NCBI GenBank assembly: GCA_965205025.1
Contig: CBDBFU010000015.1
Location: 32,001-96,000 of the forward strand
Origin: Candidatus Poribacteria bacterium
GTDB taxonomy: Bacteria; Poribacteria; WGA-4E; WGA-3G
Reading direction: 5' to 3'
DNA: 64,000 nucleotides
Position 1 is the stretch's first letter, and every line of letters starts with the position of its first letter. The translations under genes and the position numbers were made by a program. Below are positions 1-64,000 of the stretch, one piece after another. The notes beneath the pieces are model-generated. The model was not told the DNA's origin. It ran no database searches and saw nothing but the letters and a program-made list of their open reading frames with translations.

Positions 1-2
1 CA

Positions 3-473
3 TTTGGTCCACATAATGGGAACGGACTACATCGTAAGTCTGGTGATTGCCATGAATACCAATGTCTACCCGGACAGGCATTTAGCGGATTATCTCGCGT
101 TGTATGGGAGCTTAATCCCGTAGGAAAAGAGGATGGTGGAACAATGTTCATTACCGGTAGCCACAAAGCAGCCTACCCTGCCCCTGAAGTTGCACGAACA
201 CAGGAGTGGGACTATTGGGATACATATTCATGTCCCGCTGGATCTGTAATAATTTTTACCGAAGCAATTACACATAGTGGACAGGCGTGGCAAAATCCTG
301 ATACCGACCGTGTGGCAGTGTTTAACGCATATAACTCGGTTGATAGACGATGGTCACTTTCTCGACCCCCACAAGCACTCCTTGAAACAATGCCACCCAA
401 ACGGCAAACACTATTCCGTGATGCGTTTGTAAAAGGTAATGTAACAGGCACGTCTTTTGAAATGTCTTTGTAA
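3..473 (+). CDS. PhyH-family Fe(II)/2OG dioxygenase-like protein, 5'-truncated by the window edge
   Basis: The frame is open from nt 3 (FGPHNGNG...SRVVWELNPVGKEDGGTMFITGSHK...AGSVIIFTEAITHSG...DRVAVF). It shows the PhyH GGxxxxxGSHK motif and a distal His. Confidence 0.8.
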   Translation, partial: FGPHNGNGLHRKSGDCHEYQCLPGQAFSGLSRVVWELNPVGKEDGGTMFITGSHKAAYPAPEVARTQEWDYWDTYSCPAGSVIIFTEAITHSGQAWQNPDTDRVAVFNAYNSVDRRWSLSRPPQALLETMPPKRQTLFRDAFVKGNVTGTSFEMSL

Positions 474-479
474 TAGATA

Positions 480-743
480 CGATAGTTTGGACAGTTTAAC
501 ACGTAATCATGTTGTTTTTTCAAGGATAGTTGTTTTTCTGTCTGTAATATACGCTAAATTTAGCACACAGAAATACTCCAATGGGAGTATAAGAAGCCCC
601 AGAGGGCGAAATGTCTGTAGAAAAACGGTGAACCCACCAAACAAACCCCAGAGGGGTGAAATGTGTATTGATGTAGTTTTGTTTCAAGTGACTGCTTTAG
701 TATCAGACCAACCAAAAATAACTGACAATTGTCCAAATTATAG
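480..743. mobile_element. MITE-like element C with an internal two-unit hairpin repeat
   Basis: Imperfect TIRs CGATAGTTTGGACAGTT / AATTGTCCAAATTATAG (14/17) are flanked by TAATAGATA (471-479, 744-752). Internal units AGCCCCAGAGGGCGAAATGTCTGTAG (595-620) and AACCCCAGAGGGGTGAAATGTGTAT (644-668). Confidence 0.6.
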
Positions 744-777
744 TAATAGATACGATAGTTTGAAGTAAGGATTAGTT

Positions 778-1602
778 ATGACACCAAAACAACGTTACTT
801 GTTTGATGTAACCGGCTATCTTCATTTGGAGAATGTAATCACAGGAGATGCATTGGCTGAAGCATCCGAAGCGGTTGATAGATATATTACAACACCCCCT
901 GATGAATTACCTCCTGGATTTGAACAGAAGGGATTACATCAACACGGATTCGCTTTTGATAAATCCCTTGAGTGTTTAACGATGCATTCTGCACTTTGGC
1001 CAATCATTAAGGAACTTACAGATAATCAACCTCGGTTTGGGAGAGGTTCACTTAAACACGACAAACATGATTTGTGGCAGGCAGGAGAAAACGCACATGT
1101 AAATCCTGGTGGACTGCATTGTGCACGTGATGATTATGGATGGTATAGCACACGGTACGAAGCAAACAATGGAAGTATCTACTGCGATAACTTCGTCTGT
1201 TTCCCATATTTTACGGATGTCTATCCAGGAGATGGGGGACTGATTATAATTCCTGGTTCACATAAGAGTGAGTTCGATAGACCGAAGCAGCTTTTGACAC
1301 TTGATGAAGCAGATGGTATTGACCCTATTGATAATCCTGTATTTGTAAATATCACACCGAAAGCAGGAGATATTGTGATTATTTCTGAACTGCTTACGCA
1401 TGGTGTATTGCGATGGAAACCGAAAGATAGAGATAGAAGGTTTCTTGTATTACGGTATTTCCCACAATTTTCAGGAACACATAACCTTCCACAACCTATA
1501 CTCGACCGGTTATCACCAGAGACGTTGGAATTGGTTGCATCTGAACCGTATGGTCACATTAAAGAAATCGTGAAGCAGGATGAGGTTACACTGACTACTT
1601 AG
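778..1602 (+). CDS. PhyH-family Fe(II)/2OG dioxygenase-like protein
   Basis: YLFDVTGYLHLENV N-terminus, GLHCARD, DGGLIIIPGSHK, KAGDIVIISELLTHG and RRFLVLRY. Confidence 0.85.
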   Translation: MTPKQRYLFDVTGYLHLENVITGDALAEASEAVDRYITTPPDELPPGFEQKGLHQHGFAFDKSLECLTMHSALWPIIKELTDNQPRFGRGSLKHDKHDLWQAGENAHVNPGGLHCARDDYGWYSTRYEANNGSIYCDNFVCFPYFTDVYPGDGGLIIIPGSHKSEFDRPKQLLTLDEADGIDPIDNPVFVNITPKAGDIVIISELLTHGVLRWKPKDRDRRFLVLRYFPQFSGTHNLPQPILDRLSPETLELVASEPYGHIKEIVKQDEVTLTT

Positions 1603-1707
1603 GAATTGTCACGTATTCCTACAAAGTTATTTACCAACATAGAATACCCTGTCATTTGCCACCTATAAAACGTTAATAACCAACAATATATGGAGTAGAA
1701 GCGAGCG

Positions 1708-1906
1708 ATGAAAAAAGAGCAGATTATCTCCCAAGATCAATGTGTGATGCATGGCATATTAGTTTTCACTGGTACACGCGTACCTGTAGAGAGTCTAATT
1801 CAACATCTTGTAGCAGGTGACTCACTTGACATGTTTTTAGAGGATTTTCCAACAGTTTCCCGTGAACAGGCAGTAGGATACTTGCAGATGACTCTGGAGT
1901 TTGTTG

Positions 1907-1923
<17 letters not shown>
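1708..1923 (+). CDS. DUF433 (VapB45-like) antitoxin
   Basis: The VMHG-xxVFTGTRVPV...GDSLDMFLEDFPTVSREQ signature is typical of DUF433. Confidence 0.85.
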
Positions 1924-6036
<4,113 letters not shown>

Positions 6037-6083
6037 TGGATACCTGTTGAAAGTGAAAATAGATTAATGCCATTTTAATATAA

Positions 6084-6113
6084 GAGACGCGGTGATAGTA
6101 TAAAATGGTTACA
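6084..6113 (-). promoter_or_regulatory. Candidate ECF-type (autoregulatory) promoter
   Basis: The minus strand reads TGTAACC-N17-CGTCTC about 50 bp upstream of the sigma-WD40 start, matching the generic ECF AAC/CGT consensus. Confidence 0.5.
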
Positions 6114-6137
6114 TAATTCTGAATTATTTCGGTAGAA

Positions 6138-7067
6138 CTATCCAACTAAGTATTTGAATACAGCAGACAGATTGTCATCGGGTGAGTAGAGTTGAGATAT
6201 GTGCAATTCATTCTCAATGATGATTTGGGGGAGTCGTGCATAAAAAGCGTCAGGTTTCGCAGTTTCAATTATCACATCACCGGATTGATCACCAAAGGTA
6301 ATACTCAGTATATCTTCATAAAAAAGACACGTTTGAGCAAGTCGTCGTGGATCATCTGCACTCAAGTAGACCTTATGCGGGTGTTCATCAATCAATTCTC
6401 GTATATCGGAGATATTACCTTCTGCGAGGATGCGTCCTTGATGAATCAAGAGAATCGTCTGTGTTATCGCTTCAATTTCATACAGGATATGGCTTGAAAC
6501 TAACATACTGATTCCTTGTTCTGCAAGTTTGGAGATTAAATCCATGACATGTCGTCTTCCAATTGGATCAAGTCCGGTGAGGGGTTCGTCTAAGAATAGA
6601 ATTTCAGGTTCATGTACCAACGCTTGTGCCAGTTTAATACGTTGCCGCATCCCTTTACTATAAGATCCAATAGGTTTTTCCGCAGCAGGTAACATATCAA
6701 CGGTTTTAAGCACGTTAGTTGTTTTTTCGTGTGCTTCATCTTTATCATATCCACTTAAAGTGGCGAAAAACATTATGAATTCAAAACCACTCATGAATTG
6801 GTATGCAATTTCAATATCTGGACAGTATCCAACACGGCGTGTTAATTCGAAATTGTTCCAAACAGGTTCATTCAAGACAGTAATGTCACCTTGATTGGAT
6901 TTAAGTTGACCCGTCATTAATTTTAGCAAAGTCGTTTTTCCAGCGCCATTGGGACCGAGTAAACCCGTGATACCGGGATATACTTTTAATGTGACATCAT
7001 TTACACCCATCACCTCACCATACCATTTGGACAGATTCTCTGCTTGAACTATAACAGAATCATTCAT
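6138..7067 (-). CDS. ABC-2 type exporter ATP-binding protein
   Basis: Walker A GPNGAGKT, signature YSKGMRQR, Walker B LFLDEP and an H-loop SSH. Confidence 0.93.
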   Translation of the reverse strand: MNDSVIVQAENLSKWYGEVMGVNDVTLKVYPGITGLLGPNGAGKTTLLKLMTGQLKSNQGDITVLNEPVWNNFELTRRVGYCPDIEIAYQFMSGFEFIMFFATLSGYDKDEAHEKTTNVLKTVDMLPAAEKPIGSYSKGMRQRIKLAQALVHEPEILFLDEPLTGLDPIGRRHVMDLISKLAEQGISMLVSSHILYEIEAITQTILLIHQGRILAEGNISDIRELIDEHPHKVYLSADDPRRLAQTCLFYEDILSITFGDQSGDVIIETAKPDAFYARLPQIIIENELHISQLYSPDDNLSAVFKYLVG

Positions 7068-7087
7068 ATTGTAATCCTATTTCTACT

Positions 7088-8023
7088 CTACGATACAGTA
7101 TTGCCTTCACAGATTCTCATGGTTGCTTCAAGATTTTCAATCCCCGCCGTTGTACCTATAGCAGTAACACAAGCTGCACCTGATGCTGATGCTAATTGTG
7201 CTGTCATTCTAATGTCCCAACCTTTGATTGTCCCAGCCAGAAAACCCGCTACGTAAGCGTCCCCTGCGCCTGTGGCATCAACAATATTAACAGAATAGGC
7301 AGGAACATAAAACTCTTCATCAGGTGTTGATACAAAACTACCTTCTTTTCCCATTTTAATACCAATCGTACCTATCCCATAATCTCTAAGAAAAGTTATT
7401 ATAGGTTTTAGCTCGGAATTCCCTGTTAGTCGTTCTACTTCTGTCAGACTTGGTAGGAAGATATCAACATACGGAAGGCATGGCTCTAAAGTATCCAGCC
7501 ATTTTCCTGTTGCATCCCAGGCAGTGTCAAGGGATGTAGTGATTCCTAATTCTTTAGCTTTTTTCAGGACATTCGCCATCGGTTTTCCATCAAACTGAGG
7601 CATAACAAGTGCACCTGCGACATGCAATATTTTCGTGGTTTTTATCAGATCCCAATTGATGTCATCTTCACTGAATGTACCGTTAGCACCAATGTAGTGG
7701 CAGAAACTCCTCTCTCCATCGGAAGCAATCGCTACAAAAGTAAAAGAGGTATTTACGTCAGCATCCCTAATTAAACCGTTTGTGTTAACATCATTATCGG
7801 TAAGAGCGTGTAGAATTATATCGCCAAATTGGTCAGACCCGATCTTTCCGATTACTCCAACGGAAACACCCAGTCGGGACAAGGCAATAGCTGTATTATT
7901 TGCACAACCTCCAGAATGGATTTCCAATTGATCAAATAATTCTAACTTGCCTTTCTCAGGAAAACGATCAATCGGTCTTCCAAGTACATCAACAACGAAA
8001 ATACCTAAGGATAACACATCCAT
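7088..8023 (-). CDS. PfkB-family carbohydrate kinase
   Basis: GGCANNTAIALSRLG and DATGAGDAY motifs. Start placed at MDVLSLG behind a GAGGGG RBS. Confidence 0.92.
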   Translation of the reverse strand: MDVLSLGIFVVDVLGRPIDRFPEKGKLELFDQLEIHSGGCANNTAIALSRLGVSVGVIGKIGSDQFGDIILHALTDNDVNTNGLIRDADVNTSFTFVAIASDGERSFCHYIGANGTFSEDDINWDLIKTTKILHVAGALVMPQFDGKPMANVLKKAKELGITTSLDTAWDATGKWLDTLEPCLPYVDIFLPSLTEVERLTGNSELKPIITFLRDYGIGTIGIKMGKEGSFVSTPDEEFYVPAYSVNIVDATGAGDAYVAGFLAGTIKGWDIRMTAQLASASGAACVTAIGTTAGIENLEATMRICEGNTVS

Positions 8024-8059
8024 ATGTTTACCCCTCAAACCTATCTACTATAAATGATA

Positions 8060-10036
8060 TTACATTTCAAAATTAGGATCTTCAAGATATATTATAACCA
8101 ATGTTTCATTATTAAAACTAACAATTCTATCTGACATAAACAGATCAGTTGGTAAATAATTTTCCAATTCAGAAGTCCAGCCAATTAATTTCACACTACT
8201 TTTTCGGACACCCATTCCAGAAGAATTGTCTACCTTTAAAAGATATTGCAAAACCCCTTCACTTTGCAATATCTGAGCAAATGCTTTTCGTGATCCATTG
8301 AGGTGTCGATTCATAGGAAGTTTTGTCAAAATCTCACTTGGGATATCTGTTCTTGAGTAATTACTATTCCCAATTTTCACCATCCCTAAGTACTTACCTT
8401 GATTACCAGTTATTCTCCAAGTATTTTCAAGTTTTATATTAGACTGTTTTAAATCCATTGGGAATACTGCCTGATGTGTATACGTACTTGGACCCCATGG
8501 TTCAATCTCAACATCTCTCAGTTGAAAAGTTTTACCTTGTAAAAACTTAGGTGGTTTTTGAATGCCTTCAGAATGTAATGGACGAATAAAAGAATTTTGT
8601 TTCAAGGGAATAGTGGTTGTGTTGTGTGCAGGTGTTTGAAGAGAGACATAACTTATTAAACTTGCTTTATTTTGTTCTGGATAAACAGCGAATATTGATA
8701 AACTTTCCTTTTGTATTTTCTTAGGTATTACAACTCTTGCTATACTCATAGTACTGATAGATAACAGAACAAGAATAATTCCTCCAATCCAATATATGCG
8801 ATTTTTATATTTAGATGTACTCCTCCTATTTCTTGTAGAGAAGAATAAAAAACCTAAACATAAGACATATATTGGTAATATAAAAGCAAGTGATTTTATA
8901 ATGGGTAATTGTATTGGCATTTTAGACAGAAACAACTTATGTATTTTATCTTCGTGTTGCCGATAAGGTATGTATTTATCGCTTATATTTTTATGTGATT
9001 TACCATAGTTGTTAAGTAACCATTTCCAAAAAACTTCCCCGCCTTGAGGTTTTGAAAACAGGTAGGCATTATAATCAAATGCCAAGCAGATAATTTGTCC
9101 ACTACCAAAATTTCGTTTCGCAATGTATATCTTGTTATTATTTTCTACTATTGCGTCACACCCAGATTTAAGTTCAAATCCGATACTATTGAACTTTTTA
9201 GTCGAATATGAGGAATTTTCTGTATCCGATATGGTATCTTCTGAATTAAACTCAAACCGCTGTTTTAATATGGTTGGTACATTTTCAATTATCTCTTCAC
9301 GTAGCAACTTAACTGGGAGAATTTCTTTAATGAAACTATCTTTCAGGTATCGGTAATTACTACCGCCAGAGACAATCAGAGTGCCTCCACCCTGTATCCA
9401 CTCAAGTAATGCCGACTGTTGCTTTTTTGAAATACGTCTATCGGACAGTGATACCTCTCGAATGACTAATACATCTACGGTACTATAACCTAACCATGCC
9501 ATTGGCATTTCATTGGTATTCTGAAGGTATTCAACATAGACATTTGTCTCATCACTATTCAATCGTTTTTTGTCTATTAATCTCTTTAATTTGTCTGCAT
9601 TAGGTGTTAATGCCAGTAAGTAATAGTCTTTGTTCTCAATAGGTGGGGACAGGGTGAAATTTCTTGAAATAAGTGGTTTGGAAATTCTCTCAATATTCGA
9701 GTCTTCTCCTGTTCGTACCACTTGTATGGATAGTTTGACAGGATTTACCGGAATGAAGATATTGAGTCGTACATTCTTACGATCTGTTTTACCCAGTTGA
9801 ATAGGTGTAGCATACCTAAATAATGTATCATCAGAAATCAAATTTTTAACTTCAACAACAATTTCACCAGAAAAAGCCATTAGTTCATTTTGGCTTCGGA
9901 CAAGAGTAGTGAATGGAACCCATTTTCCTACTTTATACTTATTATTAAACCCCAATGCCATATTCTCAATATCCACAGCACAGAAAACTGAAGTAGTCGT
10001 AAAAAACAGGATAAAGCATGTTAGAATTTGCCGCAT
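8060..10036 (-). CDS. Membrane-anchored hypothetical protein with a class I GATase-like domain
   Basis: Signal peptide, ALLEWIQGGGTLIVSGG and RNFGSGQII segments, and two TM helices in the C-terminal half. Confidence 0.6.
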   Translation of the reverse strand: MRQILTCFILFFTTTSVFCAVDIENMALGFNNKYKVGKWVPFTTLVRSQNELMAFSGEIVVEVKNLISDDTLFRYATPIQLGKTDRKNVRLNIFIPVNPVKLSIQVVRTGEDSNIERISKPLISRNFTLSPPIENKDYYLLALTPNADKLKRLIDKKRLNSDETNVYVEYLQNTNEMPMAWLGYSTVDVLVIREVSLSDRRISKKQQSALLEWIQGGGTLIVSGGSNYRYLKDSFIKEILPVKLLREEIIENVPTILKQRFEFNSEDTISDTENSSYSTKKFNSIGFELKSGCDAIVENNNKIYIAKRNFGSGQIICLAFDYNAYLFSKPQGGEVFWKWLLNNYGKSHKNISDKYIPYRQHEDKIHKLFLSKMPIQLPIIKSLAFILPIYVLCLGFLFFSTRNRRSTSKYKNRIYWIGGIILVLLSISTMSIARVVIPKKIQKESLSIFAVYPEQNKASLISYVSLQTPAHNTTTIPLKQNSFIRPLHSEGIQKPPKFLQGKTFQLRDVEIEPWGPSTYTHQAVFPMDLKQSNIKLENTWRITGNQGKYLGMVKIGNSNYSRTDIPSEILTKLPMNRHLNGSRKAFAQILQSEGVLQYLLKVDNSSGMGVRKSSVKLIGWTSELENYLPTDLFMSDRIVSFNNETLVIIYLEDPNFEM

Positions 10037-10083
10037 TTACATCTCCAGAATTTAATTTTGAGTGTTCTGGATTCTCTATACTA

Positions 10084-10926
10084 TCAGATGAGTTGTGCAG
10101 GATTATGTGAAAGTTGTGTCTCAGTTGCACCTTCAAAAGCATGTGTACTAAATACACCATTTCCCAACATAATCATGGATGCCACTCCACCAACTTCCTC
10201 AATTTGCATGATAGTATTTATGACGCGTTCATCGTTCAACAAACCACTTTCTATGGAAAATCGTTTTGATACAGCAAAGCATGATGTGAATAACTCTGTA
10301 TCAGTCTTTGTATGTGTTAATTTCTTTAAAGTAGTTAACGCTGTATCAGCAGCATTGTTAATCCGAACTGTTTGTTTGGGATTTCTAAGGACTTCACTGG
10401 TGTGGATAGGTCCAAAATACCTATAATAAATGGGTCTATCAGAAATCGGTAAAATGTCAGCTACTAATGGTGCTCCTTCTTTTAATTTCACCAGACATCC
10501 ACCGTGAAACTGAGAACATACATCACCCAATCCAGTCCTATTTTCTACTTCGGCTATATGCGTAATCATTGCCAGTTCTTGATTTGTTTTATCTAATTCC
10601 ACAAGACTGTTTATTGCATATGCTGTTGCTAAAGATGCAGCCCCACTTAAACCAAAACCACACCCTAAAGGAAGTGAAGTTGTAATATCAACCCTTATAC
10701 CACCATCAGAAATAGGATTTAATTGATTAATAACTGCTTGAACAGTTGGGAAGTTGATTTCTTTTTCATTAAACAACACCTTTGTATTGTCATTTTCTGA
10801 AACAGTGACTTCAACTCCATCTTTTACTGTAAAACCCATACCCAGAGAATGCATGCGTGCTGGATCAGTGTGTGGTATAATTTTGAATATACACGATATA
10901 TTCCCTGGGGCAAAAGCACTTGCCAT
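10084..10926 (-). CDS. Archaeal-type pantoate kinase (GHMP family)
   Basis: AFAPGNISCIF, SLGMG, the GHMP loop PLGCGFGLSGA, and AEVENRTGLGDV. GAAAGGAG RBS lies before the ATG at 10926. Confidence 0.85.
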   Translation of the reverse strand: MASAFAPGNISCIFKIIPHTDPARMHSLGMGFTVKDGVEVTVSENDNTKVLFNEKEINFPTVQAVINQLNPISDGGIRVDITTSLPLGCGFGLSGAASLATAYAINSLVELDKTNQELAMITHIAEVENRTGLGDVCSQFHGGCLVKLKEGAPLVADILPISDRPIYYRYFGPIHTSEVLRNPKQTVRINNAADTALTTLKKLTHTKTDTELFTSCFAVSKRFSIESGLLNDERVINTIMQIEEVGGVASMIMLGNGVFSTHAFEGATETQLSHNPAQLI

Positions 10927-11002
10927 ACCACTCCTTTCTACATACAATATGGTATTGGATAGTAATTTTATAATCTATACAGACAATTAACTTCTGTTAT
11001 TT

Positions 11003-12526
11003 TTATGCTGTATTATTATTCCTTGGATGAAATGCGTCTTCACAATACTTCCCATCGTCAATTTTTGCAGCTTGTCCCCTTCCAGATACGGAGCATCTTG
11101 TCCCATCTAATCTCGGTATAACGTATTGTTGAAACCATGTTCCCATCTGTTGACGCAAATCCTTAATCAAGGCTTTTCTTGATTTTTCATCAATTAGATT
11201 ATTTCGTTCGGTTGGGTCATCTACAAGGTCATATAGTTCATGAGGACCATAAGGATAACGATGCACATACTTCCATTCTTGAGTACGGATCATACGAACC
11301 GGACCGTATTCATCAAAAACAACAATTCTATCTTTGGCATCATTAGTCTCACCAGATAAAGCAGGAACAAAACTCCTACCTGGTGACGCATCATCATTTG
11401 GATCAGGTAATTCAAGATAATCAAGAAGTGTAGACATAAAATCATACTGACTCACCATAGCCTCATTGACCTGTCCTTCAGGAATACTCCCTGGGTGACT
11501 CATAATGAACGGCACTTTAACAGAGTTTTCGTACATATTCAGTGGAAATGTACCGTTTCCTTTATGCCAAAATCCGTTGTGTCCACACGAATAACCGTTG
11601 TCACTACTAAACACAACAAGTGTATTCTCTCGGATATTATACTGGTCAAGTCGTTCTAAAATCCTTCCGATGTTTAAGTCGAGAGCTGTAATTGCAGCAA
11701 AATAACCTTTAAGTGACTCACGATTACCCATGTGCGAATTTGTCCTTCCTGCTGCCCACGGATGAAGTGCTTCTTGTGGACATGTCTCAAATATGCAATC
11801 AGCATAAGAATCTACAATTTCTTGTGGATGTCCTTTAAAAGGTGTATGTGGAGCATTATAGTTTACACTTAGGCAGAAAGGTCTATCTTGGTTTGATGAA
11901 ATAAAATCCATTGCATCATCAGTGATAACATCAGTGAGGTAACCTTCTTGTTGCTCTACCTTTCCATCCCGTATCATTTTGGCGTTGTTATACTTACTAC
12001 TACCAGTAGGCATTGCAAACCAATGACTGAATCCATGTTGTGGTGTGAGACTATCTCCCAGATGCCACTTGCCACTCAAACCTACTGTGTAACCATTTTC
12101 TGCTAAAACATCAGTATAGCAGGTCAAACCTTCAAGATAACGTTCCTGTTTAGGAGGCATACTTCCAGTACGGATAAAATCATGTACTCCGTGTGCTGAT
12201 GGAATACGTCCAGTCATAAGACTTGCCCGAGCAGGTGAACACACTGGACTTGTACAAAAGAAATTTGAAAAACGCGTGCCTTCTTCGGCAAGTTGATCAA
12301 TAAATGGTGTTCTTATTTCATCATTACCACAACAACCCGCAGCCCAAGGTCCCTGATCATCAGTTAATATGAAAATAATATTTGTCGGTTTATTCACTTT
12401 TGCTTCTACGTAATCACCAATTAGTACGCTTGGAGCAACAGATGCAGCTACAGAAGTCGAACATACATTCTTTAAAAATGTCCGACGTGTGATATTTGAG
12501 TAGCGTTTTCTCTCTTGATTTGACAC
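11003..12526 (-). CDS. Sulfatase (Cys-type) with Tat signal
   Basis: TRRTFLK Tat motif, ILTDDQG, CSPARASLMTGR, GKWHLG and SDNG. Confidence 0.93.
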   Translation of the reverse strand: MSNQERKRYSNITRRTFLKNVCSTSVAASVAPSVLIGDYVEAKVNKPTNIIFILTDDQGPWAAGCCGNDEIRTPFIDQLAEEGTRFSNFFCTSPVCSPARASLMTGRIPSAHGVHDFIRTGSMPPKQERYLEGLTCYTDVLAENGYTVGLSGKWHLGDSLTPQHGFSHWFAMPTGSSKYNNAKMIRDGKVEQQEGYLTDVITDDAMDFISSNQDRPFCLSVNYNAPHTPFKGHPQEIVDSYADCIFETCPQEALHPWAAGRTNSHMGNRESLKGYFAAITALDLNIGRILERLDQYNIRENTLVVFSSDNGYSCGHNGFWHKGNGTFPLNMYENSVKVPFIMSHPGSIPEGQVNEAMVSQYDFMSTLLDYLELPDPNDDASPGRSFVPALSGETNDAKDRIVVFDEYGPVRMIRTQEWKYVHRYPYGPHELYDLVDDPTERNNLIDEKSRKALIKDLRQQMGTWFQQYVIPRLDGTRCSVSGRGQAAKIDDGKYCEDAFHPRNNNTA

Positions 12527-12572
12527 GTCTTATTCCTCTCATAGGAACATCTAATTCAATATAATTAGCACC

Positions 12573-13976
12573 TTAGACATTCTTTCTCGGAGGTGCATAT
12601 CTTGGATGAAATGAATCCTCTCCAAATCGTCCATCACCAAGTTTTGCAGCTTGTCCACCACCTGTAACAGCACATCTGGCACCATCTAATTCTGGAACAA
12701 CATACCGCTCAAACCACGCACCCATCTGTTGCCTCATATCACTGATTAAGGCATTATGAGAATTATCATCTATGACATTATTGCGTTCACGTGGGTCATT
12801 CACTAAGTCATACAGTTCATGCGGTCCGTATGCATATCGGTGAACATATTTCCACTCTTGTGTACGGATCATACGAACGGGACCATATTCATCAAAGACC
12901 ACAATTTCATCTTTGGCATCGTTCGTTTCACCCGTTAACGCTGATACAAAACTTTTTCCGGGTGACATATCGTCATTTGGATCGGGTAATCCTAGATAAT
13001 CAAGGAGTGTGGGCATAAAATCGTATTGACTCACCATCGCTTCGTTTACACGTCCTTCCGGAATTCTTCCAGGATGGCTAATCACAAATGGAACTTTAAC
13101 AGAATTTTCATACATATTTAGTGGAAATGTGCCATTTCCTTTATGCCAAAATCCATTATGGCCACACGAATATCCGTTATCACTACTAAATATAATTAGC
13201 GTGTTATCCCGAATCCCCAACTCAGTGAGTCTGTCTAATATACGTCCAACGTTTAGGTCAAGTGCTGTTATTGCAGCGAAATAACCCTTGAGTGATTCTC
13301 GATTCCCCATGTGAGCAGCAGCACCTTGCACTGCCCATGGATGTAACGCTTCTTGGGGACAGGTCTTAAAGGGACAATCGTCATAAGAATCCACAATATC
13401 TTGTGGGTGACCTGTAAACGGTGTATGTGGAGCATTATAATTAACACTTAAATAGAATGGTCCTTCACTGTTTGCGGAGATGAAATCTAATGCATCATCT
13501 GTTATGACATCTGTGAGATACCCAGGTTGCATTTCAACTTCTCCATCCCGAATCATATCTGCATCATTATATTTACTTCCACCAGTGAGTAAAGTAAACC
13601 AATGACTAAATCCATGCTGTGGAGTCAAACTATCCCCAAGATGCCATTTACCACTTAACCCGACAGTATAGTTATTATCGGCAAGTACATCGGTATAGCA
13701 TGTTAATCCTTCCAAATATCTTGCTGGGTCAGGAGGCATATTTCCATCGCGTATCCAGTCGTGTACCCCGTGTGCTGAGGGAATGCGTCCTGTCATCAAA
13801 CTCGCACGTGCTGGAGAACATACAGGACTGGTACAGAAGAAATTGGGAAAATACATACCTTCTGATGCTAATTGGTCAATATATGGGGTACGCACCTCAT
13901 CGTTACCGCTGCAACCCATTGCCCATGGACCTTGATCGTCTGTTAAAACAAAAATGACATTTGGTTGGTTATCCAT
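12573..13976 (-). CDS. Sulfatase (Cys-type), no signal peptide; paralog of the adjacent gene
   Basis: PNVIFVLTDDQG, CSPARASLMTGR and GKWHLG, with long identical blocks shared with 11003-12526. Confidence 0.95.
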   Translation of the reverse strand: MDNQPNVIFVLTDDQGPWAMGCSGNDEVRTPYIDQLASEGMYFPNFFCTSPVCSPARASLMTGRIPSAHGVHDWIRDGNMPPDPARYLEGLTCYTDVLADNNYTVGLSGKWHLGDSLTPQHGFSHWFTLLTGGSKYNDADMIRDGEVEMQPGYLTDVITDDALDFISANSEGPFYLSVNYNAPHTPFTGHPQDIVDSYDDCPFKTCPQEALHPWAVQGAAAHMGNRESLKGYFAAITALDLNVGRILDRLTELGIRDNTLIIFSSDNGYSCGHNGFWHKGNGTFPLNMYENSVKVPFVISHPGRIPEGRVNEAMVSQYDFMPTLLDYLGLPDPNDDMSPGKSFVSALTGETNDAKDEIVVFDEYGPVRMIRTQEWKYVHRYAYGPHELYDLVNDPRERNNVIDDNSHNALISDMRQQMGAWFERYVVPELDGARCAVTGGGQAAKLGDGRFGEDSFHPRYAPPRKNV

Positions 13977-14165
13977 TATGTATTCTCCATCTTATGTTGG
14001 TAAAATTCGAGGTTTGATCTCTTAAACGTTATTAGATTTAATAATCCTATAATTGCTATTGTAATTCTCCCAATAACCGGACTATATCTCTGTAGCATTT
14101 TCAAAGAATCAGTTGGTCCTACTTGCTGTACGTCGAATAGTGTAGTTAGTGCTGGTTGACCACTC

Positions 14166-15011
14166 TTACCGTACAAACTCTTCACCGCGATGCTCAGCGA
14201 TCCAAGTCTTCAGTGGTACATCAGCATCCGTTGGTTGCCACCAACCTTTAATATCCACACCATCTCCTAACAACTGTCGTCGAATTGGACCACACTTATC
14301 CAAAATCTCTGGTGGCATCAGGTTGTAATCCAAACCGCGTAACCATCGATAACTATATCCTATAAAGAAGACTTTACGTGTAACATTAGAAAAATTCCAA
14401 CCCCTTGAATGCCACATTCTTCTATCAAAAAGTACCGCTGTACCACGTTTAACAAGAAGATCTATAGCACCCTCTGGATCAGAATCAGGATCATCGCGTG
14501 GGGGTAATGCATCAAGTTTGTGACTTCCAGGAATAAGCCGCATGGCACCATTATCACGATGCGTAACATCAGTTAACCAGTAGCTGACCTTTAATGAGAG
14601 ACGCGGATGTGGCCGTTCCATTTCTGGAACTGGTCTACCTCCATCTTGATGCCAATGTGCAGCTTTTTCAACACGTTGTGTTTCAGGGGGTTCAGGTGGA
14701 TACATGATAAGATGTGAAATATAGAGTTGGATATTCCAACCTAAAATATCCCATAGCAGCGGAAATACCTTCTTGTTATCAAGCAATTCCAATAATATGT
14801 CGTCATCAATAATAGTGCGGAACTTTGATAACAATTTATGGGATGCTAAACCTGTTTTTTTACGTTCCTCAGCATCAAGACGATCAGCTACTACCTCTAA
14901 AGCTTCCACCATATCCTGACTGATTGCATCCTCAACAATAAGGTATCCATTATCATTGAATGCTTTTAGTTGTTCAGTGGTAGCACAATATTCAAGCCAA
15001 CTTGTATCCAT
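14166..15011 (-). CDS. PhyH-family Fe(II)/2OG dioxygenase
   Basis: Canonical WHQD, NGAMRLIPGSHK and GTAVLFDRRMWHS. Confidence 0.9.
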   Translation of the reverse strand: MDTSWLEYCATTEQLKAFNDNGYLIVEDAISQDMVEALEVVADRLDAEERKKTGLASHKLLSKFRTIIDDDILLELLDNKKVFPLLWDILGWNIQLYISHLIMYPPEPPETQRVEKAAHWHQDGGRPVPEMERPHPRLSLKVSYWLTDVTHRDNGAMRLIPGSHKLDALPPRDDPDSDPEGAIDLLVKRGTAVLFDRRMWHSRGWNFSNVTRKVFFIGYSYRWLRGLDYNLMPPEILDKCGPIRRQLLGDGVDIKGWWQPTDADVPLKTWIAEHRGEEFVR

Positions 15012-15035
15012 AATAACATCCGATAATGGTCTAAT

Positions 15036-16247
15036 TTATTCTTCAACTCTTTCGATTATCTCACCAGTCTGTCGATCTCTATAGATACGTTTCATTCTAC
15101 CGTCAGGCATTCGTTCATCTTTAAGATGTGCAAGTCGCTCATCGGCATCTGTTCTACTTGCAGGCACGTCCTCAGTTTCTGATGATCCGCGCCAATCTTC
15201 AATTTCAACGCTCTCCCATTTTTTAGACTTAGCGGATTTATAACATGCATCAATGATTGCATTAACTACATATCCATCATAAAAGGTTTCAAGTGGTTCG
15301 CGTTTTTCATCTATTGCATTGAACATATCCAAGAACATATCACGGTAGCCAAGTTCAGCAACTTCATCACCAACAGGAAATAGCCAACCGGTGTCACTTT
15401 CTGCTTTTTCAGCGACATAACCTCCTTGACCAACAGCAGAAAACATCTCAAAACCGGTACGTAGCCAGTGATTGAGCCAAATAGTTCCTTCACTACCAGA
15501 TACCTCATCGCGCAAATCCATACCACCTCGAAATGCCCAACCGACTTCAAACTGTCCCATTGCTCCACTTTCAAAACGTATAAGGGCAATTCCGTGATCT
15601 TCAGCATCGATTGGATGGACAAGTGTGTCCGCCCAACACATTACCTCAAGCGGTTTATTATCTTTCCCAACGAAATTTCTGATAATCTCAATACAATGAC
15701 AACCCATATCAACTATTGCACCACCACCTGCTTGTTCCAAATCCCAAAACCAATCACTATGGGGACCTGGGTGTGTTTCGCGAGACCGTACCCACAGGAT
15801 CTTACCTAATGCACCGTTTTGTACTGATTCTAATGCCTTCAACGTCTTCGGGGGATAAACTAAATCCTCAAGATAACCCCCAAACACACCTGCGGTTTCA
15901 ACAATTTCAAGCATAGCTTTTGCCTCTTCACCAGTTCTTCCGAGTGGCTTAGTACACAGGATTGCCTTACCTGCTCTTGCTGAAAGTTCTACTGCCTTCA
16001 GGTGTAAATTGTTCGGTAATCCAATAACAACAACATCTGTATCTGGATGGTTTATTGCTTCCTCCAAATCGGTCGTAGCGTGTGGTATATTCCATTCTTC
16101 CGCAAATGCTGTTGCCCGTTCTTCGCGTCGAGAGTATACAGAATGCACTCTATCGGCACCCCGTTGGTTGTGCATGGTCATTGTATAAAACATACCAATG
16201 AGACCAGATCCGAGCATTGTAACCTTATGATTATTCTGTGATGACAT
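15036..16247 (-). CDS. Gfo/Idh/MocA oxidoreductase
   Basis: GSGLIG Rossmann motif, CTKP and [11 protein letters not shown]. Confidence 0.9.
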
Positions 16248-16303
16248 TCATATCTCCATGATATACTAATAATTCGAAAGGGTTGTAATTGACCCCTACA
16301 ATC

Positions 16304-17374
16304 TTATTCAACTTTATAAGCTAAAATCACACCCCAATCATCCACTGTCCAACAATGATTTTTATCTGTAGCATGAACACCTTTAAGAGTTCCGCTCCCA
16401 CCTGCTTTTGAAGCAGTCCATGTTTTTCCTCCATCTAAGGTATGTAATACTGCACTATAATCACCAACTGCCCAACCTACCATGTTATCAATAAAGAAAA
16501 TATCATGTAAATTATCAATAGAATTGGTTTCTTGTTGTTTCCATGTAACGCCATCGTTGGTGTGCAGAATTAACCCTTCTTGTCCACAAATCCAACCGGT
16601 CTTTTCATCAAAAAAATGAATACCGAACAAATTATTATCAAATCCCGCTTCACGTTTCTCCCATGATTCACCACCGTTGGTGGTATGTAGAAGAGTGCCG
16701 AAAGATCCGATAATCCAACCCTTACTGGATGAAACGAACCATATATTTTCAAGATTGTTCCGAGTTTCTCCAACGCGCGCTCGTTCTGAACTCCCGATCC
16801 AGGTTTCACCACCATCCGTTGTTTTGAGTATCGTATTTTCTGAGCCTGCAATAAAACCTGTTGTATCACTTATCATCTGAATTCCTAATAACCTTGCCCG
16901 AATTGGTCGAGGGTTATTATTTTGTCCACTACTCTCATTTCTCGCAATTTTACGATTCCAAGTTTCACCACCATCCTTGGTATGTAATATCGTTCCCCTA
17001 TCTCCTGTGACAAACCCTATCTTATCGTTTACAAAGTAGATATTATTAAGTGTCGGTGAACCTCCACGACCAAATCCCCCAGGAGGTCCTCCAGGTCTTT
17101 GTCGAGTTCCAGCCCCTGGTGGTTGCATATTTACATCTTTTTTTCTCCAACTCTTTCCACCATCTGTTGTCACAAGCATTAAACCACCATTTCCTACCAC
17201 CAAACCGTTCTGATTATCTGTAAAATAGACATCCTGCAACATACCTTCGATTCCGTCCCCGCGGAGGATATCATCTTCTCGAAGTACTGTCCACTTTGCA
17301 TCTGCTATCGTAAGTGCGAAAAAAGCTACGATGGCTATCAATACTATGAAAAAAGTGATATTCGTTCTGAACAT
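16304..17374 (-). CDS. YCF48-like/BNR-repeat beta-propeller exported protein
   Basis: Signal peptide and repeated G-x-I-L-H-T-x-DGG-x-T-W Asp-boxes. Start placed at MFRTN behind AAGGAG. Confidence 0.85.
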   Translation of the reverse strand: MFRTNITFFIVLIAIVAFFALTIADAKWTVLREDDILRGDGIEGMLQDVYFTDNQNGLVVGNGGLMLVTTDGGKSWRKKDVNMQPPGAGTRQRPGGPPGGFGRGGSPTLNNIYFVNDKIGFVTGDRGTILHTKDGGETWNRKIARNESSGQNNNPRPIRARLLGIQMISDTTGFIAGSENTILKTTDGGETWIGSSERARVGETRNNLENIWFVSSSKGWIIGSFGTLLHTTNGGESWEKREAGFDNNLFGIHFFDEKTGWICGQEGLILHTNDGVTWKQQETNSIDNLHDIFFIDNMVGWAVGDYSAVLHTLDGGKTWTASKAGGSGTLKGVHATDKNHCWTVDDWGVILAYKVE

Positions 17375-17424
17375 AGGATTCTCCTTATTAATAGTAGTTC
17401 GTCTTCGTATGTTTAATTCCAACC

Positions 17425-19617
17425 CTAATTTTTTTGAAATTCTTCATAAATTTGTCGTGTTTTACTATCAACATCCTGAAGATAATTCTGTCCAATATAC
17501 TCAATATATGATTGAGTATATTCTCCACTTACTTCACCAAATGCCTTTGCATATTTTCGACACATATCCTTATCAGGTCCGGAGGCATATGCCTTCGTTT
17601 TTGCATCTGTTCCAGATTTCCTAACTTCAACAAACATATCACGAAAAATAAGATAACTTCCATCACCTACAAATTGGATATTCTCAAGAGAAGTAAAATC
17701 AAGGTTTGGGAGTGTTTCTGATAGAATGTGTCGTACTTGATCTATATCAATTTTTCCTTCTCTTAACGCAATCGCCAGACCCAAAAAGAATAGATCGTTT
17801 TTATCTCGTTTAACTTCACCTTCTAACTTTGCACTTCTTAGTTTTTCTGGATTTGGTTCAGACTCGTTGTAATAGGTAATATCTTCTCTTACATCACAAG
17901 TCGCAGTGATTCGACTTTCATTAAAAACAGTTTCAAGATAATTTGACAAGGGTATGTCCAACTTTTTACAATGTGCAGCAAGAGCAGTAACCAATACCAT
18001 AGATTCCCCAGCAGATTTCTCCCGCATAGCAATCGCAGATCGTCCACCTTGACTACGTATCAATTCTTCAGGACCAGTTATCATTCCTCCGCTTTCTTCT
18101 CCAGCAAATACCAAACGCGGTTGTATACCCAGATTCACGGTTTTACCATATACATCCTGAACAACCACAGGTTCATTTGGTGTTTCGACAAGTTGTCGTT
18201 CAATTTTTTTCATCACTGAAGCAATTTCCTTGAAACCTACTGGAACATTGATTACATTGACATCGTTAGCGGATCCCCACTGGTCCCAAGCAAGTGCTGA
18301 GGGTGTGGTCTTTATCATAAATCGTGGATACTTTTCCCATAAACCCGCTGTAATAAGCTGTTTTCTATGGAAATCCATTAACATGAGAAACGCCTGATTT
18401 GGAGTATAAACTGTCAAGAGACGGTCACTATCAAGGATTAGATATGTGATACCAAGCTGTTCTAATATCTCTGTCCGCGAGATATCCTCTATCTCACAAA
18501 CAATTAGACGATCTCCATCTGGATCCGTCGTTTCAATTACTGTTCCGATGGGTTGGTTTTTTAGTTTCGATGCATATTCTGCAGATTTGACTACATCAAT
18601 AAGACTAAAATCACACCCAAGGTCATAGAATTCAGTATTACCAGTTTTTGGATTTCTATCCAGTTTTCCGATATTGTGATATAGTGGGTCCGGTTCAACA
18701 TGTAACCAACGAACAGAATCCGCAATACCTAACCGCTCAAAAATTGAACGCATAGGACGATACATACAGCCACCGACACAATCGACAACAATGGGTGGTT
18801 TTACATCACGAATCAGCTTAAGGTTGGCATCAGTTGCTACACCACCTTTTAGGTAACCAACATATAGATGTATACCATCATGAAGTTCATCTAACCTTTC
18901 ATAATCAATGTTTTCGTGGTTAACTGCACTAAATTCAATTGTATACCCTTGGGTTTCAGCAGTTTTTAGTATCTCTTCAATTTTTTTTACAAACCGCATA
19001 GATTCTTCTGGTAAGTATTGACTTCCTTGATTGTTAAGATCCTTAGTTGCATTTTTGGTGCTGACAGAATGGCTTGAGGTTACATGTTCACCTCCATCCA
19101 AATCTAAAATAAAAATGAGAAATGATGCCATCCAAATCGGCAATGTGCCAAACTCTTTTGGAACATAAGTCTTTATATTATTTGCCGCTTGGATACGAGA
19201 GATGAATTCAACGTATTTCTGTGAGTTATAACGCACCTCACATCCAGCAAGTTTTTTTACTGGCTTCCCTTCTGACGATTCTTTAGCTACAAGGCTTTTA
19301 CCAAGGGTTGCTAAAATAACCCCTATCTGATTTATTGGAAATCTCGTATCCCAGGGATAGAGTATATTCTGCGGACCTCGAATACCAGCTGTTGATACCT
19401 GTGCTTCTTTTGCATAATTTCTATACCAATCCCATAACTTCAAACGTTCAACCACTTCCTTATTGAGTATGAACGCAAACGCATCAGGTTCATCTTGAGG
19501 GAAAAGGGGTTCTTTGATGTCTGCCGGTGTGTTTTGTTCAACAACTGCAAATAGTTGCTTTTCTGTTTGGTTCCGTTTATCAAGATAAGCTGTATCTACA
19601 GCAATAACCATTTCCAC
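17425..19617 (-). CDS. Divergent alpha-D-phosphohexomutase (PGM/PMM family)
   Basis: STAGIRG, phosphoserine loop TSSH, metal loop DPDGDR, GFK, GEESGG and RKSGTD. Confidence 0.8.
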   Translation of the reverse strand: MEMVIAVDTAYLDKRNQTEKQLFAVVEQNTPADIKEPLFPQDEPDAFAFILNKEVVERLKLWDWYRNYAKEAQVSTAGIRGPQNILYPWDTRFPINQIGVILATLGKSLVAKESSEGKPVKKLAGCEVRYNSQKYVEFISRIQAANNIKTYVPKEFGTLPIWMASFLIFILDLDGGEHVTSSHSVSTKNATKDLNNQGSQYLPEESMRFVKKIEEILKTAETQGYTIEFSAVNHENIDYERLDELHDGIHLYVGYLKGGVATDANLKLIRDVKPPIVVDCVGGCMYRPMRSIFERLGIADSVRWLHVEPDPLYHNIGKLDRNPKTGNTEFYDLGCDFSLIDVVKSAEYASKLKNQPIGTVIETTDPDGDRLIVCEIEDISRTEILEQLGITYLILDSDRLLTVYTPNQAFLMLMDFHRKQLITAGLWEKYPRFMIKTTPSALAWDQWGSANDVNVINVPVGFKEIASVMKKIERQLVETPNEPVVVQDVYGKTVNLGIQPRLVFAGEESGGMITGPEELIRSQGGRSAIAMREKSAGESMVLVTALAAHCKKLDIPLSNYLETVFNESRITATCDVREDITYYNESEPNPEKLRSAKLEGEVKRDKNDLFFLGLAIALREGKIDIDQVRHILSETLPNLDFTSLENIQFVGDGSYLIFRDMFVEVRKSGTDAKTKAYASGPDKDMCRKYAKAFGEVSGEYTQSYIEYIGQNYLQDVDSKTRQIYEEFQKN

Positions 19618-19693
19618 TCTCCAGTTCTTTTTGATATTATACCATAGACTTTCAATTTGTGTTATGTTAATTCATCGAAGACCTTGGTTAGTA

Positions 19694-20275
19694 ATACCAT
19701 TTCTAATAAATGATGAAGACCAAATCTTGACTCATCTTGAAAAAACAGACGAACTTTTCAGACTCAGGATCCTTCTCCGAAATCGTTTCCTTGACTTTTT
19801 TTGGTAAGTCTAACTTGAAGGTTTCACCGGCTGTTTCGTTTTTTTTATATGACTCTTGCGGGGCACTTTGGGTTTGCTTTCCACTTATACCGAACCATCG
19901 AATGAACAGCAGTATATTTCATTTTGACATCAAACGTTTTTTCAATATAGTCTACTATCTGCTGATAACTGGAAAAACCATCAGGTTTTTTTGAGTTCAG
20001 CAAGCAAGATTTCTTGTTGCTCTTCGGTAAGTTGAGCTGGACGCCCGGGGGAATAATTCCGTGCTAAAGTGCTTCAAGTCCACCAGAGGCGTATGTTTGG
20101 AACCAATGCCCAACGGTTTTCCGATCAACCCTATTTTCGCAGCGATTCCCTTACAATTTAGCCTTTTCTCACTACAAAACAGGTATAGTGCTTTCAGTCT
20201 TTTCTTTTGGTAACTAATTGATGTTTTTCTTATCATTTTTTCAAATCGGAAACACTTTCTGTAACTGGAACATCG
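19694..20275 (-). pseudogene. Internally deleted, frameshifted IS630-family transposase relic
   Basis: Minus-strand fragments: ESVSDLKK / KRLKALYL / VDRKTVGHWFQTYASGGLEAL / PGRPAQLTEEQ...GFSSYQQIVDYI...YTAVHSMVRYKW / VRLFFQDESRFGL. The last is followed almost directly by the end TAGAAATGGTAT (19694-19705). Confidence 0.8.
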
Positions 20276-20341
20276 GTGCGGTGAATCAAGGAATCATAGG
20301 TATCAATTTTGTGCTTAGATTAAACGTAAAATGGACTCTTT

Positions 20342-20444
20342 TGTAGGAGTGATCTCCGAATAGTTCCCAATTACAGTCGGGAATCGGAGTTCCCTCCTAC
20401 AGAAGATAAGTAAGAATCGGGAATCGGAGTTCCCTCCTACAGAA
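20342..20444. repeat. GTAG-type REP-like cluster
   Basis: A perfect 28-bp direct repeat TCGGGAATCGGAGTTCCCTCCTACAGAA (20377-20404, 20417-20444) plus an inverted partial copy TGTAGGAGTGATCTCCGA (20342-20359, 16/18). Confidence 0.8.
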
Positions 20445-20667
20445 AAGAAATTATATTTATACGAACGTTCATTCTTATTAAAATATATTGTTGAAAAGTG
20501 ACAAAAAGATTACATACTCTCAAATGTCAATTCAATTGAATCCATACCTAATATCTGTTATACTTTCAAATATATTGCTATACTAATGTATAATATCGTT
20601 TATTTTCTCAGTAAATAATAAGGATTTTATATTTTTAACTCATAATATCTTCAAGGTAAGAATTCCA

Positions 20668-21549
20668 TTGTTTGATAAAAAAACGCAAAAGCAACTCCCT
20701 CAAGGTTTGAAAGATAGAATTTGTAAGAAACAGGTTTCTGTGCTTTCATTTGCACCAGACAGAACACGTCTTGCAGCAGGTGGGGATGACCGTATTTGGG
20801 TATATGATTTATCCAGTGAAGCGCAGTTTTCTGTCCTATCAGGACATACTGGACGAATTCGTTCATTATCATTTGCACCTGATAGTCGCACCCTTGCCAG
20901 TTCAAGTGAAGATAGTAGTTTAAGATTATGGGATACGGACTCCTCCAACGAGATAGCCACACTTGCAGGGGAATCATCAAGTTTTACAACTGCCTTAGCT
21001 ACATCCCCAGATGGTGTACCACTTACGGGTTGGAATGAAGAAACTGCACGTCTACTTGGTAGTACGACTTCTGACCCGGCATATATAAGAACAATAACAT
21101 TTTCAACTGATGGCAGTTTGCTTGTAAGCGGTGGAGCTGATGGTAAGATCAGAGTTTGGGAAATTGAGACAGGTAGGGAGTTATCCTCATTTGCAGGACA
21201 TGATGGGTTGGTGTTGTCGCTTGCTTTCTCACCTGATGGAAAATACTTGGCAAGTGGTGGGTCTGATACTACTGTAAGATTATGGGAATGGGAAGATAAA
21301 CATTTGCTCTCTATTTGGACAGGACACTCTGATTCTGTCTCAGCTTTATCAATCTCAAGTGATAGTTCGATTCTCGCCAGTGGTGGCAGAGATCCTCAAA
21401 TTATTTTGTGGAATATCAAAGCATTAGGTCGAATGGGACATATATCCAGTGTTGAAGGTTATACATGGGAAATAGATTTCTGGCAAACCGATGAGAAAGA
21501 ACAACTTGTTACAGTAAATAGAGATGGTGAGTTATACATAAGGGAATAA
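20668..21549 (+). CDS. WD40-repeat protein
   Basis: Repeated GH-x-x-x-V-x-S-L-A-F-S-P-D-G...L-W-D/E units. Confidence 0.9.
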   Translation: MFDKKTQKQLPQGLKDRICKKQVSVLSFAPDRTRLAAGGDDRIWVYDLSSEAQFSVLSGHTGRIRSLSFAPDSRTLASSSEDSSLRLWDTDSSNEIATLAGESSSFTTALATSPDGVPLTGWNEETARLLGSTTSDPAYIRTITFSTDGSLLVSGGADGKIRVWEIETGRELSSFAGHDGLVLSLAFSPDGKYLASGGSDTTVRLWEWEDKHLLSIWTGHSDSVSALSISSDSSILASGGRDPQIILWNIKALGRMGHISSVEGYTWEIDFWQTDEKEQLVTVNRDGELYIRE

Positions 21550-21616
21550 TTTGAAGATTTTGGATGCGACATCAATAATTGGCATGGAATGTGATTAATT
21601 TTTGTGCCTTCACTCG

Positions 21617-22504
21617 CTATTGAACTTCTGATAATCTTCTTATCGTATTGGTATAAGTGAATTCTGTTTCACATGGATCTGTGTAACCTGTTACGGCAGC
21701 AGCACTGACAGGATCAGAAACACATGCCAACGGAATGTGCCCTTCTCCAGCAAATAAACCCGATGTTGGATCTAACCCTATCCACCCAGCTCCTGGTACA
21801 TATACCTCACACCATGCATGTAAATCTGTAAAATCCTCTGTTCGTGATTCAGTGACTTCATCTGATTTCTGATCAGAAACAAGCTGTATCAAATATCCAG
21901 ATACAAATCGTGCTGCTAAACCCAAGTGTCGTAAGATTTGAACAAATAACCAACTACTATCCCTGCAAGATCCTGACAGTTTTTCCAATGTATTCTCACA
22001 AGATTGTATACCCGGTTCCATCCTAACGGTATGTGAAATATCCTCCGATAAACGTCTATTCAAACTAACAAGAAAATCAATTAGATTCTGTTTAGATCTA
22101 CTAACACCGTTCAACCATGTAGTTAAGAATTGTCCATACTCTGTAATTTCAAGAAAGAGTGTAAGCTCTTTTCTCAGCTGTGGGTTGTAATTGAATGGAT
22201 AGTATTCTGCGCAATCTTCTATAAAAAAATCGAAAGGATTAAATTCCGTCATGTTAGCAACTAAGTCCACTTCTACTGTTAAACTCTCTGAAGGAGCAGT
22301 AAATACAACACGTGTTTGATAATTTCCAAAAGGATCTTGCTGCCAATTAATATAATGGGTGTCTGGGGAGATGGTTAATGCGTATGATTCAATAATAGTT
22401 CTGCAATGTGGGGCAGGTTTTAATCTGAATATATGGGGTGATAAGAATACCGATCGGTCATATTGATATACTGATTTGTGATTAATAGCAACCCGAGTAG
22501 ACAT
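21617..22504 (-). CDS. Bacterial transglutaminase-like protein
   Basis: N-terminal RLKPAPH...QQDPFGN domain and catalytic GSCRD, LHAWCEVY, GWIGLDPT. Start placed at MSTRV. Confidence 0.92.
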   Translation of the reverse strand: MSTRVAINHKSVYQYDRSVFLSPHIFRLKPAPHCRTIIESYALTISPDTHYINWQQDPFGNYQTRVVFTAPSESLTVEVDLVANMTEFNPFDFFIEDCAEYYPFNYNPQLRKELTLFLEITEYGQFLTTWLNGVSRSKQNLIDFLVSLNRRLSEDISHTVRMEPGIQSCENTLEKLSGSCRDSSWLFVQILRHLGLAARFVSGYLIQLVSDQKSDEVTESRTEDFTDLHAWCEVYVPGAGWIGLDPTSGLFAGEGHIPLACVSDPVSAAAVTGYTDPCETEFTYTNTIRRLSEVQ

Positions 22505-22556
22505 TGACACTTCCTTAGAATGTCGATTTATTTTGTATAACCATAACAGTTGAGAG

Positions 22557-23540
22557 TTATTGCATTTGTGATTGTGTTCCTGTTGACATTCCATCAATAG
22601 GTCGTAAAGCAAAAAACGTCTTATATATGTCATCTCCAACCGAGTTTAATTTTGTTTGAAAGGCATCAAGAAACTCATGGAGTCCAGTGTTTAGAATCTG
22701 ATCGACCTGTGCATAGGCAAATTCTGAATGGAGTTGTCCTAATCCCTGTTCAGCTGGATTGGAAAATGTTTCTATTGGAGTACCTGATATAGCATGTAGT
22801 GATTCTTCAGCATTTTTTAGACAATAAAGAACAGATCTTGGGAAATCTCGATCAAGTAGCAGAAAATGAACTACATTATTTGGTGAAATTAGTCCGTGAG
22901 TTCTCCTATACATCTCAAATGCACTTGCGGAATGTAATAATGCTCCCCATTGAATATCATCAAATGAAGTATTTACATCTACTACAGATGGTAATAGGAT
23001 GAAATATTTGACATCAACTATTCGTGATGTCTTATCAGCCCGTTCAATCAGTCGTCCTAATTGACAGAAGTGCCATCCTTCACTATGAGACATGATGTTA
23101 TCTGTTTGACCGATAAATAGTTGTGATGCTATCTTAATATCAGTGAAGAATTGGTGTGGTTCTGTCATTGCCCACTCTACGGGTGTTTCAGTTACCATTA
23201 AGTAGGTGTCATTTATTCGTTCCCACATTTCAGAAGATATATTCTCCCGAATTGATCTTGCATTTTCCCGTGCGGCTCTTAAGCACGAGATAATTGAATT
23301 TGGGTTTTCAGAGTCAAATGTAAGAAACTTAATCACAGTTTCATGTGTGGGTTCACCATATTTTTCAGAAAATAAATCATCATCCCCCGTGGTAGCAACT
23401 AATGGTTCCCATTGTGCTTGAATACCTACTGGTTGATCAAGAAGTAACTGTAGATTAACATCAACAAAACGTGCTACATTTTCAGCACGTTCAATATACC
23501 TACTCATCCAATAGATAGATTCTGCAACTCTACTAAGCAT
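22557..23540 (-). CDS. Alpha-E domain protein (DUF403)
   Basis: MLSRVAESIYWMSRYIERAEN, ARENAR, LGRLIERAD and FPRS motifs. Confidence 0.92.
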   Translation of the reverse strand: MLSRVAESIYWMSRYIERAENVARFVDVNLQLLLDQPVGIQAQWEPLVATTGDDDLFSEKYGEPTHETVIKFLTFDSENPNSIISCLRAARENARSIRENISSEMWERINDTYLMVTETPVEWAMTEPHQFFTDIKIASQLFIGQTDNIMSHSEGWHFCQLGRLIERADKTSRIVDVKYFILLPSVVDVNTSFDDIQWGALLHSASAFEMYRRTHGLISPNNVVHFLLLDRDFPRSVLYCLKNAEESLHAISGTPIETFSNPAEQGLGQLHSEFAYAQVDQILNTGLHEFLDAFQTKLNSVGDDIYKTFFALRPIDGMSTGTQSQMQ

Positions 23541-23549
23541 AAACATCCC

Positions 23550-24992
23550 TTATATTGGATTTGATAATACCCAAGTATCTTTACTACCACCACCTTGTGA
23601 TGAGTTCACAACGAGTGAACCCTTTCTAAGAGCTACCCTTGTGAGTCCACCGGGAAGAACATAGATATCCTCACCATATAGGATAAATGGACGCAAGTCA
23701 ACATGTCGTCCTTCAAAATGATCATCAATTAATACAGGAACACTGGAAAGGGAAAGTGTTGGTTGAGCAATATAATTCCGTGGGTTTTGCTTTATACGTT
23801 GAACAAAATCATCACATTCAGCTTTAGTTGAATGGGGACCAATTAACATTCCGTAACCACCAGACTGGTTTGCTTCTTTAACAACAAGTTCCTGAATATT
23901 TTCTAAGACATACTTCCTATCATTATCTTCCCAGCACATATAGGTTGGAACATTTGGTATGATAATGTCTTCATTCATGTAATATTTAATGATTTGCGGT
24001 ACATAGGAACACACCACTTTGTCATCCGCAACACATGTTCCAGGTGCATTGATTAGAGCAAGTCGTCCTGACTTATACACATCCATTATACCAGGAACTC
24101 CTAATAGAGATTTTGGTTCAAACACATCTGGATCAAGATAGCTGTCATTGATTCTCCGGTATAGGACATCCACGCGTTGAAACCCTTTTGTTGTTCGCAT
24201 ATGGAGATAACCATCCATAACCACAAGATCTCGTCCTTCAACCAATTCGACTCCCATCTGTTGTGCTAAAAAGGAGTGTTCAAAATATGCGGAGTTGTAT
24301 ATGCCGGGAGTTAGCAATGCCACTTCTGGTGTCATCACTCGATCACTAACAAGGTATTGTAGCATATCCAGTAAATGACTTGGATAATCTTCCACTGGTT
24401 GTATTTGATACATGCCAAACAATTGAGGAAATGTACGTTTCATCAATTGTCTATTCTCTATGACATAGGATACACCAGATGGACATCCAAGATTATCTTC
24501 TAATACATATATCTGTCCATCACCATCTCTAACAAGATCTGTACCCGTAATGTGGCACCAGATTCCACGTGGTGGATCTAATCCGATACATTGTTGAAGG
24601 TAACGTTCTGATGACAAGACTACTTCATGAGGGATAATACCGTCTTTGAGAATTTTCTGTTCATGGTATACATCGTCAATGAATAGATTCAATGCATGGA
24701 TTCGTTGCTTGAGTCCCCGTTGAATCCATTCCCATTCATTGGCATCAATAATGCGTGGTATTAAGTCGAAAGGAAAGATTTTCTCTACACCCTGTTCATC
24801 CGCATATACATTGAAGGTAATTCCCATACGGAGTAATGCATATTCAGCAGTAATTTGTCTACGAATGAATTCACCTTCTTCAAAATTATCTATCCGCTCC
24901 ACTAATAATTGTACTGCAGGACGTGGTGATCCATCAGAATTAAACATCTCATCATATAACCCATCAGTTTTGTAATCACTGAAATATGTCAT
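23550..24992 (-). CDS. Circularly permuted type 2 ATP-grasp protein
   Basis: GITF, FPFDLIPR, VLEDN, PSGVSY, LTPGIYNSAYFEH, SGGYG, PGGLTRVAL and VVNSSQGGGSKDTWV. Confidence 0.95.
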   Translation of the reverse strand: MTYFSDYKTDGLYDEMFNSDGSPRPAVQLLVERIDNFEEGEFIRRQITAEYALLRMGITFNVYADEQGVEKIFPFDLIPRIIDANEWEWIQRGLKQRIHALNLFIDDVYHEQKILKDGIIPHEVVLSSERYLQQCIGLDPPRGIWCHITGTDLVRDGDGQIYVLEDNLGCPSGVSYVIENRQLMKRTFPQLFGMYQIQPVEDYPSHLLDMLQYLVSDRVMTPEVALLTPGIYNSAYFEHSFLAQQMGVELVEGRDLVVMDGYLHMRTTKGFQRVDVLYRRINDSYLDPDVFEPKSLLGVPGIMDVYKSGRLALINAPGTCVADDKVVCSYVPQIIKYYMNEDIIIPNVPTYMCWEDNDRKYVLENIQELVVKEANQSGGYGMLIGPHSTKAECDDFVQRIKQNPRNYIAQPTLSLSSVPVLIDDHFEGRHVDLRPFILYGEDIYVLPGGLTRVALRKGSLVVNSSQGGGSKDTWVLSNPI

Positions 24993-25382
24993 TGCAATGA
25001 TCCGTCCTATTTGTCAAGGTGTGAGGATTACAATAAAAGGAACATAACGTAATATACTATTAGGTTTATATGAGATGAACTATTTTTATAAATATGATGC
25101 TTTTTGTATTAATACAATTCCTTAGATTGTTTATATCCTAAGGTGTTCTTGGAAAGAAGTTTCTATTGGCAATACAGAATGAATGTCTTTAATTTAATAT
25201 AAAAGTAATGTCATAAGGTCCATGACAATCAATATATTAGTAGTTAAGGGTCAAATTATTTGATAAGAATAATAGGTTTATCTTATTAGATAGTGTAGAG
25301 AAAATTTGAGAGTTGTTATCCAATTTTCTTTCAGAGCAATTTCAATCAGTATTGCATAGTAGAGGAATTTTGTCAAGTGATA

Positions 25383-25409
25383 TTGAAATGTTGAAATGTT
25401 GAAATGTTG
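25383..25409. repeat. 8-bp tandem repeat (TTGAAATG)x3.4
   Basis: ttgaaatg ttgaaatg ttgaaatg ttg. Confidence 0.8.
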
Positions 25410-25455
25410 GGTGTGTAAATTAATTGTCACCTTATGTGTCAATTTAGTGAGATAA

Positions 25456-25677
25456 CGAGTTGTGCTAAATAACTTTTAGCAACCAATAATTTCACATATA
25501 TAATAGTTGATATGAATATCCTACATTAGTTAAGACTTTCTTTAGTCCCGTAGGGACGGAATGTCTATAGAAAACGTGTTTGACCACTATCTTGAGTCCC
25601 GTAGGGACGGAATGTCTATAGTAAAAAACCAAAATCCGTAAAAACAACAAATACATTTAGTTAACTGGCACAAGTCG
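25456..25677. mobile_element. MITE-like element D (222 bp) with an 8-bp TSD and two 27-bp hairpin repeats
   Basis: TSD TGAGATAA (25448-25455, 25678-25685). TIRs CGAGTTGTGCTAAATAACT / AGTTAACTGGCACAAGTCG (15/19). AGTCCCGTAGGGACGGAATGTCTATAG occurs at 25544-25570 and 25595-25621. Confidence 0.8.
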
Positions 25678-25838
25678 TGAGATAAGTTTATTTTTATGTT
25701 AGTTTGAGTTGTCTGAATCACGGATTTCACGGATTACGCGGATAAGAGTGTTGGATATTCAGTTTCACCGTGAATTAGAATTGTCCAAACTATTGTAATT
25801 AATAGATAGAATAGACATGTGTTCTGCAGGAAGGAAGA

Positions 25839-27206
25839 TTACCTTGTTAGATTGATTGCTTTATTGAATTTCTGTTTAGCGAATTGTCCCCATTCTTTGA
25901 TTTTATCATTACGGAAAATAGGATTTTTCCAATCTGATTGGGCAATTTTCATTGCCTCCTCTTCCGTGAGAGGCATTTCGACTAAGGCATTAATTGCAGC
26001 TTCTCGTTTAGTGTTGTCTTTACATTTTTGTATTGTTTTCCATGCTGCAACAAGATCCTTATGAGAATCAATAATTAATACTCCGAATAGGTCATTAACT
26101 ATATCCCAACGTGTGCTTCCCTTGTTTGCGTTATAAGGAAAAGGTTTAATTTTCAGGGCAAAGGGATTAGTGACAACACATCGATCCCCTAATTTTTCAT
26201 ATAGTGCCGGTAGTATACTTGCTCGGTTCAATCCACCTTTCCACTGTGGTCCTTCTGGATCGGTATCCCTTAACATCCATAATTTCTGTGCATTTTCTGA
26301 TAGAACAAATTCAATAAACTTTTGAGCTACTTCAATATTCGGTGCTCCTTTTAATATTGCAATGGAATCAGGATTTACGACTGCCCCATCGGATGGTAGA
26401 ACATACTTTATTATATCTGATCCAACAGCAGCAATTTGGCTGTAGGCATAAAAGTCAATAGCTAATCCATAAATGACTTGCCCAGCCGCGACATCTCTTG
26501 GAATGACATTTGCTCCAGCGGAGAAATTCTTTACGTTACCACCAAGTCGTGTTAATAATGCAAAACCATTATCCCATCCGCGTGTCTGCAGAATAATCTC
26601 GTACATCATATGTGCACTTCCACTCTCTCGTGGGTCTGCTGCACCAATTTTACCAATTAGTGCTATATCTCCTAAGTCATCCCATGTTTTCGTTTCAGGT
26701 AAACGTCTTAATTGCCGTAATTTCTCATTATACATGATCCCAAAACTTGACAATGCAGCACCATACCAATGGTATTCAGAATCATAGACAGGAATCCCAT
26801 GGTATGATTGAGGAATCTGTTCTAATTGTGTATTTGGTAATTTGTAAGAAGATAATAGATTATTTTCTGCTAATCTTAAATAACTGTCAGTGCCGCCACC
26901 GAAAAAAATATCAACCCCAATCCCGTCAGGTAATCTTTTAAACTCAGAGTCTATATATCGATAATTGGATGAAGTACCGCCAAGGTCTCTCCAATTTGTT
27001 TTCACAGGACGTCCAGTTTGCTCTTCATACCATTTCTCAAAATTAGTTGCAAATTCGTTCTCAATACCTTCATGATGTGGTGAAATTATTATAAGTTGAT
27101 CCTGTGCATATACGGTACCAAGTAGGGTTGAGTATCCTAATAATAAGCCACAAGAAATGGTTAAAATTGTTTTTATTGTATACCGTATAAGATGAAGATT
27201 TCCCAT
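25839..27206 (-). CDS. ABC transporter substrate-binding protein (AfuA/SBP_bac_6-like)
   Basis: Signal sequence, IISPH, DIFFGGG, ADPRESGS and AILKGAPNIEVAQKFIEFVLS. Confidence 0.85.
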   Translation of the reverse strand: MGNLHLIRYTIKTILTISCGLLLGYSTLLGTVYAQDQLIIISPHHEGIENEFATNFEKWYEEQTGRPVKTNWRDLGGTSSNYRYIDSEFKRLPDGIGVDIFFGGGTDSYLRLAENNLLSSYKLPNTQLEQIPQSYHGIPVYDSEYHWYGAALSSFGIMYNEKLRQLRRLPETKTWDDLGDIALIGKIGAADPRESGSAHMMYEIILQTRGWDNGFALLTRLGGNVKNFSAGANVIPRDVAAGQVIYGLAIDFYAYSQIAAVGSDIIKYVLPSDGAVVNPDSIAILKGAPNIEVAQKFIEFVLSENAQKLWMLRDTDPEGPQWKGGLNRASILPALYEKLGDRCVVTNPFALKIKPFPYNANKGSTRWDIVNDLFGVLIIDSHKDLVAAWKTIQKCKDNTKREAAINALVEMPLTEEEAMKIAQSDWKNPIFRNDKIKEWGQFAKQKFNKAINLTR

Positions 27207-27441
27207 TTAATGTTTTTCTCCTATATTATAATCCATAGGTCTTAATCAAATAATCATTCGCATATCTAAGTCTTAAATGAATGCTACGATATCCCGCATT
27301 TTCCATACTAATATTATGATGACTACAAGTAGAATTATATAAAAGACTAACATAGATTTAATCTGTTTTCTTTTGAAGAGCATACGTGATGGTTTCTTCT
27401 GTCGCATTATCACTACCTATAAGTATCATTGGAATATTATG

Positions 27442-27580
27442 AGTCTATCTCATAAATCACATAATTTGATAGTTCTTTAATCTTACCATGTACTTTATAT
27501 TGAAACCACAGACGGGGAGACCCCGTCCCTACGAAGAGTAATTATATCGTTGTGAATGATTCATATTTATGAGATACACT
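27442..27580. mobile_element. MITE-like element E carrying a REP-like hairpin
   Basis: TIRs AGTCTATCTCATAAAT / ATTTATGAGATACACT (15/16) and an internal GACGGGGAGACCCCGTCCCTAC (about 27511-27532). Confidence 0.7.
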
Positions 27581-27740
27581 ATAGATAAATAATGTGCCAT
27601 GATAGCACACACAATCATGAGTTGTCAAACCTATTGGGTGTATAACCACTTTTAATGTATTTAATTTCAATTTACTGTATACTGTTACAAATCAAGGTTA
27701 AAATTGTGATTATCACAAATTACCAAACGAGAGGTGTCAT

Positions 27741-28637
27741 ATGATAAGACTATACACTTGGAAACATCTTGCAATTGCAGTAATTTTGACCTTTGCATTA
27801 TGTATGGGTATCTTGTCCTTAAGTAAATGGGATGTCAATAGATTTACAAATTCATTAGAAAAGGTAGATCCGAATTCATTAAACCAACATGAACGAATTA
27901 GTAATCAACCTAAAGACAATCCTAAGGATAATCCTATACTTACGAATACGACAGAAAGAATAGAGGAATCTGAAACAGTTGATTTCGATGAAAGTAATAC
28001 TGAATCTGAAGAGATAGTTAATGAGACTTTAGAGGATGATTTATTTGATGAAACTTCCAATAATCTGGAAGATCAAGAAGCTGCGTTTGATGAATTCTTG
28101 GCTTATCTTGATGAACTTGAACAGAAGGAATTTGACGCACTTCTTGAGAATCTTGAAATTGCAGATGTTGGTGAAAAAGGAGTAAATACAGAGACAGAGG
28201 AAGAATCGGAAGAGTTAGGAGCTGTAGTAGATCAAGAATCTGAAGAAGAACAAGAAGAAGTGGATGATGATATTGAAGACGTTAATCCAAGTAGAATGGT
28301 TGTTGATATGATCGAATCTGGTGTTGCCTCCCTTGACAGTCTAATTTACCTTATGGAAGAATCTTCAGAAAGTATGCCAGAAGTAGTTAGAGATAGGTTT
28401 GAACCTGTATTAGGAACACTTCGCATTATGCAGGAGAATGGTGGTCGTGTTGTAGTTCACCGTCCATCCCAGGATCCAAGTGACTGGATGTTATTATTTA
28501 TCAATCCAAGTCGTACTTCCCGTTCTCCAAGATTTCCAATTAGATCACGTGGGGATGGTAGGGTTGAGTTTGTTCCAGTTAACCCAAGAGATAGATATAT
28601 TATAATTGATGAAAGAAATTCTACTATTATTGATTAG
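27741..28637 (+). CDS. Hypothetical acidic protein with an N-terminal TM anchor
   Basis: 298-aa ORF with a GAGAGG RBS, an N-terminal hydrophobic helix and a long E/D-rich middle. Confidence 0.7.
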   Translation: MIRLYTWKHLAIAVILTFALCMGILSLSKWDVNRFTNSLEKVDPNSLNQHERISNQPKDNPKDNPILTNTTERIEESETVDFDESNTESEEIVNETLEDDLFDETSNNLEDQEAAFDEFLAYLDELEQKEFDALLENLEIADVGEKGVNTETEEESEELGAVVDQESEEEQEEVDDDIEDVNPSRMVVDMIESGVASLDSLIYLMEESSESMPEVVRDRFEPVLGTLRIMQENGGRVVVHRPSQDPSDWMLLFINPSRTSRSPRFPIRSRGDGRVEFVPVNPRDRYIIIDERNSTIID

Positions 28638-28756
28638 CAATCATAAAATGGTAAATAGGGATCTCGTATTTGTTCTTGAGTCTACAATGTAGGTTTCTAA
28701 TGTAACACTATAATCCCACCAATTACACTTAACTTTAAGAGAGAATACTATTTATA

Positions 28757-30784
28757 ATGGAACTTGGAAAAACCTTCACCAATTCAATTGGTATGCAGTT
28801 CGCAAAAGTAGAAGCGGGTAGCTTCATGATGGGTTCAGAAAAAGCTAACCTACCCGATGAAATTATAGCAGAGAAAGAATACCTGCGTGATGGGGATTGG
28901 GATGAAAACCCAGTACACGAAGTAACAATCAGCAAACCTTTTTATGTTGGTATCTATCAGGTAACTAACCTTCAATATGAGGAATTCCAACTTGAACACA
29001 GAGATATACGAGGAAAGTTTGGATTCTCTAAGGAAGATGATGAAGCAGTGGTATTTGTAGATTGGAATGATGCCCATAATTTCTGCAAATGGTTATCTGA
29101 AAAAGAGGGTAAATCCTACCGATTACCTACAGAAGCGGAATGGGAGTATGTATGTAGAGCAGGAACAACCACTCATTTTCATACAGGAGATACATTACCG
29201 ATAGAGTTTCATAAGAACATAGGTGAGAGTTGGTATCCTGATAATGCACGTAGTCGTGGGGCAGAGGAAATTATGCCATTGCATGTAGGGAAGACAACAC
29301 CTAATGCTTGGGGTATATATGACATGCATGGAAATGTTGAAGAATGGTGTCAAGATTGGTACGGACCGTATGAATCAGAGTCTCAAGTAGATCCGGTTGG
29401 TCGAGATGAAGGTCTATATCGTGTTACTCGTGGAGGTAGTCATTCAACATTGATCTGTTATTTACGTTCTGCAAATCGGATGGGTGCAGTACCGGAAGAT
29501 AAAAGTTGGTATATTGGTTTTAGGGTAGTCTGTGGAGAGATGTCTGAGACCTCAACCACCTTGTCAGCTACAAGAGTAGGTTCATGGGGATTAAACGTAA
29601 AACAGGAGGATGTTACGACGAACACCACTCAGAATGATCCAGATATACCGTATTTTGAAGAGCCAATTCCATTTGTAAGAATTCCTGATGGTTCTAATGG
29701 ACCGCTTTTTTCATCCCATAACCATGTACCTGCAATTGTTGAGTGTCCTAATGGAGATATGTTTGCAGCCTGGTATTCATGTGTAACTGAACGTGGTCGG
29801 GAGTTAACATTGGCAGCGAGTCGTTTACGTCATGGTGAATCTGAATGGGAGGAAGCAGAACCGTTTTGGGGTCCACCGGATAGAAACAATCATGCAACCT
29901 CGCTTTGGCGTAATGAGAAGGGACGTATCTATCATTTTAATGGTCTTTCAGCCGCAGCGACATGGGGACCTTTAGCACTAATTATGCGGTATTCAGATGA
30001 TAATTGTGCTACTTGGTCAAAACCACGGTTTATCTCTCCAGAGCATCAACTACGTCATATGCCTATTGCTTCTGTTTTTCGTAGACAGGACGGTTCGGTA
30101 CTACTTGCTTGTGATGCAGTAACAGGTGGAAATGGGGGTACTGCCATTTGGATTAGTGAAGATGATGGCGAAACTTGGCATGATCCAGGTGCAGGACAAC
30201 CTATACCCGATTTTGCTGCTGGTAATAGTGGGGGATGGATTGCAGGAATCCATGCAGCTGTTGTGGAATTATCGGATGGACGACTGATGGCGTTTGGTAG
30301 GGGTGATACGATAGATGAAAGGATGCCTAAAAGTATATCTGATGATGGTGGGAAAACATGGCAATACAGTGCAAGTCAATTTCCACCTGTATCTGGTGGT
30401 CAGAGATGTGCATTTTTGAGGTTACAGGAAGGTCCGATCTTACTCATTAGTTTTACAGGGAGTAGAAAAACTCCTGAAAGCATGCCTATAGTTGATGAAT
30501 CTGGAAATGAACGACTTGTGATAGGTATGTTTAGTGCTCTTTCTTATGATGATGGAGATACTTGGTCTCATATTCGTCTCATTACGGACGATGGACCTGA
30601 CCGAGAAATTGAAACTATGGATGGCCGTCCATTTGTTATGGGTCTTAATACTGCTGAACCGGGTGGGTATCTCGCTATGTGTCAAGGACAAAATGGAATC
30701 ATTCACTTAATTAGTAGTAAACAGCATTACCGTTTTAACTATGCTTGGTTAACAGAATCACCACCATCTAAAGTGAGGAAATAA
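28757..30784 (+). CDS. FGE-sulfatase (SUMF1-like) domain fused to a sialidase-like BNR propeller
   Basis: GSFMMGS, RLPTEAEWEY, NAWGIYDMHGNVEEW, RGGS and GFRV, followed by Asp-boxes SDDNCATW, SEDDGETW, SDDGGKTW and SYDDGDTW. Confidence 0.88.
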   Translation: MELGKTFTNSIGMQFAKVEAGSFMMGSEKANLPDEIIAEKEYLRDGDWDENPVHEVTISKPFYVGIYQVTNLQYEEFQLEHRDIRGKFGFSKEDDEAVVFVDWNDAHNFCKWLSEKEGKSYRLPTEAEWEYVCRAGTTTHFHTGDTLPIEFHKNIGESWYPDNARSRGAEEIMPLHVGKTTPNAWGIYDMHGNVEEWCQDWYGPYESESQVDPVGRDEGLYRVTRGGSHSTLICYLRSANRMGAVPEDKSWYIGFRVVCGEMSETSTTLSATRVGSWGLNVKQEDVTTNTTQNDPDIPYFEEPIPFVRIPDGSNGPLFSSHNHVPAIVECPNGDMFAAWYSCVTERGRELTLAASRLRHGESEWEEAEPFWGPPDRNNHATSLWRNEKGRIYHFNGLSAAATWGPLALIMRYSDDNCATWSKPRFISPEHQLRHMPIASVFRRQDGSVLLACDAVTGGNGGTAIWISEDDGETWHDPGAGQPIPDFAAGNSGGWIAGIHAAVVELSDGRLMAFGRGDTIDERMPKSISDDGGKTWQYSASQFPPVSGGQRCAFLRLQEGPILLISFTGSRKTPESMPIVDESGNERLVIGMFSALSYDDGDTWSHIRLITDDGPDREIETMDGRPFVMGLNTAEPGGYLAMCQGQNGIIHLISSKQHYRFNYAWLTESPPSKVRK

Positions 30785-30785
30785 T

Positions 30786-31676
30786 ATGAAACTTCCTTTT
30801 TTGGAACAGGAAATAGATGTAGGAACAGATTTACGAGAGAGTAATGACATCTTGCATAATCCTTTGGCATTGAAGGAAAGGATGTATGAAGATGGTTACC
30901 TCTTAATTCGAGAATTACATGATAAGGATGAAGTTCTTGCAGCCCGTAAGGTAATATTAGAAAAATTAGATAGTAAAGGGATGCTTCTACCTGATGCACC
31001 ACTAATGGATGGTATTTACAATCCTGAATATCCTGAACCAACTTCCACAGGTTCCATGGGGAATAAACATCTCACGAAACTACCTGAATTCAAAGCAGTG
31101 GTTGAGGGTGAACCTGTAATAAGTTTTTTTAAAGATTTTCTTGGAGGGGAAGCACGTACCTTTGATTTTAAGTGGTTACGTACTGCTGGTCCAGGTTCAG
31201 GTTCTCATATACATTATGACATAGTATTTATGGGAAGGGGTACACAAGATTTATATAGTTGTTGGACTCCTTTCGGTGATGTTTCGTTGGATATGGGACC
31301 GATAGTGTTTTGTCTCGGATCTAATCGATTTGACAAGGTTAGAAAGACGTATGGTCAATCTGATGTTGACCGTGACCTAATTGAGGGTCATTTTAGTCAT
31401 AAACCCCTTGAAGTAATAGAGAATTTCGGAGGGTATTGGGCTACAACATCATTTTCTGCTGGTGATGTCATTATCTTTAGCATGTTTTTGATGCATGCTT
31501 CACTGGTTAACACTTCAGATAAAATAAGGATTACAGCGGATACACGTTATCAACTGGCATCTGAACCAATTGACGAACGATGGATTGGAGAGAATCCAAA
31601 GGGTCACTATTCTTGGAAACAGAAGGATGCGAAAATTGAGCCATTAGAAGAATCCCGACGAAGATGGGGTATATAA
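30786..31676 (+). CDS. PhyH-family Fe(II)/2OG dioxygenase
   Basis: HYD, WTPFGDV, AGDVIIFSMFLMHAS and RITADTRY. Confidence 0.88.
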   Translation: MKLPFLEQEIDVGTDLRESNDILHNPLALKERMYEDGYLLIRELHDKDEVLAARKVILEKLDSKGMLLPDAPLMDGIYNPEYPEPTSTGSMGNKHLTKLPEFKAVVEGEPVISFFKDFLGGEARTFDFKWLRTAGPGSGSHIHYDIVFMGRGTQDLYSCWTPFGDVSLDMGPIVFCLGSNRFDKVRKTYGQSDVDRDLIEGHFSHKPLEVIENFGGYWATTSFSAGDVIIFSMFLMHASLVNTSDKIRITADTRYQLASEPIDERWIGENPKGHYSWKQKDAKIEPLEESRRRWGI

Positions 31677-31870
31677 TTGAGTGAATGTAAGGATAGTCGT
31701 TGTGAATGATAATGCAGATGAAGACGAGATTGAACTTCTTGAGCAAGCAGATATTGTGGTATTAGAAGATTGCCTAAGCATATATAGATGAGTTTTACCG
31801 TCTGAAGTGGACCTTTCTCCAAGAGATAATAAAGATATTGTTGTAGATAACAGAATTATAGTATTTACCG

Positions 31871-32986
31871 ATGGTTCTCTTCCATCCGAACAAATTTATG
31901 AATCAAGATCCAAATTTTAGTGAATCTGCTGCACCATCGAAATCACGGAAATCACGAATTGTTCCTTTCTGCGTATTAATAATTATTGCCGTGGCAATAG
32001 GGTTCGGTATAAGACATTATAGGAACATACCGCAGACACTGACTGAACCTGCTACTTGGCAGGTGTATTTTAGCGATGTGGTTAATGGTAATAGTGCAAA
32101 TTCATTAGAAAATAGACTTTTGGAAAAGCTTGGAATTGCATCTAAACGTATTGATGCCGCGTTGTATGATCTTGACTCTCAACCTATAGCAGATGCATTG
32201 ATCATGGCACATCAACGTAATGTAAAAGTGCGAATCTTTGCAGAAAACAACAATGTTGATGAGGAGGAATTTAAACGGCTTAAAGAATCAGGAATTCCTG
32301 TCTTAGATGATGGTGATAATGATGGATTGATGCATCATAAATTTTTTGTAATTGATGGACGTTATGTTTGGACAGGTTCGTACAATCCTACTTATAGGGG
32401 AGGAAATAAGAATAACAATAACGTTGTTTGGATAGATTCACCGGCACTGGCTACAAATTTCACGCAAGAGTTTCGTGAATTGTTTGTATTAGCAGAATAT
32501 GACCGTTCTGCAGATCCGAATGTTCCCTTTCCTCGAATTACTCTTAGCGACGGGACACAAATTACCACTTACTTTGCCCCTGAAAATGATACTATTTCTC
32601 CACTATTGAAAGAAATTAAAGCGGCAGAAGAATCTATTCATTTCATGGCATTTTCATTCACTCATGACCAATTGGGTGATGCGATGCGAAAACAGTTCAG
32701 ATCTGGGATTTCAGTGAATGGAGTTTTTAGTGCTAAACAACATAAGACTGATGGAAGATACTCAGAATATGGTGGTATGAAAAAGGCAGGATTGTCTGTT
32801 AAATTAGATAATGAACCTGGAACTATGCATCACAAGGTAATAATTATTGATGAAGAAACAGTGATTACCGGTTCATATAACTTCTCAAAAAATGCTGAGT
32901 CACGAAATAGTGAAAACTTGCTAATTATCAAAGGTAACAAGGAAATTGCTCGCGCATACTTAAATGAGTTTAACCGATTAAAATAG
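31871..32986 (+). CDS. Phospholipase D-superfamily protein with two HKD motifs (nuclease or phospholipase)
   Basis: MHHKFFVIDG...TGSYN and MHHKVIIIDE...TGSYN, with an N-terminal TM helix. Confidence 0.9.
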   Translation: MVLFHPNKFMNQDPNFSESAAPSKSRKSRIVPFCVLIIIAVAIGFGIRHYRNIPQTLTEPATWQVYFSDVVNGNSANSLENRLLEKLGIASKRIDAALYDLDSQPIADALIMAHQRNVKVRIFAENNNVDEEEFKRLKESGIPVLDDGDNDGLMHHKFFVIDGRYVWTGSYNPTYRGGNKNNNNVVWIDSPALATNFTQEFRELFVLAEYDRSADPNVPFPRITLSDGTQITTYFAPENDTISPLLKEIKAAEESIHFMAFSFTHDQLGDAMRKQFRSGISVNGVFSAKQHKTDGRYSEYGGMKKAGLSVKLDNEPGTMHHKVIIIDEETVITGSYNFSKNAESRNSENLLIIKGNKEIARAYLNEFNRLK

Positions 32987-33046
32987 TAAGATTAGAAAAG
33001 GTAGCAATTATTCTGGTGAGTTTTGGATAGTAAAATATACCTACTT

Positions 33047-34117
33047 TCAGTCTTGTCTTTCGCCAAGTTTAACCGTATGACTCTGAACCTGTCCATCTCT
33101 ACGGATTTTAAGAGTAATATTTGTACTTGGAGATGTAGTTCCCACTCTTCTAAGAAGTTCGAAGTAATGTCTGATTGGATCATTATTAAATTCAAGAATA
33201 ATATCTTCAGGTAAGAGTCCACTCTTATGTGCAGGACTGTCTTGAACTACTCGTGTAATGAAAACACCAAAATCACTTGTTTCGATGTCAACCCCCAGCC
33301 ATCCTCTGGAAACTTTACCATTCTTTATTATTTCATCTGCAACTGATTTGACTGTTTCAATTGGTAATGCCAAAGTTATTTCATGTGTTTTCATTAACTG
33401 AATAGGTGGTTGTAGTAACCCCATGTCAGTTTGTTCAGTAAGAATAGCCAGTATCATTCCGACCACTTCCCCGGATGTATTTATAACTGCTCCTCCACTA
33501 TTGCCAGGTGAAATTGGTGCGTTAATCTTAATTAATTCATCACAGGGGAGTTCAGGCAAGAATTCACAGCCACTTACGATTCCAAACGAAACAATTGGAT
33601 GATCTCCATGTGAACTTCCGATTGTAAAAACAAATGAGCCAATATCTAATTGTGTGGAATCCCCTTGTTTTACTATATTTGACAATTCATCATCAACTTT
33701 TAATACGAGAATATCAGTTAATTCATCTATTCCAATGACTTTGGCGGTTGTCTTTTGATCATTATGAAAAACCACCTCAATCTTGTTTGGTGAAAAACTG
33801 AATGTTGTTGTAGCAATGTATCCATTCTTATTTAATAGTAAACCGGAACTAATATCCTGTTGAAGCAAAGTAATATTTCCAACATTCGATTGCAATCTGT
33901 TTCTGGAATTACGAGTTGCTAATACTTTAACAACAGCGGGCCGTGCGGTATTTATAACCTTTTTGAATTCCTTTTCAAACAGTTGTAGGATATTATCTTT
34001 CGCTTCAGTTGGTAATACAGAGATAAAAAGAAACAGAAAGATATACATGAATGTATGAAAAACATGGTTATTTCTTCGGTTAGTCTTGTAGGGATGTATG
34101 TTTTGATTATCAAACAT
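33047..34117 (-). CDS. HtrA/DegS-like trypsin-PDZ protein
   Basis: PAVVKV, TDILVLKV, ISPGNSGG and a PDZ domain (RGWLGV...SPAHKSGL). The catalytic His is not seen. Confidence 0.85.
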   Translation of the reverse strand: MFDNQNIHPYKTNRRNNHVFHTFMYIFLFLFISVLPTEAKDNILQLFEKEFKKVINTARPAVVKVLATRNSRNRLQSNVGNITLLQQDISSGLLLNKNGYIATTTFSFSPNKIEVVFHNDQKTTAKVIGIDELTDILVLKVDDELSNIVKQGDSTQLDIGSFVFTIGSSHGDHPIVSFGIVSGCEFLPELPCDELIKINAPISPGNSGGAVINTSGEVVGMILAILTEQTDMGLLQPPIQLMKTHEITLALPIETVKSVADEIIKNGKVSRGWLGVDIETSDFGVFITRVVQDSPAHKSGLLPEDIILEFNNDPIRHYFELLRRVGTTSPSTNITLKIRRDGQVQSHTVKLGERQD

Positions 34118-34152
34118 GTCTATTCCTCATCCAATAAATTCAAAGTAGTATA

Positions 34153-34746
34153 CTATAATCCGCCACCTGTCACAGGCGTGGAATAACTGACTTGCTTAAG
34201 GACATACCTTCGTTGCATTGGTTTACCAGATACAGAGTTTGAAAAAATTGAGGAACCAATTCCTGAATGATTAAGGTTGCTCCGCAGAGTTGGTGTATTT
34301 GTTGTATGTCTTGAACGTTCAACGACGACTGAGGACGACTTATCTTCTCCCATTTGAGTTGTTTGGGTTAAGGTATCCAACTGTGTATCATCATCATTTC
34401 CTACATTGAATTGATATAAGAATGTACCTGTGATGACCATGAACATAACCAATCCACTACTGAGTGCCCATTTAGGTGTACCAAATTGAGTGCGTAATCG
34501 TTGCCAGAATGAAAGTCTTGCGGGTTGTTCTTGGTTCAGTTGTTGTTGTAGTGTAGTCAAGAAAGTAGGTGAGGGTTGGTCCTGTGGTAGTTGTTGTAAC
34601 TCAGAAACAGATTCGCGGAAGAGTTCGTATTCCTTCTGACACGCATCACAATTGTCAAGATGTTCATCAAAGGCTTGTAAAGTATGGTAATCCAGCGTAT
34701 CTTCGAAATATGAAGAGAAGTTTTCCTCAATCTGTAGGCAGTTCAT
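34153..34746 (-). CDS. zf-HC2 anti-sigma factor
   Basis: HLDNCDAC (HxxxCxxC) plus a single TM helix; translationally coupled to the sigma gene. Confidence 0.88.
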   Translation of the reverse strand: MNCLQIEENFSSYFEDTLDYHTLQAFDEHLDNCDACQKEYELFRESVSELQQLPQDQPSPTFLTTLQQQLNQEQPARLSFWQRLRTQFGTPKWALSSGLVMFMVITGTFLYQFNVGNDDDTQLDTLTQTTQMGEDKSSSVVVERSRHTTNTPTLRSNLNHSGIGSSIFSNSVSGKPMQRRYVLKQVSYSTPVTGGGL

Positions 34747-35351
34747 ATTGTCTCCATGTATGGCTTAAGTTTGTTTTTTAACATTATTCTTGCTCGATTG
34801 ATTCGAGATTTTGTAGTTCCACTTCGTAGTTCAAGTATTTTTCCGATCTCATCATAACTTAACCCCTGAACATCTCTTAGGATAAGCGGATATCTATATT
34901 GTTCTGGTAGTTCAGCAATAGCATTTTGGATGATATGGCGTAGTTCCTTTCGTTCAATCGCCACATCAGGTTGTAATGCAGTATCTGCAGGTGCAGTTGC
35001 GATGAGATCAATTTCTTCTTCATTTTCCCTATTATCGTTATTGTTTGAGGTGACATTATCAACACGAAATCTATCGCGTCGGGCTCTATTCCTTATATCA
35101 TTTTTACATAGATTCTTTGCAATAAAATACATCCAAGTTTTAAACTGTGCACGGCCAGGTTTGTATCGATCAGCGGCTTTATACATTCGGATAAAGGTTT
35201 CTTGTGCCAAGTCTTCAGCGTTATCTCTATCACCTGTGAACTTTGCAATGAAGTTAATTAGTGGTTGTTGATGTCGGCGTACCAAAAGTGTGAATGCATT
35301 TTCATCCCCTTTTTGGAACTGCTGCATTAGCTGATCATCTAATTCTGGCAT
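34743..35351 (-). CDS. ECF RNA polymerase sigma factor (RpoE/SigW-like)
   Basis: AEDLAQETFIR, FKTWMYFIA and SYDEIGKIL...GTTKSRINRAR. Start placed at MPELDD behind GGAGGG. Confidence 0.92.
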   Translation of the reverse strand: MPELDDQLMQQFQKGDENAFTLLVRRHQQPLINFIAKFTGDRDNAEDLAQETFIRMYKAADRYKPGRAQFKTWMYFIAKNLCKNDIRNRARRDRFRVDNVTSNNNDNRENEEEIDLIATAPADTALQPDVAIERKELRHIIQNAIAELPEQYRYPLILRDVQGLSYDEIGKILELRSGTTKSRINRARIMLKNKLKPYMETI

Positions 35352-35375
35352 CTGACCCTCCAAAGGTACATCCTT

Positions 35376-35404
35376 ATATACACCGAAATTTGTATTGGGT
35401 TCCA
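35376..35404 (-). promoter_or_regulatory. Candidate ECF autoregulatory promoter
   Basis: The minus strand reads GGAACC-N16-GTATA just upstream of the sigma RBS. Confidence 0.45.
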
Positions 35405-35772
35405 AATTATTTCAATGCAAGAAAAGTAAAATAGACATCATTGCTTAGATAGATTATTATTCATAACCTTCAGACTATGTTCATACTAATTTAGACCATT
35501 TATAGAATGTTGTAGTTAATGTTTCTCACGTATTAAGATTTGAAATAGCATTGTACTTATGATTCTATGTCCTTAAATTGTTTAGCACATGTTGACCGTG
35601 AGACTATTATTGTGTATTATATTTCATATTTTGTAAAATAAAAAGACAACTAAAAAGTCTGTAACTTGGAAAAAAGGATTTAGATAGCATTTAGATTGTC
35701 GTGAAATTTTATCATTTCAAGCAAGCAATTGTCAAATTTAGCTCAATTTATAATAGACTTACTTGATATGTT

Positions 35773-35989
35773 ATTCTATTTCTATAAATTATCGTCTCAT
35801 TAGGCGGTTATTATGGTAGTCATTTTTCAGGTCACAAACTGAATGAAGATTAATTTTTTAAATCGGTAATATACGGATGGGTTAACCCCGCCCCTACGAT
35901 AAGTTTATGGACTGGATTACCGAAATACTTACTTAATCCTCATAAAGTTTGTGGTACAAAAAAGAGACATTTTCAATTAGAAATGGTAT
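35773..35989. mobile_element. MITE family A copy interrupted by element B
   Basis: Near-identical to 58387-58500 once 35843-35943 is removed; the right end is TAGAAATGGTAT. Confidence 0.85.
35843..35943. mobile_element. Element B (101 bp), bipartite TIRs, inserted in a hairpin loop
   Basis: ATGAAGATTAA-N9-TCGGTAAT ... ATTACCGA-N9-TTAATCCTCAT lies between CACAAACTGA and AAAGTTTGTG. Cargo includes GGGTTAACCCCGCCCCTAC. Confidence 0.85.
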
Positions 35990-36024
35990 TAGATATTCCG
36001 GTGATTATTTTATGGAGGATGTGC

Positions 36025-36594
36025 ATGTTTGATCAAGTGTTACAAGAAGTGGAAGCACAGTGTAGAAAAGAGAGAATTCCGATGTTGGGACCAGAAAAAG
36101 CGGAATTTGTTGCAAATTGTATTGAGAAGGCGAAACCGTCTTTAATAGTTGAATGTGGTACTGCTGTAGGATACTCCGGTTTGTGGATTTTGCGTGTATT
36201 AAGTGAAGTCGGTTCAGGTCGGTTAATTACAATAGAGATTGATTCCAAACGCGCTGAACAAGCAAGGTCAAATTTTGAACAGGCAGGTGTTGCAGATCTG
36301 GTAGATTCTCGTATTGGTGATGCAGAAGAGGTATTAAAAAGTATAGATGATGAAGTAGATTTTCTCATACTTGACAACAACTTCGACAATTACTTCCCTT
36401 GTTATAAAGCGATTGAACCGAAATTGACTAATCCAGCTACTGTATTGGCAGATAATGTTGGTATAGGGGCAGATGCTATGACTGATTATCTTGAGCATGT
36501 TCGTACCGAATATGAAAGTGAAACATATTGGTTTGATATTGATCTTCCTTGGGTAAAACAGGATGCAATTGAAGTCAGTGTCTATCGTCGGTAA
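36025..36594 (+). CDS. Class I SAM-dependent O-methyltransferase (COMT/YrrM-like)
   Basis: VECGTAVGYSG, ITIEID, GDA and LADNV. Start placed at MFDQ behind GGAGG. Confidence 0.9.
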   Translation: MFDQVLQEVEAQCRKERIPMLGPEKAEFVANCIEKAKPSLIVECGTAVGYSGLWILRVLSEVGSGRLITIEIDSKRAEQARSNFEQAGVADLVDSRIGDAEEVLKSIDDEVDFLILDNNFDNYFPCYKAIEPKLTNPATVLADNVGIGADAMTDYLEHVRTEYESETYWFDIDLPWVKQDAIEVSVYRR

Positions 36595-36617
36595 TGGAAA
36601 TACTTTAAGGAGGTAGA

Positions 36618-39287
36618 ATGCAATATAACTTTACAAGTGTTGCTCGGTTACCTGCCCCAGATGACAACGTAGCCATTGTTACACAAAGATTAGAATCTGG
36701 ATCTCAAATTCAATACAATGGAACACAATTTTCTCTTTCTCATACAATATTAGAGGGACATAGATTTGCTATTCGCTCTATCTCAGCAAATGATCCTCTG
36801 TTGTCCTGGGGATTGCCTTTTGGTTATGCTTCAGGAACAATCAAACCTGGAGATTATGTTTGCAATCAAAAGATGATAGATTCTCTATCAATACGGAATT
36901 TAGATATTGACTTGCCAACTCATCCGAATTTTCTTGATGAAATTATACCTTATAGCTTAGATGAAACTTCTTTCATTCCTGGGAGACAGGTTGATCAACA
37001 CACAGATCCCCGCAATTTTCTTGGATATAGTCGTCCTGGAAATAGAGGTGTTGGTACACGAAATTATATTGCCATTATGGGAACTACAGCTCGTACTTCT
37101 GGATTTGTAAGAAGGTTGGCTGACAGTTGTAAAGGTCTTAGTGATGATTTTTCAAATATAGATGGAATCGTGGCTGTTACCCATACAGAAGGTGGTGAGG
37201 ATAAAACACCGAATAACATTGAATTACTACTTCGTACACTTGCGGGGTTTACAATACATCCCAATATAGGTGCAATACTTCTTGTCGACTATGGAACTGA
37301 ATCAGTAACCAATGAGATGTTAAAGGAATATATGCTGGGTGAAAGGTATGAACTTGAGAATATCCCACATGAATTCTTAAGAATTGATGGTGGTTTTGAT
37401 GATAATATTACACGCGGTATTGATACCATAAATGGATGGTTGGATAGAGTGGACAGCGTTCCTCGTACAGAACAATCATTGAAGAATTTAAAGATTGCGT
37501 TGCAGTGTGGTGGTTCAGATGCATTTTCAGGTGTGTCTGGAAATCCATTGGCAGCTAATGTTGCTAAAGAGGTAATCCGATATGGTGGATGTGCGAATCT
37601 GGCTGAAACTGATGAGTTAATTGGTGCTGAAGCGTATTTACTTCAGAATGTTCGTGATGTTGCAACTGCTCGTAAGTTCCTTAATACGGTTGAGGAATTC
37701 AAGGAACGGGTTGGTTGGCATGGACATTCTGCAGAAGGGAATCCATCAGGTGGGAATAATTTCCGTGGACTTTATAATATTGCTATTAAATCCATTGGTG
37801 CAGCTATGAAACGAAATCCTGATGTTTGCCTTGACTACGTCATTGGTTATAGCGAATTGATGAGGGATACAGGTTACTACTTTATGGATAGCCCAGGTAA
37901 CGATTTAGAAAGTATCGCAGGTCAGGTAGCATCTGGTTCTAATATGATATTCTTTGTTACAGGTAATGGATCTATTACGAATTTCCCATTTGTTCCCACA
38001 ATAAAAATAGTTACCACCACAAACAGATTTGAGATGTTAGAAAAAGATATGGATGTTAATGCGGGTGCGTATCTTGATGGAACACCTATGGAACAACTCG
38101 GCGAAGAGATGTTAGATTTGACAGTGGATGTTGCTTCAGGTGATCTCTCTGTAGGTGAAAAAGCAGGGCACTCACAAGTCTCGTTATGGCGTGATTGGAA
38201 ACAGACGGGACCAACTGACTTAGCTTCTTTGCTTGAGTCATCTGAGATAAAAAATGGTGCCCCGATTCCAATTGATTCTATTGATGAAAAGCAGCCAATT
38301 TCATCTGAATATACTTTTCGTGCTTATCAAACTGATTATGGATTGAGAAGTGATCAACTTGCGTTGATTTTACCTACAAGTTTGTGTTCTGGACAGATAG
38401 CACAGATGATTGTGCGAAAATGTAATGAACAAAGAATTGGAAAAGAACAGGGAATCTCAAGGTTTGTCACACTTCCACATACTGAAGGTTGTGGTGTCTC
38501 CAGTGGACGATCAGAAGAGATTTACACAAGAACTATGATTGGTCATTTGACTCATCCATCTGTATCAATTGGTTTGCTCCTTGAACACGGTTGTGAAAAG
38601 ACGCATAATGACCATGTTCGGCATGAGATTGAGAATTTGGGTATTTCCCCTGATGACTACGGATGGGCGAGTGTGCAGATGGATGGTGGAATTGATTCTG
38701 TGATTGATAAAGTGCAGAATTGGTTTGAGGAAGCGTTATCGGATAAACCATCCATTCCTGTTGTGGATGCTGGTTTAGACCACCTGTGTATTTCCATCAT
38801 GTCAACAGGACAGGTAACCGAGCATGTATCTGAAAATCTGATGGAATTGGTTTACGAAATAACAACTGCAGGTGGAACAGTTGTTGTCCCTGCTAATTCA
38901 ACATTTTTGTTAGAATCATTATCTCTTTCTCCTTCACTTGCGTATGGACAACGTGTTGAAAAGAAGGGTCTGCACATAATGGAAGCACCTACCGACCAAC
39001 CGACTGAGATTCTTACAGGATTAGCTGCAACAGGAGTTGAACTTGGATTTGTCCATATTGTGGGTGCTCCCCTTCAATCCCATGCAATGGTTCCACTTAT
39101 TCAAGTATCTACAGATTCTGTGACACAAGAAAACTATGGATCAGATTTAGACTTAGTATGTGTTGATGTAGATGCGATGTTAGGTTTGATAGTCGAAGTT
39201 GCGTCTCGTGAATATGTACCAAAGTTGCATGGAAAGGGAAATATAGATTTTCAGTTGACGCGTGGGTTGTTGGGTGTTTCGATGTGA
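36618..39287 (+). CDS. UxaA/GarD-family (altronate/galactarate) dehydratase with a duplicated C-terminal module
   Basis: SAF domain (DNVAIV...GHRFA), GVGTRNY, HTEGG, HPNIGA, LQCGGSD, SPGND and FVTGNG. A second HTEGCG...HPSV...GCE module follows. Confidence 0.85.
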   Translation: MQYNFTSVARLPAPDDNVAIVTQRLESGSQIQYNGTQFSLSHTILEGHRFAIRSISANDPLLSWGLPFGYASGTIKPGDYVCNQKMIDSLSIRNLDIDLPTHPNFLDEIIPYSLDETSFIPGRQVDQHTDPRNFLGYSRPGNRGVGTRNYIAIMGTTARTSGFVRRLADSCKGLSDDFSNIDGIVAVTHTEGGEDKTPNNIELLLRTLAGFTIHPNIGAILLVDYGTESVTNEMLKEYMLGERYELENIPHEFLRIDGGFDDNITRGIDTINGWLDRVDSVPRTEQSLKNLKIALQCGGSDAFSGVSGNPLAANVAKEVIRYGGCANLAETDELIGAEAYLLQNVRDVATARKFLNTVEEFKERVGWHGHSAEGNPSGGNNFRGLYNIAIKSIGAAMKRNPDVCLDYVIGYSELMRDTGYYFMDSPGNDLESIAGQVASGSNMIFFVTGNGSITNFPFVPTIKIVTTTNRFEMLEKDMDVNAGAYLDGTPMEQLGEEMLDLTVDVASGDLSVGEKAGHSQVSLWRDWKQTGPTDLASLLESSEIKNGAPIPIDSIDEKQPISSEYTFRAYQTDYGLRSDQLALILPTSLCSGQIAQMIVRKCNEQRIGKEQGISRFVTLPHTEGCGVSSGRSEEIYTRTMIGHLTHPSVSIGLLLEHGCEKTHNDHVRHEIENLGISPDDYGWASVQMDGGIDSVIDKVQNWFEEALSDKPSIPVVDAGLDHLCISIMSTGQVTEHVSENLMELVYEITTAGGTVVVPANSTFLLESLSLSPSLAYGQRVEKKGLHIMEAPTDQPTEILTGLAATGVELGFVHIVGAPLQSHAMVPLIQVSTDSVTQENYGSDLDLVCVDVDAMLGLIVEVASREYVPKLHGKGNIDFQLTRGLLGVSM

Positions 39288-39359
39288 ATTCGTAAATACC
39301 AGTAGATATTTTGAGTCTCTATAGGATAAGATTTAGACTGAACATCAGGTGTCTAATAT

Positions 39360-40818
39360 CAATACCTTCGCCAATTATCCTGTGCTTAGTTCTAACTGTG
39401 TGTGATGAATAGCACCGATAGAACTAAGGTGCTGTGTGATTTGCTCAATAACAATAGGTTCAGGTTTTTGCGGAAGTATTTTTAATGTTTCCTCTAAATA
39501 CTTCATAGCTCGGTATTTTGCTTTCAAATCTAATACGCTACACGCCGTGTTATTAGACCGAAATGTGTTTGCCATTTTCGCACTCACATTTACCATAAAC
39601 AAGGATAAGTTTGCTGCATTGTTCACAGGTGTTTTTTTGACATTCATAAAATCTTCCAACCCCCAATACTGTTTTGCGTCTCTGAAGTTAAACTCTATTT
39701 GAAAACGAAGGGAGTAATAATCAATCATCTTTAGAGCACTCAGTTTTAGGTCAGAACTAAACAATAACACGTGTGATTTTTGTCCTGTCAGCAGATGCGT
39801 CTTGAGAAGACAAACAATATTGAGAGGATCCGCAAACTGCTTATGACGCAAGTGTACTTGATACACTTCGGTTCTGATGTTATCGGTTGTTTCAACAGAG
39901 ACACGCCATTTGTTATCCATTTGTTGTGGATTGAAACGATCCCCATAGAGGGCGCGGCGTCCACGACCTTTATACGGTGTCGTTGGTGGATAATAGAGCG
40001 CAGCATCTGTGCGAAGTTTTGAAATGAGATGGAGACCACATTGTGATACCATTTGTAGCGCATTATTGTGTCCGAAATATCCATCAAGCACAAAATAACG
40101 GAGTTTGATACAATCTCCCATCTGTTTGAGAAATGATTTCACCATAGTTTGAAGTTGTTTCAAAGTATTGCTGAACACAACATCCTTTTTGTTTCGATTC
40201 AGGCTCCCTTTGGGGCGACCACGCCCTCGTTTTGTTATGGCTTTCTGTGTATTCTCCTGATCTTCGATTGCAGACACATCCATATTGGCTGATGCGTTGC
40301 TACGCACGATTTGTTCCATCATCATTGGGTAAGAACACCTGTCTTTGACGCTTACTAAGGACACCGCTAAAAATGACAAACCGGAAATCGGTTTTCCATG
40401 TAATGAGGAGAAGAAGCGATCTATACCATAAGTTTTTTTCCCAGTTTTTGACACCGTGACTTCATCTGCTACAAGGATATACAAACTTTTAGGATCAAAC
40501 AGATATTTTTTGAAAAAGAGCCAACACATCTTTGGCCAAGGGAGATCTGTGCTAAAGAAGCGTTGTATCGTACGATAACTCCCTCCTTTTGATGTCCAAC
40601 GGGAGATATTTAACATTGTGACCTGACCTGTCATCGCAAGCAGGGCAAATACAACTTGACATAACTGGCGGATCATAGTAGTGGATAAACATAGATTAAA
40701 TACAGTAAATAATGCTATAATTTCTGGCATGGGTGTGTGTCCTTTCTAAGTTAAAATGATATTTTAAAACTTTAGGACAAACACCCTTTTTATTCAAGTG
40801 TTTTTGGCGAAGGTATTG
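39360..40818 (-). mobile_element. Intact insertion sequence (IS4/IS701 superfamily), 1459 bp
   Basis: Perfect 15-bp TIRs CAATACCTTCGCCAA (39360-39374) / TTGGCGAAGGTATTG (40804-40818) and a 6-bp TSD TAATAT (39354-39359, 40819-40824). Confidence 0.93.
39375..40730 (-). CDS. DDE transposase (DDE_5-like)
   Basis: LVADEV, VLDGYFG and the Y-x2-R-x3-E-x6-K motif YSLRFQIEFNFRDAK. Confidence 0.92.
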   Translation of the reverse strand: MPEIIALFTVFNLCLSTTMIRQLCQVVFALLAMTGQVTMLNISRWTSKGGSYRTIQRFFSTDLPWPKMCWLFFKKYLFDPKSLYILVADEVTVSKTGKKTYGIDRFFSSLHGKPISGLSFLAVSLVSVKDRCSYPMMMEQIVRSNASANMDVSAIEDQENTQKAITKRGRGRPKGSLNRNKKDVVFSNTLKQLQTMVKSFLKQMGDCIKLRYFVLDGYFGHNNALQMVSQCGLHLISKLRTDAALYYPPTTPYKGRGRRALYGDRFNPQQMDNKWRVSVETTDNIRTEVYQVHLRHKQFADPLNIVCLLKTHLLTGQKSHVLLFSSDLKLSALKMIDYYSLRFQIEFNFRDAKQYWGLEDFMNVKKTPVNNAANLSLFMVNVSAKMANTFRSNNTACSVLDLKAKYRAMKYLEETLKILPQKPEPIVIEQITQHLSSIGAIHHTQLELSTG

Positions 40819-40824
40819 TAATAT

Positions 40825-40968
40825 AACGTGAGTTTGATAAGACACATTGTACCCCGAACTTTTAGTTAACACCAGAGTGCACAAACTGGAAAGTTTGTGC
40901 TACAAAGACTATCTTCAGGACAAAATTCTGTTTATCGAACTGATATTTTTCATTATCAAACTGGCGTT
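40825..40968. mobile_element. MITE-like element F (ends resemble IS982-type ends) carrying the family-A hairpin
   Basis: TIRs AACGTGAGTTTGATAA / TTATCAAACTGGCGTT (14/16) with AATAT on both flanks. Internal GCACAAACTGGAAAGTTTGTGCTAC (40879-40903). The IS982 assignment is from memory of end sequences. Confidence 0.7.
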
Positions 40969-41031
40969 AATATATATTGATAGTGTAATCTTGGTAGTTG
41001 TATCGGTTCGGGTGGAAACCGAACCTATCTA

Positions 41032-41580
41032 TTAAGAGACAATGTTTTTAAATAGAAATTCTTCTGCTACGACAAATCGATCATCGGTTTCGGGTGATCT
41101 GTAGATTAGATATATCGAATCAACTTTAAACTGTATCGGTTTCCAATTTGTTTGCAATCGTTGTTGTTCTTGTGTAAGTGTTTTGTGTTGGAATTGTCCG
41201 ACTGATAGGTGGGGTGTAAAACCATTTGGAAATCTGGCAGTATCGTCGTAATCAGGTAGTTTGTTGATGAGTGTTTTGTGTAAATTCTTGATATTGTCGT
41301 CTGGTTCTGGTGTGAGAAACATTGTGGACGATTTTCTATGTTTGAATGCGTTGAATGTAGATAATGTAACCGTGAATGGAGTATTTTGTTCGGCAGTCTG
41401 TTCTAATGCGGGTATTAATTCTGGAAATTCAGTTTGTGGTGCAAATGGATAGAGCATTGTAATGTGTGGCATCCATCTGATGTAGTTTCTATCATATAAT
41501 TTTCGTATTTCTTGGATGGGTTGTTGTATTGACTCTGGTGGGATTAGAACAACTGCAGTGGTGTGTGTTTTGGTAGGCAT
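41032..41580 (-). CDS. 2H phosphoesterase (2'-5' RNA ligase family)
   Basis: Two HxT/S motifs: PHITM and PHLSV. Confidence 0.88.
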   Translation of the reverse strand: MPTKTHTTAVVLIPPESIQQPIQEIRKLYDRNYIRWMPHITMLYPFAPQTEFPELIPALEQTAEQNTPFTVTLSTFNAFKHRKSSTMFLTPEPDDNIKNLHKTLINKLPDYDDTARFPNGFTPHLSVGQFQHKTLTQEQQRLQTNWKPIQFKVDSIYLIYRSPETDDRFVVAEEFLFKNIVS

Positions 41581-41624
41581 TGGTTAGTAGTAATATCAGT
41601 TAATAATCTTGGAAATGTGGATTA

Positions 41625-42398
41625 TTATGTTTTTGCACATGCCCCACCATCAACGAGGAGTGATGTTCCTGTGATCCATTCTGAATCATCTGATGCGAAG
41701 AAAACAGCTGCGCGTCCTATGTCTTTTGTTAAACCTAACCGTCCCATTGGTGTTTTCTCTAAGGAGGATTGGATTTCTTCTGGTGTGAGATAATCTTGAA
41801 TTGCTGTTTCAATATATCCGGGACAAATTGCATTGACTGTAACACCATGTTTACCCACCTCTAATGCTGTATCTCTCGTCATATTTACGACAGCGGCTTT
41901 TGCGGATGCATAGGCTGGACCTGCCCCACCACCGAAGGCGTGTATTGATGCAATTTGTATAATCCTTCCATGATCCGAATTAACTATATGTGGGATGGCA
42001 AGTTTGGTTGTCATGAATACACCGCGTAAATTTACACCGACAACTTTATCCCAATCTTCTATTGAAATCTCTTGAGATTCACCGGGTATATGTATTCCTG
42101 CGTTGTTGACGAGTATATCTAATCCACCAAAATGTTCTACAGTCTGATTAATCAAGTTTGTTATATCTGCTTCCTTGGAAACATCAGTTTGGATGAATAT
42201 GGATTCTGCACCTAAATTCTGTATTTCTTGTGTGGTGGGTGTTGTGACATCTTTTTCGTGGTATTTGCCTTGAAGTGGTTTTTCTCGTATGTCGGCAATT
42301 ACGATTTTTGCGCCTTCCCGAGCGAATTCCAATGCTATTCCACGTCCTATTCCTGAACTGCTGCCTGTGATTATGCTGATACGGTTTTTAAGAAGCAT
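41625..42398 (-). CDS. Short-chain dehydrogenase/reductase
   Basis: TGSSSGIG, NNAG, YASAK and ICPG. Confidence 0.95.
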   Translation of the reverse strand: MLLKNRISIITGSSSGIGRGIALEFAREGAKIVIADIREKPLQGKYHEKDVTTPTTQEIQNLGAESIFIQTDVSKEADITNLINQTVEHFGGLDILVNNAGIHIPGESQEISIEDWDKVVGVNLRGVFMTTKLAIPHIVNSDHGRIIQIASIHAFGGGAGPAYASAKAAVVNMTRDTALEVGKHGVTVNAICPGYIETAIQDYLTPEEIQSSLEKTPMGRLGLTKDIGRAAVFFASDDSEWITGTSLLVDGGACAKT

Positions 42399-42435
42399 TA
42401 TAATTTTTCCATAAGTGAATTAAGGAAAGTAGAAT

Positions 42436-45400
42436 TTAAGCGTTTAAGTTCGCAACATTTTCAATCTCAGTATATATACTTCTACCTTCCCCGTAATATG
42501 ATTCGTAGATGTGTTGATAGATTTCTTCATATTTCTCATGAAATATCATCGGCTTGTATACATCAGGAAGTCCGCTCTCTAAGATTTCAGCAATTTTAAG
42601 CTCTACTTGAGCGCGGGATTGTTGGTGTTTCCGCCAATCTAAAACCAAACTATTATATTTTAATTCTTCAATTAGTTTTTTGACAGTTGACTTTACTTCC
42701 TGTCTTTGAGGTAGTGTCATTTGAATATCGGGTTTAGTTAGTATGTCGTATATAGCGAGTTCTTCTTCTGATAGTTCTTCAGAATCTGCGCGTTTATCCT
42801 CTTGGCTGAGTTTAACTAAAAAATCGTATATTTTCTGTAATTGCTGATCATCAGTAATGGCTCCTGAATTATATTCTTCAATCATCTTTTCGTATTTATC
42901 TTGTAGGTCAATTCTACTCTTATTGAGTTGAATCATTTCTTTTAATTTCTGCTTTATGATCCCTTTTAATCGTTCTGCTTGTGTCCGTTTATGTTGAGTT
43001 TCAAATCGTTCGAGAAGTTCATCGATATCTATTTGACTCAAATCAATTAGTTGGTCATTATATGAAACTGATTCAGTATCTATAATATACCCATCAGGAG
43101 CAATAGAACGGTCAAGTAAATCTTCTACCTCATCTTCGATAGAAGAGATATCGACTGGACCCCCAAGACTTTTTATTCTTTTAGCTATAATATTGATGAG
43201 CGAACAGATCCCGCTAAATTCGTTTGCTTCGGTGTCGGGTAAGATTGCCTTAAAGAGTTTATTGATATGACGTGCCTGTTGCAGGTAATCACGTTTTGTC
43301 TCATCATTAATTAAGATTTTATTTACTGCGTCATCAATAAGTTGTATCTTCGACATTTGATCTGCATTCTGTATGATTGTAAGGTCAATGTTAATTAAAC
43401 TGCAGAACTGTGTGATTTCATCAACAGCATCTCTTAGTAGATTGATAAGTTCTGACTTATCTTCAATAGGATTTGCTCCATCCCCATTCGGTCCGGTGGC
43501 ATAAATTGCGAGTGCTTTTTCAAGATACCTGAATATACCTATATAATCAACAATGAGTCCGTGAATTTTTTCTTTATATACTCGATTTGCTCTTGCGATA
43601 GTTTGCATGAGGGTATGATTTCGCTGAGGTTTATCAAGATAGATTGTTGAACATGATGGTACATCGAAACCTGTAATCCACATTGCACAGACAAACACAA
43701 TTCGGAATGGATCATCAGGGTCTTTGAATTTTGTTTCCAAATCTTCAGCGTTCATTCTTCTACGATGTGGTAGGATGTCTGCATCTCTCTTTCTTAAATC
43801 ATCAATTTCATTTTGAGATGGTGATACAACTACTGCCATATCTGTATCATCCATATATTGAATAAGAGCTTCAAGCTGTTTTCTTTCGTCTTGTGAAGGA
43901 TTATTGTTTAGGTCTGATTTTAGAGACTGAATTTTCTGTTTCCAGTATTTTTGTACTTTGTCATACATTCTGACAGCAGTGGCTTTGTCTATTGATATAA
44001 CCATTGCTTTTCCACGATAACCCCTGCCGATGAAATGTGAGACAATATCCTCTGCGACCGTCTCTAATCTCTCATCTCTGGTAATGAGATGATATTCTCT
44101 TGCAAATTCCCGTTCGAGTTTTGCTTCCTGATTTTCATCCAGTTCGGCATCCTCAAGTATCTGTTCCAGATCAGAATTTAGATCTTGGTTTGTGAGTTGT
44201 AGTCTGGGAACACGGTTTTCATAATAGAGTGGTACGGTTGCTCCGTCAGCAACAGATTGCTTAAAATCGTATACTGATACATAATCACCAAATACTTCAC
44301 GTGTTCTTTCTTCACCTGCGATAAGGGGTGTTCCAGTGAAAGCGATGAATGCTGCGTTTGGAAGTGCAGTACGCATATTCATTGCTAATGTGTCGTATTG
44401 ACTTCTGTGTGCTTCATCAGTAATTACGATGATATCTGAACGATCAGATAAGATAGGATGAGGTGTGTTATCTTGTGTTTGAAACTTGTGTATAAGTGTG
44501 AAAACATAACGATGATCTTCACTTAGGAGTTGGCGTAAGTGTTGTATGTCTTCTGCGTGGACTTCTTGCTGTGTTAAGACCCCGCTTGTACTTGCAAATG
44601 TCTTATATATTTGCTTATCTAATTCTTGTCTATCTGTTACGACGACAAATGTCCATCTACCTGATTTCTTTCTAAGGACTTTCTGTGCGAAGAAAAGCAT
44701 TGATATGCTTTTTCCGCTTCCTTGTGTATGCCAAAATACACCGAGTTTCCCATGATTTGATTCGATATGATTTAGAGCATTGATTGCATTATTTACACCT
44801 AAGTATTGGTGGTTTTTCGATATTAGTTTTATAGTTCCACCTTGTACTTCCATAAACAGTGTAAAATTCTCTATAATATCTAATAGTCGTTTTGGTTCAC
44901 AAATTGCATTGAGTATGTTCTCTATTGCTACCTGTTGGTTTTCGTTTTCTTTTTCATCTTCAATACGTTTCCATTCCGCGAAATGCTCCCAGTTGGCAGT
45001 GAATGTACCAATTCGTGCTTCTGAACCGTTTGATAGGATGATAAATGCGTTATACCAGAAGAGATGGGGGATTGTGTCTTTGTAATCTCTGAGATTGTCA
45101 TTATATGCGTCATATAGATTTTCATCAATTCGTTTGAATTCCATTAGAATCAAAGGTACCCCGTTGACGAAACAGATTAGGTCAGGTCTTCTGGTATACA
45201 TTTCACCAGTAATTGAGAATTGAGATGCTGTATAGTAATCATTATTTTCAGGATTCTCCCAATCAATGACTTGTAGAATTATATCTGCTTCTTCTTGGGT
45301 GATTGGATTGGTGACTTTTACTTTTACGCCATCTTTTAGCAGAAAGTATATTTCACGATTTGCCTCAACAGAGTTCATTACAGCGCGGGATTGTGTAAGA

Positions 45401-45627
45401 ATTTCAATTGCTTGGTTGATAGCTTCTCTTGGTGTGTTTGGATTAAGGCGTTGTAAAGCTTCTTTAAGTCTATCAGTTAGAACGACTTCAGACTTTGATT
45501 GTCTATTATTGATCTGATAATCTGATTGGAATTCGTTTATGCAATTTTGGGTATACCACCCTATATTCTCAAGGATTGAGATTGCGGGTTGTTCTATGAG
45601 TTGATCTTCACTATAGGGGTTTTGCAT
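42436..45627 (-). CDS. hsdR: Type I restriction endonuclease subunit R
   Basis: RPD...NGVPLILMEFK nuclease motif, HTQGSGKS, DEAHR, FTGTP, TGFDVP and QTIARANR. Confidence 0.96.
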   Translation of the reverse strand: MQNPYSEDQLIEQPAISILENIGWYTQNCINEFQSDYQINNRQSKSEVVLTDRLKEALQRLNPNTPREAINQAIEILTQSRAVMNSVEANREIYFLLKDGVKVKVTNPITQEEADIILQVIDWENPENNDYYTASQFSITGEMYTRRPDLICFVNGVPLILMEFKRIDENLYDAYNDNLRDYKDTIPHLFWYNAFIILSNGSEARIGTFTANWEHFAEWKRIEDEKENENQQVAIENILNAICEPKRLLDIIENFTLFMEVQGGTIKLISKNHQYLGVNNAINALNHIESNHGKLGVFWHTQGSGKSISMLFFAQKVLRKKSGRWTFVVVTDRQELDKQIYKTFASTSGVLTQQEVHAEDIQHLRQLLSEDHRYVFTLIHKFQTQDNTPHPILSDRSDIIVITDEAHRSQYDTLAMNMRTALPNAAFIAFTGTPLIAGEERTREVFGDYVSVYDFKQSVADGATVPLYYENRVPRLQLTNQDLNSDLEQILEDAELDENQEAKLEREFAREYHLITRDERLETVAEDIVSHFIGRGYRGKAMVISIDKATAVRMYDKVQKYWKQKIQSLKSDLNNNPSQDERKQLEALIQYMDDTDMAVVVSPSQNEIDDLRKRDADILPHRRRMNAEDLETKFKDPDDPFRIVFVCAMWITGFDVPSCSTIYLDKPQRNHTLMQTIARANRVYKEKIHGLIVDYIGIFRYLEKALAIYATGPNGDGANPIEDKSELINLLRDAVDEITQFCSLINIDLTIIQNADQMSKIQLIDDAVNKILINDETKRDYLQQARHINKLFKAILPDTEANEFSGICSLINIIAKRIKSLGGPVDISSIEDEVEDLLDRSIAPDGYIIDTESVSYNDQLIDLSQIDIDELLERFETQHKRTQAERLKGIIKQKLKEMIQLNKSRIDLQDKYEKMIEEYNSGAITDDQQLQKIYDFLVKLSQEDKRADSEELSEEELAIYDILTKPDIQMTLPQRQEVKSTVKKLIEELKYNSLVLDWRKHQQSRAQVELKIAEILESGLPDVYKPMIFHEKYEEIYQHIYESYYGEGRSIYTEIENVANLNA

Positions 45628-45645
45628 ACAGGTAGATTTTAAGAA

Positions 45646-45820
45646 TTATTGCTGTGAAATTCTATTTAAGAAGTTTGGTGGTTCAAGGATTTCAATTCCA
45701 AATTCAAACATTGCTTTCTTGAGTTCTGGATCGTCGAGTAGGTCATTATCAGTAGATACCAGGATCGAACAATTAGGTTGGTATCAAAGGCAACTCGTTA
45801 GGTACGTAATCGGATTTCAT
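45646..45820 (-). pseudogene. Internally deleted, frameshifted PIN-family toxin
   Basis: The ATG overlaps the upstream stop. N-terminal RVAFDTNLIVR is joined out of frame to C-terminal ILVSTDNDLLDD...GIEILEPPNFL*; the middle of the domain is missing. Confidence 0.7.
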
Positions 45821-46353
45821 TTTTGTTCACGTCTTACCTCTTCGAGTGCCTCCTCAAAGTCATGTATGACTTCATCTTCGGGTGTATCAGCAAATGCTTT
45901 ATTGAATCGAGCAGTAATATTGTCCCATTCCTTCTTTAACTGGTTTTGATTACTTTCAACACGAGCATGTATTTTAGATACAATTTCGTCCAGGTCTTCA
46001 TTTTCTGATGTAACATTTGAATGTTCTTGCGCGAAATATATTCTGTCAGCAAAATTATTTTGACTCACTACCTTTTTTATCTCATCCAACAGTTTTTGAT
46101 TTCTTGATTTTGGTTTTGCCGTATCAGTTACAAACACGATACAATCATCTTGTTTGAGGAAGTGCTGAATTGCTTGCTTTAGACTTTGGGGTGCTGGTGT
46201 TCCCATATTATGGCATTTATGGAATGCATTTCTTCCTGTAGTTTGAATTGCTAATTGACCTCGTTGAGTTGACTCTTGTAAACCATCTTTAAGATATTTA
46301 ACTGCGTTAGCATCTTGGTCAGATTCAAGGTTCCAGACTCTTATTCTAATCAT
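45817..46353 (-). CDS. Chimeric-looking protein: degenerate TOPRIM/DUF4276-like N-terminus plus antitoxin-like C-terminus
   Basis: IRVWNLESDQD and CIVFVTDTA, then KAFADTPEDEVIHDFEEALEEVRRE. Coupled to the upstream ATPase and the downstream PIN relic. Confidence 0.5.
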   Translation of the reverse strand: MIRIRVWNLESDQDANAVKYLKDGLQESTQRGQLAIQTTGRNAFHKCHNMGTPAPQSLKQAIQHFLKQDDCIVFVTDTAKPKSRNQKLLDEIKKVVSQNNFADRIYFAQEHSNVTSENEDLDEIVSKIHARVESNQNQLKKEWDNITARFNKAFADTPEDEVIHDFEEALEEVRREQK

Positions 46354-47564
46354 ACAGGTTCCTCCATTAGGTCTTGAAGTAATTGGCTATCGAAGATAGC
46401 ACTACCTATACCAAAGTCTGAAATCCATCCGTCAAGTCCTTCTCTATTATCACGAATATCTTCAAGATTGATGACTTCTGTTCCGAGACCTGGGCGATTT
46501 CTCAGGAGTAATACACCGAGTGAATCTGAGATATTGTCTGGATTAAAAGCGTCAAGTAGATGTGAACTATGTGTTGTGATAATGACTTGTGTTCGTTCTG
46601 ATAACTGCTTGAGTACATCTGCAATATTTTTCAAGGCACCAGGATGTAAACTTCGTTCAGGTTCTTCAATTGCAATGAGTGGTGGTAAATCAGGCAAATT
46701 GAGTAAAACGTAATATATCACGAGACGTATAGTTCCCTCAGATGCACTTAATAATGGAACTGGTCTCATATTCTTTTCTAATATACAAAATCTGTATTTT
46801 CCATTAATCTTGCAACGATCTATACGAAGTTTTAAACTGGATTCGAGAGATTCATTGACATTCCTGAATCGCTCAGGATCACTTTCAAACCAGCTTGAAA
46901 ACAACTCCGATATTGCTGTTCCAAAATCTCTGAGATTTGGTACGAAATCTAAATCTTCAAAATAATCAAGTTTAGGAATACCGTAGTTATCAATAGATAG
47001 TTTCATAGAATTTGGATGAAAATCATAAAACTTCCAATGCTTTATAAAGTTGGTTATTACACTTGTTATAGGATTGTTGCCAAATTCTGTAGATGCTAAT
47101 ACAGGTTTGTTTGAATTTAAGACAGTAGGATTAGTCCCAGATTCATCAAAAATAATTCCATTACCATTTACAACTTTTATTACTAAAGCATTATTAATCA
47201 ACAACCTTTCTATAATAACTGGATTATCAGATTTTATATCTAATACTAACTTGTAGTGAATAAGTCTATCTTCTACACTAAACATTAGTCTAAACTCACT
47301 ATAAGGTTTCTCTGGTTTTTCATCTATCTGATAAGTAAGCCTATTTATATCACCTAACCCAAAAAACCCTATTATGGATTTTATTTTTGATGGACTTCCT
47401 TTTTGCATCCAGTTAAAAAAGCGAAGTGTTTCTAAGCAATTTGATTTACCACTTGCATTGGGACCCACAAGAACTGTTAAAGGTTTGAGTGGAAGTGTGA
47501 CATTGCGCAAACTCAAGAAGTTTTTGATTTGTACTTTTTCTAAGATTGCTTCTTGCTCAGACAT
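46350..47564 (-). CDS. AAA_21/ABC-type ATPase of the defence-associated class
   Basis: IKNFLSL, VGPNASGKSN, ASEGT, IEEPERSLHP and QVIITTHS. Confidence 0.88.
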   Translation of the reverse strand: MSEQEAILEKVQIKNFLSLRNVTLPLKPLTVLVGPNASGKSNCLETLRFFNWMQKGSPSKIKSIIGFFGLGDINRLTYQIDEKPEKPYSEFRLMFSVEDRLIHYKLVLDIKSDNPVIIERLLINNALVIKVVNGNGIIFDESGTNPTVLNSNKPVLASTEFGNNPITSVITNFIKHWKFYDFHPNSMKLSIDNYGIPKLDYFEDLDFVPNLRDFGTAISELFSSWFESDPERFRNVNESLESSLKLRIDRCKINGKYRFCILEKNMRPVPLLSASEGTIRLVIYYVLLNLPDLPPLIAIEEPERSLHPGALKNIADVLKQLSERTQVIITTHSSHLLDAFNPDNISDSLGVLLLRNRPGLGTEVINLEDIRDNREGLDGWISDFGIGSAIFDSQLLQDLMEEPV

Positions 47565-48043
47565 GTTATATTCCTCAGTCCTATACCTTTAAAGACAATA
47601 GCGTTTTCTTTAATTGGTAATCAACAGAAAATGTATTGATTCTTGATAGCGTATGCCCTACTTGTCGTTATTATACAATCTGAAGTGCGGTATGTCAATT
47701 TGTTTCAGTTTACATGGGGTATGTAAGTTTTTGGCATGAATATCATACAACATTTGTGAATGGATACCAATACTTATCTAAACTCTTAATACTATACACG
47801 CTTAAAATTCTTACAAATATGGATATATATAATAATGTGGGATGTAAGGATAATGTGAATGGAAAAGTGTTAATATTTATTTTTCTGAGATGACTACACT
47901 TTCACGGAAACCTTCACGGAGCAATTCTACGAACCCTTATTCTATAAGGGTTTATAATTTTAATGACCCCATTCTCCGTGAATCACGCATGTTAAAATAC
48001 ATATAACTTAAGTGTAAACAAATAGATCTTTGGTTTTCAACTG

Positions 48044-48157
48044 ATACCATTTCTATAGATGTTTATCTCATGAATTGTTGTTAAGCATATCTTGAAATAC
48101 TGCACAAACTGGAAGTTTGTGCTACATTAAAGAGACTTTAATTATCGGAGATGGTAT
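48044..48157. mobile_element. MITE family A, diverged 114-bp copy
   Basis: ATACCATTTCTA-N9-ATCTC ... GCACAAACTGGAAGTTTGTGCTAC ... GAGAC-N9-CGGAGATGGTAT; the same length as 58387-58500. Confidence 0.8.
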
Positions 48158-48504
48158 AAGATGTATAAATAGAATATCATCTGGTGTTTTCATAGTGCAT
48201 ATTTGATATTGTTGAGTGTGAATATGCTTTTAAGGTAGTCTGGGACTGGGTTTATAGATGGTGTTATTGACTCATATATTTTCATAGTAACTATGAAAAT
48301 GTAATATACTTATTTCTTATTAAATTGTTGTAAAGTCAGTCCTACACAGGGTTTATAGGTTGTTTACGAGAGGGTTGGTGGAAGGAAGTAACTATGAAAA
48401 AATATGAAAGTTATATAACGAAATGTGAATGAATATATATTTATATGTTATATATCGTTTTTCTTTATGTTATTCCTAGTGTGTATAGAGAGTAGGTTTG
48501 GCTG

Positions 48505-49779
48505 TTATGATTCTGAAGATTCGTCTTGTAGTATTTGGGTATCAATATCAAGATTAGATACATCTATTTCTCCAGAGATGAGTTTTGGGAGGATTAGATC
48601 TCTGGCTTCCTGCAGATATTCATTCTTACTTGTTAGGTTCGCTATTTTTGAAGAAATTGGTTTTTCTAAATCCACATATCTATCAACAATAGCATAAGAC
48701 GGCTCCAAGAGTTTTATTTCTAATAGATCTGCCTTAGTTATTGCTTTAAAAATAGTACCACTACCCATGATATCTTCATTCTTAAATAGATGTTTTAGTT
48801 GCTGTAAGATGAATGACTGATTCCTATATTTACTTCTAATTGCTGAAATACCTCTACCAATCACAATCCTCTTATTTGCAATATTAATACGCCCAACAGG
48901 TGCACGTACACTAAAGAGTATATCACCATCTTCAGCAATTCTTTTCATTAACATACAATAGACTCTATCTACAGGAAAACGCGGACCAAAATTAGTAACA
49001 CCTTGATGAAATGGTAAACCTTCTCCAATATAATTATAATATTCAGATTTTGGAGACTGACCCATTATTACTTCGCACATATTCGCTAGATGTTTAACAT
49101 TCCATCCTTGTGGAATTGGACCTAATTCTGATTCTACCATAGGAATATTCTCATGTCCGGGGAAACGGAAATGGACGAACCATTCTCGGTAGAGTGTTTG
49201 TGCCATGTCTTCGAGTATTTTGATTCGGCGTGTGTTGTTTTCGATTAGGTCGTCGTAGGTGCTTAGGATTGCAGCGATTTTTCGTTGGGTTTGGAGGGGT
49301 GGAAGAGGAATTGGTAAATCCCGTAGATCCGGTTGACGTATTCCTAAGACTGTTGTACCTGTAGCCCGTAAATTCAACTCTTGTAAACAGATATGTGTGC
49401 TAAAGTAATAAAATAGAAATGATGGAATTATGTGTTTTGGATTTGCTCGGATACAGAATAGTCTTTGACTAAGACAGATTCTTCTGCTGTCAGGTATTAA
49501 ATAAGATTCACCTAAAGGTGCCTCGGATGTTAACAAAATGTCATTTTTTATTACTTCTGATTTCATCCACTTTTGGTACAAGTCTTCATCTACAAATTTA
49601 GCTTTTTCTAAATTTACCAATCTCCCATTTTTTATATTCATAGCAGATAGTGCGATAATTCCTGAATCTGACCATTCACCACCCAATTTTTTTGGGGTTT
49701 TTCCTCGGTAATCAATTATTTCTGTGATTAGATGGTCAAGTTTTTCTATTTTCCAATCAGTTGGTTTTGTGTTACCCAT
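48505..49779 (-). CDS. hsdS: Type I R-M specificity subunit
   Basis: Two TRDs separated by PLPPLQTQRKIAAILSTYDDLIENN...LYREWFV, and a C-terminal RDLILPKLISGE. Confidence 0.95.
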   Translation of the reverse strand: MGNTKPTDWKIEKLDHLITEIIDYRGKTPKKLGGEWSDSGIIALSAMNIKNGRLVNLEKAKFVDEDLYQKWMKSEVIKNDILLTSEAPLGESYLIPDSRRICLSQRLFCIRANPKHIIPSFLFYYFSTHICLQELNLRATGTTVLGIRQPDLRDLPIPLPPLQTQRKIAAILSTYDDLIENNTRRIKILEDMAQTLYREWFVHFRFPGHENIPMVESELGPIPQGWNVKHLANMCEVIMGQSPKSEYYNYIGEGLPFHQGVTNFGPRFPVDRVYCMLMKRIAEDGDILFSVRAPVGRINIANKRIVIGRGISAIRSKYRNQSFILQQLKHLFKNEDIMGSGTIFKAITKADLLEIKLLEPSYAIVDRYVDLEKPISSKIANLTSKNEYLQEARDLILPKLISGEIDVSNLDIDTQILQDESSES

Positions 49780-49849
49780 ATTGTTTCCTGATAAACTATA
49801 TGTAGGATTTTTAGTATTGATTCTTACACCTACACTTATTCTATATTAA

Positions 49850-50200
49850 CGACTTGTATCAGCTAACTAATTGTTTTTGTGTTTTTCACGGATTATATGT
49901 TTTGTGCTATAAACATTTCGTCCCTACGGGACTCATTTAGTTAATTGATCAGTTTTCTATAGACATTCCGTCCCTACCAAATCAAGGAATCAACGGTATG
50001 AATGCTATTTAGCATTCACCGGGTATGAATGCCATATGAAGATTAAAATAATAATTCGGTAATGTGTTAGAAATTCGAATCAACGGTATGAATGCTATTT
50101 AGCATTCCCCGTGGTTAGGAAACCGAACCTACCGAGTTTGGGAATATGGGAATTACCGAATTTAAAACTTAATCATCATTAGGCATTCCCCGGGACTCAT
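49850..50200. mobile_element. Inverted element D copy, interrupted by nested palindromes and element B
   Basis: Begins CGACTTGTATCAGCTAACT, a homolog of the D end. Repeat units lie at 49907-49933 and 49957-49977; the second resumes as GGGACTCA at about 50192. Confidence 0.75.
50036..50179. mobile_element. Element B (144 bp), second copy
   Basis: ATGAAGATTAA-N9-TCGGTAAT ... ATTACCGA-N9-TTAATCATCAT lies between GAATGCCAT and TAGGCATTC. Confidence 0.85.
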
Positions 50201-50481
50201 AATCTTTATATGATTGTTCCGGTTACACTTAAATCATAATGTAAGTGTATCAATTGAAAATGGTATTAGTAAGGTTTTTTTCGATTATTTCCTTGTATGA
50301 TGTGTTCCGAACTTAAAACCTATACAGTATAAATAATGTGTAGATAGATATTGTACATTAAGTAGGAATTCCATAAATAGAGACAGTTCCTTCATATCCA
50401 TTATTACTTTATCTCTTTGAGTTTATCATTCTGTGGCGAAAATAAAGGTTAATCGTTCTGCTACATTCAGATTTTAGCGTG

Positions 50482-50766
50482 CTAACGATTAGATCTCTTT
50501 AGCATTTTTTCATATTCGCTATGGGGACCGATCCAATTCCAAATAATCTTACCATCTTCTTCATATCCTAAAGCTCTGTAATCATTGGTAATTCGTATTG
50601 ACCAAAGATCAACAGAAACCTTTTTGAATTGAAGGGATGGATATAAAGGGTTTTCTTGTAAGACTTGGATTTGTTTCGCAGTACGTCTTTGTATATTTTG
50701 CGGAAGTTTTTGCACCAATCCCATAAAGTTCGGATTTCTGATATGCTCGAATTGTAAGTTATTCAT
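50482..50766 (-). CDS. RelE/ParE-like toxin
   Basis: KLPQNIQ...ENPLYPSLQFKKV...WSIRITNDYRALG...WNWIGPHSEY. Confidence 0.85.
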   Translation of the reverse strand: MNNLQFEHIRNPNFMGLVQKLPQNIQRRTAKQIQVLQENPLYPSLQFKKVSVDLWSIRITNDYRALGYEEDGKIIWNWIGPHSEYEKMLKRSNR

Positions 50767-50768
50767 AC

Positions 50769-51086
50769 CTACACAAACTTAGTACACCTACCAGCTTTGT
50801 AATCTTCGCGAGCCTTTTCAATAAGGTTATCAAGCCTACCTGCTTCCATATCTTCTTTGATCTGCTGATCCCACGCTTCTTCTTTGGCAATGAGGGTTTG
50901 CTCAATCATATCCGGCAATTTTTGTTGGACGGCTTCGGCAGTTTCCGCAGCGTATTCTATTTCGGGTAGTTCAGCGATTGTTCCCTCCCAACTCTTTCCG
51001 TTCTTTTGGATATATGCGGTATAGGTTTCATCGAACAGTTTATTATAGATATAATAAGTTATCATTCCTTCACCAGTAATGACCAT
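50769..51086 (-). CDS. Antitoxin with a HicB-like N-terminal fold
   Basis: YTAYIQKNGKSWEGTIAELP...ETAEAVQQKL (HicB-like) followed by AWDQQIKEDMEAGRLDNLIEKA; 2 bp upstream of the toxin. Confidence 0.7.
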   Translation of the reverse strand: MVITGEGMITYYIYNKLFDETYTAYIQKNGKSWEGTIAELPEIEYAAETAEAVQQKLPDMIEQTLIAKEEAWDQQIKEDMEAGRLDNLIEKAREDYKAGRCTKFV

Positions 51087-51256
51087 ATTATATATCTCCT
51101 TGATTGTAAAATAATTCTTTGGCTATAAGGGTGGTTTTTTGTTGTTAATGCGATAATTCAATGGTATAATGTTTGTCTTAAAATTATTTTTTAGTCGCTA
51201 CTCAAGCGCGTTTGGCACGGCTCATACCATCGTTAAAGTGTATTTTGCTGTATGTA

Positions 51257-51285
51257 ATACCATTTCTATTTGATTATATCTCATT
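51257..51285. repeat. Orphan left end of MITE family A
   Basis: ATACCATTTCTA-N9-ATCTCATT with no matching right end downstream. An orphan right end CAATTGAAAATGGTAT lies at about 50251-50265. Confidence 0.6.
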
Positions 51286-51360
51286 AATGATTGAGGAAAC
51301 TCCTAAATTCTCTTATCAGGGACTTTAAGATGAATTGCGTAAATCCTAAATATTATTACA

Positions 51361-52923
51361 TTATACGATATCTTCTAATATTATAGTAACATTTTCTGCA
51401 ATCTGTTCTTCGAGTTGGTGTGCTTCGGAGTTTAGGATTTCTAATTCTTCATTAAGTTCTTGGAATCTTTGTTGGAAATCGAAATCCTCTTCTTCTTGTG
51501 CGGCTACTCCGACATAACGTCCAGGATTAAGACTCCATCCTTGTGCTTCTATTTCATCTATCGTTGCAACTTTACATAGACCGGGAACATCTACATATTC
51601 ACCATTAGGGAAGTTGGTATCAAGGAGTTCAGTATTGTTATTTAGATTTTCAGGTGATTCCTCTCGGTATAACCTTGCTATATTACCCAGAAATTCTATA
51701 TGTAATGGTGTGAAGTCTCGATGTGCTTTTCTGACTTGTTGGTATATGTTTCGTGCATCAATGAATAAGACTCTATCTTGTCTGTCTGTCTTCTGTTTTG
51801 GTTTATCAAAAAACCAGAGGGTGCATGGAAGTGTGACGGTATAGAAGAAGTTTGAAGATATACTTATCATTACATCTACTACACCAGACTGTATGATCTG
51901 TTTTCTGATTTCTAATTCCGATGCGCGTGCATCTGCAGCGGAGTTTGCCATGACAAAGCCTGCGCGTCCATTTTTGTTTAGGGAACTCAGGAACAGTTGT
52001 ATCCAGATATAATTTGCATTATCCACTCTTGGCATACCGTAAGGAAATCGTGGGTCGTCTTTTATACGTTCCATGTCAACTCTGTCAACATTAAAAGGTG
52101 GATTCGCCATGACATAGTGGAATTTATTTAATGCCTTATGTGGATCTTCATAGTAGCTGCTGGCTTGCCTAATATCTCCTTCTTGACCGTGTACAGCAAG
52201 GTTCATTTTACAGAGTTTAATCGTTTCGGCAACGCGTTCCACACCATATATACTGATCTGTCCTTGGTTTCCGTTTTGATTGTGATTTCGAATGAAGTCT
52301 TCACTTTGTACGAACATACCTCCTGATCCGCATGCTGGATCGAGAATACGACCATGAAACGGTTGAAGAATTTCAACTATGAGTTTTACGAGTGAGGTAG
52401 GTGTAAAGAATTCACCACCGCGTTGTCCTTCGCTCATTGCAAAGTTGCCTAAGAAGTATTCATAGACTTTTCCGAAAGCGTCTCCTTCAATCTGCGGAAT
52501 TTGTTCCATGATTCGTAATAATTCAATAAGTGTGCTTTTTTCGAGTCGGTTGTATGTTTTGGGTAGGACTCCTTCTAACTGTTGGTTTTCAGCTTCAATT
52601 GCTTTCATGGCATCCGTAACTGCCTGTGCAATGTTTTCACTTTCGGGTAGATTCAGGAGATGTTCGAATCTGGCATTTTCAGGTAGGTAGAATGCGCCGC
52701 GCGCTTGGAATAATGTTCTTTCATTTATCTGTAGTATTCTACTACCAGAGGATTCCGAAGTGATTTCTTCTCTGACTTGATGAAATTTATGGTCTGCGTA
52801 TTTAAGGAAGATAAGACCAAGGACAGGAGTTGAATATTCAGACGATCTAAGGTTTGAATTTGCCCTAAGTTCATCTGCAGTATCCCATAATCTCTGTTCA
52901 ATTTCGGAAAGGTTTGTATTCAT
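51361..52923 (-). CDS. hsdM: Type I R-M methyltransferase subunit (m6A)
   Basis: [28 protein letters not shown] and LNPGRY. Start placed at MNTNLSE (52923), avoiding overlap with lptD. Confidence 0.96.
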
Positions 52924-52933
52924 ATTATTTCCT

Positions 52934-55900
52934 TTAGAAGAAAGAGCGACCGAGTGAATTACCTGCACCAAATGAATTATATGGCACACCAGCGGGTAAT
53001 GTGTGGAGACCCCAAGTTTCGGTGGTAGCATCATATCCAACACCCATGGATACTGCGGGTTCTCCAATTAGGTTGACTTGGAATGTGAAGTCCTGACGAA
53101 CTGTGTCATAAGGGGGTTCACGTTTTATTCCGACACGGCTCCATGAGATTCGTAAGTTCCAATCGTGTAAATTACGGTTCATACTTATCCGCTGTGAGTA
53201 AAACTGTCTTTCAATTGGATAATAGATAAGATTGAAATCAAACTCCAGATTTGGGTTCACACGATATCGACCGTTTGCAGTCATAGAACGTGATGCCCGT
53301 AACGATGTGTGTCTTTTACTGAAAGAATTACCAAAACTAACGTACCATTTCTTTCTTGTGTAGCGAATGTTCGTTCGGATTCCAACCATTTTGAATTGTT
53401 TTCCATCTACAGGATGTGGATTTGGGTCATGTGTCATTCGAACAGTCATATTTAGATTACGACTTGGAAGCGGTACAATTGTGAAGTCACTGTCAATCGG
53501 TTCATATTTTCGTCTATATAAAGATTCAAATTCTGTGAAGTCTGCTGTAAGCCGGGTATCAAAATAAAAGATACGATGAGCAGATTCGCTCCTACGTGTT
53601 TTTATTTCAATATTCGTATTGAAATTATAAGTTAGTCTTTTACGTTCATAGAAGAAAGTACTGGGTCCAAAAGGATAGAGTATGCTTTCCTCATCGATTG
53701 CAGGTTGGTAATCGAAAGTGAGTGTTGATTGTAATTCATGTCGTAGTTTTCTTACACCTGGAATATAGTTGGTCTTGTATATACGAAATAGTGTATTCGT
53801 TGCTTGGGATCTGATACTATAAACCCCACGTATAATATTTCTATTCTTTTCTTGATCTTTATCGTGCCATATCATGTTTGTATTCAGTGTGGAACTGAAT
53901 TTAAGTTCCCGTAAAGGAGTAATTAATAAGGTTGATTGTTTACGCAGATCAAAACCTAAATCTAAGGTTTGTAGAAAAACGTCATTTTCTTCACCAAATT
54001 TACCACGATACTGTTGTCGATAGAAGTTCCCGAACTGAATGTCCATGTCAAAGCTTGTGTCTTCAAGAGTAGGAAATGCAAGTAATGATAGTATTGGTTT
54101 ATCACTTTTCAGTTTATCAGAAACGGAAACTAATCGGTCATTAACGTATTCGAAAACAGGTAATCTGTTGAATCGCATTCGTGAGAAATTCAGTGTGAAT
54201 TGCGGTAGTTTCTGTAGGGCGGTTGTACCTTCACCGGAGAAATCCTGTACATGTCGCACCTCAAGTCTTGACGTAATATCCCCGATTGTTTCTTCTGAAT
54301 ATGTGAGATTACCGTTTTTATCAATATCTCTGTCACTTGCTGTGGACAAAGCGGATCCGTATGTAAGGATACCAAAGGATCTGAGAGTAGATTCGTTGGG
54401 TAGTTGGAAGTTTTCTTTATACGAGAGAGCGCGCCAATCAGCTCTTCCAATAAAACTAATGGGTCGTCGTCCGTCTTTACGGCTATCCCAAGGGGTAAAG
54501 AAAGATTGTCTATGTCCCCATCGCATATTCCAACGTCTTCCAATTCTTGTAGCATCTTGTCTACTAAATGAGTATTCGTCAGCCCCGTAGAAATATATAT
54601 CTCCAATATAGCTGCGTTTCTTATCCACTTTAATGAGACGAAACGACTTTTTTGTTTTTATAACGCGGCTATATTCACCTGCATATAGACTTTGTGCTTC
54701 AGAAGCGACTTGTCTTGGATCCTCCCATTTACCCCTATATCCATGTTTCCTATATACTTCAATCTTTTCTTCTTCTTCACCTTCTTCAGTATTTTCTCCA
54801 ACTTTTAAGACTTCTTGTTCATGTTCGTCCATGTCATGAGTCGGTCCATCTTCAACTTGTTCATTTTGTGTATTCTCATCATCCTCACTTGTTATAGTGT
54901 CTGGTGAAATATCAGGTGTCAATTCAGTTTCATCTGTAATTTCTGTGTCGATTGATTCTTCAGGTGCTTTGTCCTTATCCTCTATCATTTTAGGATCTTT
55001 TTCCTCAGTTTTTCGTTCCTCATCTGTTGTTGCCAATACTTCTGCTTGGAAAGTTTCCCAGTTAGCTTCGAACTCTTCGGCTAATTCTTCAAAAGTTGGA
55101 GTTGCCTCCTTTTTTATTAGTTGAAAAATGTAATTTCCTTCATCAGAGAACACAGGACGATCTTCCGTAATATCTCCGGGGTTTTCCATTCGTCTAATAG
55201 AGTATTGCCATGACTGTTCCATTTCATTCAGTGGCATACCTTCCCCATCATTTATTTCTGACAAAACTGCTTCAGGATATTCTGCAGCAAGTTCTTCAAA
55301 GGATTCTCCAGCGATTGCCCTTTCATGAATTTTCTCACCTAAATCTCTGATGCTTTGTTGTGTTTCACTACTTGCTTCAATTGATATATCAATTCTATAG
55401 AGTTTAATTTCCCGTTCACCATAAACATCAAGGATCCGTCCGACTTTCAGGATATGAAAGGCGGATTCAGTTCTCAAGAGATTACTAACTTCTCCTTCGT
55501 TGAGAGAAAAAGCTGCTTCTTCTAATACGGGGTCAAGTAAAGGAGTTCCATCTTCGTCAGTTTCACCTCGTGCAAGGAATCCCATATCCCCACCATCGTA
55601 ACGGGTATCAGTATGATCTGATTCTCTTTGTGCAATAGCTTGGAAGTCTCCATCTTCTTCATTCAACTGGTCAATGATTTTTTCCGCTTCTTCTTTTGCT
55701 CGATTAGCATCTTCTTCAGTAATTGTATATTCTAAAAAGATTTGTTTTAACCAATATCTATCGTAATCCCCTTCAAGTCGATCATATATTTCATTTGCCT
55801 TCTCTTCTAACTTTGTTCGTTGTGCTGGCGTGGCGTCAGGTGGTAAAGGAATATGTATCTCTCTGAATTGTGTATCTCGAAATCTGTATTTTCCTTCAAA

Positions 55901-56857
55901 ACCATATCCTTGTCCTCTCCTTGCGCTCCTGTCGTAAATAAGTGCTGCATCATACCGTTGTTTTCTTGCCAACGGCAATACAATACCGATATTTGGTCCT
56001 TGGTAACTATCGGTTCCGACTCTAACGATGATTTTGGCTATTTTGCCTTTTCTTAGGTCGCGTCGAATTGCGGGAAAATAGAAGAGTGGTATACCACCGA
56101 TCCGTAGAACGATATTCTTTGCGATCATTTCTTGGTTCATACGGATAATGACTTCTGATACGCTAAAATGGTAGTGTGGATGTTTTAGTGAACAGGTTGT
56201 TAGACTGCCACCTTTTATATAAGATTTTTTGTCCTCAATTTTGAAGATTTCGCTCCCACCGAAATACCAAGGATCACTAAAAGTGTAGCCGTTTCGTGCA
56301 ATTCCCTTTTTCGTTTCAAGGTTAAAAACAAGCTCATCCGAGTATGTTTCCTCTTCACCGACTTTCAGATAAACATTCCCTGATGCACGCATAAGATTAT
56401 CATTAAAATCTGCCCACACATGATCTGCCCGTAGAATCACATTATCATGTTTTATGAGTGCATTTCCATGGATTTGAACGAGGTTATCCTGCAAGATTAC
56501 TTCGTCCCCATCTCCGATGACAGTATCCGCATCTGGTGTCATCGTCTCTGGATCCAATGCTTTTATAGGAGCAATATCAGCTGAATCAGTATCTTGCTCT
56601 TCTTCAGTGTCGGTCTTGGTATCGGATTCAGGTACGGTAGGTGGTGAATCTTGAGCAGCGATTGGATTGAATGTAGAAAAAACAGAAAGAATTAGAATAG
56701 AGAGAAAAAGGGATGTTAATATAACTCGTTTTTTTGAGTATTTCTTATTCCCAGAATCTATATTTTTTTCTGAATGATGTAAAGAAAGTAGGATAGTGGA
56801 CTTTCTTTTATTTTCTTTTTTCTTTTTCTTATAATTTTGCACAGATTTATGAATCAA
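52934..56857 (-). CDS. lptD: LptD-like LPS assembly protein with inserted parvulin (PPIase/SurA-like) domains
   Basis: OstA jellyroll (LRADHV...ASGNV), TTC...PHY and [10 protein letters not shown], barrel strands ([39 protein letters not shown]), and a parvulin insert ([11 protein letters not shown]...GGDMGF...[11 protein letters not shown]...FHILKV). Confidence 0.8.
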
Positions 56858-58188
56858 TTGGATTCTGGTATACTTTTGTCAGTTGTTAATGTTGGAACTG
56901 CATCAGGTTTAATTTTAATATATGCATTTTCGAGCAATGAATCTGTATATGCAGTCCATTCTTTTTCGAATAGTTGTTGGCGTAATATTCCAACAATTTG
57001 TTGTTTTTCTTCAGCAGTTAACTCAGGAGTGATTCGATCATCTACTTGATAAATATGTATACCTTGTTCAGTTTCAAGTGGATTACTATACTTTCCCGTA
57101 TCAAGTTTTGAGATAACATCGCGTACTTTTGGAGTCAATTCGGTGAGAATTATAACTCCTAATTCCCCACCCTTGGTTTTAGTCTCTTCATCATCAGAAT
57201 GCTGTGTGGCGAGCGTATTAAATTCTTCACCATTTTGTAATTTTTTTATAATTTCAACAGACTTTTCACGTGCATCTTTCAGTGCAGATTCACTGATGGG
57301 AAAAGGTATTATCATAGAACGAAATGAAAATTTCTCTTCAGTCCGAGATTCGACTATGAAAATATGTAGACCATCATTGGATTCGACCGGTTCGCTAATT
57401 TGCCCCTGTTCAAGTTTAGAAAGGGTAGTGAGGAATAGATTAGAAAACTTAAGCAATTCTGCAGGAGATGTTTCAATTAGATTTCCAGCTTTTTCGTTAG
57501 AAGTTATACGTTGTGCGATTTTTTCAAACTGTGATTTATCTGCATTGATTTCTTCTAATGCTGTATTTGCTATATCATAAGCAGCTTTCTTATCTTCTTC
57601 TGTTGGTTTAAATGCGATAAAGATATGTCTCAAATGTATTCTTTCTGCTTTTGTTGGTAGTTGCTCCTGGTTTTCTCTAACAAATTTCTGTACATCACTA
57701 TCCCGTACCTGTAATCTTGGAATTATCCGTCCCATCACGAGTTTTTCAGTCATTAGATTACGTTGTATTTGTTCACGAAATGATTCAAAGGTAAGTCCAT
57801 CTCGGTTTAATAACTTCGTGAATTCTTCATCTGTTGGAATATTATATTTATCTTTAAAATCTTGTATCTGTTTTTCAATATCTGAATCAGAAACTTGTAT
57901 TTTAAGAGTTAATGCTGCTTCTAACAAGAGCATTTGACGTATCAATCTATCCAATAATTCACTTCGTTGTTTCTCGGCTTCTTTTTGTGCTTCAATTTCA
58001 CTGAAACGGTATACCTGTTGAAGTTCAAAGGCCCGTTGATTTACTAATACGTCGAGTCGTCTTTGTGTAATGATATCATCATTTACAAAGGCGATAATTC
58101 TATCTATGACACGTGCTGCACCGTATGAAGTGATATTGATTAGTAAAAGAATTAATAGTATAGTATAAATGAATGTCTTTGGTTTCAT
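56854..58188 (-). CDS. surA: SurA-like periplasmic chaperone/PPIase
   Basis: DRIIAFVNDDIIT SurA N-domain, LRHIFI, and two parvulin domains (FNTLATQHSDD...GGELG). Confidence 0.85.
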   Translation of the reverse strand: MKPKTFIYTILLILLLINITSYGAARVIDRIIAFVNDDIITQRRLDVLVNQRAFELQQVYRFSEIEAQKEAEKQRSELLDRLIRQMLLLEAALTLKIQVSDSDIEKQIQDFKDKYNIPTDEEFTKLLNRDGLTFESFREQIQRNLMTEKLVMGRIIPRLQVRDSDVQKFVRENQEQLPTKAERIHLRHIFIAFKPTEEDKKAAYDIANTALEEINADKSQFEKIAQRITSNEKAGNLIETSPAELLKFSNLFLTTLSKLEQGQISEPVESNDGLHIFIVESRTEEKFSFRSMIIPFPISESALKDAREKSVEIIKKLQNGEEFNTLATQHSDDEETKTKGGELGVIILTELTPKVRDVISKLDTGKYSNPLETEQGIHIYQVDDRITPELTAEEKQQIVGILRQQLFEKEWTAYTDSLLENAYIKIKPDAVPTLTTDKSIPESN

Positions 58189-58386
58189 GATCTATCTCCA
58201 GAATTTGATAGTTATTAGATCCTATTTGTTAGATATATTACTGGTTTATTGTTGTTTTGAATCGAAGAAAAATGACCAATATAATTCCTGATTTTTTCTT
58301 AATATCCAAACCATCAAGAGACCTATATGGTGACAGGTGTTATGGCAAATTTGATAAAATGTTTGTTTTTCTGAAAAATAATTGTA

Positions 58387-58500
58387 ATACCATTTCTATA
58401 GATTATTGTCTCATTAGGTGCTTATTATGGTAGTCATTTTCTGGTCACAAACTGAAAGTTTGTGGTACAAAAAAGAGACATTCTCAATTAGAAATGGTAT
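58387..58500. mobile_element. MITE family A, intact 114-bp copy (IS630-type ends)
   Basis: Perfect TIRs ATACCATTTCTA / TAGAAATGGTAT (TA at each boundary), subterminal GTCTC/GAGAC after N9, and an internal hairpin CACAAACTGAAAGTTTGTG. Confidence 0.88.
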
Positions 58501-58674
58501 AACATTCATTTTGCTTTCTTCTTCAAGAGATATAGATCTCATTCCTAAATATAGATTTTTTAATTTCTGATCTGTCGTTATAGGTTTGTTGCTATAAGTA
58601 TTATTTTCTTCAATTTTTATTCAAAATTGTTGAAGAGTCGTACTTTTTGAATTGACACTATACGATTAATAATG

Positions 58675-58707
58675 AAGACGGGTAGATATAATTATCCTAC
58701 CCGTCTT
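58675..58707. terminator. Hairpin downstream of the ppiC-like gene (possible terminator)
   Basis: AAGACGGGTAG-N11-CTACCCGTCTT forms a perfect 11-bp stem; no clear U-tract. Confidence 0.45.
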
Positions 58708-58724
58708 GCAAATCAAATGAAGAA

Positions 58725-59711
58725 TTATTCTTCAGGAGTTGTTTCTTCTGGATTTCCTTCTTCAGGTGTAGTTTCTTCAACTTCTTCAGGGGTTTCGTCT
58801 TCTGGTATCCGGTCGATGAAGGTTTTTACTTCAGCCTGCTCTCTGAGAAGTTCAATCCATTTTTTCATTAATTCCTCACGTTGTTCACGTTCAACCTTTC
58901 TGATAACATCTTTTCGGACATCTTCTTCACTGAATGGTCTTTGAAAAGCGTCTCTGGCATCATCTTTGCGAAACATCATGTAGAATTTCTGTCCTTGTAC
59001 TTCGACTTCAATTACAGATGAGTGGATTTCTCCAATTTTGGCATTGAAAGCAGCATCCATAAACGGTTCAGTCCCTGTAGGATATGAGTTTCTACCGATG
59101 TAGTCGGTATCTCCAGGAGCAGCAGGATTTGCACCTGGTCCAACCAATTCCCCTCTATCAGAGAGTTCTTGTGCAGAGACTGCAATGTCTTTTCCTGCTT
59201 TTATTTCTGCGAAAACTTCATCAGCCCGTTCTTTATCCTGAAGTGTTATACAAAGGAGTTTTACCTGTTCGGGACGAACATAATTTTCCTTATTAACATC
59301 ATAATACGCTTGATAGAGTTCCTCAGATAAACTGATTTTTTGATCAACTTCCTGTTCAGTTAATCTTTCAATCATTAATTCATGAAGATAGTCTTTAACT
59401 TTCTTCAGAATTTCTGGATCTTCGTTAAGGTTCTGATCTTTTGCCAGACAGAGGATAAGACGACTTTCAGCCATAAGGGTCATGTATTCATATAGACCTT
59501 CTTTATCTTGGTATTGACGTTGTTTATATTCAGGTAGTTCACTGATTTCCTGCATCATTTCTTCAAGAGTGATTCTTTGCTTTCCATCCCATTCAAATTC
59601 AGCGATCACAGTTCCATCAGCACCGATAGCCTTATCACCACAACTATAGAAAAACGGATGAAGTGCCAGAATGGTGAGTAATAAAATTGAAATGTTACTA
59701 TATTTTTTCAT
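58725..59711 (-). CDS. PpiC/PrsA-type foldase lipoprotein
   Basis: Lipobox-like YSCG, helical N-domain, degenerate parvulin domain (YVRPEQVKL...DAAFNAKIGEI) and an acidic tail. Confidence 0.75.
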   Translation of the reverse strand: MKKYSNISILLLTILALHPFFYSCGDKAIGADGTVIAEFEWDGKQRITLEEMMQEISELPEYKQRQYQDKEGLYEYMTLMAESRLILCLAKDQNLNEDPEILKKVKDYLHELMIERLTEQEVDQKISLSEELYQAYYDVNKENYVRPEQVKLLCITLQDKERADEVFAEIKAGKDIAVSAQELSDRGELVGPGANPAAPGDTDYIGRNSYPTGTEPFMDAAFNAKIGEIHSSVIEVEVQGQKFYMMFRKDDARDAFQRPFSEEDVRKDVIRKVEREQREELMKKWIELLREQAEVKTFIDRIPEDETPEEVEETTPEEGNPEETTPEE

Positions 59712-59736
59712 GAATTTCCTCCTTTACAGTGTAAAT

Positions 59737-60714
59737 CTATTCATCAGATGGATTGTCTTGTTGTTCAGCTTCTTCTGGTTCTGGTTCAGGTGGTAATGGT
59801 ATGTTTTCTGGATAGGTTTTCAGTTTTGCTGCAGAAGACATTTCCTCAATCCATTCAAATATTCGTGCCCGTTTCTTTTCTCTGAGAACTTTCCGTTCAA
59901 TATCAGACTTAACTTCATCAAACTCTTTCTGCCGATCAGGTTGATGTTCTTCTTTTCGGAAAATGAGATAATATGTCTTATCATCCACATCAGTTTCAAA
60001 AACTGCCTCAGTCATTTCACCGATTTCCTGTTCAAAGGCTGCTTCTATGAATTCTGACCAATTTGGTGAAGCGCTCTTGGTAAAGAAGTTTGTGTTTCCT
60101 GGATCGTCAGCATTTTTCCCTGGACCATTAGCAAACTTGTTGTCGTCAGCAAGTGCTTTTGCCATTTCAACAATATCCTTTCCTGCTTTAATCTGATCCA
60201 AAGTTTCATGTGCTAAATCTTCATCGTCAAGCGTGATACAAGTAGCCCTTACTCTTGCTTCTTCAATGTAATCACCCTTATGTACATCATAATACTCCAG
60301 AAGATCTTCGTCACTAAATTGTACTTTGTCATCAACTTCGATTTCAGTAAGTTTTTCAACCATAAGTTGATGTGTATAGTCATCCATTTTATTTAAGAAA
60401 TCTTCAAGTTGATCAAAGCCTAAATCGGTTGCTTGCAGAAGTTTGAGTTTTTCATCAATATAGTCTTCTAAGAATTCTATTTTGCCTTCTTTGGTAGAGT
60501 AATTTTGCTGTCGATAGACAGGTAATTCAGCAATAGCCACTTCTAATTCGCTAAGTGAGATCTGTTGTAATTCTCCTTTCCACTTAAACTCAGCGATGAT
60601 AATCTGACTCTTGTCAATCTGTTGTTCTTCAGTATCATGATTATCTGATCTAACGAGTGTCCAAGTGAGAAAGCATGTTACCAATAAAGTTACAAGAATA
60701 ACGATTTTTTTCAC
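59737..60714 (-). CDS. PpiC/PrsA-type foldase, paralog of the adjacent gene
   Basis: Signal anchor and shared IAEFxWxG...ELPxYxQ segment, EAAFEQEIGEM and KEFDEVKSDIE. Confidence 0.75.
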   Translation of the reverse strand: MKKIVILVTLLVTCFLTWTLVRSDNHDTEEQQIDKSQIIIAEFKWKGELQQISLSELEVAIAELPVYRQQNYSTKEGKIEFLEDYIDEKLKLLQATDLGFDQLEDFLNKMDDYTHQLMVEKLTEIEVDDKVQFSDEDLLEYYDVHKGDYIEEARVRATCITLDDEDLAHETLDQIKAGKDIVEMAKALADDNKFANGPGKNADDPGNTNFFTKSASPNWSEFIEAAFEQEIGEMTEAVFETDVDDKTYYLIFRKEEHQPDRQKEFDEVKSDIERKVLREKKRARIFEWIEEMSSAAKLKTYPENIPLPPEPEPEEAEQQDNPSDE

Positions 60715-60820
60715 TTTAATGTTCTCCTTTTATAATATGAGACTTATCTTGTTTATAGTAGATTCAATAAATATGTTTACAGGTCATGGTAATTTTAGGT
60801 TTTACTATAATGTAATAGAC

Positions 60821-63800
60821 TTATTCATTCTTTTCAAGAAACATTGTTAATACGCGTTGCAGTTCTTTTAATAGTGCCCTACCGTTTAAATTCTCAATTG
60901 AAATCATGAGTTGTGCAGGTGGTCTTAGTTGTAAAATTGAATTATTGTGTATAATTTCCACAAACTTAGTTGGGTCAACTTTAGGATTTTTATCATCAAA
61001 TGTGACCTTAATTTGTTTATTTCCAGCGACAATAGCGGTAATTCCGAGTTTATGACAGTATTGTTTAATACCTGAGATTTCAAGTAGCATTAAAGCCGGT
61101 TCAGGTATTTCACCATATCGATCTTGTAGTTCTTCTATGAGTTTCTGTTTTTCCGATTCGTTTTTTATTGCAGATATTTTTTTATAGATAGATATTTTTT
61201 GTCTACTTTCAGGTATATACTCATCAGGTATGAATGCTTCAATGGGTAAATTTATACTTGTCTCAATGTCTTCCTCAACCTTTTCGCCTTTAAGAGTCTT
61301 TACAGCTTCATCAAGTAGCTTACAGTATAGTTCATAGCCTACTTTAGTAATATGTCCATGTTGTTGTGCACCAAGTATATTACCTGCCCCTCGAATTTCT
61401 AAATCTCTAAGTGCAATTTTGAAGCCGGATCCAAGATCAGTGAATTCTTCTATGACTCTGAGTCGTTTTTGCGCCCCTTCTGTGATAGGTTTGTCAGGAG
61501 GGAAAAACAGATATCCATAAGCCTGTTCATCGGCGCGTCCCACTCTTCCTCGTAGTTGATAAAGTTGTGCTAACCCAAAAGCATCAGCGCGATTAATCAT
61601 GATGGTATTTACATTTGGTATATCTAATCCGGACTCAATAATCATAGTACACACCAGAATATCGTGTTTATGACGAATAAATTCTAACATGACGTTTTCC
61701 AATTCGCGTTCTGGCATCTGTCCGTGTGCAACAGCAATTCGAGCGTTAGGAATAAGATCTTGTATTTTCTCAGCAAAAGATCTTATATCCTTTACTCGAT
61801 TGTGAACAAAAAAGACTTGTCCATCACGAGCTAACTCAGTAGTTATTGCATCTCTAATAACTTTAGTATTATATGGCAACACATGAGTTTGAATTGGTAA
61901 TCTATTCGCTGGTGGTGTATTTATAATACTAAAATCTCTAATTCCAACAAGAGACATATGTAATGTACGCGGAATAGGTGTGGCTGTCAATGTTAAAACA
62001 TCAACAGTTTCCTTATACTGTTTGATTTTTTCTTTATGTTTTACACCAAAACGATGCTCTTCATCTACAATTAGCAATCCAAGATTATCGAATGAAACTG
62101 TATCTGAGAGTAAACTATGTGTACCTATGACAATATCAACAGAACCATCCTCAAGTTTTGATTTTACAGATTGTATCTCTTTTCTGCTACGGAAACGATT
62201 TAACATCTCAACTTGTATTGGAAATGAACTAAAACGTTTCTCAAAAGTATCATAATGTTGTAAAGCTAAAATAGTGGTTGGACAGAGAAGTGCAACCTGT
62301 TTTTCTGACATGACAGCCTTAAATGCTGCTCTTAATGCGACTTCAGTCTTACCGTACCCCACATCTCCGCAGATTAGTCTATCCATAGGACCTATTGCTT
62401 CCATATCAGCTTTGACATCTTCAATAGCTTGAAGTTGGTCGTCTGTTTCTTGAAATGGAAAGAGTGCTTCAAATTCCCCTTCCCATGGCACCTCTGTGGG
62501 AAAACTAAAGCCTTTTTTTGCTTGTCGAATAGCGTATAATTTTAGGAGTTCACCAGCCATCTCTTCAATTGCTGCTTTCGCTCGTCCTTTTTTACTTTCC
62601 CATGCTTTACCACCAAGATGATCTAATACTGGTTTATAGGACTCATCTTTATTACTTACATATTTCTGTACCAAATCCACTTGATATGAGGGGACATATA
62701 GTTTATCATCACCTTTGTATTTTAATATGAGAAAGTCCTGTTCTTGTCCATCAATATCCATTCTACGGATACCTTCATACAAAGCAATCCCGTGAGATAC
62801 ATGAACAACAAAATCCCCCGGTTTCATATCAATTAGACTTAATAAAGGTGCTCCACTTGTATGTCGTTTTGATGTAGTGACTTTGCGTTGTCGACTACCA
62901 AAAATTTCATTTTCAGATATAATTACGAACTTTAGGGATTCACTCAGAAAACCTTCAGAGATAAACCCAACACTAACCATAATTCCTTCAGGTGGTATGT
63001 CTCTTTCAATTAGCATTTCATATACACGTTTTGCTTGCTGGGGTGTTTCACAGAAGACGTTAACTAAAAACTTCTTATTAGTCCACTTTCTGATCTGCTC
63101 AAAAACCATTTGGTAGTTTCCTCTACCAAGTCCAAGTGGTTTCAAGTCGAATTGTAATTCCTCAGTTTCATTAGTAATTTCTTCATTTGAAGTGTTTGTT
63201 GATGTATCTTCAATAGTATTAGATGCTAAAGATAGAGAAATCTTCACAAATTTGTTTATATTCTCATGGATTGTATCATACGAAATGACCAAATTGTCTA
63301 CATTAGCCATTACTTTACCTTCATCAACCCTTCTCTTATATATCTCTTCGAGTTGTTCATGCATTTGATTAACTTCACGAATTTGCCACCTGGGTTCAAT
63401 CATGACGACAATCAAATCATCTGACATGTAATCTGTCAGCATTTCTGTATCGGAGTATAGTAACGGTAAAAAGGCTTCAATTCCATCAATATCTAATGGT
63501 GTACCATCAATTTCAGATAGAGTATTTGATTCAGTCTTATTTGAAAATGTCTGGATAGATTGTGTCATACACCGAATAGAATCGATATACTCAGGTTTAT
63601 TTGAGACCTCCTTCATCATCCATTCAGTCTTGGCTTTCCAATTTGATATAGATATGTCCCCTGGACAGATTTCAGACATAGGTGTAATTACAACTGAAGT
63701 ATCTTGATCTGTCGATACTTGTGATGTTGGATCAAACAATCGAATTTCGTCTATTTCATCTCCAAAAATGTCCAAACGAACCGGTGAATCTGAAGTAAGT

Positions 63801-64000
63801 GGGAATATATCAATAATATCACCTCGTTGAGCGAATTCTCCTTTTACTTCAACGAGTTCAACCTGTTTGTATCCACTTCGATATAGAAAAGTGATAAAAT
63901 CAGTATATTCAATTTCATCACCAATTTGTAGGGTTCTACAGGCGGATGATAGGATAGATTGTTTAGGAAGTTTATAGGAGAGGGATCGAATAGTAGTGAA
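60821..64000 (-). CDS. mfd: Transcription-repair coupling factor, 5'-truncated by the window edge
   Basis: The frame is open to 64000 (GEFAQRGDIIDIFP). GDFVVHVSHG, ETDDQ, GDVGYGKTEVA, DEEHRFG, TATPIPRT, QLRGRVGR and the TRG motif are present. Confidence 0.97.
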   Translation of the reverse strand, partial: FTTIRSLSYKLPKQSILSSACRTLQIGDEIEYTDFITFLYRSGYKQVELVEVKGEFAQRGDIIDIFPLTSDSPVRLDIFGDEIDEIRLFDPTSQVSTDQDTSVVITPMSEICPGDISISNWKAKTEWMMKEVSNKPEYIDSIRCMTQSIQTFSNKTESNTLSEIDGTPLDIDGIEAFLPLLYSDTEMLTDYMSDDLIVVMIEPRWQIREVNQMHEQLEEIYKRRVDEGKVMANVDNLVISYDTIHENINKFVKISLSLASNTIEDTSTNTSNEEITNETEELQFDLKPLGLGRGNYQMVFEQIRKWTNKKFLVNVFCETPQQAKRVYEMLIERDIPPEGIMVSVGFISEGFLSESLKFVIISENEIFGSRQRKVTTSKRHTSGAPLLSLIDMKPGDFVVHVSHGIALYEGIRRMDIDGQEQDFLILKYKGDDKLYVPSYQVDLVQKYVSNKDESYKPVLDHLGGKAWESKKGRAKAAIEEMAGELLKLYAIRQAKKGFSFPTEVPWEGEFEALFPFQETDDQLQAIEDVKADMEAIGPMDRLICGDVGYGKTEVALRAAFKAVMSEKQVALLCPTTILALQHYDTFEKRFSSFPIQVEMLNRFRSRKEIQSVKSKLEDGSVDIVIGTHSLLSDTVSFDNLGLLIVDEEHRFGVKHKEKIKQYKETVDVLTLTATPIPRTLHMSLVGIRDFSIINTPPANRLPIQTHVLPYNTKVIRDAITTELARDGQVFFVHNRVKDIRSFAEKIQDLIPNARIAVAHGQMPERELENVMLEFIRHKHDILVCTMIIESGLDIPNVNTIMINRADAFGLAQLYQLRGRVGRADEQAYGYLFFPPDKPITEGAQKRLRVIEEFTDLGSGFKIALRDLEIRGAGNILGAQQHGHITKVGYELYCKLLDEAVKTLKGEKVEEDIETSINLPIEAFIPDEYIPESRQKISIYKKISAIKNESEKQKLIEELQDRYGEIPEPALMLLEISGIKQYCHKLGITAIVAGNKQIKVTFDDKNPKVDPTKFVEIIHNNSILQLRPPAQLMISIENLNGRALLKELQRVLTMFLEKNE

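Follow-up and report, generated by a model that had tools for sequence, protein, structure and literature searches.

The open reading frame of 1307 aa at positions 52934..56857 on the minus strand of the 64-kb stretch of DNA analysed here (the window) very probably encodes LptD, the LPS-assembly outer-membrane protein, in a form that combines an N-terminal jellyroll and a 26-strand barrel with a module of three parvulin domains mounted on the hairpin between barrel strands 4 and 5. This assignment is based on sequence, profile and predicted-fold evidence together. Tentatively, we propose that the module serves as a non-catalytic, peptide-binding holdase or assembly aid that acts on LptD itself. 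Architecture and mechanism taken as one best explanation form an evenly balanced proposition. We found no published description of an LptD with a parvulin insert, in agreement with the first-pass annotation of this DNA, which had regarded the architecture as undescribed.

Predicted features of the protein and its neighbours

From the N-terminus, the layout is that of an LptD jellyroll, four barrel strands, an insert of 421 aa (residues 327-747) and 22 more strands. The features are given below with positions in the window; all lie on the minus strand.

52934..56857, minus: lptD open reading frame with nested parvulin insert, 1307 aa (ORF call and translation)
56654..56857, minus: Lys-rich leader and predicted signal peptide, residues 1-68 (sequence reading by eye)
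56057..56518, minus: predicted N-terminal beta-jellyroll, LptD_N/OstA-type periplasmic domain, residues 114-267 (profile match and AF2)
56192-56194, minus: lone Cys222 (TTC motif) in the jellyroll
55880..56029, minus: predicted barrel strands 1-4, residues 277-326 (AF2 DSSP E170-176, E180-191, E195-204, E208-230)
55757..55879, minus: outer (split) parvulin, N-terminal piece, residues 327-367; predicted strand FREIHI and helix alpha1
55424..55756, minus: parvulin A, residues 368-478 (Pfam Rotamase 64.8 bits, E 1.5e-17)
55103..55423, minus: parvulin B, degenerate, residues 479-585 (Pfam Rotamase 25.4 bits, E 2.8e-5)
55034..55102, minus: outer parvulin, predicted helix alpha2 (TFEELAEEF...), residues 586-608 (AF2 helix at 589-609)
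54758..55033, minus: acidic tract, predicted to be disordered, in a loop of the outer parvulin, residues 609-700, 92 aa
54617..54757, minus: outer parvulin, C-terminal piece, residues 701-747 (hhalign and AF2 element E631-655)
53051..54616, minus: predicted barrel strands 5-26, residues 748-1269 (AF2 DSSP, Foldseek, phmmer)
54086-54160, minus: predicted helix in the strand 10/11 turn, residues 900-924
53159-53170, minus: LHDW in the strand 24/25 turn, residues 1230-1233
52937..53050, minus: C-terminal tail after strand 26, residues 1270-1307, ending ...GRSFF
56854..58188, minus: surA, 444 aa, SurA_N and two Rotamase domains, directly upstream and overlapping the lptD start
58725..60714, minus: two PpiC/Rotamase_2-type periplasmic proteins, 328 and 325 aa, between mfd and surA

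The open reading frame starts with TTG and overlaps the stop of surA by 2 nt. A GTG five codons downstream is the start in a database entry of 1302 aa (P0002), and the exact start codon is uncertain. Read by eye, the predicted signal peptide has an h-region of 19 residues followed by AAQ/D. At the other end of the protein, the C-terminal tail is the best conserved region of all (mean identity 0.88), with low AF2 confidence at its end. A promoter and terminator scan of positions 52500-61200 gave counts no different from those in shuffled sequence and was uninformative.

Jellyroll and barrel of the LptD type

A profile of 91 relatives run against the PDB matched LptD from N. gonorrhoeae (7omm_A) at E 3.6e-16 over the jellyroll and the first barrel strands; the alignment breaks off at chain residue 306, ahead of the insert, and restarts at 323 behind it. 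The AF2 model of residues 108-1307 (pLDDT 78.5, pTM 0.61) contains 26 barrel strands and places the jellyroll strands at model positions 7-160. When it was submitted to Foldseek, LptD chains accounted for all 27 rows listed down to rank 33, with 4q35_A as the best match (E 2.7e-19) and a target-normalised TM score of 0.66 for 7omm_A. A separate AF2 model of P0124, a protein of 44% identity, reached a pLDDT of 80.4 and again showed 26 strands, with the pattern of strands 1-4 repeated and strands 4 and 5 again elongated; all 14 best rows listed for this model in Foldseek are LptD. An LptD with a barrel of about 26 strands had been expected in the first-pass annotation, and profile match, fold match and the strand number in two AF2 models agree with it; the C-terminal part is thus predicted to form an LptD barrel. 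The same annotation had suggested a Pfam scan for OstA/LptD plus Rotamase, of which only one half was obtained: Rotamase was strong on the whole protein (E 5.7e-27, well outside what chance would give), whereas OstA_2 gave a weak, sub-threshold match (E 0.044) and the window protein itself matched neither LptD nor LptD_2 in a scan with E values up to 0.1. The LptD_2 cut-off of 22.5 bits is passed by the orthologues P0033 (23.7) and P0112 (26.1). On the jellyroll region NCBIfam CT351_fam matched at E 2e-6, below the cut-off of that family, and the protein atlas returned only the protein's own clusters, named 'PpiC domain-containing protein' (0.99), while LptD families came up as leads (0.81-0.82).

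Proteobacterial LptD proteins (E. coli, Shigella, Klebsiella and Neisseria; 4q35, 5iv9, 7omm) provide the best fold matches and share the N-terminal jellyroll and the 26-strand barrel, although identity in the fold alignments amounts to only 8-10%. Further common traits are the jellyroll cysteine, whose TTC motif aligns to NTC of 7omm, an LH-x-W site in the strand 24/25 turn, a tail after strand 26 and an aromatic last residue. In contrast, the strand 4/5 turn is short in the proteobacterial proteins and carries the 421-aa three-parvulin insert here. By sequence, the barrel part alone finds canonical LptD_2, LptD and LptD_N proteins in phmmer (E 2e-9 to 8e-4). The closest insert-free barrels, over the same range of E values, are LptD_2 proteins of other phyla (PF19838; P0143, P0146-P0150, P0152, P0154), which align across the insert site with 20-24% identity and have cysteines at both disulfide positions in eight out of eight cases. 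Relatives of P0143 are labelled Eisenbacteria, Gemmatimonadaceae and Thermoanaerobaculia.

Three parvulin domains on a periplasmic hairpin

At the site where the window protein has 421 aa, each of the eight canonical LptD_2 proteins has 7-9 residues (alignment A1), so that the insertion of about 420 aa noted in the first-pass annotation is real. All sequence elements named there were located: the 14-residue early-strand stretch at residues 313-326 (nt 55921-55880), FREIHI at 331-336, ANEIYDRL at 354-361, TFEELAEEF at 588-596, the 25-residue outer-parvulin stretch at 720-744 and the 10-residue stretch of the resuming strand at 748-757 (nt 54616-54587).

Domains A and B lie above the Pfam Rotamase (PF00639) cut-off of 21.7 bits. 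Domain A is the best-preserved of the three, with parvulins of PrsA as its best PDB matches in single-sequence searches (2jzv, E 1e-7), and domain B aligns to it with an hhalign probability of 95. The two ends of the insert together make up the predicted outer parvulin, with A, B and the acidic tract nested within it. In the window protein it reaches 15.7 bits, under the cut-off, and its N-terminal piece of 44 aa has no Pfam Rotamase match because it is too short. In hhalign, that piece nevertheless matches the opening strand and helix of both other domains in register (domain A, E 9.5e-4; domain B, E 2e-4), and AF2 places a helix at 344-362; the C-terminal piece aligns to the end of domain A (E 2e-6, probability 89). 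For the orthologous segment in P0124 the score is 45.5 bits, at HMM positions 35-97 only, and it is in the model of P0124 that the outer parvulin is seen most clearly, complete and at a pLDDT of about 88-94. Parvulins follow the order strand, three helices, strand, helix, two strands. AF2 DSSP and hhalign register recover this order in all three domains. A split outer parvulin around two further ones and an acidic tract, as originally proposed, is therefore supported by the P0124 piece, by the hhalign register of both halves and by the predicted secondary-structure order in two AF2 models, next to the Pfam matches of A and B.

The acidic tract contains 38 Asp/Glu and 8 Lys/Arg in 92 residues, and its pLDDT is below 50 at residues 612-697. 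Its length varies from 57 to 178 aa among the 75 core rows of the alignment and is only 7 aa in P0124, P0127 and P0130.

In both AF2 models the insert lies between barrel strands 4 and 5, with four strands preceding it. Strand 4 runs unbroken into the first strand of the outer parvulin, forming one strand of 23 residues at 315-337, and the last strand of the outer parvulin (SFRLIKV) continues into barrel strand 5, forming one of 25 residues at 738-762. The cysteine pair of known LptD is described in an excerpt of PMC8983717 as lying in the strand 24/25 turn and being bonded to the periplasmic jellyroll. The LH(D/C)W site falls between model strands 24 and 25, and the strand count, hence the parity, agrees with that of known LptD. 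Since the strand 4/5 and 24/25 turns share their parity, the models place the insert on the periplasmic side, as the first-pass annotation had claimed, and not in an extracellular loop. A complex prediction of the jellyroll (A1 residues 1-165) with the insert (A1 residues 220-641), run without controls, gave a score of 0.00 and a mark of 0.32, values that count neither for nor against a contact.

Relation to SurA and other parvulin-containing foldases

The A-B tandem aligns as one stretch to P1-P2 of SurA (1m5y residues 168-363, E 3e-15) and, at E 6e-6, to the neighbouring SurA; both proteins are periplasmic. Unlike in SurA, the tandem is enclosed by a third parvulin and the module is covalently mounted on a barrel. 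No SurA_N core domain was detected in the insert in a scan with E values up to 0.1, which returned only Rotamase families and the weak OstA_2 match on the protein. Insert and neighbouring SurA are only 21% identical, so the insert is not a recent copy, and a recent duplication of surA into lptD was rejected on this ground. Foldases of the PrsA/PpiD type follow the same principle of a parvulin nested in a host fold, and PpiD-YfgM (8zht) appears in the Foldseek lists. Those proteins are soluble or anchored in the inner membrane, whereas in the present protein another parvulin hosts the nested pair and the entire module sits in an outer-membrane barrel.

Two signature histidines characterize the parvulin active site. 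Across the three domains one of six such positions is kept, the pairs being Q372/H468 in A, R488/I577 in B and E333/R740 in the outer parvulin as judged from alignment columns and hhalign register. Prolyl isomerase activity is doubtful since H468 of domain A is the only survivor, and the three domains could be purely structural.

Cysteines and the interdomain disulfide

Cys222 is the sole cysteine of the protein and the partner site, LHDW, offers an aspartate, so an intramolecular disulfide cannot form, just as the first-pass annotation had concluded. Of the 89 non-gap rows in the partner column, 78 carry D and 10 carry C, and exactly one cysteine is present from residue 108 onward in 74 of the 75 core rows. 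In the clade of P0130 the insert is present and both cysteines are kept. The link between insert and disulfide loss that the earlier annotation had implied thus fails as an ordering, and the idea that the insert arose to replace the disulfide was rejected in the same sense. An excerpt of PMC8983717 echoes the disulfide requirement of LptD and calls the interdomain bond of the proteobacterial protein essential; with one cysteine it cannot form here. The interdomain disulfide is a feature of proteobacterial LptD and not a definition of the fold.

Distribution, conservation and gene neighbourhood

The related-locus search recovered the architecture in every one of the best 80 of 143 genomes, 76 of which are labelled Poribacteria; LptD with a parvulin insert is a phylum-wide design in Poribacteria, which bears on the question of phylum distribution raised in the first-pass annotation. 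All 120 listed database proteins measure 1229-1382 aa. The insert occupies the same site in clades of down to 31-36% identity (P0127, P0130), which suggests that it is ancient, and a related clade has a fourth parvulin in another periplasmic turn. Mean pairwise identity among the 75 core rows is 0.78-0.80 for the pieces of the outer parvulin, 0.66-0.68 for A and B, 0.78 for the barrel and 0.18 for the acidic tract; from these values the insert appears to be under selection.

The gene order mfd-ppiC-ppiC-surA-lptD is conserved in 75 of 80 loci (best 80 of 143 genomes). In E. coli, lptD neighbours surA as well. Among the 36 open reading frames of at least 150 aa in the window, neither a match to an LptE family nor any other lpt (lptA/B/C/F/G) or lpx gene was found, and a literature search for LPS genes in Poribacteria yielded nothing usable. 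Around the related loci, the analysis reached up to 8 kb to either side.

Discussion

E. coli LptD is among the most SurA-dependent clients and relies on disulfide rearrangement for its folding. The chaperone activity of SurA resides mainly in its core (N plus C-terminal) part. The strand 4/5 hairpin very probably extends into the periplasm and carries the three-parvulin module. In the mechanism that we put forward, this module would fold as a separate soluble unit on the periplasmic side, between the jellyroll with strands 1-4 and the 22 C-terminal strands, and would keep the very large, slow-folding barrel soluble and/or help to present it to BAM. In the core clade, assembly would then proceed without the disulfide steps needed by proteobacterial LptD. 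While we infer a tethered chaperone role in this general sense, the 'SurA-like tethered chaperone' of the first-pass annotation was overstated, as the SurA N-terminal core domain was not found in the insert and five of the six signature histidines are gone. Furthermore, the need for a built-in chaperone is weakened because genes for a free, soluble SurA and for two PpiC-type proteins lie directly upstream, so that the cell does not lack soluble chaperones.

The loss of those five histidines would also fit a module without any chaperone role, a rigid periplasmic strut beside the jellyroll that sets the orientation of the jellyroll or its distance to the LptA bridge and the cell wall. We consider such a buttress unlikely, even though several observations speak for it: barrel strands of 23 and 25 residues running straight into the sheet of the outer parvulin imply a rigid mount, the pieces of the outer parvulin are as conserved as the barrel (0.78-0.80), and the core clade lacks the disulfide that ties jellyroll to barrel in known LptD. 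However, insert and cysteine pair occur together in the P0130 clade, and three domains with a disordered tract of 57-178 aa exceed what a strut needs.

It is still less probable that the module works for other proteins, as an outer-membrane-anchored chaperone or docking platform that, close to where LPS is inserted, holds newly arriving outer-membrane proteins or provides a docking point for SurA or BAM. The resemblance of the A-B tandem to SurA P1-P2, the single conserved cluster with surA and two ppiC-type genes, and the fourth parvulin in the related clade, as if domain number mattered, are in keeping with such a platform, but a SurA core domain was not found and gene neighbourhood alone is weak evidence.

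Very little likelihood attaches to the module as a surrogate for LptE, in which capacity it would serve, perhaps jointly with the conserved C-terminal tail, as plug or template or in the handling of LPS. A search of the window's open reading frames of at least 150 aa showed no LptE, the tail is the best conserved region (0.88), and the stretch after strand 26 enters the lumen in N. gonorrhoeae LptD according to an excerpt of PMC8983717. On the other hand, LptE is short and hard to detect in a search that covered the window and related loci, and it sits inside the barrel, whereas the insert hangs from a periplasmic hairpin. Moreover, the parvulin and LptE folds are not known to be related.

A chimeric join of lptD with a surA-like gene, whether by misassembly or by gene calling, is an idea prompted only by the adjacent surA, with nothing found in its favour, and deserves practically no credence: the reading frame runs unbroken from barrel strands on one side to barrel strands on the other, identity between the insert and the adjacent SurA reaches only 21%, the listed database proteins are all of 1229-1382 aa, and misassembly is excluded because the same single open reading frame recurs in all 80 listed loci of independent genomes, complete chromosomes included (best 80 of 143).

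A more far-reaching arrangement, which we regard as improbable and mention as a speculation, is an LPS translocon in Poribacteria that is self-sufficient: its three built-in parvulins, or four in one clade, would do in cis the jobs of SurA, of the Dsb/LptM oxidative pathway and perhaps of LptE, which act in trans on proteobacterial LptD. If this were true, folding of the largest outer-membrane barrel and retention of its jellyroll would require no disulfides and perhaps no lipoprotein plug either.

Where names are given in the databases, the proteins are called 'peptidylprolyl isomerase', 'parvulin-like peptidyl-prolyl isomerase' or 'hypothetical protein', so that name-based surveys would score Poribacteria as lacking LptD. 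That Poribacteria LptD is labelled only as a prolyl isomerase is thus an annotation problem. LptD is essential in model Gram-negative bacteria and notoriously hard to fold. An excerpt of PMC8983717 presents it as a drug target. Poribacteria appear to possess a natural, phylum-conserved variant in which chaperone-type domains are fused into the barrel and the disulfide has been dropped. Kept under selection as it seems to be, this variant may offer a ready-made experiment on what the folding helpers of LptD do.

An LptD barrel with an inserted parvulin module

Our analysis shows an LptD whose strand 4/5 hairpin bears a conserved periplasmic module of three parvulin domains. The gene and the parts of the insert (residues 327-747, 421 aa) are as follows.

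The lptD-type gene and the domains of its insert (Rotamase is the Pfam parvulin family)
52934..56857, (-): lptD-type ORF, 1307 codons, one long ORF in the window
Residues 327-367: outer domain, N piece; in register with the first strand and helix of domain A (hhalign, E 9.5e-4) and of domain B (E 2e-4)
Residues 368-478: domain A; Rotamase 64.8 bits
Residues 479-585: domain B; Rotamase 25.4 bits, cut-off 21.7
Residues 586-747: outer domain, C piece; Rotamase 15.7 bits, below the cut-off

All motifs quoted in the first-pass annotation were recovered in place from the translation: the 14-residue motif preceding the insert ends at residue 326, the 10-residue motif following it begins at 748, LHDW occupies residues 1230-1233 and the sole cysteine, C222, lies within a TTC motif. 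The TTG start of lptD shares two bases with the stop codon of the upstream surA, a GTG five codons further on is the start of a 1302-aa database entry, and there is no ATG before the signal-peptide-like stretch of the ORF. The G+C content of about 36-40% is unchanged across the gene. Lying wholly within lptD in other frames, the ORFs 54039-54590 (+), 183 aa, and 54190-54606 (-), 138 aa, are most likely spurious.

Beyond Rotamase families, Pfam found in the single sequence no more than a weak OstA_2 match (E 0.044), and NCBIfam gave a sub-threshold match of residues 127-335 to the chlamydial CT351 barrel family. A search with the barrel part alone (residues 745-1307) against 1.84 billion representatives yielded no more than 33 proteins at an E-value of 0.001 or better. 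Pfam was run on sixteen proteins, of which 14 came from this search: six of these 14 carry Rotamase domains at the same place and eight are canonical LptD_2 proteins (Pfam LptD in seven and LptD_N in six of the eight), all eight with only 7-9 residues aligned at the site of the insert. Among solved structures, a profile of 91 relatives matched LptD of Neisseria gonorrhoeae (7omm_A, E 3.6e-16) as well as several further LptD entries; its alignment with 7omm_A runs over the jellyroll and the first barrel strands, stops at chain residue 306 and resumes weakly at 323, directly past the insert.

Structure prediction points in the same direction. The AlphaFold2 model of residues 108-1307, built with the alignment of these relatives, reached a pLDDT of 78.5 and a pTM of 0.61, and when the PDB was searched with it by Foldseek, each of the 27 rows listed as far as rank 33 was an LptD chain (4q35_A, E 2.7e-19; 7omm_A, TM 0.66 on target length). 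A second model, of a relative with 44% identity (P0124) and based on a separate alignment, had a pLDDT of 80.4 and again LptD as top Foldseek matches. Both models contain 26 barrel strands, which together with the fold matches argues for the LptD barrel that had been proposed; the predicted strand count agrees with that of known LptD.

Topology of the insert

The order of elements is the same in both models: jellyroll, four barrel strands, insert, strand 5, 21 more strands and a 38-residue tail. Strand 4 (23 residues) passes unbroken into the strand FREIHI, a 25-residue strand opening as SFRLIKV runs on as strand 5, and the LH(D/C)W motif falls between strands 24 and 25. According to the relevant passages of PMC8983717, a conserved LptD cysteine pair sits in turn 24/25 and is bonded to the N-terminal jellyroll, which places this turn in the periplasm. 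Since turn 4/5 has the same parity, it is likewise predicted to be periplasmic, in line with the location first put forward for the insert.

The tail past strand 26 (residues 1270-1307, nt 52937-53050) shows the highest conservation in the protein, with a mean identity of 0.88, and its end is modelled with low confidence. The stretch past strand 26 of N. gonorrhoeae LptD is described in PMC8983717 as entering the lumen and touching the jellyroll groove.

Three nested parvulins

The reading of the insert as two parvulins inside a split third one holds because Pfam, hhalign and the relative P0124 agree on it. In addition to the matches tabulated, domains A and B align as one stretch to P1-P2 of SurA (1m5y, E 3e-15), and the end of the outer C piece aligns to the end of domain A (hhalign, E 2e-6, probability 89). 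The orthologous piece of P0124, which is without the acidic tract, scores 45.5 bits against Rotamase at HMM positions 35-97 only, that is, by sequence it is a parvulin without its first third, and the model of P0124 gives the outer domain the full parvulin element order with high confidence. The acidic tract (residues 609-700, window 54758-55033) holds 38 Asp/Glu and is predicted to be disordered; it spans 57-178 aa in the 75 close orthologues forming the core clade, shrinks to 7 residues in the divergent clades of P0124, P0127 and P0130, and is not conserved in sequence (identity 0.18).

The parvulin signature comprises two histidines. The corresponding positions read Q372/H468 in domain A, R488/I577 in domain B and E333/R740 in the outer domain, so that one of six is kept, and the same states prevail in the family. 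As judged from the residues, this pattern suggests binding or structural modules, not enzymes.

P0130 and a further relative, P0144, stand for a divergent clade and each have four Pfam Rotamase stretches. Their fourth parvulin lies in turn 10/11 (columns about 1130-1250 of a further alignment), a turn that in the window protein holds just a helix (residues 900-924, nt 54086-54160), and the parts of this parvulin are permuted, the GGDLGW...YHIIK part preceding the normally domain-opening strand and helix.

Loss of the disulfide

C222 (nt 56192-56194) aligns with the jellyroll cysteine of solved LptD, and 87 of the 89 non-gap rows share this Cys. At the partner position 78 rows have Asp, 10 have Cys, among them all eight canonical proteins and P0130, and one has Asn; 74 of the 75 core orthologues have exactly one Cys from residue 108 on. 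LptD of the core clade is therefore disulfide-free, as had been concluded for the window protein from LHDW at the partner site and the lone C222, and the insert predates the disulfide loss. The conservation of C222 opposite an Asp could reflect a bond to another protein, or burial.

Distribution and gene neighbourhood

The best 120 of 371 database matches all have 1229-1382 aa and Rotamase domains, 16 of them with a precomputed LptD_2 tag; where a source gives a name, as it does for few of those listed, this reads 'peptidylprolyl isomerase' or 'hypothetical protein' and the organism is Candidatus Poribacteria. Relatives are encoded in 143 genomes when each species is represented once; of the best 80 genomes, 76 are labelled Poribacteria and four 'uncultured bacterium'. 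Among the divergent clades the labels are Poribacteria, 'bacterium' and, for one partial case, Gottesmanbacteria. The insert-free barrel that comes closest, P0143, has relatives that carry the labels Eisenbacteria, Gemmatimonadaceae and Thermoanaerobaculia rather than Poribacteria.

The order mfd-ppiC-ppiC-surA-lptD occurs in 75 of the 80 loci from these best genomes; the other five show only lptD, with or without surA and hsdM, and in most of them the available sequence extends little beyond the match on its upstream side. All 80 loci share the architecture, and identity between the insert and the adjacent SurA is no more than 21%, which excludes an assembly artefact or a recent local fusion.

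Directly downstream of lptD lies a type I restriction-modification cluster, 42436-53067 (-):
42436-45627, (-): hsdR
46350-47564, (-): AAA ATPase
48505-49779, (-): hsdS
51361-53067, (-): hsdM; the listed ORF overlaps lptD by 134 nt

An hsdM homologue, in several cases only a fragment, lies 3' of lptD in 39 of the same 80 loci. Since homology mostly begins near residues 41-49, translation of hsdM probably begins at the Met near nt 52923. Within the cluster, a 105-aa protein without family precedes a 94-aa protein with a ParE-like toxin domain (50482-51086 (-); Pfam E 1.7e-9), probably a toxin-antitoxin pair. Elsewhere the window encodes WD40-repeat proteins, two sulfatases, a sulfatase-modifying-enzyme/BNR fusion and a DDE transposase (3100-6036, 20668-21549, 11003-13976, 28757-30784, 39375-40730).

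Possible role of the module

The first-pass annotation had regarded the architecture as not previously seen, and no description of an LptD-parvulin fusion was found among the papers listed by full-text searches outside subscription journals (LptD with parvulin, rotamase, PPIase or Poribacteria). The module might rigidly brace the jellyroll, provide a platform for SurA/BAM or for further clients, or stand in for LptE. We favour the possibility that it acts on the biogenesis of LptD itself: lying after the first four strands and before the other 22, it would be a soluble unit that binds peptides and may help solubility or hand-over to BAM.
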